Below are positions 1 through 64,000 of a stretch of DNA of 64,000 bases, one piece after another. Source of the DNA: Macrostomum lignano. Its lineage: Eukaryota. The stretch spans positions 1-64,000 of the forward strand of contig NIVC01001676.1 in assembly GCA_002269645.1 (NCBI GenBank). The letters are read 5' to 3'. Made by a program: the position numbers and the translations under genes. Under the pieces are notes generated by a model that searched no databases, was not told the DNA's origin, and was given only the letters and a program-made list of their open reading frames with translations. Positions within the stretch are counted from its first letter, which is position 1; each line of letters opens with the position of its first letter.

Positions 1-2
1 GG

Positions 3-298
3 CTGTTCGTCAGCCAGCTGTACTGCGTGCTTGGCGACGACCTGATCGCCGGGAGCGGCTGCGCACCGGCATCGGCCTGCTGATCCTCTGCCGCGGTGTC
101 GGCGTGGCGATCGGCCACCTCTGCTGGGGCAATCAAGGACATCAGCGGCTCCTATAAGCTGTCGTTCTGTGCCCTCGGCGCGGCCACTTTCGCTGCTTCG
201 TCTGCCTGTGCGTGCTGGACGTCGTACTGCTGCTGCGGGGTCGGCGTCAACGATTGTCGAATCCGAAGCCACGACTGTTGAGATCGCCACCTGAGTGA
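3..298 (+). CDS. 3' end (last exon) of monocarboxylate transporter (MFS/SLC16) paralog 1, frameshifted as assembled
   Basis: Aligns codon by codon with 4068-4320 (LFVSQLYC..DLIGRERLRTGIGLLILC.GVGVAIGPPSAGAIKDISGSYKLSFCALGAATFAGFVCLCVLD). Needs about four single-base insertions at GG/CC runs (~48, ~115-120, ~195) to stay in frame; stop TGA 296-298 in the restored frame. Confidence 0.85.
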
Positions 299-1450
299 CG
301 CCTGGCAAGGTTTTGCCTTGTTGGCACGCTTTAGTTTCTGGCAATATTGTAGTTCATTTTATAAGACAATTTCTGCAGAGCTTTCTACTTAGCTTTATGC
401 TAGCTGTTTACGCAAAAGAGCCGCATGTTCGATCGAGTTTGGGTTTTGATTTCCTACTCGTATTGCTAATTTTTGGATCAACTATAAGTAGCACTTGAGA
501 GTTTAAATAGCTTGGCTGTAATAAACATTAATTTTGCGTTTGCGTTCACACAGAGGGTAGTTAATTGTATGATTGGCTCTCGTGTGAGGACTGGATCTCA
601 GTGGAACAGAGTTGGGAACCGGCTTTCCAATCCATCTGCAAAATCGCCCGTTTGCAAGTATTTAGCCGTAAACTGTTTCTAATAGAACTTAGTTAAAATA
701 ACACGGTTGATGAAGTAGTAAAGAAATGAATAAATATTAAAAATAAATGAATGCTTTGAAAAAAAACAGAAATGTCAATTTTTGTACCTTTCTTATTTTT
801 TGTTTCTATTTTTTTGTTTTAGTGTAGCCAATATTTAAATTCAAATTTTGCTTGACGAGCTTTTTTGCTATAACCAGCATTCTAGATGCTTTTCAAACAG
901 CTAGCCCCACAACATTTTAAAGCAAACTGTCCATTTTGGCAACAAATTTATTTGTGCTTTGTCAATTTTTCGACACCATGCACCATGCATATATTGTTTA
1001 TTGTTTTCCAAGATTTTATCTCGATAACAGGCTTTTCTGTATGCAAATTTCAATAGTATAAACTAAAACCATACTTTTGCGTAGTTGATTTACAAATAAA
1101 TTTTATATCATGTAGTCTATTTCAAATAATCGATAACTTTTGGAGCGAGCATGTTTCAAAGAAACAAAATTTTGCAAGAGAAAAGAACTATATGTCCTTT
1201 GATTACTTGCCATTCTTACTGCATTAGCAAAGGTCACTGCAACAGGGCAGATAAACCTTCGCTGTCTGTTTTTTTATCTCTGTCGTAACAGTCTCCTACT
1301 TTCAGAGTAGTTTGTACTTGCTGTCTGGGCTATCGTCAGCAGTGTTAGGATTCTGGGTAGGACTGACTACACATTTGCTTTAATTGTTGTAGAGCTACAT
1401 GTAAATGTAATTACGGCTGCTGTGTGTATTCTGTCTCGCATGCTTAAGTG

Positions 1451-1496
1451 TACTACTACTACTACTACTACTATACTACTACTACTACTACTACTA

Positions 1497-1539
<43 letters not shown>

Positions 1540-1603
1540 ATACAACAACAAACTACTACTACTACTACTACTACAACAAACTACTACTACTACTACTACT
1601 ACT
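1451..1603. repeat. (TAC)n trinucleotide microsatellite
   Basis: Direct reading, with a few interruptions; explains ORF 1422..1640. Confidence 0.97.
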
Positions 1604-2321
1604 CAAACACACGCTCTCACAGGATGTACAGTGGTACTGACTCTCTAGCTCAAGTTGGCGTTCTCTGACACAGTTAACTTGCCGAGACCAATTCCGGCGC
1701 TCCTCCGCAGTGTCGCAGAGGATATTTGTATACAAAAAGCATTTTACTTGTACATTATTTGATAGGCGCTTGCCTCTGCATGAAATCGTATCTGTTAAAT
1801 TTCGGTCATGATCAAACCCTCAGAAATCCGTTCTGAATTGATTCATCAAGTCTTACAGCTAGACCCAGATAGTCTGAATGTCAATTGCAATCATGTTTCA
1901 ACATATATCGCTTGAATATTTGAATTGAAACAAAACGTCCTAGTGTACTTTAATTGGGAATTAAGGAACCGTCGGCATTTGACAATCTAAAGAGCTCCAG
2001 ACTGCCAGAAACAAGTGCAGATAAGTCAACGGACTGGTTTTGTTATGCAGAGAATTGGCGGCGTTGAGCCGCACAATTTCACGCCAAAACTCGTGACTGA
2101 AGAGCAGCGGTTTGTTTCAACTAGGCCTTCTATATCAACTGGTATCGTTTAAAGTTTTCTTTGCCGAGCGCCGATAAAAATTGTTAAAAGTTAACAGAAA
2201 AGCAGAAATGATAAAGTTAGCGAGCGGCTTGAAAAAACCTCGCATAGCTACCATAAAGTTGAGTAGCGGCAATATTTGCTGAGAACTACAAGCTTCAACT
2301 GAGCGATAAAGTGCAACACGC

Positions 2322-4366
2322 ATGTCTCAAAGTGCAGCACCGGACGGTGGCTGGGCTGGATGGTGCTGCTGGCGGGTCACTGCATGCACATTCTGGCCGG
2401 CGGGCTCGACAGGCGTCTGGAGTGTTCTACAGGGAGATCCTCAAAGAGCTGCAGCAGTCTTCTGCCTCCACTGCCGGCTTCAGCGCTTTGCTGTTCGCTT
2501 CCAGGTTCATGAGCGGTGAGTGCATGGTTCAAGTTGCGTTTCAGATTAGATTAGATCAGATTAGAGATTTTAAGAGACTTCAGCGAAGACTGATCTAGAG
2601 CTTGTATTGTATTTGTCTGGCACACAACGTGAGTTATTCAGTTTCTGAGTCCTCCAGCAGCAAAAATGTTTACACCGATAACTTTCAGGCCCCATTACCG
2701 GCGTTCTCTGCAAGTATTTTGGCTGCCGCAGGGTCATGATGGCTGGAGGCCTCATATCCTTCGTCGGCATGCTGCTGAGCTCGTTCTGCCGCAGTCTGTC
2801 GCTCATCTACCTGACCCTCGGCTGCATGACGGGAGTCGGCAACGGCCTCGCCTACACTTCTGGCCTCTTGGCTGTCAACGACTACTTCAGCCGACGCAAG
2901 GCCACCGCCCTCGCTTGGCGACCGCGGGCACCGGAGTGGGCAGCTTCGTGCTGCCTCTGCTCACCCAGTACCTCATCCAGGTGTACTCATTCCGCGGCTG
3001 TATGCTCATTCTGAGCGGCCTGTCGCTCAATCTGGTGTGTGTGGCGCTCTGCTTTACCGCTGCCCGCTGAGAAGAACTTAGCAAATGGAGCACTCGAGGC
3101 CGAGGCTGCAGACGCGACTTCTGAGGCACTCATCGATACAGCAGGTCAGAGTGAAACCGCTGAAAACAAAAACTCCAAGGATTCCACCGGCGAGAAAGTC
3201 CTGGGCCAATCCATGACAACGATCAAGTCAAGGACGTCCCTGGAGCGAAGCGGTCGAGGCTTCTGCATGGAGCTGTGGGCCAACTTCGATCTGAAGCTGT
3301 TCCTCAATCCGTACTTCTGCTTGCTGGCCGCCGCCACTCTGTTCATCTCGTCGGGCTTCAAGTCCGTGGCGGTGATCCTGCCGCACCATGCGCAGCTTCG
3401 CGGTCTGGACGACATGACATCTGTTCTGCTCATATCCATATCCGGTAGGTTCGCATCAAGTATTTATTTAACTATGCATACTTCGTTTTGAAGACGGGTT
3501 TCGCCAAAACACACTACGGAAATAGGAGAGTTCAAATTAACTGCACTAGACGCGCAGTTCTGCACTGACAAGCTGTAAAATGCGCGATGTATGATCTATG
3601 TCCGACTTGCCTTCGATATTATGCTCGTATTATAGATTCGGTCAACATTCGATGCTCGTCCAAATGTATTGGTGTACTTGATGTAAATGTACTTAATTCC
3701 TATAACCCAAAGGCGATCGAAGGTTCGTAAGTCCATGCGGGACTTATGGTATAATAAGCGGATTCTTTCTGCAGTAGGACGTTGCGGTGAAAATTTACTG
3801 TTTTGGGTGCCGTTTTTTAGTGCAGAAATGACTTGATTTCTTTTTACCATCATAAAATTATGCACATTTTCTGCCTAGGCGCCTGCGACACTGTGTCCAG
3901 ATTCTCAGTGGGGCTGTTCTTCGACATCCCCCACCTGGTGCCGCACCGAAGGCGCATCTGGACACTCGGCATGCTGCTCACCGCCTCCAGCATCACAGCC
4001 TTCGTTTTCATGCAAAATTTAATACCGTTCATCCTGATCTCGGGAGCGTTCGGCCTGACCTCCGGGCTGTTCATGAGCCAGTTGTACTGCATGCTGATTG
4101 ACCTGATCGGCAGGGAGCGGTCCCGCTCCGGCATCGGCCTGCTGATCCTCTGCTTCGGCTTCGGCGTGGCCGTCGGACCGCCGACAGCGGGCGCGCTGAA
4201 GGACGTCACGGACACTTACCAGCTGTCATTCTGCGTGCTCGGCGCGTCCACCTTCGTCGGCTTCGTCTGTCTGTGCGCGCTGGACGTCGCGCTGATGACG
4301 CAGCGACGACAGCGACGGCGGCTGAACTTGAACCCTACCCTGGATATTTCCGTAGATCAAAAGTGA
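2322..4366 (+). CDS. Monocarboxylate transporter (MFS, SLC16/MCT family) paralog 2; exons 2322-2515, 2689-3444, 3879-4366; about five 1-nt frameshifts in exons 1-2
   Basis: MCT N-terminal motif PDGGWGW (restored by one G at ~2355), GPITGVLCKYFGCRRV, YFSRRKATALGLATAGTGVG, FDLKLFLNPYF, 12-TM-like hydrophobic pattern. Introns are GT-AG with phase 1/1 (2516-2688; 3445-3878). Confidence 0.9.
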
Positions 4367-5611
4367 CAAACCTTTCATTGCCACTTTTTCTTATTGATAG
4401 TAGCCCGATCAATACTAAGTGTCCAAGGCACAGATTCTAGTTTCACGGATTGCTAAATGCAATTTGGGAAACTACTGGGGCAAAACTGTTCTATGGTGCA
4501 TTAAAATGCCCAATGTCTGGGAAAATACTGGGCAGATCAGTCGAGATTCGAGCCAAGAGGTTTGGATGACAGTTTGACCTTTTGCCCGTTTCTGTGCCAA
4601 AAATTCAATTACCCATCTTGGTGTTTAGTACTGATCGGTAATAGGATGCTCGCTAAGAAACAAACATTTTTCCCGTGCCGCATTCCAGTGCCGCATCCAC
4701 CCATCATCAGTCATTAACTGATGCTAGTAACCGTTCAGAATACAACAAAACTAATAGGTGCTAAAACGAAGTAACTCGTAGAAGATATATTTTACTCGTA
4801 AATCTGAAAACAATAGCCAATCTTATTGTCAAAATTTATTCTAGACCTGCCTCGGTCGTGTGTTGAAGTTGACCATGATCGGCGCTACTGTCTTTTTACA
4901 CACTCATTTTAGTGTAGTGGACTAGCAACCTTGACACCCCGTTGGGCAGTCAACAAAGAAAGGGAAAAATTGATAAACTCTATATAGCTTTTGACCTTGT
5001 ACAGTCACTATTGCTAGTTTCTTAGGAAAAATGATGTTTAAATCAAAAAATTATCAGCCGTAAAAGTCAGTTGTCTAGCATGAGATATCAGCATCTTCTT
5101 CGAGTTTCGGCATCAAAGCCTCCTTTTAAGCTATGGCTTGACCCTAACTCTCCCGTTGATGCTTACCCTACCAACAACTCCCAATTGACCCTTTTGGCAT
5201 CCCCTCGATTTCAAAACTTAACGATTGTGATGATGTGAAAATTTTCGAGTTTATTGGATTTCACGCTTGTGAACCCTCGTGCTGCGCGTCTAGCCATTTT
5301 GACAGGAAAATTCCGTTTTCTTTCACTTAATTGACCGAATTTAAAGACTAATTGCAAGCATAAAGGCTCAATCTAGCTTAATTTAGGTCTGATTCTAGTT
5401 CTACCAGTTCGACTTTGTAGCGGAAAAATAAGTTTAATTCGGTGGCTCATTCCACGCATGTAGAGAAGACTTTATAACTTTTTAATGAGGAAGGACTGGG
5501 TAGATTCGGGCGTAGACAGCCTGCGAAATTTGTTTAATCAGTGCTGCAATTCACAATCACGTGGAACTTTTACCATAGGCGCCAAATAAGCGAGTCTAAG
5601 GGGTAGAGAGT

Positions 5612-5852
5612 GGGCTGGGCCGTAGCCCAGTGGTCTGGCGCGGTGCTCTTACGTGCCAGCGGCCCAGGCTCGATTCCAAATGCAGCCGCTGTACACTCCT
5701 GTGTGAGTGTGTGCCTGCGTACGTATCCGCGCGCTTGTGTGCCTGCTCAGGGGAGTCGGCGGAATGGGCAGCAATGCCTCTCGCTGGTTGTGTGACAATG
5801 TCGCTTAAAGTGCGCCAGGGTGCACACAGCCCCCAGCCCATAATAAAAAGGA
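5612..5852 (+). mobile_element. tRNA-derived SINE (family A) with probable 9-bp TSD
   Basis: A-box TAGCCCAGTGG 5623-5633, B-box GGCTCGATTCC 5667-5677, A-rich tail TAATAAAAAG ~5841-5850, direct repeat GTAGAGAGT at 5603-5611 and 5853-5861. Confidence 0.7.
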
Positions 5853-6789
5853 GTAGAGAGTTTGCTTTTAATAATCACGATCAGTGCTGACTAATTTGTA
5901 ATAATTAGTCATTTCTGATTTATTTTGGACTTTTTATTAAATATTTATTACGTAATTCAATTCCCGTTTGGCTGAGAAAACAAACAAGTCAAATCTATAT
6001 TCAAGTGGTCTCATATTTGGAGCTATAAAGGTCAAATGAATTCAGCATTTCCAAAGAAGATTCCTATCTAAAAAGTACAAAATCCCCAAAAAATAGTAGC
6101 TAAACATCATTTTCCTTTGGAGTCTAAAAATAGTGACTGTAGATTGAAAGTCTTAACCTATGTGTAGCTTATTCAAATGCGTTTAGATCCCTTTCTTAGC
6201 TGCCTCCCTAACTCCCGATTGGGGTCTCAATTTCCAATTCTGAGTGTCGAAGTAACGGTAGACGATACTACTGAATCAAAAGTAGCTTAATAGCATACGA
6301 GCTTTTGGTATTAAAATAAAAATACACTTTCATTTAAATTTTCTCGTCTATACATTCATACACTTTCATGTCCATAGTGGAGACGCAGATACTTTAAGTA
6401 GCAAGTAAGGCATTTTTCGAAATTTTTTATGTTACACAACTTAACAACTCTGAAAAGATGGAGAACTTCGACAGCTTTGTTTTTCTACTGTCTTTGTCTC
6501 TTAAAAATCTTAAAAATTTAGAAAGACCCAAGCATTTTGCCGCTTACTTTGGGGTACCTCAATATTTGACGAACTCAACCTACTGAGTTTTGGTTTCTGC
6601 CTGTCAATGTCTTGGACTGGGAGATTGGGAAGCTCCCCGAGAGAGACGGGATGAAGGCCTCTCCATGTGTTGTACCTTCCTCGGCCTTTTGAATAATTAA
6701 TTGATTTGTACGAGGGGTGGGCGCGTCCGGCTGAAGGGGATTAAATAAAGCTCTAGTGGGGCCGCTTAGCGGGGAGGCGGAAGCTGGAG

Positions 6790-9097
<2,308 letters not shown>

Positions 9098-10191
9098 GCA
9101 GATATATTATGTTAGATGACCCCGATTTTTTAATTGTAGCCCATATTTAAAATTTACGTTTTTCGTAAACGATGAAATGAAAATTTTACATTATGGTTAA
9201 AAAATTAACGGCAGTATTTACGGTAATCAATTTTAACAAAAGATTTTTGATAGGACTAGCGAAAAATTTTTTATAAAAGCGTCATTTTTAATCGTGTCTT
9301 TAATCGTGTCTAAGCGTTAATCGTGTTTGTTAAGGTTCAAAATTAAAAATTTATCGCCATTGTTAATATCGTCAGAGTAGAAAAAAAGCAAAATAACTAT
9401 AGTCAAATTATTTTGAAAATTTTCCATGTGGTACTTTTTTAATTTTTATGATTACCCCATTGATGCAATCAAGATAAGTGAATTCTTACATTTACTTTAT
9501 CTTACAACAAATTCACAACCTAATAAGTGAGTCTTGAAAAAGTTTATTTAAAGATAAAACTATTTTTATATTCGCGCGTTTCATTATACGTATAAAAGTA
9601 AAATATTTTAAATCAAGAATAATTAATTATTTAATCGTTAGACTATTTATTCGGATGCGGCTGGATGCCAAAATATTTCACTTCAAATATAACTAAGATT
9701 TTTTTCTGTCTCCAGGTGAGATACATTATAAATTATCAAATTATTTACTTCTAGGAGAGAAAAACATTTTTTTTTACTTTTTTAATGTCCTTTTCGATCC
9801 GGACTTCAATCCAGAATACCTTTTGTGAGTTGGTTAAAACGTGAAAATAAATCAGTTAAAATCAATTGAAACGCTATATAGTGACCGTGCATTATTAATG
9901 ATAATTTTATCTACTCAGAAAAACACAGAGGCCTAAATATTTAACAACACAAGTAAAGCGCTTCTGTACAGTAGGAAGTTGGATCAATTTTCTTACTTTG
10001 TTTAAATGAGGTAATAAAAATAACTAGAAATAGCAAAGAAACTGGTTATACTACTTACTATAGTGGTTATAAGAAAATGAATATGTAGTGAAGAACAAAA
10101 CTCTTTTTGGCAAAGTCCAACAACCCTAAAAGAAAATAAGTAGAAAAATGGCTAAATTCACCATTGGCTCAACAAAATGTTGCTCGGGTCG

Positions 10192-10347
10192 CCATCACAA
10201 GCTCGAAAAATCACATCGTCGAACACTGATTTATAGCAACCACCATCACAAGCTCGAAAGGGGTAGGGTTAGGCTTGTGCCTTTTCGAACTTTGATGATG
10301 GTTGCTAAATCAGTTTTCGACGATGTGATTTTTCGAGCCTGTGATGG
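10192..10347. repeat. ~70-bp imperfect inverted repeat (foldback/MITE-like hairpin)
   Basis: Left arm ~10192-10261 (CCATCACAAGCTCGAAAAATCACATCGTCGAACACTGATTT...) is the reverse complement of right arm ~10280-10347; the loop contains TAGGGTTAGG. Confidence 0.85.
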
Positions 10348-10578
10348 GCCCCAACAAAATTAGTGGGGGGACTTTTCAAGTACAGAGTCAAAATAAATGA
10401 TCACAGCTTGTTATAGAATTTTTAAATAGAATAGTAAAAGAGGCCGCACAAAACCAAGCGACGAATGAAGCTCACCTGAAGATTCATAACAGCTCTTCGG
10501 ATTTCCCATCTACCCAGGATTTCTCGCCTGATCCGCGAATTTTCTGAACAAACAAAAAAATCAGCACTTAAAGCTACA

Positions 10579-11704
10579 CTATACTACGTAGTCAGTAGTC
10601 CCGTGCAGCCGCCGCACCGCAGCCTCGGCAAAGCAGGCGGCGGCCAGGGCGGCAAACGGCTGCCAGTGCAGGCCCTGCTCTCCTGTGTGCGAGTCCGCGC
10701 AGCCCCGGATCAGCAGGAAGGAGTCGCAGCGGCTGCCTAACGCCGACTCCAGCACTTCGTCGAATCCGGCGTCCGCTCCGATCACCTTCGAGGTTGTGTT
10801 CGAGGCCAGCCGGTCGGCGGCGCCGGACAGCGCACCGCAGGACACGGCGCCGAAAGCGACATTCGGCGCAGCGACGGTGGTCCTCGGCGGCCGAGCGAAC
10901 GCTGGCGCCTCCGCGGCCAGTGACTCCAAGATGGACGTCCAGTTGATGGCCTCCTCTGCTTTGTCCTCGACGGGTTCAGCGGCTGCTCGCGCGGCGGTCA
11001 GGAGGCGCCGATCCACAGACCGCCAGCTGCGCCCTCTGGCGACGTCCAAGTAGTCTCCACCGACGTCGCCAGCGTCCCCATCGCCGATAAAGACGTCGCC
11101 GAGTCGGCAGGCGCCGGACGGGGAACCGCCGACGCCGACCAACAGGAGATGCTCGACGTCCTGGAAGACGCCCAGCAGGCGGGTGACGACGTTTCCACAG
11201 GCGACCCGAGCCTGGAGGCCGTCGGGCGAGCCAACAACCGCCGGCAGCTTGGTGCTGACCACACGACGCCTCCCAATGCGGCCCAGGGTGTACACGTGCG
11301 AGTCCCGGCCGCCGCCGCGGGTCTCGTACTGTACGAAGGACTCCTTGTCCAGCGTCACCGCGTCCAGCGCCCGTTTCTCGCACATCAGCCTGGTTACCAT
11401 GGCAACGGTTGGTCGGGCCCGCCGCAGCAGCTGCAGGTCGGCGAAGTTGGCCCGGTTGAAGCTGACAACACGGCCCATGCCCCAGCGGTCCGCGCCGCTC
11501 TCTGACTGCGACGGCTGTTGCAGCTTCTTGTTGCCGATTTTGCTGCTTCTAGAAATTTCGCTACCTTCCGGCTGCTCCTCCTGCAGCAGGTAGGCTGTGC
11601 CGCCGGGCACCGGCCGCATGAACAGCCGGCGCTGCGCCACCAGCTCGTCCAGCGCCGATTCTGTGGCGCCCCGATCCGAGCTTGAGTCGGCCGACTCGAT
11701 GGCT
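10579..11704 (-). CDS. Terminal exon encoding the purine/uridine nucleoside phosphorylase superfamily (PNP_UDP_1/MTAN-like) domain
   Basis: PTVAMVTRLMCEKRALD...VYTLGRIGRRRVVSTKLP...GNVVTRLLGVFQDVEHLLLVGVGG...RLGDVFI...FLLIRGCADSHTG...WQPFAALAAACFA are typical of this fold. Acceptor CAG precedes 11704. Listed separately in case it is an independent gene. Confidence 0.82.
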
Positions 11705-14700
11705 CTGTCGGTTGGAGCAATCGTTGTTGCTTTTGTTTGCTCAATAGCTTTTCTTCATGATTCTGGTTCACGTGATTCAGGATCACACTGACTGTCGGTT
11801 AAGCAATCCGGGATCACTAACTTCCGGTTCACTTGATCTGGTACTATTAACTTCCAATTCACTTTATGTGGGATCACTGAGTTTCGGTTTAGCAGAACCA
11901 GGATCACTAAATTCTGGTTTAGCAGAACCGAGATCATTAACTTCCGGTTTAGCAGATCCGGGATCACTAACTTCCGGTTTAGCAGAACCGAGATCATTAA
12001 CTTCTGGTTTAGCAGAACCGGGATCACTAACTTCCGGTTTAGCAGAACAGGGATCACTAACATCCGGTTTAGCAGATCCGGGATCACTAACTTCCGGTTT
12101 AGCAGATCTGGGCACAGAATATATTCTGTGGATCTGGGATCACTGACTTCCGGTTCAGCAGATCCGGGATCGTTGACTTCTGTTTTACTTGATCCGGGAT
12201 TATTGACTTCCGGTTTCCGATGATTCGTCCTCATAAAAATTTTAGTTTTCAAGTTTCCAGGCCATATGCTTCTGGTACATAAACTTAGTGAGAGCCTCCA
12301 GTTTTGTCAATAACAGGAAGAGAAAAAATGCCCCCCACACGTTTTTTTAGGCTGATACAGCTGCGAATCTCACCCGACAAGTTCGTTCCGATTGAGCACA
12401 TTCGGGAACGCCGCCTCCACTAGGCTGACCAACTGGTCCTGAAGGCGCTTCGCTTCTGAAATTTAAATGATGAATTCTAACAAATTGCTAGTGGGACAAA
12501 AATGGGCTATTAAACCCTGAATTTGGAATGGGGAATTCGGAATCTGTCGAAGTCTCACCGAGCTCCCGATTTCTCTGTTCGAGTTCGGCCGCCCGATTCG
12601 CCCGCTGCTCGGCCAGCGCCTCGGCCGTCCGTCGCTCCCACTGTTCGGCATCCCACGTCAGCGGCTCAAGTCCGTCGATGGCCGCTCGGCGCCAATTCTC
12701 GCGCTGCCAACGGCGCCGCGACTCGCTGCGCGCCAGTTCCAAGCTCGCCCGACGCGCCGCCGCGCCTTCGCCCTCCACGACAGCTTCGGCGCCGGCTTCG
12801 GGCAGCAGCTCGAAGGCCAGCAGCGGCACCTCCCGGTCGGTGTCGCCAGCGGTTCGTGTCACCACCTTCAGACTCCGTCGCCTGCTGGCCGAGTTGCCGG
12901 CCTCCTGATCCAGTCGCAGGCTGCTAAGACCGGCCGGATCCGCCGCTTCGAACGGCAGTCGCCATGCCGGCCCGCCCCTGTCCTCCACGACTAGCGCCAG
13001 GAGGCTCCGACGCTCTGACGACGGCTCCAGCGACGCCAGACGGATGACGGTGGGCCGCTCCGAGCTCGACACTCGACGATTCAGCGGCTCAAGCAGCTGG
13101 AAGTCGCTGGCCGCGGCCGCATCGAGGACTTGCGGGAAGGCGGCCGGCGGGACCAACGCGGTGCACAGTGAGCGCAGCAGGAGCAGGCACAGCGGCTGTT
13201 CCACCTCCGTCTCCGTCGGCGCCGCCACATCCGCGCTGGCGTCGACTTCTTCGCGTCGTGGCAGAACCCGGATGTCGAGCAGGTAGTTGCCCGGCTGGGG
13301 GAAGCGGATGTGCACCTGGAGAGGCAGGCGGAGACAAGTCATTGTAGTTGGCAGGGGGATCTTGCAAAGCGAGTCTTATGAAATCGTGTACTTGATTTGC
13401 CGAACCTGAAATCCTTCGGGCGCGCCGTTGACCATGACAAAGCTGCTCAGCGGCTCTGCCAGCAGGTCGCCAGGCCGCAGTCGCTGTAGGATCGCCCGAG
13501 CCACGTAGCGGCCCTGCGTTCTGAACAGCAGCGTCAGCTCGGCCTCGTGTCGCAGGCTCAGGCACGGCTCCCCCCCGCCTCCGGGCAGCGTCGGCGACTT
13601 CAGCTGGATTTCGTCGGTCAGGCGTCTCCTTCCGAGCCGTCGCTGCTGCTGGTTGTCGACGTTGGCGGGCCAGCCGAGCAGCGAGTCGCAGCCGGGCAGG
13701 CCGAGGTGAGCACCGGAGGCGGCCGTGTCGGCGACCAGCAGCAGCTCGCAGAGCGGTCGCAGCCTGGCGGCGTCGCGCCAGATGGTCACGGCGAACCAGC
13801 CGCTGCGAGGGGCTAGAAATCGAAAGCGGCGGTCTCGGCCAGCGCGCTCCGACCACTGTAGAACATGCCGCTTGAGGCCGTCGCCGGTGTCGGTCGGACT
13901 GTCGACGTCGCCGCCGAATGTGACGCAGCAGGGTAGGGGAGCGTCGGGATTGTCTCCTATGTAGTTCAAGTAAGAGCATGGCGGATGAGTCATAAAGTGT
14001 TTCTCTAGAATCGATGAGTCATAGAAATTTAAACTTTATAGCTGATAAGTCTCATCTGTAGAATGTACACTTCAGAATTAATGAGTCATAGAATGCACAA
14101 TCTAGAACTGGTGAGTCATAGAATGTACACTCTAGAACTGATGAGTCATAGAATGTACAATCTAGAACTGGTGAGTCACAAGTCGCACCCAGCGGATTCG
14201 TAGAGGTCAATAGCCAAGCTGCCTCGCCATCCTCAGCCTCCAGGGTCGCCGCTTCCGCCTCTTCCGGTTGACAGCCCATCAGCTGAACTCCCTCGAGCTC
14301 GGCCTCCTCCGTCAGGCCAAACTCGGCCAGCTGGCCGGCCGGAAAATTGGCCGGCTCCGGTGCCGCGGCCGGGCAGTGAACCACGTAGGCTGCGAAGTGC
14401 TCAGTGAGCCAGTCCGGTCCGCGTTGAACTCCAACTCGAAGCTCGAAGCGGCCGGCTAGGGGGGCGAGGAATTTCAGACAGACGCGACCGCTGGCCAGTC
14501 GGATCGGCTTGCTGACTGCGGCGCCGGCTACCGGAGTGCTGCCGGAGTTTCTGCTGCCCACCTGCTCGGCCTTGGGTGCGTGAGTGAATTCATGAGTGAG
14601 TTCATGAGTGAGTTCATGAGTGAGAGAGTAAGTAAGTGAGTGAGTTCATGAGTGAGTTCATGAGTGAGTTCATGAGTGAGAGAGTAAGTAATTGAGTGAG

Positions 14701-16407
14701 TTCATGAGTGAGTTCATGAGTGAGTTCATGAGTGAGTTCATGAGTGAGAGAGTAAGTAAGTGAGTGAGTTCATGAGTGAGTTCATGAGTGAACTCATGAG
14801 GGAGTTCATGAGTGAGTTCATGAGTTCATGAGTTCATGAATGAGTGAGTGAGTGGGTGAGTGAGTGAGTGAGTGAGTGAGTGAGTGAGTGAGTGAGTGAG
14901 TGAGTGAGTGAGTGAGTGAGTGGGTGAGTGGGTGAGTGAGTGAGTGAGTGAGTGAGTGAGTGAGTGAGTGAGTGAGTGAGTGAGTGAGTGAGTGAGTGAG
15001 TGAGTGAGTGAGTGAGTGAGTGAGTGAGTGAGTGAGTGAGTGAGTGAGTGAGTGAGTGAGTGAGCAGGTACCTGCACAATGTACCGATACCGCCCCGCGA
15101 CGGTCTCCTGCAGCAGCAGGTCGGCCACTCCTCCCTGGCAGGGGATGACGCACAGCGGGCAGTTGACCGGCCGCAGTCCGCAGACCCCCATGGCGGCCCG
15201 GTTGCCATCGAAGTAGGCCGGCAGCCGGTGAAACTCGTCGAGGCTGAGCGGCCGGGCCAGCAGCTGCCAGTCAGGTCCGGCGCCCTCCGGCAGCAGCGGA
15301 TGGTGCGAGAAGGCCAGCCGGGCCGGGTCAGTCAGGAAGAAGAAGTCGTTCCGCTGGGGCACCGCCGCGGCGGCCACGGCGGCCTCCGAGGCCTCAGCGT
15401 CGGCCGCCAGCGGGAGGCCCGCCGAGCCCCAGATGGCATCGACGTGGCGCCACTCGCCGTCGATGAAGCAGGCAAACCAGGCGCCGCCGACGTGCGACCG
15501 ATGGCCGGTGGCATAGTTGGCGCCCTTCTTGAGGCCCTCCAGGCGCTGGCAGGGAACTCCGCTGAGGCTGAGTAGGAATGTGATGAAGAATTGAGAACTC
15601 TTCTGAGAACAAATCATTTTAGCGCCACAGCAACTACAGTGAATGATTTTCGCGCCACAACAACTACAAGTAAGTTATTTCGGCGCCACAACAACTACAG
15701 TAAGTTATTTCGGCGCCACAACAACTACAGTTTGCCGCCACAACAACTACAGTAAGTTATTTCGGCGCCATAACAACTACAGTTTGGCGTCACAACAACT
15801 ACAGTAAATGAAGATTTCGGCGCCACAACAACTTCAGTAAATGAAGATTTCGGCGCCACAACAACTTCAGTAAGGGATTTTGGCGCCACAACAGAACAGA
15901 CGCTCCTCACCTCATGACCGCCTCGAACACCTCGGACTGCCAGTCTGGCCGGCCGGCCGCCCGATCGGCCAGGCAGGGCAGCCGATGCAGCTCTCGGGGC
16001 CGCTCGGCCAGACGGCAGACGAGTCCGAAAGCGGCCACTGTCCGGTCCAGATCTTCCGGACAATCAGCAAAGAGGCGACGGCAGAGGCCGGCCAAGTCCG
16101 AACCGGATTGAAGGTCGAGAGTTCGAATCCTGGCCAGGCCGGCCTCGTACCTGGCCGGCTCCAGCAGTTCGGACTTCAGCCGGCTGGGCGGGAACGGCTG
16201 CGGCTTCTGCTGGGCGGAGGTCGGCGACGTCAGAGGCGGCTGGCCGCGGCTTCGCTGAAGCTGCTGCAGCCTGTCCGGCGTGGGAATTCCGCAGTCGGCC
16301 AGCGCGCCGGCCAGCTCTGAAGGCGAGGCCGGTAGGACGAACTCCTCCAGCGGGATTTCGTCCGGAGCGTAGCGGTAGTCGCTGTAGTAGCTGTGCTGCG
16401 GCAGCAT
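10579..16407 (-). CDS. KY/hillarin-like transglutaminase-fold protein fused to a C-terminal nucleoside-phosphorylase-like domain (~1296 aa); exons 16407-15911, 15567-15072, 14570-14189, 13956-13406, 13315-12559, 12455-12374, 11704-10579
   Basis: TGc-family segment SGVPCQRLEGLKKG...AWFACFIDGEWRHVDAIWG...NDFFFLTDPARLAFSHHP...WQLLARPLSLDEF, followed by beta-rich repeats (VHIRFPQPGNYLLDI). Six GT-AG introns with matching phases 2,0,1,0,1,2; exon sum 3891 nt is divisible by 3. Two acceptors have in-frame alternatives (15561, 14561). The start codon is uncertain. Confidence 0.75.
11797..12215. repeat. 30-bp intronic minisatellite (TTCCGGTTTAGCAGAACCGGGATCACTAAC)
   Basis: Direct reading; gives the 10-aa repeats in ORFs 11755-12252. 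Confidence 0.93.
13985..14180. repeat. 30-bp intronic minisatellite (GATGAGTCATAGAATGTACACTCTAGAACT)
   Basis: About six degenerate copies. Confidence 0.85.
14578..15064. repeat. (GAGT)n microsatellite grading into a 12-bp GAGTGAGTTCAT repeat
   Basis: Direct reading; fills the intron between 15072 and 14570. Confidence 0.97.
15618..15895. repeat. ~30-bp intronic minisatellite (GGCGCCACAACAACTACAGTAAGTTATTTC)
   Basis: About nine degenerate copies. Confidence 0.9.
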
Positions 16408-16861
16408 CTTCTGTTCTGGTATTCGGCATAAAACTCACCCGAGCTGAGCAACTGTAGGAGCTCTGCTTAAACTGAACTGCAGGCTTTTCACCTGCCTACT
16501 CGCCGTAAGATAGCGCAGGCCGGCTGTAAAATTGACTCGCAGATAAGGCCAGAGCCAGGTGTACAGTGCAGTGTACAGATTTAAACTACAAGAACTTGTG
16601 CGCATACTTTAGCTACTTTAAGTAGCAAGCGCAGAAAAGAGACAATGAAAAATCCAACACTTGGAAAACTACTAAAAATGACGGCAGTAAAACTTTATTT
16701 ATATACAGCAGTTAAATTTATCTCATGGAAAATGTGATAAAGAATGATTGTTTGATTGGAAACTGTACATGAATTTTATATGCTTGCAGTAAAGAAAGTC
16801 ATTTGGTGCCGTCAAAATTTTAGGCGCCATACATGTAAATTCTGTAGGCGTCTCCATATCG

Positions 16862-17505
16862 ACACAGTAGGGAGCCCATTAACACAGTAGGGAGTCCAAT
16901 TGACACAGTAGGGAACCCCATTAAGACAGTAGGGAACCCCATTAACACAGTACGGAGCCCCATTAACACAGTAGGAAACCCCATCAACACAGTACGGAGC
17001 CCCATTAACACAGTAAGGAGCCCCATTAACACAGTAGGGAGCCCCATTAACACAGTAGAGGGCCCCATTAAAACAGTAGGGAGCCCCATTGACACAGTAG
17101 GGAGCCCCATTAATACAGTAGGGAGCCCCATTGACACAGTACGGAGCCCCATTAACACAGTAGGAAACCCCATCAACACAGTACGGAGCCCCATTAACAC
17201 AGTAAGGAGCCCCATTAACACAGTAGGGAGCCCCATTAACACAGTAGAGGGCCCCATTAAAACAGTAGGGAGCCCCATTGACACAGTAGGGAGCCCCATT
17301 AATACAGTAGGGAGCCCCATTGACACAGCAGGGAACCCCATCAACACAGTACGGAGCCCCATTAATACAGTAGGTAACCCCATTGACACAGTAGGGAGCC
17401 CCATTAACACAGTAGAGAGCCCCATTAACACAGTAGGGAGTCCAATTGACATAGTAGGGAACCCCATTAAGACAGTAGGGAACCCCATTAACACAGTAGG
17501 GAGCC
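16862..17505. repeat. 21-bp minisatellite (GGGAGCCCCATTAACACAGTA) between the Tiki stop and the KY-like start
   Basis: About 30 copies; 7-aa repeat LPTVLMG in ORF 16820..17701. Confidence 0.96.
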
Positions 17506-17532
17506 GCATTATCGCAGTATTTCTCGCTTCAG

Positions 17533-21603
<4,071 letters not shown>

Positions 21604-21644
21604 CTGTTGGGGATAAGGCTGGCGAAGTCAGTTGGGAGGCCGCC

Positions 21645-22175
21645 TGGTCAGTGGTTGGGTCAGTGCTTGGGTCAGTGTTTGGGTCAGTGTTTGGGTCAGT
21701 GCTTGGGTCAGTGTTTGGGTCAGTGCTTGGGTCAGTTTTTGGGGTCAGTGCTTGGGTCAGTGTTTGGGTCAGTGTTTGGGTCAGTGTTTGGGTCAGTGTT
21801 TGGGTCAGTGTTTGGGTCAGTGTTTGGGTCAGTGTTTGGGTCAGTGTTTGGGTCAGTGTTTGGGTCAGTGTTTGGGTCAGTGTTTGGGTCAGTGTTTGGG
21901 TCAGTGTTTGGGTCAGTGTTTGGGTCAGTGTTTGGGTCAGTGTTTGGGTCAGTGTTTGGGTCAGTGTTTGGGTCAGTGTTTGGGTCAGTGTTTGGGTCAG
22001 TGTTTGGGTCAGTGTTTGGGTCAGCGCTTGGGTCAGTGCTTGGGTCAGTGCTTGGGTCAGTGTTTGGGTCAGTGTTTGGGCCAGTGTTTGGGTCAGTGCT
22101 TGGGTCAGTGTTTGGTTCAGTGCTTGGGTCAGTGTTTGGGTCAGTTCTCATGTCAGTGTTTTGGTCAGTGTTTAG
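21645..22175. repeat. 12-bp minisatellite (TCAGTGTTTGGG)
   Basis: More than 40 copies directly upstream of the Tiki exon at 21603. Confidence 0.97.
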
Positions 22176-22744
22176 GTCAACCGCAGTATTTGAAGCAGAT
22201 GATTTGGAACTGTGCTCTTGTTCATCGGGTGAGATATAGATTGGACTCAAGCAAAGTGTCAACCATGTAAATAGAATGCATATTATCCTAGAGTACCCTA
22301 TGCGATACGCTCGAACAAGAGCTGTAAAGGGTGATATGGCAATTCCAGCTGTCAATTAAATGTGTGTACTCAGCAGAGAAGTGTCGCTGCATGTTATGCT
22401 ATATGTTCTCAACTTGAGTACCTGGTATTCTTATCGATTCGGGGATATCATCTGGGACCAATAATATCTGAGAAGCTCTGAGCCTGATGCGCGCGAGAAC
22501 AATGGGAGCGAGAGAAGAGAGAGGAAACGGAGTGGAGTGGCTTTTTGGGGCGAAAAGGATGGCGGAATGTTGAGAAACAATGTCAGGTCACATCGTGTCA
22601 TGCGGCTCTTTCACTTGGGAAAATAAACAGATACGGAATTCCCTGCTTAAATTTGATGATTGGATATGGGGGTCACGCGCTAAAATAGCGGGTTTTAGCT
22701 GGGTGGGAATTGGAAGAAAAAAATAAACGAGGTGAAGACGGGTC

Positions 22745-23345
22745 AAACGGGGAGAAGGAGAGGAAGACGTAGATAGTGAGGGAGATGGAGAGGGAGATCG
22801 ATATCGAGATGGAGAGGGAGATGGAGAGGGAAAGGGAGATAGAGATGGAGATAGAGATGGAGATGGAGAGGGAGATGGAGAAGTAGAGGGAGGGGAGAGG
22901 GAGAGAGAGAGGTAGCTGGAGAGGGAGAGGTAGAGGGAGGGGAGGGGAGAAGGAGAGGGAGAGAGAGAGGGAGATGGAGAGGGAGAAATAGATGGAGATG
23001 GAGATGGAGATGGAGAGGGAGGGAGAGGGAGAGTGAGAGGTAGCTGGAGAGGGAGAGAGAGGGAGATGGAGAGGGAGAAATAGATGGAGATGGAGATGGA
23101 GATGGAGATGGAGAGGGAGAGGGAGAGGTAGAGGAAGATGGAGAGGGAGAGGTTGAGGGAGGGGAGAGGGAGAGGGAGAGAGAGGGGGAGATGGAGAGGG
23201 AGAGAGAGGGAGATGGAGAAGGAGAGATAAAGGGAGGGGAGGGGAGAGGGAGAGGGAGAGAGAAAGAGGGAGATGGAGAGGGAGAGGGAGAGAGAGAGGG
23301 AGAGGGAGAGGGAGAGGGAGGGAGAGAAGGAGGGTGATGGGGAGG
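22745..23345. repeat. Polypurine (GA-rich, GAGAGG/GAGATG) low-complexity tract
   Basis: ~600 bp, almost exclusively A/G on the + strand. Confidence 0.95.
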
Positions 23346-25154
23346 CTGAGCAGCCGCCTAGACACAAGGTAGTGAAAGCAGAGCAGGCGGCAAGATGAAA
23401 GCAGAGGAAACTCAAGGCAATAAAAAGAATAATGCGACGCGGAGTCACGCAATAATTGTTCCTGGCGCGGCCATTCTCCCTCCGCAAACAAAAAACAACC
23501 ACCAGGATGAAAGGGCCGCCCAAAAAACATCAGAGGGGAAATTTTAGCCGCACAGGAAAGACCGCGGTCAAACAGTTTTATCCACTGGCTTCGCAGCATC
23601 GCTGCAGAGTTCTGCACAGATGGGTGGCCGTCTGCGGGTGGACATGCAGGATCAAACACAGACGGCGCGACTCCAGTGGGATTTAAATGCGATGAAAGAC
23701 AGACAGGGAGACACAGAGCGATGCTATGGGGATTTTTCCTGTGCGCGTTCGCGTCACTGATTGACGCCGGCGCGCAATTAAGACGCAACAAAGCGGGCCG
23801 GCCGGCATCGTGAAATCCGTCAGTCCGTGGAGTTCTAGAATATCTGGTGTCTGGAGTGCGGGCTAACTAGCTAAACGCAAAATTGGAAACTGTGAATTTA
23901 TTCGTTATTTTAAAATTTCGTATTCGTTAACTTGCTGCTATTTTTGAAAATCGCTGTCTAAGGCAGCCTTTCTTTCGCCGATATTAAAAAATAAGTCCAT
24001 AATAGTTTTTGTTAAAAATGGTGACTTTGAAGGAAACCTGTGGGGTGAAAAAGTTGGTGCTGTATTTTCAACCTTTGTTTAGGTTTAAATACAGTAAATT
24101 GTGCTGGCGTGCATTGTTTAAAGTAATTGTTATTTTGTTTAAATTTCTAGTTGGATCTAATCGTCATTGTCAGTGTACTATTTTCTCAATCAATAACATT
24201 TAACAACATTAATTAATTAGCACTCCTATTAGTGTTATTTAATGTCCGATTAAAACAGTTCTTGCTAAGCTTTATCCGACAATTATCTGAGTGTTCATAA
24301 GAAATTATTGTCACAATAGACAAAAAACTATTGATTTTGTTTAAAAGATAAAATGCTTACATAAAAACGTTGACTTACTTACCTCACTTGCAAAATATAA
24401 TTATATCAAAGTAAAATTTTGTTTTAATAAAATATCCATTAATGTTTAAAAATAATTTGAATCAACAATAATGAATGACTATGGAATTTGAATAATGGTT
24501 ATAAAAAACTGGTTTTATTTTGTTTTTCTACTCAGGTTCTTAAGCTTGGTCTGAAAAAAAAACTATTTCTACAATCAGAGGAATAGTTCGTTTATTTGCG
24601 GCTTATGTTGGCAGCGATAATTGCGGTTTATGAGGTACATCCCAGTTATCTTATTTTAGAACTCCACAATCATTCCAATGCAGTTCCATTTTGTCCCTCC
24701 ATCCCCCCATACCTACCTCTCAGAATTATTTATCAAGACTGCGTTTCGCTTATTCGCAAGGCGAGCCTCGGACAGCCGGGCATCAACAAACTCAGCAGGT
24801 GGCCAATCGTCAGGGCCGCCACTCGAGAACCGCCTGCAGTGGTGGTGGCCCCGGCGCGTACGATTCGCGGCGCCCATTAAAAGGGAAAATGGCTATTCAG
24901 CTATTCAATGCTTAGTTGTCCCGGGGTGGAGGGCTGGAATGAATTATCGAGACTGCTGGGCCTGATAGCATAAGCCATTAACTTCATATTGCATTTGGTC
25001 AGCGCCAACATCTGTCAGTGTCTGCAGTTCCAAAGCATATCCCAAAAAGCTTTAACTTTTCACAGAACGTAGGCAATGTCCGCTTAAGAGCTGTGCTTGA
25101 ATTGTATGTGAAATGGACAAAGCAGCGAGTGAAGGGTCCTGACAGTGAATGGTG

Positions 25155-25495
25155 GGTCATAACAGTGAGGGAGAGGTCATAACAGTGAGGGAGAGGTCAT
25201 AACAGTGAGGGAGAGGTCATAACAGTGAGGGAGAGGTCATAACAGTGAGGGAGAGGTCATAACAGTGAGGGAGAGGTCATAACAGTGAGGGAGAGGTCAT
25301 AACAGTGAGGGAGAGGTCATAACAGTGAGGGAGAGGTCATAACAGTGAGGGAGAGGTCATAACAGTGAGGGAGAGGTCATAACAGTGAGGGAGAGGTCAT
25401 AACAGTGAGGGAGAGGTCATAACAGTGAAGGAGAGGTCATAACAGTGAGGGAGAGGTCATAACAGTGAGGGAGAGGTCATAAAAGTGAGGGCGGG
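25155..25495. repeat. 20-bp minisatellite (GGTCATAACAGTGAGGGAGA), ~17 copies
   Basis: Nearly perfect tandem copies. Confidence 0.97.
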
Positions 25496-26439
25496 ATCAT
25501 ACCGGAGTCAAAAATAGGGGATGAGGATCATATCCGGGACTGTAGGAGTGCATGATGACGAGCCGAAGGGTCGTGACAGTGACGCAAGAAGTTAATTCCT
25601 GCCAAATACTCCTCACTGTAAGTGGCTTGGGTGAGCGGTTGGACGGTAGTACAGTGAGTGATTGATGGCTGCCGCCAGCTCCAACCCGAGGCAGACCAGA
25701 AAGCCGAGTCAAAAAGACCGTGGATTCAAACCCGAACGCTCTGCCGCATTTTTCCACTAAAAGCATTCTTTTGCCTCGAGCGTATCGGGTCTAAAGAAAA
25801 GCTTGGTTACCATGGTGATGGGTATCATTATTTGCTTATTTTCCCCTAGACTCCGTCTGTTAGCTTTTAGAATCGGAAGTTTAGTTTGTTGCAAAGCTCA
25901 TCAGCTTAACAGAATTCGACGAGTTCAATAAACATAATTTGCTCCCATTTTAGGAAATCCCCGCCGCCCTACCGCAATTCCAAAGGGGATTTTTTTACCG
26001 CAGTGGGAGAGGCATGAAGAATCCTCTACTGCCCCCTGGCTCAAGTGTTTTATGGCTTGGTGCGCTTTGGGGGAAGTTAAACTCGAAATTTTCATGCCGA
26101 ATTGGCTTGGGGATTATTGTTAAACTGGCTTTCCAATCCAGAATCAGCTGATCGTCAAGGATTACTAATTTTGTCGAGAATTGAGGAAAAGTAAGTCTCT
26201 AATCTGCGTAGATGATAAGGTAAATGTCAGGTTTGCGGCTCACCTAGCTTAGTTCATTCGGCCTTTTTATCAAATATTCTTTTGTTTTTCTATGCCGTCT
26301 GCTGCTTTGTCGTGAAATCGATTCTCTAGTGCAAAGAATATTGGAGATTAGAGAAATTATTCGCCTCGAATGCAAGTTAAAGAGCTTAGCCGCTTCAAAT
26401 AGGGTCTGCATAAAGAGTTTTTAGAGATTCTACAGAGCG

Positions 26440-27140
26440 TCTACAAAGAGTCTGCAGGGAGTCTACAGAAAGTCTCCAGAGAGTCTATAGATCGAGTCTA
26501 TAGAGAGTCTACAGAGAGTCTACAGAGAGTCTGCAGAGAGTCTACAGAGAGTTTACAGAGAGTCTATAGATCGAGTCTATAGATCGAGTCTATAGAGAGT
26601 CTACAGAAAGTCTACAGAGAGTCTATAGAGAGTCTACAGAGAGTCTACAGAGAGTCTATAGAGAGTCTATAGAGAGTCTACAGAAAGTCTACAAAGAGTC
26701 TATAGAGAGTCTACAGGGAGTCTACAGAGAGTCTACAGAGAGTCTACAGAGAGTCTACAGAGGAACAAGTCTACAGAGAATCTGCAGATTCGACAGAAAT
26801 TCTACAAAGATTCTATCAAAAAGTCATTCTACATAGAGCCTACAGAGTCTATAGACAGGCAGACAGTCTACAAAAACTCTACAGAGGGTCTACAGAGCCT
26901 AGAAAAAGTCTACAGAAAGTCTACAGAAAGTTTACAGAGAATCTATAGACTACAAGGAGTCTACAGAGAATCTACAGAATACATGGCAGTCTACAGAGAA
27001 TCTAAAGAATACATGGAGTCTATAGAACATCTATACAGATTACAGGCAGTCTCCAGAGAATCTACAGACTACAGGTAGTCTACAGAGCATCTACAGACTA
27101 CAGGGAGTCTATAGAGAGTCTACAGAAGGTCTACAGAGTC
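26440..27140. repeat. Degenerate 11-12-bp satellite (AGTCTACAGAG / AGTCTATAGAG)
   Basis: Direct reading. Confidence 0.92.
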
Positions 27141-27692
27141 TAGAAAGAATCAGAACCAGAACATGGTTTCTAGCTGGTCATCCTTGATTCGGCATCCAGC
27201 CTCACAGCAGGTTACCCAACTCACCACATCGCACATCTCGGCCATCGCAGACACGCTCAGCGCCAGCAACAAGGCCCAGTGATTCACCGAGCGAGTAGCC
27301 ATCCGGATATTAAAGCTGTTCAGTTCAGTGCAAACTTCAGCAGGAAATTCTAATCCATGCAGAAACGGCTTGTTTGCACAGTTTCGACTCTATTAAAGCA
27401 GAGTTGATGGCTGATCGCCTCTCATTGGTCTCCGATATTGGTAGGGCAGCGAATGGGAGAAAGGATTGGGATTTAGCAAAAGGAAGAAAATGATGACGGG
27501 AAGGAAGGCGGTTCCTATAGCAACAACCAGGAGGCTTGGCAAGCTGTAATTACTATTTTAGGAGGCCAAAATCTTTTAATCTTTTAAAAGTTTTTGGCAT
27601 TTCTAAATACAACTTCGAGTGTATACCTCTTTTGCTTTTTTTCGACGTTGTTTATCGCATGTTTTTGCAAACTATCAGCCACGGAACTTCTC

Positions 27693-27999
27693 AATAATAA
27701 TAATAATAATAATTGATTATACCTGACCCAATTGGGCCAGATGTGCAACCGACAGCTCAGCCGCAGCTATTGCGCGGCGCATCTGAAGGCTGCGTACGGC
27801 TGTTCAGTCCAAGGACTGGGGGGGGTCGTCACACACATCCTCAATTACCCCAGCTAATGCTGGCACCCATTTTACAGCTGGGTGAACTGAAGCAATGCAG
27901 AGTTAAGTGTCTTGCTCAAATTGATCCAGTGGAATCAGGAATCGAACCCCCGACCTTCAAATCGTGAGTCCGACGCTCTAACCACTAGTCTACAACCCC
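27693..27999 (-). mobile_element. tRNA-derived CORE-type SINE (family B) with (ATT)n tail
   Basis: Minus strand: GGGGTTGTAGACTAGTGGTTAGAGCG (A-box), anticodon-like arm TCGGA-CTCACGA-TTTGA, B-box GGTTCGATTCC (27948-27938), then TTGAGCAAGACACTTAACTCTGCATTGCTTCAGTTCACCCAGCTGTAAATGGG resembling the CORE-SINE domain, ending in (ATT)n at 27713-27693. Confidence 0.85.
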
Positions 28000-30900
28000 T
28001 ACCACTAGGCTACAACCCCTACAACTAGGCTACAACCCCTACCACTAGTCTACAACCCCTACCACTAGTCTACAACCCCTACCACTAGGCTACAACCCTT
28101 CACTAGGCTACAACCCTTCACTAGGCTACAACCCCTACAACTAGGCTACAACCCCTACCACTAGGCTACAACCCCTACCACTAGACTACAACCCCTACCA
28201 CTAGGCTACAACCCCTACCACTAGACTACAACCCCTACCACTAGGCTACAACCCCTACAACTAGGCTACAACCCCTACCACTAGGCTACAACCCCTACCA
28301 CTAGGCTACAACCCCTACCACTAGGCTACAACCCCTACCACTAGTCTACAACCCCTACCACTAGGCTACAACCCCTACCACTAGGCTACAACCCCTACCA
28401 CTAGGCTACAACCCCTACAACTAGGCTACAACCCCTACAACTAGGCTACAACCCTTCACTAGGCTACAACCCCTACAACTAGGCTACAACCTTTCACTAG
28501 GCTACAACCCCTACAACTAGGCTACAACCCCTACCACTAGGCTACAACCCCTACAACTAGGCTACAACCCCTACCACTAGACTACAACCCCTACCACTAG
28601 GCTACAACCCCTACAACTAGGCTACAACCCCTACAACTAGGCTACAACCCTTCACTAGGCTACAACCCCTACAAATAGGCTACAACCCTTCACTAGGCTA
28701 CAACCCCTACCACTAGGCTACAACCCCTACAACTAGGCTACAACCCCTACCACTAGACTACAACCCCTACCACTAGGCTACAACCCCTACCACTAGACTA
28801 CAACCCCTACCACTAGGCTACAACCCCTACAACTAGGCTACAACCCCTACCACTAGGCTACAACCCCTACCACTAGGCTACAACCCCTACAACTAGGCTA
28901 CAACCCCTACAACTAGGCTACAACCCCTACCACTAGGCTACAACCCCTACAACTAGGCTACAACCCCTACAACTAGGCTACAACCCCTACCACTAGGCTA
29001 CAACCCCTACCACTAGGCTACAACCCCTACCACTAGGCTACAACCCCTACCACTAGGCTACAACCCCTACAACTAGGCTACAACCCTTCACTAGGCTACA
29101 ACCCCTACAACTAGGCTACAACCCTTCACTAGGCTACAACCCCTACAACTAGGCTACAACCCCTACCACTAGACTACAACCCCTACCACTAGGCTACAAC
29201 CCCTACAACTAGGCTACAACCCTTCACTAGGCTACAACCCCTACAAACTAGGCTACAACCCTTCACTAGGCTACAACCCCTACAACTAGTCTACAACCCT
29301 TCACTAGGCTACAACCCCTACAACTAGGCTACAACCCTTCACTAGGCTACAACCCCTACAACTAGGCTACAACCCTTCACTAGGCTACAACCCCTACAAC
29401 TAGGCTACAACCCCTACAACTAGGCTACAACCCCTACCACTAGGCTACAACCCCTACAACTAGGCTACAACCCTTCACTAGGCTACAACCCCTACAACTA
29501 GGCTACAACCCTTCACTAGGCTACAACCCCTACAACTAGGCTACAACCCTTCACTAGGCTACAACCCCTACAACTAGGCTACAACCCCTACCACTAGTCT
29601 ACAACCCCTACCACTAGTCTACAACCCCTACCACTAGGCTACAACCCTTCACTAGGCTACAACCCTTCACTAGGCTACAACCCCTACAACTAGGCTACAA
29701 CCCCTACCACTAGGCTACAACCCCTACCACTAGACTACAACCCCTACCACTAGGCTACAACCCCTACAACTAGGCTACAACCCCTACAACTAGGCTACAA
29801 CCCCTACAACTAGGCTACAACCCTTCACTAGGCTACAACCCCTACAACTAGGCTACAACCCCTACAACTAGGCTACAACCCCTACCACTAGGCTACAACC
29901 CCTACAACTAGGCTACAACCCCTACAACTAGGCTACAACCCCTACCACTAGGCTACAACCCCTACCACTAGGCTACAACCCCTACCACTAGGCTACAACC
30001 CCTACCACTAGGCTACAACCCCTACCACTAGGCTACAACCCCTACAACTAGGCTACAACCCTTCACTAGGCTACAACCCCTACAACTAGGCTACAACCCC
30101 TACAACTAGGCTACAACCCTTCACTAGGCTACAACCCCTACAACTAGGCTACAACCCCTACCACTAGGCTACAACCCCTACAACTAGGCTACAACCCCTA
30201 CCACTAGGCTACAACCCCTACAACTAGGCTACAACCCCTACCACTAGACTACAACCCCTACCACTAGGCTACAACCCCTACCACTAGGCTACAACCCCTA
30301 CCACTAGGCTACAACCCCTACAACTAGGCTACAACCCCTACAACTAGGCTACAACCCTTCACTAGGCTACAACCCCTACAAATAGGCTACAACCCTTCAC
30401 TAGGCTACAACCCCTACAACTAGGCTACAACCCCTACAACTAGGCTACAACCCTTCACTAGGCTACAACCCCTACAACTAGGCTACAACCCCTACCACTA
30501 GGCTACAACCCCTACCACTAGGCTACAACCCCTACCACTAGACTACAACCCCTACCACTAGGCTACAACCCCTACCACTAGGCTACAACCCCTACCACTA
30601 GTCTACAACCCCTACCACTAGGCTACCACCCCTACCACTAGGCTACAACCCCTACCACTAGGCTACAACCCCTACAACTAGGCTACAACCCCTACCACTA
30701 GACTACAACCCCTACCACTAGACTACAACCCCTACCACTAGGCTACAACCCCTACAACTAGGCTACAACCCCTACAACTAGGCTACAACCCTTCACTAGG
30801 CTACAACCCCTACAACTAGGCTACAACCCTTCACTAGGCTACAACCCCTACAACTAGGCTACAACCCCTACAACTAGGCTACAACCCCTACCACTAGGCT

Positions 30901-33514
30901 ACAACCCCTACAACTAGGCTACAACCCTTCACTAGGCTACAACCCCTACAACTAGGCTACAACCCTTCACTAGGCTACAACCCCTACAACTAGGCTACAA
31001 CCCTTCACTAGGCTACAACCCCTACAACTAGGCTACAACCCCTACCACTAGTCTACAACCCCTACCACTAGTCTACAACCCCTACCACTAGGCTACAACC
31101 CTTCACTAGGCTACAACCCTTCACTAGGCTACAACCCCTACAACTAGGCTACAACCCCTACCACTAGGCTACAACCCCTACCACTAGACTACAACCCCTA
31201 CCACTAGGCTACAACCCCTACAACTAGGCTACAACCCCTACAACTAGGCTACAACCCCTACAACTAGGCTACAACCCTTCACTAGGCTACAACCCCTACA
31301 ACTAGGCTACAACCCCTACAACTAGGCTACAACCCCTACCACTAGGCTACAACCCCTACAACTAGGCTACAACCCCTACAACTAGGCTACAACCCCTACC
31401 ACTAGGCTACAACCCCTACCACTAGGCTACAACCCCTACCACTAGGCTACAACCCCTACCACTAGGCTACAACCCCTACCACTAGGCTACAACCCCTACA
31501 ACTAGGCTACAACCCTTCACTAGGCTACAACCCCTACAACTAGGCTACAACCCCTACAACTAGGCTACAACCCTTCACTAGGCTACAACCCCTACAACTA
31601 GGCTACAACCTTTCACTAGGCTACAACCCCTACAACTAGGCTACAACCCCTACCACTAGGCTACAACCCCTACAACTAGGCTACAACCCCTACCACTAGA
31701 CTACAACCCCTACCACTAGGCTACAACCCCTACCACTAGGCTACAACCCCTACCACTAGGCTACAACCCCTACAACTAGGCTACAACCCCTACAACTAGG
31801 CTACAACCCTTCACTAGGCTACAACCCCTACAAATAGGCTACAACCCTTCACTAGGCTACAACCCCTACCACTAGGCTACAACCCCTACAACTAGGCTAC
31901 AACCCTTCACTAGGCTACAACCCCTACAACTAGGCTACAACCCCTACCACTAGGCTACAACCCCTACCACTAGGCTACAACCCCTACCACTAGACTACAA
32001 CCCCTACCACTAGGCTACAACCCCTACAACTAGGCTACAACCCCTACAACTAGGCTACAACCCTTCACTAGGCTACAACCCCTACAACTAGGCTACAACC
32101 CCTACAACTAGGCTACAACCCCTACCACTAGGCTACAACCCCTACCACTAGGCTACAACCCCTACCACTAGGCTACAACCCCTACCACTAGGCTACAACC
32201 CCTACAACTAGGCTACAACCCTTCACTAGGCTACAACCCCTACAACTAGGCTACAACCCTTCACTAGGCTACAACCCCTACAACTAGGCTACAACCCCTA
32301 CCACTAGACTACAACCCCTACCACTAGGCTACAACCCCTACAACTAGGCTACAACCCTTCACTAGGCTACAACCCCTACAAACTAGGCTACAACCCTTCA
32401 CTAGGCTACAACCCCTACAACTAGGCTACAACCCTTCACTAGGCTACAACCCCTACAACTAGGCTACAACCCTTCACTAGGCTACAACCCCTACAACTAG
32501 GCTACAACCCCTACAACTAGGCTACAACCCCTACCACTAGGCTACAACCCCTACAACTAGGCTACAACCCTTCACTAGGCTACAACCCCTACAACTAGGC
32601 TACAACCCTTCACTAGGCTACAACCCCTACAACTAGGCTACAACCCTTCACTAGGCTACAACCCCTACAACTAGGCTACAACCCCTACCACTAGTCTACA
32701 ACCCCTACCACTAGTCTACAACCCCTACCACTAGGCTACAACCCTTCACTAGGCTACAACCCTTCACTAGGCTACAACCCCTACAACTAGGCTACAACCC
32801 CTACCACTAGGCTACAACCCCTACCACTAGACTACAACCCCTACCACTAGGCTACAACCCCTACAACTAGGCTACAACCCCTACAACTAGGCTACAACCC
32901 CTACAACTAGGCTACAACCCTTCACTAGGCTACAACCCCTACAACTAGGCTACAACCCTTCACTAGGCTACAACCCCTACAAACTAGGCTACAACCCTTC
33001 ACTAGGCTACAACCCCTACAACTAGTCTACAACCCTTCACTAGGCTACAACCCCTACAACTAGGCTACAACCCTTCACTAGGCTACAACCCCTACAACTA
33101 GGCTACAACCCTTCACTAGGCTACAACCCCTACAACTAGGCTACAACCCCTACAACTAGGCTACAACCCCTACCACTAGGCTACAACCCCTACAACTAGG
33201 CTACAACCCTTCACTAGGCTACAACCCCTACAACTAGGCTACAACCCTTCACTAGGCTACAACCCCTACAACTAGGCTACAACCCTTCACTAGGCTACAA
33301 CCCCTACAACTAGGCTACAACCCCTACAACTAGGCTACAACCCCTACCACTAGGCTACAACCCCTACAACTAGGCTACAACCCTTCACTAGGCTACAACC
33401 CCTACAACTAGGCTACAACCCTTCACTAGGCTACAACCCCTACAACTAGGCTACAACCCTTCACTAGGCTACAACCCCTACAACTAGGCTACAACCCCTC
33501 ACTAGGCTCAACCC
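27981..33514 (-). repeat. 5.5-kb satellite of 18-20-bp units equal to the SINE 5' end/A-box (AGGGGTTGTAGCCTAGTGGT)
   Basis: + strand units CTACAACCCCTACCACTAGG, CTACAACCCCTACAACTAGG and CTACAACCCTTCACTAGG; the first unit is the SINE's own head. Confidence 0.97.
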
Positions 33515-34127
33515 AACTACATTGATTAATTCTCAATAACTTACGAGGAACTTATAAGACTGACATTTAAATTAAGCGATCAAACCTCACAAGCTCCTGT
33601 CGAGTCAGAGCTCCGTTTCATGTCCAGAGTATTGGCTTGAAGCCTCCATGTCCAGGGAGGTTTGATTGACAGAGCGAGTCGCTCAGGCTGTGGAGGCTCC
33701 GTCGCGACAAGGCGGCGACTTGGCTGGGCAATGCAAAAGCCATATTGAGCAATCTTGATGATGCGGCTCCAGCGGTGTAGATTTCAAGCTGAGATGCTGG
33801 ACGGAGAGAATCGATATGAATCAATCAGGTATTAAATCTTGCTGGCCCTGCTTCTCCTCAGCGCCCGAGCTGTGTGGCCTGCTTGCGATCTAAGAAATGC
33901 TAAAAGCACTGATTGACAGGTGCTTGTCGCGACTCAAAATATTTAGAGTCTTCGCCTCCGGCTTGAGAGATATTTGCGGAGAAAAACGCATAATTGTTAC
34001 TGAGAATGAGTAGGCAGCTGCGAATTTTTAACGAATAATGATACACTCAACTAAATTGATGCAGCAAAACCTTCAGAGATTTTCAAATATATGTTTAAAC
34101 GGTTCCTTCATTTTGACATAAAAATTC

Positions 34128-34333
34128 TGTAGACAGGGTATTGGGGTTCGAGGTTCTACATGTATAAACAGGGTATTTTTAATCTATTATATTCAGGGTA
34201 TTGGGGGTTCTATAGACAGGGTATTGGGTATTCTATAGACAGGGTATTGGGAGTTCTATAGACAGGGTATTGGGAGTTCTATAGACCGGATATTGGGGGT
34301 TCTATAGAGAGGGTATTGGGGGATCTGTAGACA
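34128..34333. repeat. ~23-bp degenerate minisatellite (TATAGACAGGGTATTGGGRGTTC)
   Basis: About eight copies. Confidence 0.85.
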
Positions 34334-34334
34334 A

Positions 34335-34370
34335 GGGTTGTAGCCTAGTGGTTAAAGCATTGGACTCAGT
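34335..34370 (+). mobile_element. Truncated tRNA-like head of SINE family B
   Basis: GGGTTGTAGCCTAGTGGTTAAAGCATTGGACTCA matches the minus-strand SINE head at 27999-27965; no B-box follows. Confidence 0.7.
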
Positions 34371-34375
34371 GCACA

Positions 34376-34440
34376 AGGTTAAAGCTTGGTTAAAGCAAGG
34401 TTAAAGCAAGGTTAAAGCCACACTCAAGGTTAAAGCTTGA
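34376..34440. repeat. Short GGTTAAAGC(AA) repeat continuing the SINE head
   Basis: Five more copies of GGTTAAAGC, identical to the D-loop segment at 34350-34358. Confidence 0.8.
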
Positions 34441-34983
34441 GTGTGGTTGGTGTAGAGTGGGGTTGGTGTAGAGTGGGGTAGGTGTAGAGTGGGGCTGGTT
34501 TAGAGTGGGGTTGGTGTAGAGTGGGGCTGGTGTAGAGTGGGGCTGGTTTAGAGTGGGGTTGGTGTAGAGTGGGGCTGGTGTAGAGTGGGGTTGGTGTACA
34601 GTGAGGTTGGTGTAGAGTGGGGTAGGTGTAGAGTGGGGCTGGTGTAAAGTGGGGTTGGTGTACAGTGGGGTTGATGTAGAGTGGGGTTGGTGTACAGTGG
34701 GGTTGGTGTACAGTGAGGTTGATGTAGAGTGGGGTTGGTGTACAGTGGGGTTGGTGTACAGTGGGGTTGATGTAGAGTGGGGTTGGTGTACAGTGGGGTT
34801 GGTGTACAGTGAGGTTGATGTAGAGTGGGGTTGGTGTACAGTGGGGCTGGTGTAGAGTGGGGTTGGTGTACAGTGGGGTTGGTGTACAGTGGGGTTGGTG
34901 TACAGTGGGGTTGGTGTACAGTGGGGCTGGTGTAGAGTGGGGTTGGTGTACAGTGGGGCTGGTGTAGAGTGGGGTTGGTGTAA
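34441..34983. repeat. 16-bp G-rich minisatellite (GTGTAGAGTGGGGTTG)
   Basis: About 34 copies; explains the PTPLYTN ORFs. Confidence 0.96.
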
Positions 34984-35575
34984 AGTCAAATTTCAAAGTT
35001 CAAAGTTCAAATTCAAATTCAAACCTTTTTTCGAAACAGCACACACGTTCTCATCCAAAGTAACAAATATTAGTTTATAATTAGAAAAGGAATTTTCCGG
35101 CATGCAGTTTATAACTGATGGTACATTATTTATAGTTTCCCAGATAAAAATGGATCAGGTGAGCAATTTTCGATGCAGGCGGCTTAGAGAGGATAGAAAA
35201 TCGATACTCGTATAAACTTGTAATTAATCAACAATAGAAAATAAAAATAATAATCAACGGAGAGGCAATTACGGGGCATGATAGGCTGATAATCGGGACA
35301 ACTTAGAAAGCGTAGTGAAGTAAAAGTAATAAAATTAATATCTTCTGATAAGAAAATAAGCTATTAATTCTAGTTTACCGCAGCGCAGATAAAAAATCTG
35401 CGTTAAAAGTTCAAGTACAAAAAGTTTTCTATATTCTTAGAACACCGCTGTTTTGAAGGCCGATTATTTTGCAATGGCAAAAATTCCTTATTTTAATGCA
35501 ATGATTCAAAAAACCATTCTATTCTCTCCTTGCAATTTTCTGTTTGGTTTCCAATCTAGTTAGAGCGGCCAAGGA

Positions 35576-38500
35576 TCACTGGATGACCAGAGGGTCCCTG
35601 GCTGCGAACAGGGGCTGAATATTAACGAATGGCTCCTTCTCGGTGGCCACGTGGTCGACCCGGAACCTGCGGCCCGGCGGGATGTCCTTGTCGCGGAGTC
35701 GCTCCCTGCGGCGGGGGAGATAATGGAAGACAGTGTCAGGCTGATGAAGATTATATTTATCGTATGATAGAAACGAGAAACGATAAACTCACCTGTACAC
35801 CTGCTGCTGGCCGTGCGATAGGCGAGCCTCAGTCTTGGACACGAAGTCGTTGGTGTGAGCGTTCACGTGAGCCGTGTCCTCCTGGCGCTGGATGTCGTAG
35901 CGGCCCGGCCCGACTTGGTTCTACGGGTCAAGGTTGAGTCAGTAAGTCAAGTTGGTCAAGTGAGACAGTTGGGTCAGTGGGTCAGATATTAGGTGGACTA
36001 TCGTGGTTGAGTTTGAAATTTGTTTTCAATTGTTCTTAGACCAAGGCCAACCTTCCAAATAACTGAAAGCGGGTTTTCCTCATATTTTCGAAGGATACAA
36101 TCAGAATCTAGCCCCGGGGTTTGTTTCCACGGAAATTCCACGGATTTCCCGTCGAAACTTACGAAGTTCTTTGTAAAGAACATTAGCGAACGCTTGTCCT
36201 GCCTGTTTGAAGTGCTCAAGAAGCCGGCTTCGCTCTTGGAGAAAGACTCCTTCTTGAAGTTTGGATCGGTCGGGTGGTAGGAGGCAGCGGAGACCTTGTT
36301 CTGAAATTTTCAATATAAACATGAGATTAACTTTAAAAATAAAGTTTACTATGAGTACCGTATGTAGCATTTCAAAGGAAGGAGTTAAGATTTAATTATC
36401 ATTAGATAGAAGATTTTTAGAGATTAGGGGAATCCCAAAGAGTATTTCGGGAGGCTGGGGAATCCCAGAGAGTATTTCTGGAGGCTGGGGAATCCAGAGA
36501 GCATCACAGGAGGCTGGGGAATCCCAGAGAGTATTTCTGGAGGCTGGGGAATCCAGAGAGCATCACAGGAGGCTGGGGAATCCCAGAGTATTTCAGGAGG
36601 CTGGGGAATCCAGAGAGTATCCCAGGAGGCTGGGGAATCCCAGAGAGTATCCCAGGAGGCTGGGGAATCCCAGAGAGTATCCCAGGAGGCTGGGGAATCC
36701 CAGAGAGTATCACAGGAGGCTGGGGAATCCCAGAGAGTATCACAAGAGCCTGGGAATCTCAGAGAGTATCACAGGAGGCTGGGGAATGCAGATAATATTT
36801 CGGGAGGCTGGGGAATCCCAGAGAGTATCACAAGAGCCTGGGGAATCTCAGAGAGGATCACAGGAGGCTGGGGAATGCAGATAATATTTCGGGAGGCTGG
36901 GGAATCCCAGAGAGTATTTCGGGAGGCTAGGGAATCCCAGAGAGCATCACAGGAGGCTGGGGAATGTTACCGTGGGATCAGGTGGCACAGTGGCAGGCGT
37001 CATCCAGTAGATTCGGTCGCACGGCTTGGCCGGGTACTGCACCATCTTGAGGAATTTGCCGTGGTTGCGCTTCTCCGGCCTATTGAGATCGGCCACGCCG
37101 TCTTTAAAGTTGTACTGGCCTGGGCCCAGGTTGCCGGTTGACATGCGAGCGTAGTGTCCGGTTTTTACCGGCTGGTCCCTGAGCCGTTGTGGATGAGTAA
37201 GGCGATGAAGTTTTATATACGGTTTTCATAGTCACGTGACTCTGGACCAGTTAAGCTACGCGATCCGTCTCTGAATGTACACCACCCCTGTCCCATTGAA
37301 TGTACATCATCGCTGCCCCACTGAATGTACACCATCGTCTATCCCTGTCCCACTGAATGTACACCATCCCTGCCCCACTGAATGTACAACATCCCTACCC
37401 CACTGATGTACACCACCCTTGTCCGACTGAATGTACACCACCCCTGTCCGACTGAATGTACACCATCTCTGCCTCAGTGAATGGAATGAAAAATAATAAG
37501 ACGACTATCTAGTCATTTCAGACACCGGTCCCGTACCCCAACAGAACGCAAGCCTCACCGATCCAATGAGAAAACTTCGTAGGGGCCTCGGGAATTCTTT
37601 CCAGCCTTCTTAGCCGCTAGCAGGTCCGTGAAGCTGGGGATCTGGTAGGTGCCCGGCCCGAGGTCGGTTCCCTGCTGGGGCGGGGCGCGGCTGCCGCCGC
37701 AGTCGAGCATGCCGACCCGGCCGCAGTGGCGCCGTTTCTCATCCATCTCCTCCTTGTGCAGATGTGGCACGCCGCTTTTTCCGTAGCTGCCGGGACCCGG
37801 GTTGCCCTCCTGCCCGGTGTGGCCGCGGAACCGGGGCTCCCGGGCTTCCAGGAGGCCGCGCTTTGATACCTGGGGGAGTTTTATTGGTTCATTCAAATCG
37901 ATAGTTCTTTTATATTGATTTTCTGACCGAAATCTTTGTTTCATCAGTCAGCCTTCAATCGGTTTTTGTAAATATCAATTTCCTGAAATCGCTAAAGTCC
38001 TTTGCTACGAGACAGACAGAGACAGATCTCCGTTCATTTGGTGTTCGTGAGAGCGAACGATTCTCTGGCTGACCTCATTTCTACCTACATTTTCCGGGCT
38101 CCTGTCGGGGTTTTATCGATTTTCTTATCAGTGTACGTGTCTCTCTCATTTTCTGCCCCCCCCCTAACCCCGGCGCAAGCGCCTGTCGCTTTGAGGTGGG
38201 TGAATTTTTATCGATTTTCTTATCAATGTACATGTCCCTCCCTCTGATTTTCTGCCCCCTAACCCCCGCACAAGCGATGGGTGAATTTTTATCGATTTTC
38301 ATATATGGTGCATCCCCAACTCTTCTCTATCTCTCTCTAATCATCGGCCTGCACTTTTGTTTTACTGACTTGTTAGTTGTTGCTAAAAACTTTAAAATAC
38401 CAAATAAAGCTAGATTACTACACAGCTCAACATCAGGAGAGGTGAAAAAGTCATTAATTTGCTGTGTATACATGTATATTGAGCACTTGAGCTAAAGTTA

Positions 38501-40105
38501 GATCAGCATTTTCTTAATAGATTCTATCCAAATAACAGCTTCAGGCACCTCTAGCCGGTAGTCCTGCGATCCAGCTACATCATAGTATCCGGGTCCCAGC
38601 TTCCGCTTCTGTTCCTCTTTCTCGGCGTGCTGCTCTTTGTACAGCAGATGCGGAATCTGGCTTTGTCTGTGCACATCGTAGGCCCGCTTCCAGTTGGGAC
38701 CCTGGGCTCGTGAGGCGACTCTTTTGTCGCTGAACTCGTTGTATTGGAGCACATCGTAGCTGCCTGGGCCGAGGTCCTGTTAAATTAGTCCGAGCGAGTG
38801 TTGTTTTGTTTTAAATTAAAAATAAAAAGGCGTAAATATGCTCGTATTATAACAAAACTCACGGCGCTGATTCCACCAGGCACTTGAGTCAGAGTTCCCG
38901 GCAGTTTCCGCTTGGGATGAATTCCGGACACGTCGAATCTGTTTATTTTACCGATTCGGTAATTCCGGATTTATTTGACGAGTAAATAATAAAAAACAAA
39001 TTGAATTATAGCAACTATAACTAAAAATCGGTAGCTAATTCAGTGGTAATATAAACGTACGAGCTAGTATGGCTATAGTTCTAAGGGAGGGGTGCAAAAA
39101 ATCAATCGGTTGCAACTTTCAGCATTTAAAAAGTGTTTTGCTACTTTTATTACTAGTACTAGCCTATTAATTCTCATGCATTGTTAATCAAGTATCAAAT
39201 GATAATAGAGCTCATCAGCTAAAGCAGATTTTTTTCAGACTGATTTACTATACTCATGTGTGTAGAGTGCGCGGCTGTATGACTGGAATTTTAAAATGAT
39301 ATCACCTTATCAATTCAAATAGAATTGAATGTCACGAAACTCTCATTTCAACAAGAAACCCATCGAATTAGTTAACCTACTAATTCCAATTTTTTATTTC
39401 TCATGGGTCTTTCACTGAAGAAATAAAGATATTTGCTTGAAAGGTGTAATGAGAAATGTAGCTACTATCATTTGTGTTCGCATTGATAAAAAGAGACACT
39501 CCAGACACCTGAAAGTAAAAGTGCAGATATTAGCATTAAAAATAAGTTTTTACTTAAGACAAAAATCTCACATCTGTCTTATGTATGATACGAGACAGAT
39601 TATCGTATTATAAACAAATTATTCACAGATTTTTCGCATTCACTGAACTTACAGGAGAAAAACTGCAACCAATCAGAATAATTTTAATCAAAAAAGTATA
39701 TTTAAACAATTGTTTTGAAACATGTAAAAAAACATTGCAGTGTGCTTTGAAGTAAAATATTTTTCACAAAAAATTCTGTTTTCACCTTCACCATATTAAA
39801 AAAACATCTACGAACTTGTAAGTAACATTTTGATGCACTTAAATTTAGTAAAAGTACACATTCATGAGAATAAAAATACTCATTAACTGGCTTAAAAACA
39901 TAAAATGTAATAACACAACATTCCCTAATTTCCCTTTTAAAAGGAATTTTTAGCATTATAAATACGAAGATAACAGACTGCAGTCGTGAAGACAATGCAA
40001 AATTATGTTTTTGGTTATTTTTAGAATGAGTTTTTTTACTTACCGTGTTGACTGAAAACCGAAAGGAGCGCCGCTATACCCCTTTTTATCTTTTTCTGAA
40101 CTCAT
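35576..40105 (-). CDS. LEXM: Lymphocyte expansion molecule / ciliary microtubule-associated protein 2-like (PGPGxY repeat protein), 426 aa; exons 40105-40044, 38938-38863, 38776-38549, 37869-37559, 37178-36971, 36300-36163, 35920-35793, 35705-35576
   Basis: YSGAPFGFQSTRFDVSGIHP...LGPGSY...KLGPGYY...KRGLL..EPRFRG...NPGPGSYG...DLGPGTY...RGPYEVFSLDR...GHY...HGKFLK...DRIYW...VGPGRY, collinear with LEXM/C1orf177 as recalled. Seven GT-AG introns with matching phases; exon sum 1281 nt. Confidence 0.88.
36428..36965. repeat. ~28-29-bp intronic minisatellite (GGAGGCTGGGGAATCCCAGAGAGTATCAC)
   Basis: About 19 copies in a LEXM intron. Confidence 0.94.
37270..37485. repeat. ~24-bp intronic minisatellite (CTGAATGTACACCAYCCCTGYCCCA)
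   Basis: About eight degenerate copies. Confidence 0.85.
38110..38305. repeat. Degenerate ~85-100-bp tandem repeat in LEXM intron
   Basis: TTTTATCGATTTTC(T)TATCA recurs three times, with CTGCCCCC(C)TAACCCC...CAAGCG twice. Confidence 0.65.
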
Positions 40106-41052
40106 ATTTTAGTTTTCCTCGTAACAGACGTGGTATTATAATATATTATTATTTTGGTACCAGTACGGCCCACGTCTTGAATTAAATATACCAGTTCACA
40201 ACGTTGTTAGGGTTAAACTTCTAAAGATAATATCATGAAAAGATGTATTTAAAATTTACGAAGAACTATTGACTCGTCTTACTGCATAATATATTTCTGA
40301 TCAAAACACTGAAGCCGCAAAAAGTATATTTTTATATTCAATTCAGCAACTTTATATCAACTTAAGAAAGCTTTTGTCAGTAAACAGATATAGCTTGTTA
40401 TAATTTGAATACTTTTATTGTAACATAACACCGGAAAACTGTACTGCTAAAATTAATAGCTCATTTAATAGCCGTAATTAGTCAGGGTCCACTTGAAGCT
40501 CGTTTAACTCCGTGAATGGTAACCGATTTAATATATATTTGTTACAAAGAAAGCCAAGACTTCAATTTCATCTGATCTTTGATGCTTTGTATAAGAGTAT
40601 ATATACTGGCAAAAAGATTGTTTTTTTAATCAAACCAAGGACCAAAAGTCTAGTAGTCTTTGAATCATGTGACTTTAGAAGTGCTAAGCAAATAAAAGCG
40701 AGAAAGTTTTTAGACTAATGTATATCCATCAAAGGTGTCAAAAAGCCGAGCTGTTAAAAGCCCTTTGACTAAACGCATACAATTAATGGTCAATTTCGTT
40801 TCCATTCATTTATATTAGTAGGTTCTTTTCGTAAAACGGGAAAAATTGTTGTGATAAGGTTTGCTTTTCAATTTTCATCTTTCATTTTTTGTTTCTTTTT
40901 CTACTGATTGTCGAGCTACAGTATGTACAGGCGAGATAAAAGTTTGACTCAGAAATAAAAACTCAATAAAAGGCACCAAAGGTGGGCACGTTAATTTGGT
41001 TTAAAGAGATAACAAACATAGTGCGTTTAACTATGATCGTTTGTGCAGGATT

Positions 41053-41058
41053 TTTATT
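41053..41058 (-). promoter_or_regulatory. Candidate polyadenylation signal AATAAA for TATDN1
   Basis: AATAAA on the minus strand ~110 nt downstream of the stop. Confidence 0.35.
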
Positions 41059-41167
41059 GTCAAAATAATTATACAGCCATGGTGCAATAGTAGACAAACG
41101 CAGTGCCAAGAAATAACCGAAGGAAAGGAAACAATATTTTCAATCAAGACTTTCCTCATGACTATCG

Positions 41168-41707
41168 CTAGTTGTCACCTTCGACAGTTGAAGGAGCAGC
41201 AGCTTCTGCCAAGCCAAACAGCCGGCAGGTGTTGGCAAAAGCCGCCGATGCCACCTTCTCGGCTGGCTGGCCCAAGGTGGCCGCCACCACCTGCAGCACC
41301 TGCAGAATGCAAGCCGGCTCGTTTCGGCCCTTCACCATGCAGCCGGGCGACCAGCGCTCCGCTTTGCGCGACTCGAACCTCGAACTGGGGGTCACGTGAC
41401 TATGACCGGCGTGGCTGGGCTTCACCTCGCACCAGGGCGCGTCCGTCTCCAGTAGCAGACGATCCAGCGGCAGGCCGGACACCACGCGGAGATTGTCGGC
41501 GGTCTTCAGGCTGCACCCGTTCAGGCCGAGATAGAACCCCATGGCCAGCAGCTCGGCCGCGTCCTTCGCCGAGCCGTCGAAGGTGTGCACAACGCCTGGC
41601 GGCGAGGGCAGCTGGTTGGCGAATTCGGACAGCACAGCTCGGAATTCAGCGTGGCTGGCGCGGCAGTGCAGGAACAGCGGCAGGCGCAGCTGGCAGGCCA
41701 GGGACAC
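41168..41707 (-). CDS. TATDN1: TatD-family deoxyribonuclease, terminal exon (upstream exons outside window)
   Basis: LPLFLHCRAS...GVVHTFDGS...GFYLGLNGCSLKT...LPLDRLLLETDAPWCEVKPSHA...VKGRNEP matches the eukaryotic TATDN1 C-terminal half. Polypyrimidine CCCAG acceptor precedes 41707. Confidence 0.93.
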   Translation of the reverse strand: MSLACQLRLPLFLHCRASHAEFRAVLSEFANQLPSPPGVVHTFDGSAKDAAELLAMGFYLGLNGCSLKTADNLRVVSGLPLDRLLLETDAPWCEVKPSHAGHSHVTPSSRFESRKAERWSPGCMVKGRNEPACILQVLQVVAATLGQPAEKVASAAFANTCRLFGLAEAAAPSTVEGDN

Positions 41708-41782
41708 CTGGGAGCTGGCGGGGGAGTGGCTTGCGACGTGAGAAACGCGAGCCTGATGCTTCTCTCGTGGGGTTTCTACTTA

Positions 41783-44700
41783 AAGACCCTGAGTAGCCCA
41801 ACCAGAACAACCTGAGTAGCCCAACCTGAACAACCTGAGTAGCCCAACCTGAACAACCTGAGTAGCCCAAACAGAACAACCTGAGCAGCCCAACTTGAAG
41901 ACCCTGAGCAGCCCAACCCGAAAATTCTGAGTAGCCCAATCTGAAGACTCTGAGCAGCGCAACCTGAACAACCTGAGCAGCCCAACCTGAAGACTCTGAG
42001 CAGCCCAACCTGAAGACTCTGAGCAGCCCAACCTGAAGACTCTGAGCAGCTCAACCTGAAGACTCTGAGCAGCCCAACCTGAAGACTCTATGCAGCCCAA
42101 CCCGAAGACTCTGAGCAGCCCAACCTGAAGACTCTGAGCAGCCCAACCTGAAGACTCTGAGCAGCCCAACCTGAAGACTCTGAGCAGCTCAACCTGAAGA
42201 CTCTGAGCAGCTCAACCTGAAGACTCTGAGCAGCCCAACCTGAACGACCTGAGTAGCCCAACCTGAAGACTCTGAGCAGCTCAACCTGAAGACTCTGAGC
42301 AGCTCAACCTGAAGACTCTGAGCAGCCCAACCTGAAGACTCTGAGCAGCCCAACCTGAAGACTCTGAGCAGCCCAACCTGAAGACTCTGAGCAGCCCAAC
42401 CTGAAGACTCTGAGCAGCCCAACCTGAAGACTCTGAGCAGCCCAACCTGAAGACTCTGAGCAGCTCAACCTGAAGACTCTGAGCAGCTCAACCTGAAGAC
42501 TCTGAGCAGCCCAACCTGAAGACTCTGAGCAGCCCAACCTGAAGACTCTGAGCAGCCCAACCTGAAGACTCTGAGCAGCCCAACCTGAAGACTCTGAGCA
42601 GCCCAACCTGAAGACTCTGAGCAGCTCAACCTGAAGACTCTGAGCAGCTCAACCTGAAGACTCTGAGCAGCCCAACCTGAAGACTCTGAGCAGCCCAACC
42701 TGAAGACTCTGAGCAGCCAACCTGAAGACTCTGAGCAGCCCAACCTGAAGACTCTGAGCAGCCCAACCTGAAGACTCTGAGCAGCTCAACCTGAAGACTC
42801 TGAGCAGCCCAACCTGAAGACTCTGAGCAGCCCAACCTGAAGACTCTGAGCAGCCCAACCTGAAGACTCTGAGCAGCCCAACCTGAAGACTCTGAGCAGC
42901 CCAACCTGAAGACTCTGAGCAGCCCAACCTGAAGACTCTGAGCAGCTCAACCTGAAGACTCTGAGCAGCTCAACCTGAAGACTCTGAGCAGCCCAACCTG
43001 AAGACTCTGAGCAGCTCAACCTGAAGACTCTGAGCAGCTCAACCTGAAGACTCTGAGCAGCCCAACCTGAAGACTCTGAGCAGCTCAACCTGAAGACTCT
43101 GAGCAGCTCAACCTGAAGACTCTGAGCAGCTCAACCTGAAGACTCTGAGCAGCTCAACCTGAAGACTCTGAGCAGCTCAACCTGAAGACTCTGAGCAGCT
43201 CAACCTGAAGACTCTGAGCAGCCCAACCTGAAGACTCTGAGCAGCCCAACCTGAAGACTCTGAGCAGCTCAACCTGAAGACTCTGAGCAGCTCAACCTGA
43301 AGACTCTGAGCAGCTCAACCTGAAGACTCTGAGCAGCTCAACCTGAAGACTCTGAGCAGCTCAACCTGAAGACTCTGAGCAGCTCAACCTGAAGACTCTG
43401 AGCAGCCCAACCTGAAGACTCTGAGCAGCCCAACCTGAAGACTCTGAGCAGCTCAACCTGAAGACTCTGAGCAGCCCAACCTGAAGACTCTGAGCAGCCC
43501 AACCTGAAGACTCTGAGCAGCCCAACCTGAAGACTCTGAGCAGCTCAACCTGAAGACTCTGAGCAGCCCAACCTGAAGACTCTGAGCAGCCCAACCTGAA
43601 GACTCTGAGCAGCTCAACCTGAAGACTCTGAGCAGCTCAACCTGAAGACTCTGAGCAGCCCAACCTGAAGACTCTGAGCAGCCCAACCTGAAGACTCTGA
43701 GCAGCCCAACCTGAAGACTCTGAGCAGCTCAACCTGAAGACTCTGAGCAGCCCAACCTGAAGACTCTGAGCAGCCCAACCTGAAGACTCTGAGCAGCCCA
43801 ACCTGAAGACTCTGAGCAGCCAACCTGAAGACTCTGAGCAGCTCAACCTGAAGACTCTGAGCAGCCCAACCTGAAGACTCTGAGCAGCCCAACCTGAAGA
43901 CTCTGAGCAGCCCAACCTGAAGACTCTGAGCAGCCCAACCTGAAGACTCTGAGCAGCCCAACCTGAAGACTCTGAGCAGCCCAACCTGAAGACTCTGAGC
44001 AGCCCAACCTGAAGACTCTGAGCAGCCAACCTGAAGACTCTGAGCAGCTCAACCTGAAGACTCTGAGCAGCCCAACCTGAAGACTCTGAGCAGCCCAACC
44101 TGAAGACTCTGAGCAGCCCAACCTGAAGACTCTGAGCAGCCCAACCTGAAGACTCTGAGCAGCCCAACCTGAAGACTCTGAGCAGCCAACCTGAAGACTC
44201 TGAGCAGCCCAACCTGAAGACTCTGAGCAGCCCAACCTGAAGACTCTGAGCAGCTCAACCTGAAGACTCTGAGCAGCCCAACCTGAAGACTCTGAGCAGC
44301 CCAACCTGAAGACTCTGAGCAGCTCAACCTGAAGACTCTGAGCAGCCCAACCTGAAGACTCTGAGCAGCCAACCTGAAGACTCTGAGCAGCCCAACCTGA
44401 AGACTCTGAGCAGCCCAACCTGAAGACTCTGAGCAGCTCAACCTGAAGACTCTGAGCAGCCCAACCTGAAGACTCTGAGCAGCCCAACCTGAAGACTCTG
44501 AGCAGCCCAACCTGAAGACTCTGAGCAGCTCAACCTGAAGACTCTGAGCAGCTCAACCTGAAGACTCTGAGCAGCCCAACCTGAAGACTCTGAGCAGCCC
44601 AACCTGAAGACTCTGAGCAGCCCAACCTGAAGACTCTGAGCAGCCCAACCTGAAGACTCTGAGCAGCCCAACCTGAAGACTCTGAGCAGCTCAACCTGAA

Positions 44701-47700
44701 GACTCTGAGCAGCTCAACCTGAAGACTCTGAGCAGCCAACCTGAAGACTCTGAGCAGCCCAACCTGAAGACTCTGAGCAGCCAACCTGAAGACTCTGAGC
44801 AGCTCAACCTGAAGACTCTGAGCAGCCCAACCTGAAGACTCTGAGCAGCCCAACCTGAAGACTCTGAGCAGCTCAACCTGAAGACTCTGAGCAGCCCAAC
44901 CTGAAGACTCTGAGCAGCCCAACCTGAAGACTCTGAGCAGCAACCTGAAGACTCTGAGCAGCCCAACCTGAAGACTCTGAGCAGCCCAACCTGAAGACTC
45001 TGAGCAGCTCAACCTGAAGACTCTGAGCAGCCCAACCTGAAGACTCTGAGCAGCCCAACCTGAAGACTCTGAGCAGCCCAACCTGAAGACTCTGAGCAGC
45101 CCAACCTGAAGACTCTGAGCAGCCCAACCTGAAGACTCTGAGCAGCCCAACCTGAAGACTCTGAGCAGCTCAACCTGAAGACTCTGAGCAGCCAACCTGA
45201 AGACTCTGAGCAGCCCAACCTGAAGACTCTGAGCAGCTCAACCTGAAGACTCTGAGCAGCCCAACCTGAAGACTCTGAGCAGCTCAACCTGAAGACTCTG
45301 AGCAGCTCAACCTGAAGACTCTGAGCAGCCCAACCTGAAGACTCTGAGCAGCCCAACCTGAAGACTCTGAGCAGCCAACCTGAAGACTCTGAGCAGCCCA
45401 ACCTGAAGACTCTGAGCAGCCCAACCTGAAGACTCTGAGCAGCTCAACCTGAAGACTCTGAGCAGCTCAACCTGAAGACTCTGAGCAGCCAACCTGAAGA
45501 CTCTGAGCAGCCCAACCTGAAGACTCTGAGCAGCCCAACCTGAAGACTCTGAGCAGCTCAACCTGAAGACTCTGAGCAGCCCAACCTGAAGACTCTGAGC
45601 AGCCCAACCTGAAGACTCTGAGCAGCCCAACCTGAAGACTCTGAGCAGCTCAACCTGAAGACTCTGAGCAGCCCAACCTGAAGACTCTGAGCAGCCCAAC
45701 CTGAAGACTCTGAGCAGCCAACCTGAAGACTCTGAGCAGCCCAACCTGAAGACTCTGAGCAGCCCAACCTGAAGACTCTGAGCAGCCCAACCTGAAGACT
45801 CTGAGCAGCCCAACCTGAAGACTCTGAGCAGCCAACCTGAAGACTCTGAGCAGCCCAACCTGAAGACTCTGAGCAGCCCAACCTGAAGACTCTGAGCAGC
45901 CCAACCTGAAGACTCTGAGCAGCCAACCTGAAGACTCTGAGCAGCTCAACCTGAAGACTCTGAGCAGCCCAACCTGAAGACTCTGAGCAGCCCAACCTGA
46001 AGACTCTGAGCAGCCCAACCTGAAGACTCTGAGCAGCCCAACCTGAAGACTCTGAGCAGCCCAACCTGAAGACTCTGAGCAGCCCAACCTGAAGACTCTG
46101 AGCAGCCAACCTGAAGACTCTGAGCAGCCCAACCTGAAGACTCTGAGCAGCCAACCTGAAGACTCTGAGCAGCCCAACCTGAAGACTCTGAGCAGCCCAA
46201 CCTGAAGACTCTGAGCAGCCCAACCTGAAGACTCTGAGCAGCCCAACCTGAAGACTCTGAGCAGCCCAACCTGAAGACTCTGAGCAGCCCAACCTGAAGA
46301 CTCTGAGCAGCCCAACCTGAAGACTCTGAGCAGCCCAACCTGAAGACTCTGAGCAGCTCAACCTGAAGACTCTGAGCAGCCCAACCTGAAGACTCTGAGC
46401 AGCCCAACCTGAAGACTCTGAGCAGCCAACCTGAAGACTCTGAGCAGCCCAACCTGAAGACTCTGAGCAGCCAACCTGAAGACTCTGAGCAGCCCAACCT
46501 GAAGACTCTGAGCAGCCCAACCTGAAGACTCTGAGCAGCCAACCTGAAGACTCTGAGCAGCCCAACCTGAAGACTCTGAGCAGCCCAACCTGAAGACTCT
46601 GAGCAGCCCAACCTGAAGACTCTGAGCAGCCAACCTGAAGACTCTGAGCAGCTCAACCTGAAGACTCTGAGCAGCCCAACCTGAAGACTCTGAGCAGCCA
46701 ACCTGAAGACTCTGAGCAGCCCAACCTGAAGACTCTGAGCAGCCCAACCTGAAGACTCTGAGCAGCCCAACCTGAAGACTCTGAGCAGCCAACCTGAAGA
46801 CTCTGAGCAGCCAACCTGAAGACTCTGAGCAGCCAACCTGAAGACTCTGAGCAGCCCAACCTGAAGACTCTGAGCAGCCAACCTGAAGACTCTGAGCAGC
46901 CAACCTGAAGACTCTGAGCAGCCCAACCTGAAGACTCTGAGCAGCCCAACCTGAAGACTCTGAGCAGCCCAACCTGAAGACTCTGAGCAGCCCAACCTGA
47001 AGACTCTGAGCAGCCCAACCTGAAGACTCTGAGCAGCCCAACCTGAAGACTCTGAGCAGCCCAACCTGAAGACTCTGAGCAGCCCAACCTGAAGACTCTG
47101 AGCAGCCAACCTGAAGACTCTGAGCAGCCCAACCTGAAGACTCTGAGCAGCCCAACCTGAAGACTCTGAGCAGCCCAACCTGAAGACTCTGAGCAGCCCA
47201 ACCTGAAGACTCTGAGCAGCCAACCTGAAGACTCTGAGCAGCCCAACCTGAAGACTCTGAGCAGCCAACCTGAAGACTCTGAGCAGCCAACCTGAAGACT
47301 CTGAGCAGCCAACCTGAAGACTCTGAGCAGCCAACCTGAAGACTCTGAGCAGCCCAACCTGAAGACTCTGAGCAGCCAACCTGAAGACTCTGAGCAGCCA
47401 ACCTGAAGACTCTGAGCAGCCCAACCTGAAGACTCTGAGCAGCCCAACCTGAAGACTCTGAGCAGCCAACCTGAAGACTCTGAGCAGCCAACCTGAAGAC
47501 TCTGAGCAGCCCAACCTGAAGACTCTGAGCAGCCCAACCTGAAGACTCTGAGCAGCCCAACCTGAAGACTCTGAGCAGCCCAACCTGAAGACTCTGAGCA
47601 GCCAACCTGAAGACTCTGAGCAGCCAACCTGAAGACTCTGAGCAGCCCAACCTGAAGACTCTGAGCAGCCCAACCTGAAGACTCTGAGCAGCCCAACCTG

Positions 47701-50700
47701 AAGACTCTGAGCAGCCCAACCTGAAGACTCTGAGCAGCCAACCTGAAGACTCTGAGCAGCCCAACCTGAAGACTCTGAGCAGCCCAACCTGAAGACTCTG
47801 AGCAGCCCAACCTGAAGACTCTGAGCAGCCCAACCTGAAGACTCTGAGCAGCCCAACCTGAAGACTCTGAGCAGCCCAACCTGAAGACTCTGAGCAGCCA
47901 ACCTGAAGACTCTGAGCAGCCCAACCTGAAGACTCTGAGCAGCCCAACCTGAAGACTCTGAGCAGCCCAACCTGAAGACTCTGAGCAGCCCAACCTGAAG
48001 ACTCTGAGCAGCCCAACCTGAAGACTCTGAGCAGCCAACCTGAAGACTCTGAGCAGCCAACCTGAAGACTCTGAGCAGCCCAACCTGAAGACTCTGAGCA
48101 GCCCAACCTGAAGACTCTGAGCAGCCCAACCTGAAGACTCTGAGCAGCCAACCTGAAGACTCTGAGCAGCCCAACCTGAAGACTCTGAGCAGCCCAACCT
48201 GAAGACTCTGAGCAGCCCAACCTGAAGACTCTGAGCAGCCAACCTGAAGACTCTGAGCAGCCCAACCTGAAGACTCTGAGCAGCCAACCTGAAGACTCTG
48301 AGCAGCCAACCTGAAGACTCTGAGCAGCCCAACCTGAAGACTCTGAGCAGCCCAACCTGAAGACTCTGAGCAGCCAACCTGAAGACTCTGAGCAGCCCAA
48401 CCTGAAGACTCTGAGCAGCCCAACCTGAAGACTCTGAGCAGCCCAACCTGAAGACTCTGAGCAGCCCAACCTGAAGACTCTGAGCAGCCCAACCTGAAGA
48501 CTCTGAGCAGCCAACCTGAAGACTCTGAGCAGCCCAACCTGAAGACTCTGAGCAGCCCAACCTGAAGACTCTGAGCAGCCCAACCTGAAGACTCTGAGCA
48601 GCCCAACCTGAAGACTCTGAGCAGCCCAACCTGAAGACTCTGAGCAGCCAACCTGAAGACTCTGAGCAGCCAACCTGAAGACTCTGAGCAGCCCAACCTG
48701 AAGACTCTGAGCAGCCCAACCTGAAGACTCTGAGCAGCCAACCTGAAGACTCTGAGCAGCCCAACCTGAAGACTCTGAGCAGCCAACCTGAAGACTCTGA
48801 GCAGCCCAACCTGAAGACTCTGAGCAGCCCAACCTGAAGACTCTGAGCAGCCCAACCTGAAGACTCTGAGCAGCCCAACCTGAAGACTCTGAGCAGCCCA
48901 ACCTGAAGACTCTGAGCAGCCCAACCTGAAGACTCTGAGCAGCCAACCTGAAGACTCTGAGCAGCCCAACCTGAAGACTCTGAGCAGCCCAACCTGAAGA
49001 CTCTGAGCAGCCAACCTGAAGACTCTGAGCAGCCAACCTGAAGACTCTGAGCAGCCCAACCTGAAGACTCTGAGCAGCCCAACCTGAAGACTCTGAGCAG
49101 CCAACCTGAAGACTCTGAGCAGCCAACCTGAAGACTCTGAGCAGCCAACCTGAAGACTCTGAGCAGCCAACCTGAAGACTCTGAGCAGCCCAACCTGAAG
49201 ACTCTGAGCAGCCAACCTGAAGACTCTGAGCAGCCAACCTGAAGACTCTGAGCAGCCCAACCTGAAGACTCTGAGCAGCCCAACCTGAAGACTCTGAGCA
49301 GCCCAACCTGAAGACTCTGAGCAGCCCAACCTGAAGACTCTGAGCAGCCCAACCTGAAGACTCTGAGCAGCCCAACCTGAAGACTCTGAGCAGCCAACCT
49401 GAAGACTCTGAGCAGCCCAACCTGAAGACTCTGAGCAGCCCAACCTGAAGACTCTGAGCAGCCCAACCTGAAGACTCTGAGCAGCCCAACCTGAAGACTC
49501 TGAGCAGCCCAACCTGAAGACTCTGAGCAGCCCAACCTGAAGACTCTGAGCAGCCAACCTGAAGACTCTGAGCAGCCCAACCTGAAGACTCTGAGCAGCC
49601 CAACCTGAAGACTCTGAGCAGCCCAACCTGAAGACTCTGAGCAGCCAACCTGAAGACTCTGAGCAGCCCAACCTGAAGACTCTGAGCAGCCAACCTGAAG
49701 ACTCTGAGCAGCCAACCTGAAGACTCTGAGCAGCCCAACCTGAAGACTCTGAGCAGCCAACCTGAAGACTCTGAGCAGCCAACCTGAAGACTCTGAGCAG
49801 CCCAACCTGAAGACTCTGAGCAGCCCAACCTGAAGACTCTGAGCAGCCAACCTGAAGACTCTGAGCAGCCAACCTGAAGACTCTGAGCAGCCAACCTGAA
49901 GACTCTGAGCAGCCCAACCTGAAGACTCTGAGCAGCCAACCTGAAGACTCTGAGCAGCCCAACCTGAAGACTCTGAGCAGCCCAACCTGAAGACTCTGAG
50001 CAGCCAACCTGAAGACTCTGAGCAGCCAACCTGAAGACTCTGAGCAGCCAACCTGAAGACTCTGAGCAGCCCAACCTGAAGACTCTGAGCAGCCAACCTG
50101 AAGACTCTGAGCAGCCAACCTGAAGACTCTGAGCAGCCCAACCTGAAGACTCTGAGCAGCCCAACCTGAAGACTCTGAGCAGCCAACCTGAAGACTCTGA
50201 GCAGCCCAACCTGAAGACTCTGAGCAGCCCAACCTGAAGACTCTGAGCAGCCCAACCTGAAGACTCTGAGCAGCCAACCTGAAGACTCTGAGCAGCCCAA
50301 CCTGAAGACTCTGAGCAGCCCAACCTGAAGACTCTGAGCAGCCCAACCTGAAGACTCTGAGCAGCCCAACCTGAAGACTCTGAGCAGCCCAACCTGAAGA
50401 CTCTGAGCAGCCCAACCTGAAGACTCTGAGCAGCCCAACCTGAAGACTCTGAGCAGCCAACCTGAAGACTCTGAGCAGCCCAACCTGAAGACTCTGAGCA
50501 GCCCAACCTGAAGACTCTGAGCAGCCCAACCTGAAGACTCTGAGCAGCCAACCTGAAGACTCTGAGCAGCCCAACCTGAAGACTCTGAGCAGCCCAACCT
50601 GAAGACTCTGAGCAGCCCAACCTGAAGACTCTGAGCAGCCAACCTGAAGACTCTGAGCAGCCAACCTGAAGACTCTGAGCAGCCCAACCTGAAGACTCTG

Positions 50701-53700
50701 AGCAGCCCAACCTGAAGACTCTGAGCAGCCCAACCTGAAGACTCTGAGCAGCCCAACCTGAAGACTCTGAGCAGCCCAACCTGAAGACTCTGAGCAGCCC
50801 AACCTGAAGACTCTGAGCAGCCCAACCTGAAGACTCTGAGCAGCCCAACCTGAAGACTCTGAGCAGCCCAACCTGAAGACTCTGAGCAGCCCAACCTGAA
50901 GACTCTGAGCAGCCAACCTGAAGACTCTGAGCAGCCAACCTGAAGACTCTGAGCAGCCCAACCTGAAGACTCTGAGCAGCCAACCTGAAGACTCTGAGCA
51001 GCCAACCTGAAGACTCTGAGCAGCCAACCTGAAGACTCTGAGCAGCCCAACCTGAAGACTCTGAGCAGCCCAACCTGAAGACTCTGAGCAGCCAACCTGA
51101 AGACTCTGAGCAGCCCAACCTGAAGACTCTGAGCAGCCCAACCTGAAGACTCTGAGCAGCCCAACCTGAAGACTCTGAGCAGCCAACCTGAAGACTCTGA
51201 GCAGCCCAACCTGAAGACTCTGAGCAGCCCAACCTGAAGACTCTGAGCAGCCAACCTGAAGACTCTGAGCAGCCCAACCTGAAGACTCTGAGCAGCCCAA
51301 CCTGAAGACTCTGAGCAGCCCAACCTGAAGACTCTGAGCAGCCCAACCTGAAGACTCTGAGCAGCCCAACCTGAAGACTCTGAGCAGCCCAACCTGAAGA
51401 CTCTGAGCAGCCCAACCTGAAGACTCTGAGCAGCCCAACCTGAAGACTCTGAGCAGCCAACCTGAAGACTCTGAGCAGCCCAACCTGAAGACTCTGAGCA
51501 GCCCAACCTGAAGACTCTGAGCAGCCCAACCTGAAGACTCTGAGCAGCCCAACCTGAAGACTCTGAGCAGCCCAACCTGAAGACTCTGAGCAGCCCAACC
51601 TGAAGACTCTGAGCAGCCCAACCTGAAGACTCTGAGCAGCCCAACCTGAAGACTCTGAGCAGCCCAACCTGAAGACTCTGAGCAGCCCAACCTGAAGACT
51701 CTGAGCAGCCCAACCTGAAGACTCTGAGCAGCCCAACCTGAAGACTCTGAGCAGCCCAACCTGAAGACTCTGAGCAGCCCAACCTGAAGACTCTGAGCAG
51801 CCCAACCTGAAGACTCTGAGCAGCCCAACCTGAAGACTCTGAGCAGCCCAACCTGAAGACTCTGAGCAGCCCAACCTGAAGACTCTGAGCAGCCCAACCT
51901 GAAGACTCTGAGCAGCCAACCTGAAGACTCTGAGCAGCCCAACCTGAAGACTCTGAGCAGCCAACCTGAAGACTCTGAGCAGCCCAACCTGAAGACTCTG
52001 AGCAGCCCAACCTGAAGACTCTGAGCAGCCCAACCTGAAGACTCTGAGCAGCCAACCTGAAGACTCTGAGCAGCCCAACCTGAAGACTCTGAGCAGCCAA
52101 CCTGAAGACTCTGAGCAGCCCAACCTGAAGACTCTGAGCAGCCAACCTGAAGACTCTGAGCAGCCAACCTGAAGACTCTGAGCAGCCAACCTGAAGACTC
52201 TGAGCAGCAACCTGAAGACTCTGAGCAGCAACCTGAAGACTCTGAGCAGCCCAACCTGAAGACTCTGAGCAGCCCAACCTGAAGACTCTGAGCAGCCCAA
52301 CCTGAAGACTCTGAGCAGCCAACCTGAAGACTCTGAGCAGCCAACCTGAAGACTCTGAGCAGCCCAACCTGAAGACTCTGAGCAGCCCAACCTGAAGACT
52401 CTGAGCAGCCCAACCTGAAGACTCTGAGCAGCCAACCTGAAGACTCTGAGCAGCCCAACCTGAAGACTCTGAGCAGCCAACCTGAAGACTCTGAGCAGCC
52501 AACCTGAAGACTCTGAGCAGCCAACCTGAAGACTCTGAGCAGCCCAACCTGAAGACTCTGAGCAGCCCAACCTGAAGACTCTGAGCAGCCCAACCTGAAG
52601 ACTCTGAGCAGCCCAACCTGAAGACTCTGAGCAGCCCAACCTGAAGACTCTGAGCAGCCAACCTGAAGACTCTGAGCAGCCCAACCTGAAGACTCTGAGC
52701 AGCCCAACCTGAAGACTCTGAGCAGCCCAACCTGAAGACTCTGAGCAGCCAACCTGAAGACTCTGAGCAGCCCAACCTGAAGACTCTGAGCAGCCCAACC
52801 TGAAGACTCTGAGCAGCCCAACCTGAAGACTCTGAGCAGCCCAACCTGAAGACTCTGAGCAGCCCAACCTGAAGACTCTGAGCAGCCAACCTGAAGACTC
52901 TGAGCAGCCAACCTGAAGACTCTGAGCAGCCAACCTGAAGACTCTGAGCAGCCAACCTGAAGACTCTGAGCAGCCCAACCTGAAGACTCTGAGCAGCCAA
53001 CCTGAAGACTCTGAGCAGCCCAACCTGAAGACTCTGAGCAGCCCAACCTGAAGACTCTGAGCAGCCCAACCTGAAGACTCTGAGCAGCCCAACCTGAAGA
53101 CTCTGAGCAGCCAACCTGAAGACTCTGAGCAGCCAACCTGAAGACTCTGAGCAGCCAACCTGAAGACTCTGAGCAGCCCAACCTGAAGACTCTGAGCAGC
53201 CCAACCTGAAGACTCTGAGCAGCCAACCTGAAGACTCTGAGCAGCCCAACCTGAAGACTCTGAGCAGCCAACCTGAAGACTCTGAGCAGCCAACCTGAAG
53301 ACTCTGAGCAGCCCAACCTGAAGACTCTGAGCAGCCCAACCTGAAGACTCTGAGCAGCCAACCTGAAGACTCTGAGCAGCCAACCTGAAGACTCTGAGCA
53401 GCCAACCTGAAGACTCTGAGCAGCCCAACCTGAAGACTCTGAGCAGCCCAACCTGAAGACTCTGAGCAGCCAACCTGAAGACTCTGAGCAGCCCAACCTG
53501 AAGACTCTGAGCAGCCCAACCTGAAGACTCTGAGCAGCCCAACCTGAAGACTCTGAGCAGCCCAACCTGAAGACTCTGAGCAGCCAACCTGAAGACTCTG
53601 AGCAGCCCAACCTGAAGACTCTGAGCAGCCAACCTGAAGACTCTGAGCAGCCCAACCTGAAGACTCTGAGCAGCCAACCTGAAGACTCTGAGCAGCCAAC

Positions 53701-56700
53701 CTGAAGACTCTGAGCAGCCCAACCTGAAGACTCTGAGCAGCCCAACCTGAAGACTCTGAGCAGCCCAACCTGAAGACTCTGAGCAGCCCAACCTGAAGAC
53801 TCTGAGCAGCCCAACCTGAAGACTCTGAGCAGCCAACCTGAAGACTCTGAGCAGCCCAACCTGAAGACTCTGAGCAGCCAACCTGAAGACTCTGAGCAGC
53901 CAACCTGAAGACTCTGAGCAGCCAACCTGAAGACTCTGAGCAGCCAACCTGAAGACTCTGAGCAGCCAACCTGAAGACTCTGAGCAGCCAACCTGAAGAC
54001 TCTGAGCAGCCAACCTGAAGACTCTGAGCAGCCCAACCTGAAGACTCTGAGCAGCCCAACCTGAAGACTCTGAGCAGCCAACCTGAAGACTCTGAGCAGC
54101 CAACCTGAAGACTCTGAGCAGCCAACCTGAAGACTCTGAGCAGCCAACCTGAAGACTCTGAGCAGCCAACCTGAAGACTCTGAGCAGCCAACCTGAAGAC
54201 TCTGAGCAGCCCAACCTGAAGACTCTGAGCAGCCAACCTGAAGACTCTGAGCAGCCAACCTGAAGACTCTGAGCAGCCAACCTGAAGACTCTGAGCAGCC
54301 AACCTGAAGACTCTGAGCAGCCAACCTGAAGACTCTGAGCAGCCCAACCTGAAGACTCTGAGCAGCCAACCTGAAGACTCTGAGCAGCCAACCTGAAGAC
54401 TCTGAGCAGCCAACCTGAAGACTCTGAGCAGCCAACCTGAAGACTCTGAGCAGCCAACCTGAAGACTCTGAGCAGCCAACCTGAAGACTCTGAGCAGCCA
54501 ACCTGAAGACTCTGAGCAGCCCAACCTGAAGACTCTGAGCAGCCCAACCTGAAGACTCTGAGCAGCCAACCTGAAGACTCTGAGCAGCCCAACCTGAAGA
54601 CTCTGAGCAGCCAACCTGAAGACTCTGAGCAGCCCAACCTGAAGACTCTGAGCAGCCAACCTGAAGACTCTGAGCAGCCCAACCTGAAGACTCTGAGCAG
54701 CCCAACCTGAAGACTCTGAGCAGCCAACCTGAAGACTCTGAGCAGCCAACCTGAAGACTCTGAGCAGCCAACCTGAAGACTCTGAGCAGCCAACCTGAAG
54801 ACTCTGAGCAGCCCAACCTGAAGACTCTGAGCAGCCCAACCTGAAGACTCTGAGCAGCCCAACCTGAAGACTCTGAGCAGCCAACCTGAAGACTCTGAGC
54901 AGCCCAACCTGAAGACTCTGAGCAGCCAACCTGAAGACTCTGAGCAGCCCAACCTGAAGACTCTGAGCAGCCCAACCTGAAGACTCTGAGCAGCCAACCT
55001 GAAGACTCTGAGCAGCCAACCTGAAGACTCTGAGCAGCCCAACCTGAAGACTCTGAGCAGCCCAACCTGAAGACTCTGAGCAGCCAACCTGAAGACTCTG
55101 AGCAGCCAACCTGAAGACTCTGAGCAGCCAACCTGAAGACTCTGAGCAGCCCAACCTGAAGACTCTGAGCAGCCCAACCTGAAGACTCTGAGCAGCCAAC
55201 CTGAAGACTCTGAGCAGCCAACCTGAAGACTCTGAGCAGCCCAACCTGAAGACTCTGAGCAGCCAACCTGAAGACTCTGAGCAGCCAACCTGAAGACTCT
55301 GAGCAGCCAACCTGAAGACTCTGAGCAGCCAACCTGAAGACTCTGAGCAGCCCAACCTGAAGACTCTGAGCAGCCAACCTGAAGACTCTGAGCAGCCAAC
55401 CTGAAGACTCTGAGCAGCCCAACCTGAAGACTCTGAGCAGCCAACCTGAAGACTCTGAGCAGCCAACCTGAAGACTCTGAGCAGCCCAACCTGAAGACTC
55501 TGAGCAGCCAACCTGAAGACTCTGAGCAGCCCAACCTGAAGACTCTGAGCAGCCCAACCTGAAGACTCTGAGCAGCCAACCTGAAGACTCTGAGCAGCCA
55601 ACCTGAAGACTCTGAGCAGCCAACCTGAAGACTCTGAGCAGCCCAACCTGAAGACTCTGAGCAGCCAACCTGAAGACTCTGAGCAGCCCAACCTGAAGAC
55701 TCTGAGCAGCCCAACCTGAAGACTCTGAGCAGCCAACCTGAAGACTCTGAGCAGCCCAACCTGAAGACTCTGAGCAGCCCAACCTGAAGACTCTGAGCAG
55801 CCCAACCTGAAGACTCTGAGCAGCCCAACCTGAAGACTCTGAGCAGCCAACCTGAAGACTCTGAGCAGCCAACCTGAAGACTCTGAGCAGCCCAACCTGA
55901 AGACTCTGAGCAGCCCAACCTGAAGACTCTGAGCAGCCAACCTGAAGACTCTGAGCAGCCAACCTGAAGACTCTGAGCAGCCCAACCTGAAGACTCTGAG
56001 CAGCCCAACCTGAAGACTCTGAGCAGCCAACCTGAAGACTCTGAGCAGCCCAACCTGAAGACTCTGAGCAGCCAACCTGAAGACTCTGAGCAGCCAACCT
56101 GAAGACTCTGAGCAGCCAACCTGAAGACTCTGAGCAGCCAACCTGAAGACTCTGAGCAGCCCAACCTGAAGACTCTGAGCAGCCCAACCTGAAGACTCTG
56201 AGCAGCCCAACCTGAAGACTCTGAGCAGCCAACCTGAAGACTCTGAGCAGCCAACCTGAAGACTCTGAGCAGCCCAACCTGAAGACTCTGAGCAGCCAAC
56301 CTGAAGACTCTGAGCAGCCCAACCTGAAGACTCTGAGCAGCCAACCTGAAGACTCTGAGCAGCCCAACCTGAAGACTCTGAGCAGCCCAACCTGAAGACT
56401 CTGAGCAGCCAACCTGAAGACTCTGAGCAGCCAACCTGAAGACTCTGAGCAGCCCAACCTGAAGACTCTGAGCAGCCCAACCTGAAGACTCTGAGCAGCC
56501 AACCTGAAGACTCTGAGCAGCCCAACCTGAAGACTCTGAGCAGCCCAACCTGAAGACTCTGAGCAGCCAACCTGAAGACTCTGAGCAGCCCAACCTGAAG
56601 ACTCTGAGCAGCCCAACCTGAAGACTCTGAGCAGCCCAACCTGAAGACTCTGAGCAGCCCAACCTGAAGACTCTGAGCAGCCCAACCTGAAGACTCTGAG

Positions 56701-59700
56701 CAGCCCAACCTGAAGACTCTGAGCAGCCCAACCTGAAGACTCTGAGCAGCCAACCTGAAGACTCTGAGCAGCCCAACCTGAAGACTCTGAGCAGCCCAAC
56801 CTGAAGACTCTGAGCAGCCAACCTGAAGACTCTGAGCAGCCAACCTGAAGACTCTGAGCAGCCCAACCTGAAGACTCTGAGCAGCCAACCTGAAGACTCT
56901 GAGCAGCCCAACCTGAAGACTCTGAGCAGCCCAACCTGAAGACTCTGAGCAGCCAACCTGAAGACTCTGAGCAGCCAACCTGAAGACTCTGAGCAGCCCA
57001 ACCTGAAGACTCTGAGCAGCCAACCTGAAGACTCTGAGCAGCCAACCTGAAGACTCTGAGCAGCCAACCTGAAGACTCTGAGCAGCCAACCTGAAGACTC
57101 TGAGCAGCCCAACCTGAAGACTCTGAGCAGCCCAACCTGAAGACTCTGAGCAGCCAACCTGAAGACTCTGAGCAGCCCAACCTGAAGACTCTGAGCAGCC
57201 CAACCTGAAGACTCTGAGCAGCCAACCTGAAGACTCTGAGCAGCCAACCTGAAGACTCTGAGCAGCCCAACCTGAAGACTCTGAGCAGCCAACCTGAAGA
57301 CTCTGAGCAGCCCAACCTGAAGACTCTGAGCAGCCAACCTGAAGACTCTGAGCAGCCAACCTGAAGACTCTGAGCAGCCAACCTGAAGACTCTGAGCAGC
57401 CAACCTGAAGACTCTGAGCAGCCCAACCTGAAGACTCTGAGCAGCCCAACCTGAAGACTCTGAGCAGCCCAACCTGAAGACTCTGAGCAGCCAACCTGAA
57501 GACTCTGAGCAGCCCAACCTGAAGACTCTGAGCAGCCCAACCTGAAGACTCTGAGCAGCCCAACCTGAAGACTCTGAGCAGCCCAACCTGAAGACTCTGA
57601 GCAGCCCAACCTGAAGACTCTGAGCAGCCCAACCTGAAGACTCTGAGCAGCCCAACCTGAAGACTCTGAGCAGCCCAACCTGAAGACTCTGAGCAGCCCA
57701 ACCTGAAGACTCTGAGCAGCCCAACCTGAAGACTCTGAGCAGCCCAACCTGAAGACTCTGAGCAGCCCAACCTGAAGACTCTGAGCAGCCCAACCTGAAG
57801 ACTCTGAGCAGCCCAACCTGAAGACTCTGAGCAGCCCAACCTGAAGACTCTGAGCAGCCCAACCTGAAGACTCTGAGCAGCCCAACCTGAAGACTCTGAG
57901 CAGCCCAACCTGAAGACTCTGAGCAGCCAACCTGAAGACTCTGAGCAGCCCAACCTGAAGACTCTGAGCAGCCCAACCTGAAGACTCTGAGCAGCCCAAC
58001 CTGAAGACTCTGAGCAGCCAACCTGAAGACTCTGAGCAGCCCAACCTGAAGACTCTGAGCAGCCCAACCTGAAGACTCTGAGCAGCCAACCTGAAGACTC
58101 TGAGCAGCCCAACCTGAAGACTCTGAGCAGCCCAACCTGAAGACTCTGAGCAGCCCAACCTGAAGACTCTGAGCAGCCCAACCTGAAGACTCTGAGCAGC
58201 CCAACCTGAAGACTCTGAGCAGCCAACCTGAAGACTCTGAGCAGCCCAACCTGAAGACTCTGAGCAGCCCAACCTGAAGACTCTGAGCAGCCAACCTGAA
58301 GACTCTGAGCAGCCCAACCTGAAGACTCTGAGCAGCCCAACCTGAAGACTCTGAGCAGCCCAACCTGAAGACTCTGAGCAGCCCAACCTGAAGACTCTGA
58401 GCAGCCCAACCTGAAGACTCTGAGCAGCCCAACCTGAAGACTCTGAGCAGCCCAACCTGAAGACTCTGAGCAGCCCAACCTGAAGACTCTGAGCAGCCCA
58501 ACCTGAAGACTCTGAGCAGCCCAACCTGAAGACTCTGAGCAGCCCAACCTGAAGACTCTGAGCAGCCAACCTGAAGACTCTGAGCAGCCCAACCTGAAGA
58601 CTCTGAGCAGCCCAACCTGAAGACTCTGAGCAGCCAACCTGAAGACTCTGAGCAGCCCAACCTGAAGACTCTGAGCAGCCCAACCTGAAGACTCTGAGCA
58701 GCCCAACCTGAAGACTCTGAGCAGCCCAACCTGAAGACTCTGAGCAGCCAACCTGAAGACTCTGAGCAGCCCAACCTGAAGACTCTGAGCAGCCCAACCT
58801 GAAGACTCTGAGCAGCCCAACCTGAAGACTCTGAGCAGCCCAACCTGAAGACTCTGAGCAGCCCAACCTGAAGACTCTGAGCAGCCCAACCTGAAGACTC
58901 TGAGCAGCCCAACCTGAAGACTCTGAGCAGCCAACCTGAAGACTCTGAGCAGCCAACCTGAAGACTCTGAGCAGCCAACCTGAAGACTCTGAGCAGCCAA
59001 CCTGAAGACTCTGAGCAGCCAACCTGAAGACTCTGAGCAGCCCAACCTGAAGACTCTGAGCAGCCAACCTGAAGACTCTGAGCAGCCAACCTGAAGACTC
59101 TGAGCAGCCCAACCTGAAGACTCTGAGCAGCCCAACCTGAAGACTCTGAGCAGCCCAACCTGAAGACTCTGAGCAGCCAACCTGAAGACTCTGAGCAGCC
59201 AACCTGAAGACTCTGAGCAGCCCAACCTGAAGACTCTGAGCAGCCCAACCTGAAGACTCTGAGCAGCCCAACCTGAAGACTCTGAGCAGCCAACCTGAAG
59301 ACTCTGAGCAGCCCAACCTGAAGACTCTGAGCAGCCCAACCTGAAGACTCTGAGCAGCCAACCTGAAGACTCTGAGCAGCCCAACCTGAAGACTCTGAGC
59401 AGCCCAACCTGAAGACTCTGAGCAGCCAACCTGAAGACTCTGAGCAGCCCAACCTGAAGACTCTGAGCAGCCCAACCTGAAGACTCTGAGCAGCCCAACC
59501 TGAAGACTCTGAGCAGCCCAACCTGAAGACTCTGAGCAGCCCAACCTGAAGACTCTGAGCAGCCCAACCTGAAGACTCTGAGCAGCCAACCTGAAGACTC
59601 TGAGCAGCCCAACCTGAAGACTCTGAGCAGCCCAACCTGAAGACTCTGAGCAGCCAACCTGAAGACTCTGAGCAGCCCAACCTGAAGACTCTGAGCAGCC

Positions 59701-62700
59701 AACCTGAAGACTCTGAGCAGCCCAACCTGAAGACTCTGAGCAGCCCAACCTGAAGACTCTGAGCAGCTCAACCTGAAGACTCTGAGCAGCCAACCTGAAG
59801 ACTCTGAGCAGCCCAACCTGAAGACTCTGAGCAGCCCAACCTGAAGACTCTGAGCAGCCCAACCTGAAGACTCTGAGCAGCCCAACCTGAAGACTCTGAG
59901 CAGCCCAACCTGAAGACTCTGAGCAGCCAACCTGAAGACTCTGAGCAGCCAACCTGAAGACTCTGAGCAGCCCAACCTGAAGACTCTGAGCAGCCCAACC
60001 TGAAGACTCTGAGCAGCCAACCTGAAGACTCTGAGCAGCCAACCTGAAGACTCTGAGCAGCCCAACCTGAAGACTCTGAGCAGCCAACCTGAAGACTCTG
60101 AGCAGCCAACCTGAAGACTCTGAGCAGCCCAACCTGAAGACTCTGAGCAGCCAACCTGAAGACTCTGAGCAGCCCAACCTGAAGACTCTGAGCAGCCAAC
60201 CTGAAGACTCTGAGCAGCCAACCTGAAGACTCTGAGCAGCCAACCTGAAGACTCTGAGCAGCCAACCTGAAGACTCTGAGCAGCCCAACCTGAAGACTCT
60301 GAGCAGCCCAACCTGAAGACTCTGAGCAGCCAACCTGAAGACTCTGAGCAGCCAACCTGAAGACTCTGAGCAGCCCAACCTGAAGACTCTGAGCAGCCAA
60401 CCTGAAGACTCTGAGCAGCCAACCTGAAGACTCTGAGCAGCCAACCTGAAGACTCTGAGCAGCCCAACCTGAAGACTCTGAGCAGCCAACCTGAAGACTC
60501 TGAGCAGCCAACCTGAAGACTCTGAGCAGCCAACCTGAAGACTCTGAGCAGCCCAACCTGAAGACTCTGAGCAGCCCAACCTGAAGACTCTGAGCAGCCC
60601 AACCTGAAGACTCTGAGCAGCCCAACCTGAAGACTCTGAGCAGCCCAACCTGAAGACTCTGAGCAGCCCAACCTGAAGACTCTGAGCAGCCAACCTGAAG
60701 ACTCTGAGCAGCCAACCTGAAGACTCTGAGCAGCCCAACCTGAAGACTCTGAGCAGCCAACCTGAAGACTCTGAGCAGCCAACCTGAAGACTCTGAGCAG
60801 CCCAACCTGAAGACTCTGAGCAGCCAACCTGAAGACTCTGAGCAGCCCAACCTGAAGACTCTGAGCAGCCCAACCTGAAGACTCTGAGCAGCCCAACCTG
60901 AAGACTCTGAGCAGCCCAACCTGAAGACTCTGAGCAGCCCAACCTGAAGACTCTGAGCAGCCAACCTGAAGACTCTGAGCAGCCCAACCTGAAGACTCTG
61001 AGCAGCCCAACCTGAAGACTCTGAGCAGCCCAACCTGAAGACTCTGAGCAGCCAACCTGAAGACTCTGAGCAGCCAACCTGAAGACTCTGAGCAGCCAAC
61101 CTGAAGACTCTGAGCAGCCAACCTGAAGACTCTGAGCAGCCCAACCTGAAGACTCTGAGCAGCCCAACCTGAAGACTCTGAGCAGCCCAACCTGAAGACT
61201 CTGAGCAGCCCAACCTGAAGACTCTGAGCAGCCAACCTGAAGACTCTGAGCAGCCCAACCTGAAGACTCTGAGCAGCCCAACCTGAAGACTCTGAGCAGC
61301 CCAACCTGAAGACTCTGAGCAGCCCAACCTGAAGACTCTGAGCAGCCCAACCTGAAGACTCTGAGCAGCCCAACCTGAAGACTCTGAGCAGCCCAACCTG
61401 AAGACTCTGAGCAGCCCAACCTGAAGACTCTGAGCAGCCCAACCTGAAGACTCTGAGCAGCCCAACCTGAAGACTCTGAGCAGCCCAACCTGAAGACTCT
61501 GAGCAGCCAACCTGAAGACTCTGAGCAGCCAACCTGAAGACTCTGAGCAGCCAACCTGAAGACTCTGAGCAGCCCAACCTGAAGACTCTGAGCAGCCAAC
61601 CTGAAGACTCTGAGCAGCCAACCTGAAGACTCTGAGCAGCCAACCTGAAGACTCTGAGCAGCCCAACCTGAAGACTCTGAGCAGCTCAACCTGAAGACTC
61701 TGAGCAGCTCAACCTGAAGACTCTGAGCAGCTCAACCTGAAGACTCTGAGCAGCTCAACCTGAAGACTCTGAGCAGCTCAACCTGAAGACTCTGAGCAGC
61801 TCAACCTGAAGACTCTGAGCAGCTCAACCTGAAGACTCTGAGCAGCTCAACCTGAAGACTCTGAGCAGCCAACCTGAAGACTCTGAGCAGCTCAACCTGA
61901 AGACTCTGAGCAGCTCAACCTGAAGACTCTGAGCAGCTCAACCTGAAGACTCTGAGCAGCCCAACCTGAAGACTCTGAGCAGCCCAACCTGAAGACTCTG
62001 AGCAGCCCAACCTGAAGACTCTGAGCAGCCCAACCTGAAGACTCTGAGCAGCCAACCTGAAGACTCTGAGCAGCCCAACCTGAAGACTCTGAGCAGCCCA
62101 ACCTGAAGACTCTGAGCAGCCAACCTGAAGACTCTGAGCAGCCCAACCTGAAGACTCTGAGCAGCCCAACCTGAAGACTCTGAGCAGCCAACCTGAAGAC
62201 TCTGAGCAGCCAACCTGAAGACTCTGAGCAGCCAACCTGAAGACTCTGAGCAGCCCAACCTGAAGACTCTGAGCAGCCCAACCTGAAGACTCTGAGCAGC
62301 CAACCTGAAGACTCTGAGCAGCCCAACCTGAAGACTCTGAGCAGCCCAACCTGAAGACTCTGAGCAGCCCAACCTGAAGACTCTGAGCAGCTCAACCTGA
62401 AGACTCTGAGCAGCCAACCTGAAGACTCTGAGCAGCCCAACCTGAAGACTCTGAGCAGCCCAACCTGAAGACTCTGAGCAGCCCAACCTGAAGACTCTGA
62501 GCAGCCCAACCTGAAGACTCTGAGCAGCCCAACCTGAAGACTCTGAGCAGCCCAACCTGAAGACTCTGAGCAGCCAACCTGAAGACTCTGAGCAGCTCAA
62601 CCTGAAGACTCTGAGCAGCCCAACCTGAAGACTCTGAGCAGCCCAACCTGAAGACTCTGAGCAGCCCAACCTGAAGACTCTGAGCAGCCCAACCTGAAGA

Positions 62701-64000
62701 CTCTGAGCAGCCAACCTGAAGACTCTGAGCAGCCCAACCTGAAGACTCTGAGCAGCCCAACCTGAAGACTCTGAGCAGCCCAACCTGAAGACTCTGAGCA
62801 GCCAACCTGAAGACTCTGAGCAGCCAACCTGAAGACTCTGAGCAGCCCAACCTGAAGACTCTGAGCAGCCCAACCTGAAGACTCTGAGCAGCCCAACCTG
62901 AAGACTCTGAGCAGCCCAACCTGAAGACTCTGAGCAGCCCAACCTGAAGACTCTGAGCAGCCCAACCTGAAGACTCTGAGCAGAAGACTCTGAGCAGCTC
63001 AACCTGAAGACTCTGAGCAGCCCAACCTGAAGACTCTGAGCAGCCCAACCTGAAGACTCTGAGCAGCCCAACCTGAAGACTCTGAGCAGCCCAACCTGAA
63101 GACTCTGAGCAGCCCAACCTGAAGACTCTGAGCAGCCCAACCTGAAGACTCTGAGCAGCTCAACCTGAAGACTCTGAGCAGCTCAACCTGAAGACTCTGA
63201 GCAGCCCAACCTGAAGACTCTGAGCAGCCCAACCTGAAGACTCTGAGCAGCTCAACCTGAAGACTCTGAGCAGCCCAACCTGAAGACTCTGAGCAGCCCA
63301 ACCTGAAGACTCTGAGCAGCCCAACCTGAAGACTCTGAGCAGCTCAACCTGAAGACTCTGAGCAGCCCAACCTGAAGACTCTGAGCAGCCCAACCTGAAG
63401 ACTCTGAGCAGCCCAACCTGAAGACTCTGAGCAGCTCAACCTGAAGACTCTGAGCAGCTCAACCTGAAGACTCTGAGCAGCCCAACCTGAAGACTCTGAG
63501 CAGCCCAACCTGAAGACTCTGAGCAGCCCAACCTGAAGACTCTGAGCAGCCCAACCTGAAGACTCTGAGCAGCCCAACCTGAAGACTCTGAGCAGCCCAA
63601 CCTGAAGACTCTGAGCAGCCCAACCTGAAGACTCTGAGCAGCTCAACCTGAAGACTCTGAGCAGCCCAACCTGAAGACTCTGAGCAGCCCAACCTGAAGA
63701 CTCTGAGCAGCTCAACCTGAAGACTCTGAGCAGCCCAACCTGAAGACTCTGAGCAGCCCAACCTGAAGACTCTGAGCAGCCCAACCTGAAGACTCTGAGC
63801 AGCCCAACCTGAAGACTCTGAGCAGCCCAACCTGAAGACTCTGAGCAGCTCAACCTGAAGACTCTGAGCAGCCCAACCTGAAGACTCTGAGCAGCCCAAC
63901 CTGAAGACTCTGAGCAGCCCAACCTGAAGACTCTGAGCAGCTCAACCTGAAGACTCTGAGCAGCCCAACCTGAAGACTCTGAGCAGCCCAACCTGAAGAC
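41783..64000. repeat. >22-kb satellite of 23-bp unit CTGAGCAGCCCAACCTGAAGACT (with 22-bp, 21-bp and C>T variants), running off the window end
   Basis: Direct reading; roughly 970-980 units; diverged left edge 41783-42110. Confidence 0.99.

Follow-up and report, generated by a model that had tools for sequence, protein, structure and literature searches.

A single Macrostomum lignano gene, Mlig026044g1, encodes a protein in which a KY/hillarin-family scaffold is followed by a winged helix and a nucleoside-phosphorylase (PNP)-fold domain. This is a lineage-specific new architecture assembled from two known families, and the gene is read as a single mRNA on the basis of the deposited annotations. 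The reading that we consider probable is that of a pseudoenzyme scaffold into which a winged-helix/PNP module has been shuffled, with the scaffold localizing the protein and the PNP domain predicted to carry out hydrolysis. The sequence itself was already present in GenBank and UniProt as an uncharacterized entry, and what is new is the recognition of its architecture.

The gene lies on the minus strand of contig NIVC01001676.1, at 16407-10579 of the 64,000-nucleotide stretch that was analyzed (hereafter the window). Its seven exons (Table 1) join in frame through introns that are all GT...AG, with phases that agree at 6/6 junctions, to give a CDS of 3891 nt encoding 1296 aa plus a stop. The seven-exon in-frame splice of the original prediction was reproduced at the same coordinates, including the donor after 12559 and the length of ~1296 aa. 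An in-frame stop is present upstream of the ATG at 16407, and within exon 1 a tblastn alignment with the paralogues P0010 and P0161 spans 16407-15988. Exon 2 has an alternative in-frame acceptor at 15561, 6 nt downstream of 15567; the deposited model takes 15567. The exons have a GC content of 0.59-0.72 (GC3 0.72-0.89) versus 0.37-0.50 in the introns, base-shuffled exon 7 remained open in frame in 2/20000 trials and the base-shuffled full CDS in 0/2000, and significant homologues exist for each half of the protein; the reading frame is therefore beyond chance.

Table 1. Exons of Mlig026044g1 and the intron at its fusion junction, in window coordinates
Feature	Position	Strand	Residues and content
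Exon 1	15911..16407	-	aa 1-166; start ATG at 16407; Pro/Gln-rich N-terminal region and first part of TGc-like core
Exon 2	15072..15567	-	aa 166-331; remainder of TGc-like core; FFFLTDP...WQLL motif of KY/hillarin proteins
Exon 3	14189..14570	-	aa 332-459; first Ig-like beta-sandwich and acidic linker
Exon 4	13406..13956	-	aa 459-642; Ig-like repeats
Exon 5	12559..13315	-	aa 643-895; final Ig-like repeats and two long charged helices; phase-1 end, donor G|GTGAGAC
Intron 5 (fusion junction)	12456..12558	-	103 nt; read-through meets a stop at 12490-12488 after 26 codons
Exon 6	12374..12455	-	82 nt, aa 895-922; phase 1 in, phase 2 out; end of long helix and first half of winged helix
Exon 7	10579..11704	-	aa 922-1296 and stop; second half of winged helix, disordered linker, MTAN/PNP-fold domain

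The spliced product is identical at 1296/1296 residues to PAA65175.1 (UniProt A0A267EUF2, BOX15_Mlig026044g1), and an older, independent annotation fragment from a different assembly (A0A1I8HJZ6) crosses both the exon 5/6 and the exon 6/7 junctions. The deposited M. lignano annotation is a genome-guided RNA-seq assembly produced by the TBONE pipeline, which splits models wherever trans-splice or poly(A) sites map (PMC5730564). A search of the literature text and of the supplements of M. lignano expression papers gave no expression entry for Mlig026044. The genome contains a second copy of the gene, on NIVC01000275.1, in which none of the seven exons is missing and exon identity is 98.6-100%. 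Of the substitutions between the copies, 10 are synonymous and 4 non-synonymous; all 14 fall within exons 1-2, which makes dN/dS uninformative. The second copy also has two 1-nt deletions, one inside a C5 run and the other outside any homopolymer, which could be assembly errors or decay.

Exons 1-5 encode a KY/hillarin-family member. Among the HMMER matches of the N-terminal half were hillarin of Hirudo medicinalis (Q964C7) and many KY-like proteins, and in a phmmer re-scan hillarin (P0061) aligned to aa 158-283 with domain E values of 5e-13 and 6e-10, a stretch that dozens of KY-like proteins also matched. The scaffold family profile matched FAP246, a ciliary C1 central pair protein of Chlamydomonas, at an E value of 3.4e-18. 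The TGc-like core is homologous to that of hillarin, the KY-like proteins and FAP246, with the same FFFLTDP...WQLL signature, and Ig-like beta-sandwiches of the KY type likewise come after it in hillarin and the KY-like proteins. Mlig026044g1 has a single TGc unit and hillarin two, and none of these relatives contains a winged helix or a PNP-fold domain. An Ig-like_KY domain (PF23265) at aa 625-663, spanning the exon 4/5 junction, scored 29.5 bits (cut-off 27) in a search with the middle region alone, but 24.6 bits, below the cut-off, with the full protein. With hillarin among the matches and Ig-like_KY above threshold on the middle region, the reading of this half as a KY/hillarin transglutaminase-like scaffold, made originally from the nucleotide sequence, was borne out. 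The AF2 model of the N-terminal half shows the expected anatomy, an alpha+beta region over residues 1-200 and then 4-5 beta-sandwiches, and has two long charged helices at aa ~815-894.

An alignment with 64 homologous cores placed Pro154 (window 15948-15946) at the position of the TGc catalytic Cys and Gly194 at that of the catalytic His; the Asp is kept (Asp209, within WRHVDAIWG). The catalytic Cys is often lost in the KY/hillarin family, and in Mlig026044g1 the His is lost in addition. Because both residues are missing and Pfam Transglut_core found no match in the model protein, the TGc-like core is, as judged from its residues, a pseudoenzyme that is neither an active transglutaminase nor a protease. 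The many KY-like paralogues in M. lignano end differently at the C-terminus, for example in a coiled-coil tail in P0012 and in CH domains in P0033; the latter is an old-annotation record that may be a merged model. P0012 shares the helix motif of exon 5, and its alignment runs to aa 889.

Exons 6-7 encode one pre-existing, conserved invertebrate module, a winged helix with an NLR-type PNP domain, and not a pair of independent additions. The 82-nt exon 6 is translated as EAKRLQDQLVSLVEAAFPNVLNRNELVG. The winged helix occupies aa 899-962 with an H-H-H-E-E topology in the AF2 model, and AFPNVL at aa 910-915 falls on the site of the AYPN motif in an alignment with 43 family members; it is followed by a disordered linker (aa 967-997) and by an MTAN/PNP-fold domain (aa ~1000-1290). 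AF2 modeled the C-terminal half with a pLDDT of 83.1 and a pTM of 0.85, and the best 50 Foldseek matches in the PDB were all MTAN/PNP (E values down to 3.4e-10, probability 1.0, TM 0.57-0.74 on target length). The fold prediction and Foldseek thus agree on the C-terminal winged helix and PNP/MTAN-like domain that had been proposed. The proposed domain order (TGc-like, Ig-like repeats, charged helices, winged helix, MTAN/PNP) also stood, except that the winged helix and PNP domain had been listed as separate pieces and form one module in the relatives.

Family members have the architecture Methyltransf_FA (in some), HTH_69 and PNP-like, and the module is present in molluscs, one brachiopod, one springtail and a stand-alone M. 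lignano paralogue. The members compared were Mlig017830g1-g3, Babylonia areolata LOC143299208, Liolophura LOC135472764, Lingula anatina LOC106159868 and Orchesella cincta Ocin01_14443, with which exons 6-7 align end to end at 32-47% identity, all invariant residues being kept; the C-terminal half is 32% identical to the Babylonia protein over 351 aa. These proteins are ~530-780 aa long and begin with Methyltransf_FA or an unassigned domain of ~170-370 aa, where Mlig026044g1 has its 895-aa KY-like scaffold. An intron within the winged helix is common to Mlig026044g1 and the M. lignano paralogue, whereas the fused copy has shorter loops and 0 introns within the PNP domain versus three in the paralogue. 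Two fragments, P0009 and P0037, are possible closer relatives.

Profile libraries recognized the module poorly. HTH_69 (PF22979) is matched by relatives, is sub-threshold in the paralogue and gave no match in a Pfam scan of the model protein, and the isolated PNP domain scored 15.2 bits (E value 0.014) with PNP_UDP_1 (PF01048), missing the gathering threshold of 25.1, with relatives of the module at 20.6-24.9 bits. PADLOC gave no significant match for the PNP domain or its relatives, no NCBIfam family passed threshold for either, and a phmmer search of the PDB with the whole protein returned no match. Word-indexed searches with the full-length and C-terminal sequences were nearly empty owing to a low-complexity, GC-rich-encoded query, and it was the exhaustive HMMER search that gave the homologues. 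A Z-alpha identity for the winged helix was considered and rejected, as the best 60 PDB profile matches were generic winged helices (2LVS, eS25, RPC6, MarR/Lrp) with no Z-alpha among them, and we call the domain HTH_69-type.

By profile comparison, the PNP domain is closest to NLR-type, Cap17-like effector domains and not to salvage enzymes. Known ATP/dATP nucleosidases include CBASS Cap17, Detocs DtcC, the N-terminal 'Pfs' domains of fungal NLRs and the sponge DDAN. An hhalign comparison of the family profile with the PNP domain of an Aspergillus NLR gave a probability of 99.4% and an E value of 6e-22; the fold is the same, and the RG(I/C)xDYxD...W(Q)xYAA motif and the catalytic Asp are aligned. 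Cap17-like PNP domains have been described as ATP nucleosidases, and arthropod and nematode proteins have been noted in which a domain of this kind is paired with a Z-alpha-like winged helix (Rousset et al. 2023). The winged-helix/PNP family is probably this 'Z-alpha-like + Cap17-like PNP' group of Drosophila, Apis and C. elegans (Rousset et al. 2023), to which it was matched by description.

The PNP domain retains 16/16 family-invariant columns, including Glu1031, Asp1125, Asp1233 and Asp1259, and 53/70 of the columns conserved at 80% or more. Profile alignments place Glu1031 at MTAN Glu12 and Asp1259 at MTAN Asp197. Since every family-invariant residue is kept, the domain may have activity, perhaps that of an ATP-nucleosidase-type effector by analogy with its kin. 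Retention of the full invariant set, with the Glu12 and Asp197 equivalents, suggests that it is likely an N-glycosidic-bond hydrolase acting on an adenine nucleotide or nucleoside; by Cap17-like analogy the activity would be that of an ATP/dATP nucleosidase, with the winged helix as a gate.

It is possible, but in our judgment unlikely, that the fusion is real and the PNP-like domain has lost catalysis, surviving as a relic with a ligand-binding or structural role, making the protein a scaffold of two pseudoenzyme domains. The TGc core is itself already a pseudoenzyme, the PNP domain scores under the Pfam threshold, and it has lost 17/70 highly conserved positions, the conserved 'DKL...HP' loop and Tyr1260 (now Ser). 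It is more diverged than the paralogue P0008, and the stand-alone paralogue retains 62/70 conserved columns. The column of MTAN Glu174 holds Gly, but Gly is frequent there in the family and the alignment register is uncertain at this site. The intact invariant set with its two MTAN equivalents, the mostly conservative nature of the substitutions (I to M/V, V to L, Y to F) and the high-confidence fold prediction all speak for a domain that may still be active.

The most specific functional reading is that a Cap17-like ATP/dATP nucleosidase with a winged-helix gate is controlled or anchored by the KY/hillarin pseudo-protease/Ig scaffold, so that the protein would act at the cortex or cytoskeleton as a nucleotide-depleting immune or cell-death effector with a new type of sensor or anchor; we regard this as doubtful. 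In Cap17-like and NLR systems the PNP domain is a modular effector on variable partners, as it would be in Mlig026044g1, but unlike those systems Mlig026044g1 has no NACHT/NB-ARC, Death, STING or other recognized immune domain. In the broader reading that we prefer, a localizing scaffold with a putatively hydrolytic PNP domain, the scaffold half would set where the protein sits or which partners it binds, a role that KY, hillarin and FAP246 have on the cytoskeleton, and would stand in for the module's usual N-terminal 'sensor/targeting' domain.

Homology changes at the exon 5/6 junction: scaffold-type relatives stop at aa 889 and module-type relatives begin at aa 892. The winged-helix exon of the paralogue Mlig017830g1, whose boundaries were read directly (its other boundaries are approximate, via tblastn), has identical phases and an identical 3' boundary to exon 6. 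This switch of homologues at the junction, together with the shared intron phases, points to exon shuffling as the origin of the fusion. We propose that intron-mediated recombination brought the module into a KY-like paralogue, at the phase-1 intron following the helix exon, a capture that would have swapped out the N-terminal domain found on the module elsewhere. GC3 is equal between the scaffold half and the module half, and tblastn over the 64-kb window detected neither a remnant of the N-terminal domain usual for the module nor another KY-like gene.

Two further explanations concern the transcript. One holds that the main products are separate and the fusion is a minor isoform: transcripts that keep intron 5 would give a KY-only protein, and/or translation from an internal Met, for example Met999, would give a PNP-only protein. 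Read-through of intron 5 does stop early (12490-12488) and in-frame Met codons occur at aa 950, 999 and 1024, but intron 5 has a strong donor and acceptor and the deposited annotations offer no transcript support for such isoforms. The second genomic copy is annotated as a truncated product of 719 aa; that model is due to the 1-nt gap in the C5 run and not to an alternative transcript. We consider separate main products improbable, and hold to one mRNA for the whole protein.

Slightly less probable still is an annotation artefact, in which read-through or the transcript assembler joined two adjacent genes, a KY-like one whose last exon is exon 5 and a winged-helix/PNP one, and the in-frame junction is luck. 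The exon 5/6 phase match is the sole independent one and would occur by accident 1 time in 3; polycistronic precursors and widespread trans-splicing occur in M. lignano (PMC5730564); and the older annotation contains clear chimeras, for example P0159, a retroelement joined to a winged-helix/PNP protein. Against this, the 103 nt of intron 5 leave no room for a promoter or for exons encoding the N-terminus of a second gene, exon 6 lacks an in-frame ATG, and a start at the first Met (aa 950) would split the winged helix. All relatives of the module have at least 170 aa before the winged helix, and no such sequence was found anywhere in the window. TBONE left the model as one gene despite cutting at mapped trans-splice and poly(A) sites, the same junctions appear in two annotations on different assemblies, and in the AF2 model a continuous helix (aa 886-910, pLDDT above 90) runs over the junction. 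These points favor a genuine fusion gene.

We give almost no credence to an ordinary housekeeping MTA/SAH nucleosidase or purine nucleoside phosphorylase fused by chance: the best structural matches are bacterial MTAN and PNP (1JYS and 3EEI, both MTAN, at TM 0.65-0.74 on target length, with the Glu12/Asp197 equivalents aligned and present) and there is a weak profile match to MTAN, but identity to bacterial MTAN is 11-17% with large insertions (PDB profile E value 0.003), the housekeeping equivalog (PRK05584/TIGR01704) did not match the model and gave its relatives 22-32 bits against a cut-off of 169, the family is much nearer to the NLR-type PNP domains, and the domain is always preceded by a winged helix, which housekeeping enzymes do not have.

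The HMMER matches from 1.84 billion representative proteins included no other protein matching both halves, and no orthologue from another species was found. The original prediction of a lineage-specific TGc and PNP chimera is supported by the same search, and the architecture is not common among the proteins that it covered. The gene offers a clean, datable flatworm case of probable exon shuffling, in which both donor families survive as paralogues and the junction lies exactly on a phase-matched intron. The winged-helix/PNP module emerges as a portable cassette whose N-terminal partners are Methyltransf_FA, unknown domains and now a KY-like scaffold, and this variety of partners is the pattern expected for an effector domain. 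If the PNP domain is inert, Mlig026044g1 would simply add to the lineage-specific domain combinations of a genome that is rich in repeats and became polyploid recently. M. lignano is transgenic, transparent and RNAi-amenable, and if the domain is an ATP nucleosidase like its NLR-type relatives, the worm would be a workable animal in which to study this class of effector.

The gene model came from reading the minus strand of the window between 10300 and 16800 in three-frame translation, where GC-rich open stretches alternate with AT-richer, repeat-filled ones. Seven joined exons give a CDS of 3891 nt (1296 codons plus stop) for the fusion gene Mlig026044g1, with GT...AG at six of six introns and compatible phases throughout, in agreement with the in-frame splicing put forward in the original prediction. 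The donor G/GTGAGAC following 12559 and the small exon encoding EAKRLQDQLVSLVEAAFPNVLNRNELVG were confirmed as well, from the sequence and its translation respectively. The exons have a GC content of 0.59-0.72 (GC3 0.72-0.89) versus 0.37-0.50 for the introns; when exon 7 was shuffled, the frame stayed open in 2 of 20000 trials, and for the whole CDS it did so in none of 2000. Tandem repeats make up most of four of the six introns (Table). Exon 2 can begin at either of two in-frame acceptors separated by 6 nt (15561-15567, ...ctcag/CCTCAG/CGG), and the choice between them could add or drop Leu-Ser; in the deposited model the upstream acceptor is taken.

Table. Exons, repeats, predicted domains and neighboring features of the fusion gene and its second copy (window positions unless stated otherwise).
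Feature	Position	Strand	Details
Exon 1	16407-15911	minus	
Exon 2	15567-15072	minus	
Exon 3	14570-14189	minus	
Exon 4	13956-13406	minus	
Exon 5	13315-12559	minus	
Exon 6	12455-12374	minus	82 nt
Exon 7	11704-10579	minus	
Intron 1 repeats	15611-15893		30-bp unit
Intron 2 repeats	14581-15064		TGAGTGAG and 68-bp unit
Intron 3 repeats	14059-14178		60-bp unit
Intron 6 repeats	11796-12216		30-bp unit x14
Continuation of exon 5 helix	start of aa 885-1296 model		AlphaFold2
Winged helix	aa 899-962		AlphaFold2
Disordered linker	aa 967-997		AlphaFold2
Alpha/beta domain	after linker		AlphaFold2
Exon 5 with gap, second copy	NIVC01000275.1 13529-14284		C5 run reduced to C4
Exon 7 with gap, second copy	NIVC01000275.1 15150-16274		GGCGC reduced to GGGC
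CAGA x147	6937-7525		
TCTA x130	19935-20452		
24-bp unit x50	18389-19587		
MFS_1 transporter ORF	2666-4366	plus	Pfam E 2e-13
BTB/POZ domain ORF	7574-7942	plus	Pfam E 1.7e-12

The spliced protein was identical at 1296 of 1296 residues to PAA65175.1 (UniProt A0A267EUF2), a record titled 'hypothetical protein BOX15_Mlig026044g1' from the flatworm Macrostomum lignano; the window is part of contig NIVC01001676.1 (assembly GCA_002269645.1). Its gene models were derived from genome-guided RNA-seq assembly using StringTie and TACO, which TBONE cut into genes where trans-splice and poly(A) sites had been mapped by experiment, with ORFs called by TransDecoder (Wudarski et al. 2017, PMC5730564). Given that origin, the 1296-aa product reflects an assembled transcript left whole between exons 5 and 6. 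A 205-aa fragment from an older, independent annotation of a different assembly (A0A1I8HJZ6) crosses the exon 5/6 junction as well as the exon 6/7 junction, its residues there being those of the fusion protein. Together these records are indirect evidence for the fused transcript.

In the scaffold half (exons 1-5, aa 1-895), the sole Pfam assignment was a KY-like Ig domain, which scored 24.6 bits in a whole-protein scan versus 29.5 bits with the middle region alone (cut-off 27). An exhaustive HMMER search covering 1.84 billion representative proteins turned up many sequences related to aa about 100-450; they include leech Hirudo hillarin (Q964C7), mollusc and annelid KY-like proteins and M. 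lignano paralogues, and a profile of these relatives matched FAP246, a protein of the ciliary central pair in Chlamydomonas (E 3.4e-18). When 64 homologous transglutaminase-like cores were aligned, the catalytic Cys position was occupied by Pro154 and the His position by Gly194, while the Asp was kept (Asp209). With these two replacements the domain is a pseudoenzyme, and the Cys is likewise absent in many KY/hillarin-like proteins. An AlphaFold2 model of aa 98-895, of moderate confidence (pLDDT 68.7), showed an alpha+beta core, 4 or 5 beta-sandwiches and, at aa about 815-894, a pair of long helices; its Foldseek matches were Ig-domain strings and the FAP246 chain. A KY-like M. lignano paralogue (P0012) could be aligned as far as aa 889 and has the same helix motif, followed by an Ala/Lys/Glu-rich tail; the charged helix is native to the KY-like family. 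Among proteins of the older M. lignano annotation, one (P0033) has a KY-like N-terminus and four calponin-homology domains. Another (P0159), with a reverse transcriptase and RNase H joined to the M. lignano paralogue that has a winged helix and PNP domain, is clearly a merged model, and caution is therefore needed with the first.

The remainder of the protein (exons 6-7, aa 895-1296) belongs to a different family. Its closest named relative outside M. lignano is Babylonia areolata LOC143299208 (32% identity over 351 residues), which consists of Methyltransf_FA, a winged helix (Pfam HTH_69) and a C-terminal domain without a Pfam assignment. About 100 further relatives were present among the 150 best of 619 HMMER matches; named ones are Lingula anatina LOC106159868, Orchesella cincta Ocin01_14443 and scallop and chiton proteins. 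M. lignano itself has a stand-alone paralogue (Mlig017830g1-g3, 583-589 aa). All share one plan: the N-terminal part varies and is followed by a winged helix of HTH_69 type that carries an AYPN motif, then by a linker and a domain of ~300 aa. The AlphaFold2 model of aa 885-1296, built from a 40-member alignment (pLDDT 83.1, pTM 0.85), and its Foldseek matches bear out the proposed order of a winged helix followed by a PNP/MTAN-like domain: the best 50 PDB matches were all MTA/SAH nucleosidases or purine nucleoside phosphorylases (E down to 3e-10, TM 0.57-0.74 on target length). For the winged helix, the top 60 of a PDB profile search contained generic winged helices and no Z-alpha domain.

The main rival to a functional nucleosidase is that the fused PNP-like domain is inert. 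It lacks one conserved loop and Tyr1260, and keeps 53 of the 70 columns conserved at 80% or more, versus 62 in the stand-alone paralogue. All 16 family-invariant columns are kept, and two invariant residues, Glu1031 and Asp1259, lie opposite MTAN Glu12 and Asp197 in profile alignments. As to type, the family profile matched the PNP_UDP_1 domain at the N-terminus of an Aspergillus NLR strongly (hhalign probability 99.4%, E 6e-22) and MTAN marginally at the sequence level (E 0.003), which argues for an NLR-associated type. A housekeeping enzyme was rejected on the marginal MTAN match and on NCBIfam MTAN cut-offs that were missed by far.

A re-scan of all matches showed that scaffold relatives stop at aa 889 and module relatives start at aa 892, with the junction of exons 5 and 6 falling at aa 895. 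The paralogue's exon for the first half of the winged helix is entered in phase 1 and left in phase 2, and on the 3' side it ends at the residue homologous to that at the fusion gene's exon 6/7 boundary. Scaffold exon 5 ends in phase 1, intron 5 is 103 nt long, exon 6 has no in-frame ATG, and codon bias is the same in both halves. Using full-length relatives as tblastn queries, we found neither a trace of the module's usual N-terminal domain nor a second KY-like gene in the 64-kb window. The simplest account would be intron-mediated recombination, by which a KY-like paralogue gained the two-exon module downstream of its helix exon. Inside the PNP domain Mlig017830g1 has three introns compared with none in exon 7, suggesting 3'-biased intron loss in the fusion gene. 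The Mlig017830g1 gene occupies 6001-17172 of NIVC01001260.1 (~11 kb, about 8 exons), and the translation of this locus differs from the deposited protein.

None of the 150 best of 619 matches, from the 1.84 billion representatives, matched both halves outside the gene's own cluster. A protein with both halves would rank near the top, with the caveats that each representative conceals relatives >50% identical and that some representatives may be fragments. A word-indexed search with the full protein, suited to close orthologues, found the M. lignano cluster alone. The original reading of a lineage-specific chimera stands, and on present data the combination of KY-like scaffold, winged helix and PNP domain is restricted to M. 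lignano.

All seven exons recur on NIVC01000275.1 at 98.6-100% nucleotide identity. The 10 synonymous and 4 non-synonymous substitutions between the two copies are confined to exons 1-2. The second copy (Mlig026044g2), a paralogue or homeologue, has two single-base gaps, one each in exons 5 and 7, and the former accounts for its truncated 719-aa annotation (PAA86533.1); the gaps are either assembly errors or incipient pseudogenisation. Introns 1-2 are 91-95% identical, differing mostly in tandem repeats, and from intron 3 onward identity is 99.5%.

Exon-like ORFs of neighboring genes lie on the strand opposite to the fusion gene. A 23-bp tandem array, AAGACTCTGAGCAGCCCAACCTG (41783-64000, about 980 copies, 97-98% match), occupies the final 22 kb and continues past the window end, and accounts for the flat GC and skew profile of that stretch. 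A 20-bp array, ACCACTAGGCTACAACCCCT (27981-33514, about 283 copies), has strong negative GC skew, and many more micro- and minisatellites are scattered over 1-41000.

KY and hillarin are structural or cytoskeleton-associated proteins, and FAP246 was counted with them from its PDB entry name; a pseudoenzyme core would fit a binding role. Rousset et al. (bioRxiv 10.1101/2023.01.24.525353) showed cleavage of ATP and dATP by Cap17-like PNP domains from bacteria, from a fungal NLR and from a Death-domain protein of a sponge, and noted arthropod and nematode proteins in which a domain of this kind is paired with a Z-alpha-like winged helix. The module family shares the winged helix and PNP architecture with those arthropod and nematode proteins, a likeness drawn from their description. 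Our best reading of the fusion protein is a scaffold-anchored, winged-helix-gated putative nucleosidase, in which the KY-like part would stand where other members of the family have their N-terminal partner domain. The sequence itself was already in the databases as an uncharacterised protein; the new elements are its architecture, the module and the probable exon-shuffling junction, none of which the deposited entry recognises. The fusion is a novel combination built from two known families; it is of moderate interest, and would be of more if the PNP-like domain turned out to have ATP nucleosidase activity.

What the first reader, a model, noticed from the sequence alone, without database searches (positions are those of the whole stretch)
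27688..33539. A 5.5-kb satellite born from a SINE's Pol III A-box, caught inside the SINE's target-site duplication
Seen: the 20-bp unit (minus strand AGGGGTTGTAGCCTAGTGGT) is the first ~19 nt of the adjoining tRNA-derived SINE and contains its A-box (TAGCCTAGTGG). The SINE's own head is unit 1, so roughly 280 A-box-like copies lie head-to-tail upstream of one B-box. The 10-mer TTCTCAATAA occurs at the SINE tail (27688-27697) and just past the far end of the array (33530-33539), as expected of a TSD pushed apart by expansion after insertion. Known: TFIIIC binds A/B boxes, and TE-derived satellites exist but usually from longer segments. Inference: a snapshot of satellite birth from a promoter element, possibly acting as a TFIIIC/Pol III landing array, insulator or G-quadruplex tract (GGGG every ~20 nt).
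Basis: partly seen in the sequence, partly recalled or inferred. Interest (0 to 1): 0.8.

Follow-up and report, generated by a model that had tools for sequence, protein, structure and literature searches.

The report
SINE-head minisatellite inside one insertion
In a flatworm (Macrostomum lignano-like) genome, the first 20 bases of one tRNA-derived SINE copy have been amplified about 280-fold into a 5.5-kb tandem array still enclosed by that copy's target-site duplication; this is a clean but probably neutral example of a satellite arising from a transposon.

Summary
TRF finds a 20-bp array at 27981-33514 (283 copies). Its unit, AGGGGTTGTAGCCTAGTGGT on the minus strand, equals nt 1-20 of the adjoining 303-bp SINE. 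TTCTCAATAA occurs only twice in the window, once at the SINE tail and once 15 nt beyond the array.

The SINE has a tRNA-like head (Rfam tRNA 25.5 bits, below the threshold of 29), an exact B box, a MIR/CORE-like body and a (TTA)n tail. An independent copy (L001, 90% identical) has a single head unit, so the array is not part of the family consensus. The host is Macrostomum lignano or a near relative. 58% of the window is tandem repeat.

The array holds base-perfect blocks of up to 854 bp repeated 1.45 kb apart, which points to recent growth by unequal exchange.

The functional ideas fail the tests I could run:
- Only 76 of 281 units keep the A-box consensus.
- There is one B box.
- No G-quadruplex motif is present (G-runs are 15-16 nt apart).
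- Folding is no stronger than in shuffled sequence.

The closest known kind is the SINE-derived satellites of squamates (Vassetzky 2023), which have 67-215-nt units. Here the unit is 20 nt, comes from the extreme 5' end, and the locus is TSD-bounded. I read it as a new variant of a known kind, of moderate interest. Neither the empty site nor a genome-wide census could be reached.

The parts
27688..27697 (.). Left copy of the 10-bp direct repeat TTCTCAATAA, the putative TSD on the 3' side of the minus-strand element. Its last TAA is in phase with the SINE tail.
   Evidence: 2 copies in the window, 0.06 expected; 0.36% of shuffles, 1 of 943 control pairs.
27698..27712 (-). SINE 3' tail, (TTA)5 on the sense strand.
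27713..27929 (-). SINE body and 3' region. It includes a CORE-like domain at 27866-27919 and TAATCAAT at 27712-27719 just before the tail.
   Evidence: 90% identity over 310 bp to the independent copy L001. CORE-like match to a MIR consensus recalled from memory: 76% over 55 nt, score 46 against shuffles 17+-2.3.
27930..28000 (-). tRNA-derived SINE head. B box GGTTCGATTCC at 27938-27948; A box TAGACTAGTGG at 27982-27992 (one mismatch to TRGCNNAGTGG); anticodon-loop-like CTCACGA. SINE nt 1 (A) is at 28000.
   Evidence: Rfam RF00005 25.5 bits, E=0.004, model positions 1-71.
28001..33514 (-). Minisatellite of 281 units of 20 or 18 nt, each a copy of SINE nt 1-20. Three main variants. AC 38-bp dimers dominate the distal end; head-identical units are enriched next to the SINE. 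Internal base-perfect blocks include 854 bp at offset 1454 bp (29303-30156 = 30757-31610).
33515..33529 (-). 15-nt junction segment, sense strand TTAATCAATGTAGTT. It consists of 8 nt identical to the SINE's pre-tail TAATCAAT, followed by what looks like the end of a partial unit.
   Evidence: Origin unresolved.
33530..33539 (.). Right copy of TTCTCAATAA, the putative TSD on the 5' side of the element.

Best explanation
A CORE-type, tRNA-derived SINE of about 303 bp with a (TTA)n tail inserted by LINE-mediated target-primed reverse transcription into TTCTCAATAA. The host is a Macrostomum lignano-like genome. The SINE's 5'-terminal 20 nt cover the tRNA acceptor 5' strand and the D-arm up to the GG of the D loop, which is the A-box region. 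This segment was first duplicated a few times. The small array then grew in place to about 5.5 kb by replication slippage and, mainly, unequal sister-chromatid or homologue exchange of multi-unit blocks. Variant units and a 38-bp dimer pattern arose during that growth.

The result is a single-locus SINE-derived minisatellite. It is most likely a neutral by-product of a genome that expands short tandem repeats very readily, and not a Pol III/TFIIIC or G4 device.

Shown here: the unit equals SINE nt 1-20; an unexpanded relative exists; a flanking 10-bp repeat is present; recent block duplications occurred; the A-box consensus has been lost in most units. Inferred: the order of events (insertion first, expansion afterwards), the recombinational mechanism, and neutrality.
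For: The unit matches SINE nt 1-20 and no other array in the window does. The independent SINE copy L001 carries exactly one head unit. The 10-bp direct repeat is unique to the two ends, its left copy abuts the tail in phase, and it is significant. Base-perfect internal blocks of 854, 571, 559 and 405 bp lie at offsets of 1.45-3.7 kb, and a 43-unit string recurs 74 units apart. This is the signature of recent unequal exchange. Head-identical units make up 23 of 41 in the SINE-proximal seventh and 6 of 40 in the distal seventh. The host context favours expansion: at least 19 distinct arrays and 58% tandem repeat in the window. The 95.6%-identical M. lignano block L002 differs 4-fold and 2-fold in copy number at two shared microsatellites. 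PMC5730564 reports 15% simple and tandem repeats in the genome. Against a function: 76 of 281 units keep the A-box consensus, there is one B box, no G4 motifs, and fold z-scores run from -1.2 to +0.7. The same anatomy, an array plus a longer terminal unit reaching the SINE terminus with alternating subvariants, is described for squamate sSats (PMC10702118).
Against: The distal end is not TSD followed by SINE nt 1. It reads TSD, TTAATCAATGTAGTT, then a degenerate unit. A simple in-place expansion of a canonical insertion does not predict this. No empty or unexpanded orthologous site could be retrieved, so the order of events is untested. Only one other family copy was found, so the family's usual head structure rests on a single sequence. 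Perfect internal blocks could in part be assembly artefacts. Neutrality is argued from missing motifs, not from any assay.
Confidence: 0.68

Rival explanations
1. The composite was copied as one piece. An array already sat upstream of a source SINE, or in a tandem SINE arrangement. A read-through transcript was retrotransposed with 5' truncation, so the TSD encloses an array that was born elsewhere. This would resemble an SVA-type composite carrying an internal VNTR. A weaker version has the reverse transcriptase re-copy the RNA's 5'-terminal 20 nt during insertion, seeding the array.
For: The distal edge begins with a partial unit preceded by 8 nt (TAATCAAT) identical to the SINE's own pre-tail sequence. 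That is what a 5'-truncated longer template or a template switch could leave. The sense strand of the whole 5.8-kb element has no TTTT, so Pol III read-through would not be terminated. The unit boundary coincides with SINE nt 1.
Against: The only other family copy has a single head. A 5.8-kb template is unusual for a SINE. Perfect blocks of up to 854 bp show that the array was remodelled very recently whatever its origin. The 8-nt match was noticed after the fact. No second composite locus was found, although no flatworm genome could be searched.
Confidence: 0.17
2. The array is a functional element: a TFIIIC/Pol III landing platform, a chromatin insulator, or a G-quadruplex tract.
For: 76 exact A-box consensus matches against 1.8 expected in the window. 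Strong strand asymmetry, GC skew -0.63. GGGG runs recur regularly.
Against: 73% of units have lost the A-box consensus, and the resident head itself has a mismatch. There is a single B box, whereas TFIIIC recruitment and ETC/insulator sites depend on the B box (established knowledge, not tested here). There are zero G4 motifs with loops up to 7 or up to 12 nt, and G-run spacing is 15-16 nt. Folding is not above shuffles. The array looks like one of many minisatellites in the region.
Confidence: 0.05
3. Coincidence or artefact. The 10-mer pair is a chance repeat and the SINE landed next to, or recombined with, an unrelated satellite. Alternatively, the array length and structure are assembly artefacts.
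For: The right 10-mer does not abut the array (15-nt gap). AT-rich 10-mers are commoner than average. Long tandem arrays are error-prone in assemblies.
Against: The unit is identical to SINE nt 1-20 and in phase with the head. The 10-mer is unique to these two sites, p about 0.001-0.004, and its left copy abuts the tail exactly.
Confidence: 0.07

Closest known systems
SINE-derived satellites (sSat1/2/3) of squamate reptiles (Vassetzky, Kosushkin & Ryskov 2023, Mob DNA; PMC10702118)
   Same: Both are tandem arrays whose unit is a portion of a tRNA-related SINE. One terminal unit extends to the SINE terminus. Loci reach hundreds to about 1000 units. Locus-specific subvariants often alternate as dimers or trimers, and longer arrays are more homogeneous.
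   Different: Squamate units are 67-215 nt and usually include the B box, body or LINE-derived region, and they occur at tens to thousands of loci. Here the unit is 20 nt, from the extreme 5' end (A-box region only). A single locus is known, the host is a flatworm, and the array is demonstrably enclosed by a putative TSD, which that study did not analyse.
Minisatellites/VNTRs inside retrotransposons, e.g. the VNTR of hominid SVA and the tandem promoter monomers of the mouse L1 5' UTR (from general knowledge, not tested)
   Same: A short internal or 5' segment of a non-LTR retroelement is reiterated head-to-tail and varies in copy number. In mouse L1 the reiterated unit is promoter sequence.
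   Different: SVA and L1 arrays belong to the mobile consensus and are propagated by retrotransposition. Here the one other family copy lacks the array, so the expansion looks locus-specific. The A-box units also lack the B box needed for a type-2 Pol III promoter.
CORE-SINE superfamily (Gilbert & Labuda 1999; members listed in PMC4824008)
   Same: tRNA-derived head followed by a central domain resembling the MIR CORE (76% over 55 nt), then a variable 3' region with a simple-repeat tail. CORE-SINEs are reported from vertebrates, lancelet, octopus and bivalves, with 66-70% identity between CORE domains.
   Different: The CORE comparison used a MIR consensus recalled from memory, not a curated library. 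The partner LINE was not identified. No flatworm CORE-SINE was found in the papers read.
tRNA-related tandem families of amphibians (PolIII/TAN of Cynops, OAX/satellite I of Xenopus, Rana/polIII), as reviewed in PMC10702118
   Same: Tandem repeats that contain tRNA-like Pol III promoter sequence.
   Different: Those units are 200-360+ nt, contain a whole tRNA-like gene and can be transcribed. No parent SINE is known for them. Here the parent SINE is attached and the unit is only a quarter of the tRNA-like head.

Membership tests
tRNA-derived SINE | Head related to tRNA with internal Pol III A and B boxes | tested here: met
   Rfam tRNA over the full model, 25.5 bits, E=0.004, below the gathering score of 29. 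B box is exact. The A-box consensus is exact in L001 and in 76 units, with one mismatch in the resident head. ARAGORN is negative, as expected for a degenerate head.
tRNA-derived SINE | Short non-coding element with a simple-repeat 3' tail and target-site duplication | tested here: met
   303 bp, (TTA)5 tail, 10-bp direct repeat.
tRNA-derived SINE | Dispersed multi-copy family | tested here: inconclusive
   One independent copy was found (L001, 90% identity over 310 bp, different flanks). There is none in the 23 kb of L002 and no second full copy in the window. No flatworm genome could be searched.
tRNA-derived SINE | 3' region shared with a partner LINE | not tested
   No LINE library was available.
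CORE-SINE superfamily | Conserved CORE central domain (about 45-65 bp) | tested here: inconclusive
   76% over 55 nt, score 46 against shuffles 17+-2.3 with a maximum of 30.
SINE-derived satellite (sSat sensu PMC10702118) | Tandem repeat unit homologous to part of a SINE | tested here: met
   The unit equals SINE nt 1-20.
SINE-derived satellite (sSat sensu PMC10702118) | Longer terminal unit continuing to the SINE terminus | tested here: met
   The array runs in phase into the complete SINE through to its tail.
SINE-derived satellite (sSat sensu PMC10702118) | Satellite-like behaviour: many loci, homogenisation between loci, heterochromatic or subtelomeric location | not testable with these tools
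   Only this locus is visible. Scans of metagenome, prokaryote-genome and viral collections found no array, but those collections hold no flatworm genome.
Minisatellite / VNTR | Unit of about 10-100 bp, array of about 0.5-30 kb, variant units interspersed | tested here: met
   20/18-bp units, 5.5 kb, three main variants with higher-order blocks.
TFIIIC-bound ETC / tDNA-type insulator | B-box motif(s) as the TFIIIC anchor | tested here: not met
   GGTTCGATTCC occurs once, in the SINE head, and never in the array.
G-quadruplex tract | Four G3+ runs with short loops (up to 7 nt, relaxed up to 12 nt) | tested here: not met
   0 motifs on the G-rich strand; spacing 15-16 nt.
Mobile composite retrotransposon with internal VNTR (SVA-like) | Array is part of the transposed unit at several loci with different TSDs | not testable with these tools
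   Only one locus is available, and the other family copy lacks the array.

The most novel reading that the evidence does not exclude
The array was not a slow in-place accident but is coupled to retrotransposition. In one version, the partner LINE's reverse transcriptase repeatedly re-copied the RNA's 5'-terminal 20 nt. The unit starts exactly at SINE nt 1, and the distal end is a partial unit plus 8 nt of SINE 3' sequence, which could be a template-switch scar. In the other version, an array-plus-SINE composite is itself a mobile, SVA-like element in Macrostomum. Either would make SINE heads a systematic seed of the unusually abundant minisatellites of this genome. A second head fragment at 34336-34370 is also flanked by arrays, one of which reiterates its own D-arm 9-mer.
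Probability: 0.12. Interest if true: 0.6.

Novelty: new variant of a known kind. Interest (0 to 1): 0.35.

Why it matters
TE-to-satellite transitions are usually inferred from sequence similarity between dispersed elements and mature satellites. Loci that still show the parent element, the array and the insertion boundaries together are rare. This locus gives a dated frame, a TSD-bounded single insertion, in which to measure how fast a minisatellite grows and diversifies. It extends SINE-derived tandem repeats from squamates to a flatworm and down to a 20-nt unit. It also suggests one concrete source for the very high minisatellite load that makes Macrostomum genomes hard to assemble. It does not, on present evidence, reveal a new regulatory device.

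Tried and rejected
1. Orthologous or empty site. The window matches M. lignano NIVC01002123.1 at 95.6% only over window 1-7221, and homology ends at the (CAGA)n array. Protein-anchored retrieval near the SINE failed: the STPGR-like ORF at 37555-37944 had no hits, which used the last homology search.

2. More SINE copies. The antisense 84-aa ORF gave one hit (L001). A metagenome scan with the 18-mer head returned 11 loci, all unrelated tRNA-like heads with single copies and no arrays. Scans of genome contigs and viral contigs for the SINE body and for the unit junction found nothing. These collections hold no flatworm genome, so the negatives carry little weight.

3. Neighbouring arrays as head derivatives. 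I tested whether the 23-mer, 11-mer and 16-mer arrays at 34.2-35.0 kb also derive from the SINE head. They are not significant against this SINE's head (p = 0.09, 0.14 and 0.41). The 11-mer does reuse GGTTAAAGC from the local head fragment.

4. G-quadruplex and hairpin structure. Both rejected.

5. Rfam at gathering threshold and ARAGORN. No hits. Only the permissive Rfam search shows the tRNA relationship.

6. Simple lag autocorrelation of the array was uninformative because 18- and 20-nt units are mixed. It was replaced by unit-string and exact-run analysis.

7. Literature search for a Macrostomum satellitome or SINE description found nothing specific.
Full report
**What is in the sequence**

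TRF reports one array at 27981-33514 with period 20, 282.9 copies, 89% matches and 4% indels. Read on the minus strand and split at a fixed anchor, it has 281 units:
- 109 of GTTGTAGCCTAGTTGTAGGG
- 75 of GTTGTAGCCTAGTGGTAGGG
- 60 of an 18-mer, GTTGTAGCCTAGTGAAGG
- 16 and 10 of two single-base variants (GTAGTCTAG and GTAGACTAG)
- a few singletons

The array runs in phase into a 303-bp element at 27698-28000 (minus strand). The sense strand of this element begins AGGGGTTGTAGACTAGTGGTTAGAGCGTCGGACTCACGATTTGAAGGTCGGGGGTTCGATTCC and ends in (TTA)5.

**The element is a tRNA-derived SINE**

- With permissive thresholds, the Rfam tRNA model matches 27930-27999 (-) over its whole length (1-71) at 25.5 bits, E=0.004. 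This is below the gathering score of 29.
- At the gathering threshold Rfam finds nothing, and ARAGORN finds no tRNA. This fits a degenerate head.
- The B box GGTTCGATTCC is exact at 27938-27948.
- The head's A box, TAGACTAGTGG, has one mismatch to TRGCNNAGTGG.
- The body at 27866-27919 resembles the CORE domain of MIR: 76% over 55 nt, score 46 against 17+-2.3 for shuffles. That superfamily is known from vertebrates, lancelet, octopus and bivalves (PMC4824008).

**An unexpanded relative exists**

The SINE's antisense 84-aa ORF hit one database protein. Its contig, L001, comes from an ENA metagenome assembly and is 861 bp. It carries an independent copy of the SINE, 90% identical over 310 bp, with unrelated flanks. 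That copy has exactly one head. Its alignment to the window's SINE starts at AGGGGTTG, preceded by unrelated sequence.

So the 20-nt unit AGGGGTTGTAGCCTAGTGGT is nt 1-20 of the family sequence, and the array is not a family feature. This rests on a single second copy. Of 19 tandem-repeat consensus units in the window, only this one is significantly similar to the head (z=10; all others p>=0.07).

**The flanking repeat**

TTCTCAATAA occurs exactly twice in 64 kb, at 27688-27697 and 33530-33539, against 0.06 expected. A shared word of 10 nt or more between the two 40-46-nt flanks arises in 0.36% of shuffles. It arises in 1 of 943 control window pairs taken at the same spacing. The left copy abuts the tail, and its terminal TAA is in phase with the tail. 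This is what priming of a (UUA)n tail on a nicked target would leave (inference).

The right copy does not abut a canonical SINE 5' end. The sense strand reads TSD, TTAATCAATGTAGTT, GGGTTGAGCCTAGTGA, then GGGGTTGTAGCC.... TGTAG(TT) looks like the end of a unit. TAATCAAT is identical to the 8 nt that precede the SINE's own tail, and these are the only two copies on that strand in the window. I could not explain this. It is the main point in favour of the rival in which a longer template that already carried repeats was copied with 5' truncation or a template switch.

**How the array grew**

The string of unit types contains a 43-unit stretch repeated exactly 74 units away. It also contains stretches of 29, 28 and 20 units repeated 158, 84 and 191 units away. 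At base level there are perfect repeats:
- 854 bp at offset 1454 bp (29303-30156 = 30757-31610)
- 571 bp at offset 3097 bp
- 559 bp at offset 1643 bp
- 405 bp at offset 3736 bp

This is the pattern expected from recent unequal exchange of multi-unit blocks, not from one-unit slippage alone. The distal end is dominated by a 38-bp dimer (20-mer plus 18-mer). Head-identical units are 23 of 41 in the seventh of the array next to the SINE and 6 of 40 in the distal seventh. Only the outermost distal unit is degenerate, so the array looks young.

**Host and context**

An MFS-transporter exon at 3833-4366 hit a Macrostomum lignano protein. Window 1-7221 aligns at about 95.6% to M. lignano contig NIVC01002123.1 (L002). 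The published assembly contains 180 Mb of duplicated blocks at 95% identity or more, and 15% simple and tandem repeats (PMC5730564). The window is therefore M. lignano or a very close relative, probably a duplicated block or another haplotype.

58% of the window is tandem repeat, or 35% if the array of more than 22 kb at its right end is set aside. Between the window and L002, (TAC)n is 50 against 196 copies and (CAGA)n is 147 against 73 copies. Homology stops at the (CAGA)n array. Rapid tandem-repeat turnover is thus the local norm, which makes a neutral origin the default.

**Tests of the proposed functions**

- A-box array: only 76 array units match TRGCNNAGTGG. The two commonest other unit types have lost the GG (AGTTG, AGTGA). 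There is one B box. By established knowledge, TFIIIC is anchored by the B box, and extra-TFIIIC and insulator sites are B-box sites. I did not test binding.
- G-quadruplex: no motif with loops up to 7 or up to 12 nt; G3+ runs are 15-16 nt apart.
- Secondary structure: DNA folds of 120-nt samples of either strand have z-scores from -1.2 to +0.7.
- One neutral observation: the sense strand of the whole 5.8-kb element has no TTTT, so Pol III read-through would not be stopped.

**Comparison with known systems**

The closest precedent is the SINE-derived satellites of squamate reptiles (PMC10702118).

Shared features:
- arrays whose unit is a portion of a tRNA-related SINE
- typically a longer terminal unit reaching the SINE terminus
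- up to about 1000 units
- alternating locus-specific subvariants
- greater homogeneity in longer loci

Differences:
- squamate units are 67-215 nt
- squamate sSats occur at tens to thousands of loci
- TSDs were not examined in that study

The present case has the same anatomy with a 20-nt unit from the extreme 5' end, in a flatworm, at a single visible locus, with both insertion boundaries preserved. It also fits the ordinary definition of a minisatellite. From general knowledge, internal VNTRs of SVA and the tandem promoter monomers of mouse L1 are analogous. Those belong to the mobile consensus, which this array apparently does not.

**What could not be done**

No flatworm genome is searchable with these tools. 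Scans of the metagenome, prokaryote-genome and viral collections found only unrelated tRNA-like heads or nothing. The orthologous or homeologous site could not be reached. The order 'insertion, then expansion', the family-wide frequency of head arrays, and the existence of SINE-free 20-mer arrays therefore remain untested.

**Verdict**

The 'satellite born from a SINE head inside its TSD' reading is the best-supported explanation (about 0.68). A composite-template or RT-coupled origin is a live rival (about 0.17). The TFIIIC, insulator and G4 ideas are not supported. This is a new variant of a known kind, of moderate interest (0.35).

Noticed in passing
34336-34436 (+): A second tRNA-like SINE head fragment, GGGTTGTAGCCTAGTGGTTAAAGCATTGGACTCAG (87% to nt 1-31 of the SINE, no B box), sits between a 23-mer array (34194-34338) and a 16-mer array (34439-34986). 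An 11-mer array next to it reiterates the fragment's own GGTTAAAGC: 6 copies within 34350-34436, none elsewhere, 0.57 expected. This may be a second, smaller case of a head segment being amplified.
   Followed up: partly
33521-33528 and 27712-27719: TAATCAAT (sense strand) occurs immediately inside the right TSD copy and again as the last 8 nt of the SINE before its tail. These are the only two copies on that strand in the window. It could be a template-switch or 5'-truncation scar, or coincidence.
   Followed up: partly
41783-64000: An array of more than 22 kb of the 23-mer AAGACTCTGAGCAGCCCAACCTG (97% matches, about 980 copies) runs off the window end. It is free of stop codons for up to 15.7 kb on the minus strand. 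It abuts a TatD-DNase-like exon at 41168-41707 (-).
   Followed up: no
window 1-7525 vs L002 12918-20689: The window is 95.6% identical to M. lignano NIVC01002123.1 over 7.2 kb. (TAC)n is 50 against 196 copies and (CAGA)n is 147 against 73 copies. Homology ends at the (CAGA)n array, and different minisatellites follow in each sequence.
   Followed up: partly
L001 (ENA ERZ28655790, scaffold_137897) 249-555: A 90%-identical copy of this flatworm SINE lies on an 861-bp contig of a deposited 'metagenome' assembly. This implies Macrostomum-like or related animal DNA in that sample.
   Followed up: no
16108-16132 (+): A B-box-containing tRNA-like fragment, GATTGAAGGTCGAGAGTTCGAATCC (88% to SINE nt 36-60), lies inside a GC-rich (about 60%) ORF-dense block at 10.5-16.4 kb that has no Pfam hits.
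   Followed up: no
37555-38752 (-): ORFs with GPGSY/GPGTY/GPGYY motifs look like exons of a sperm-tail PG-rich-repeat (STPGR-like) gene, judged by eye. They had no database hit.
   Followed up: no
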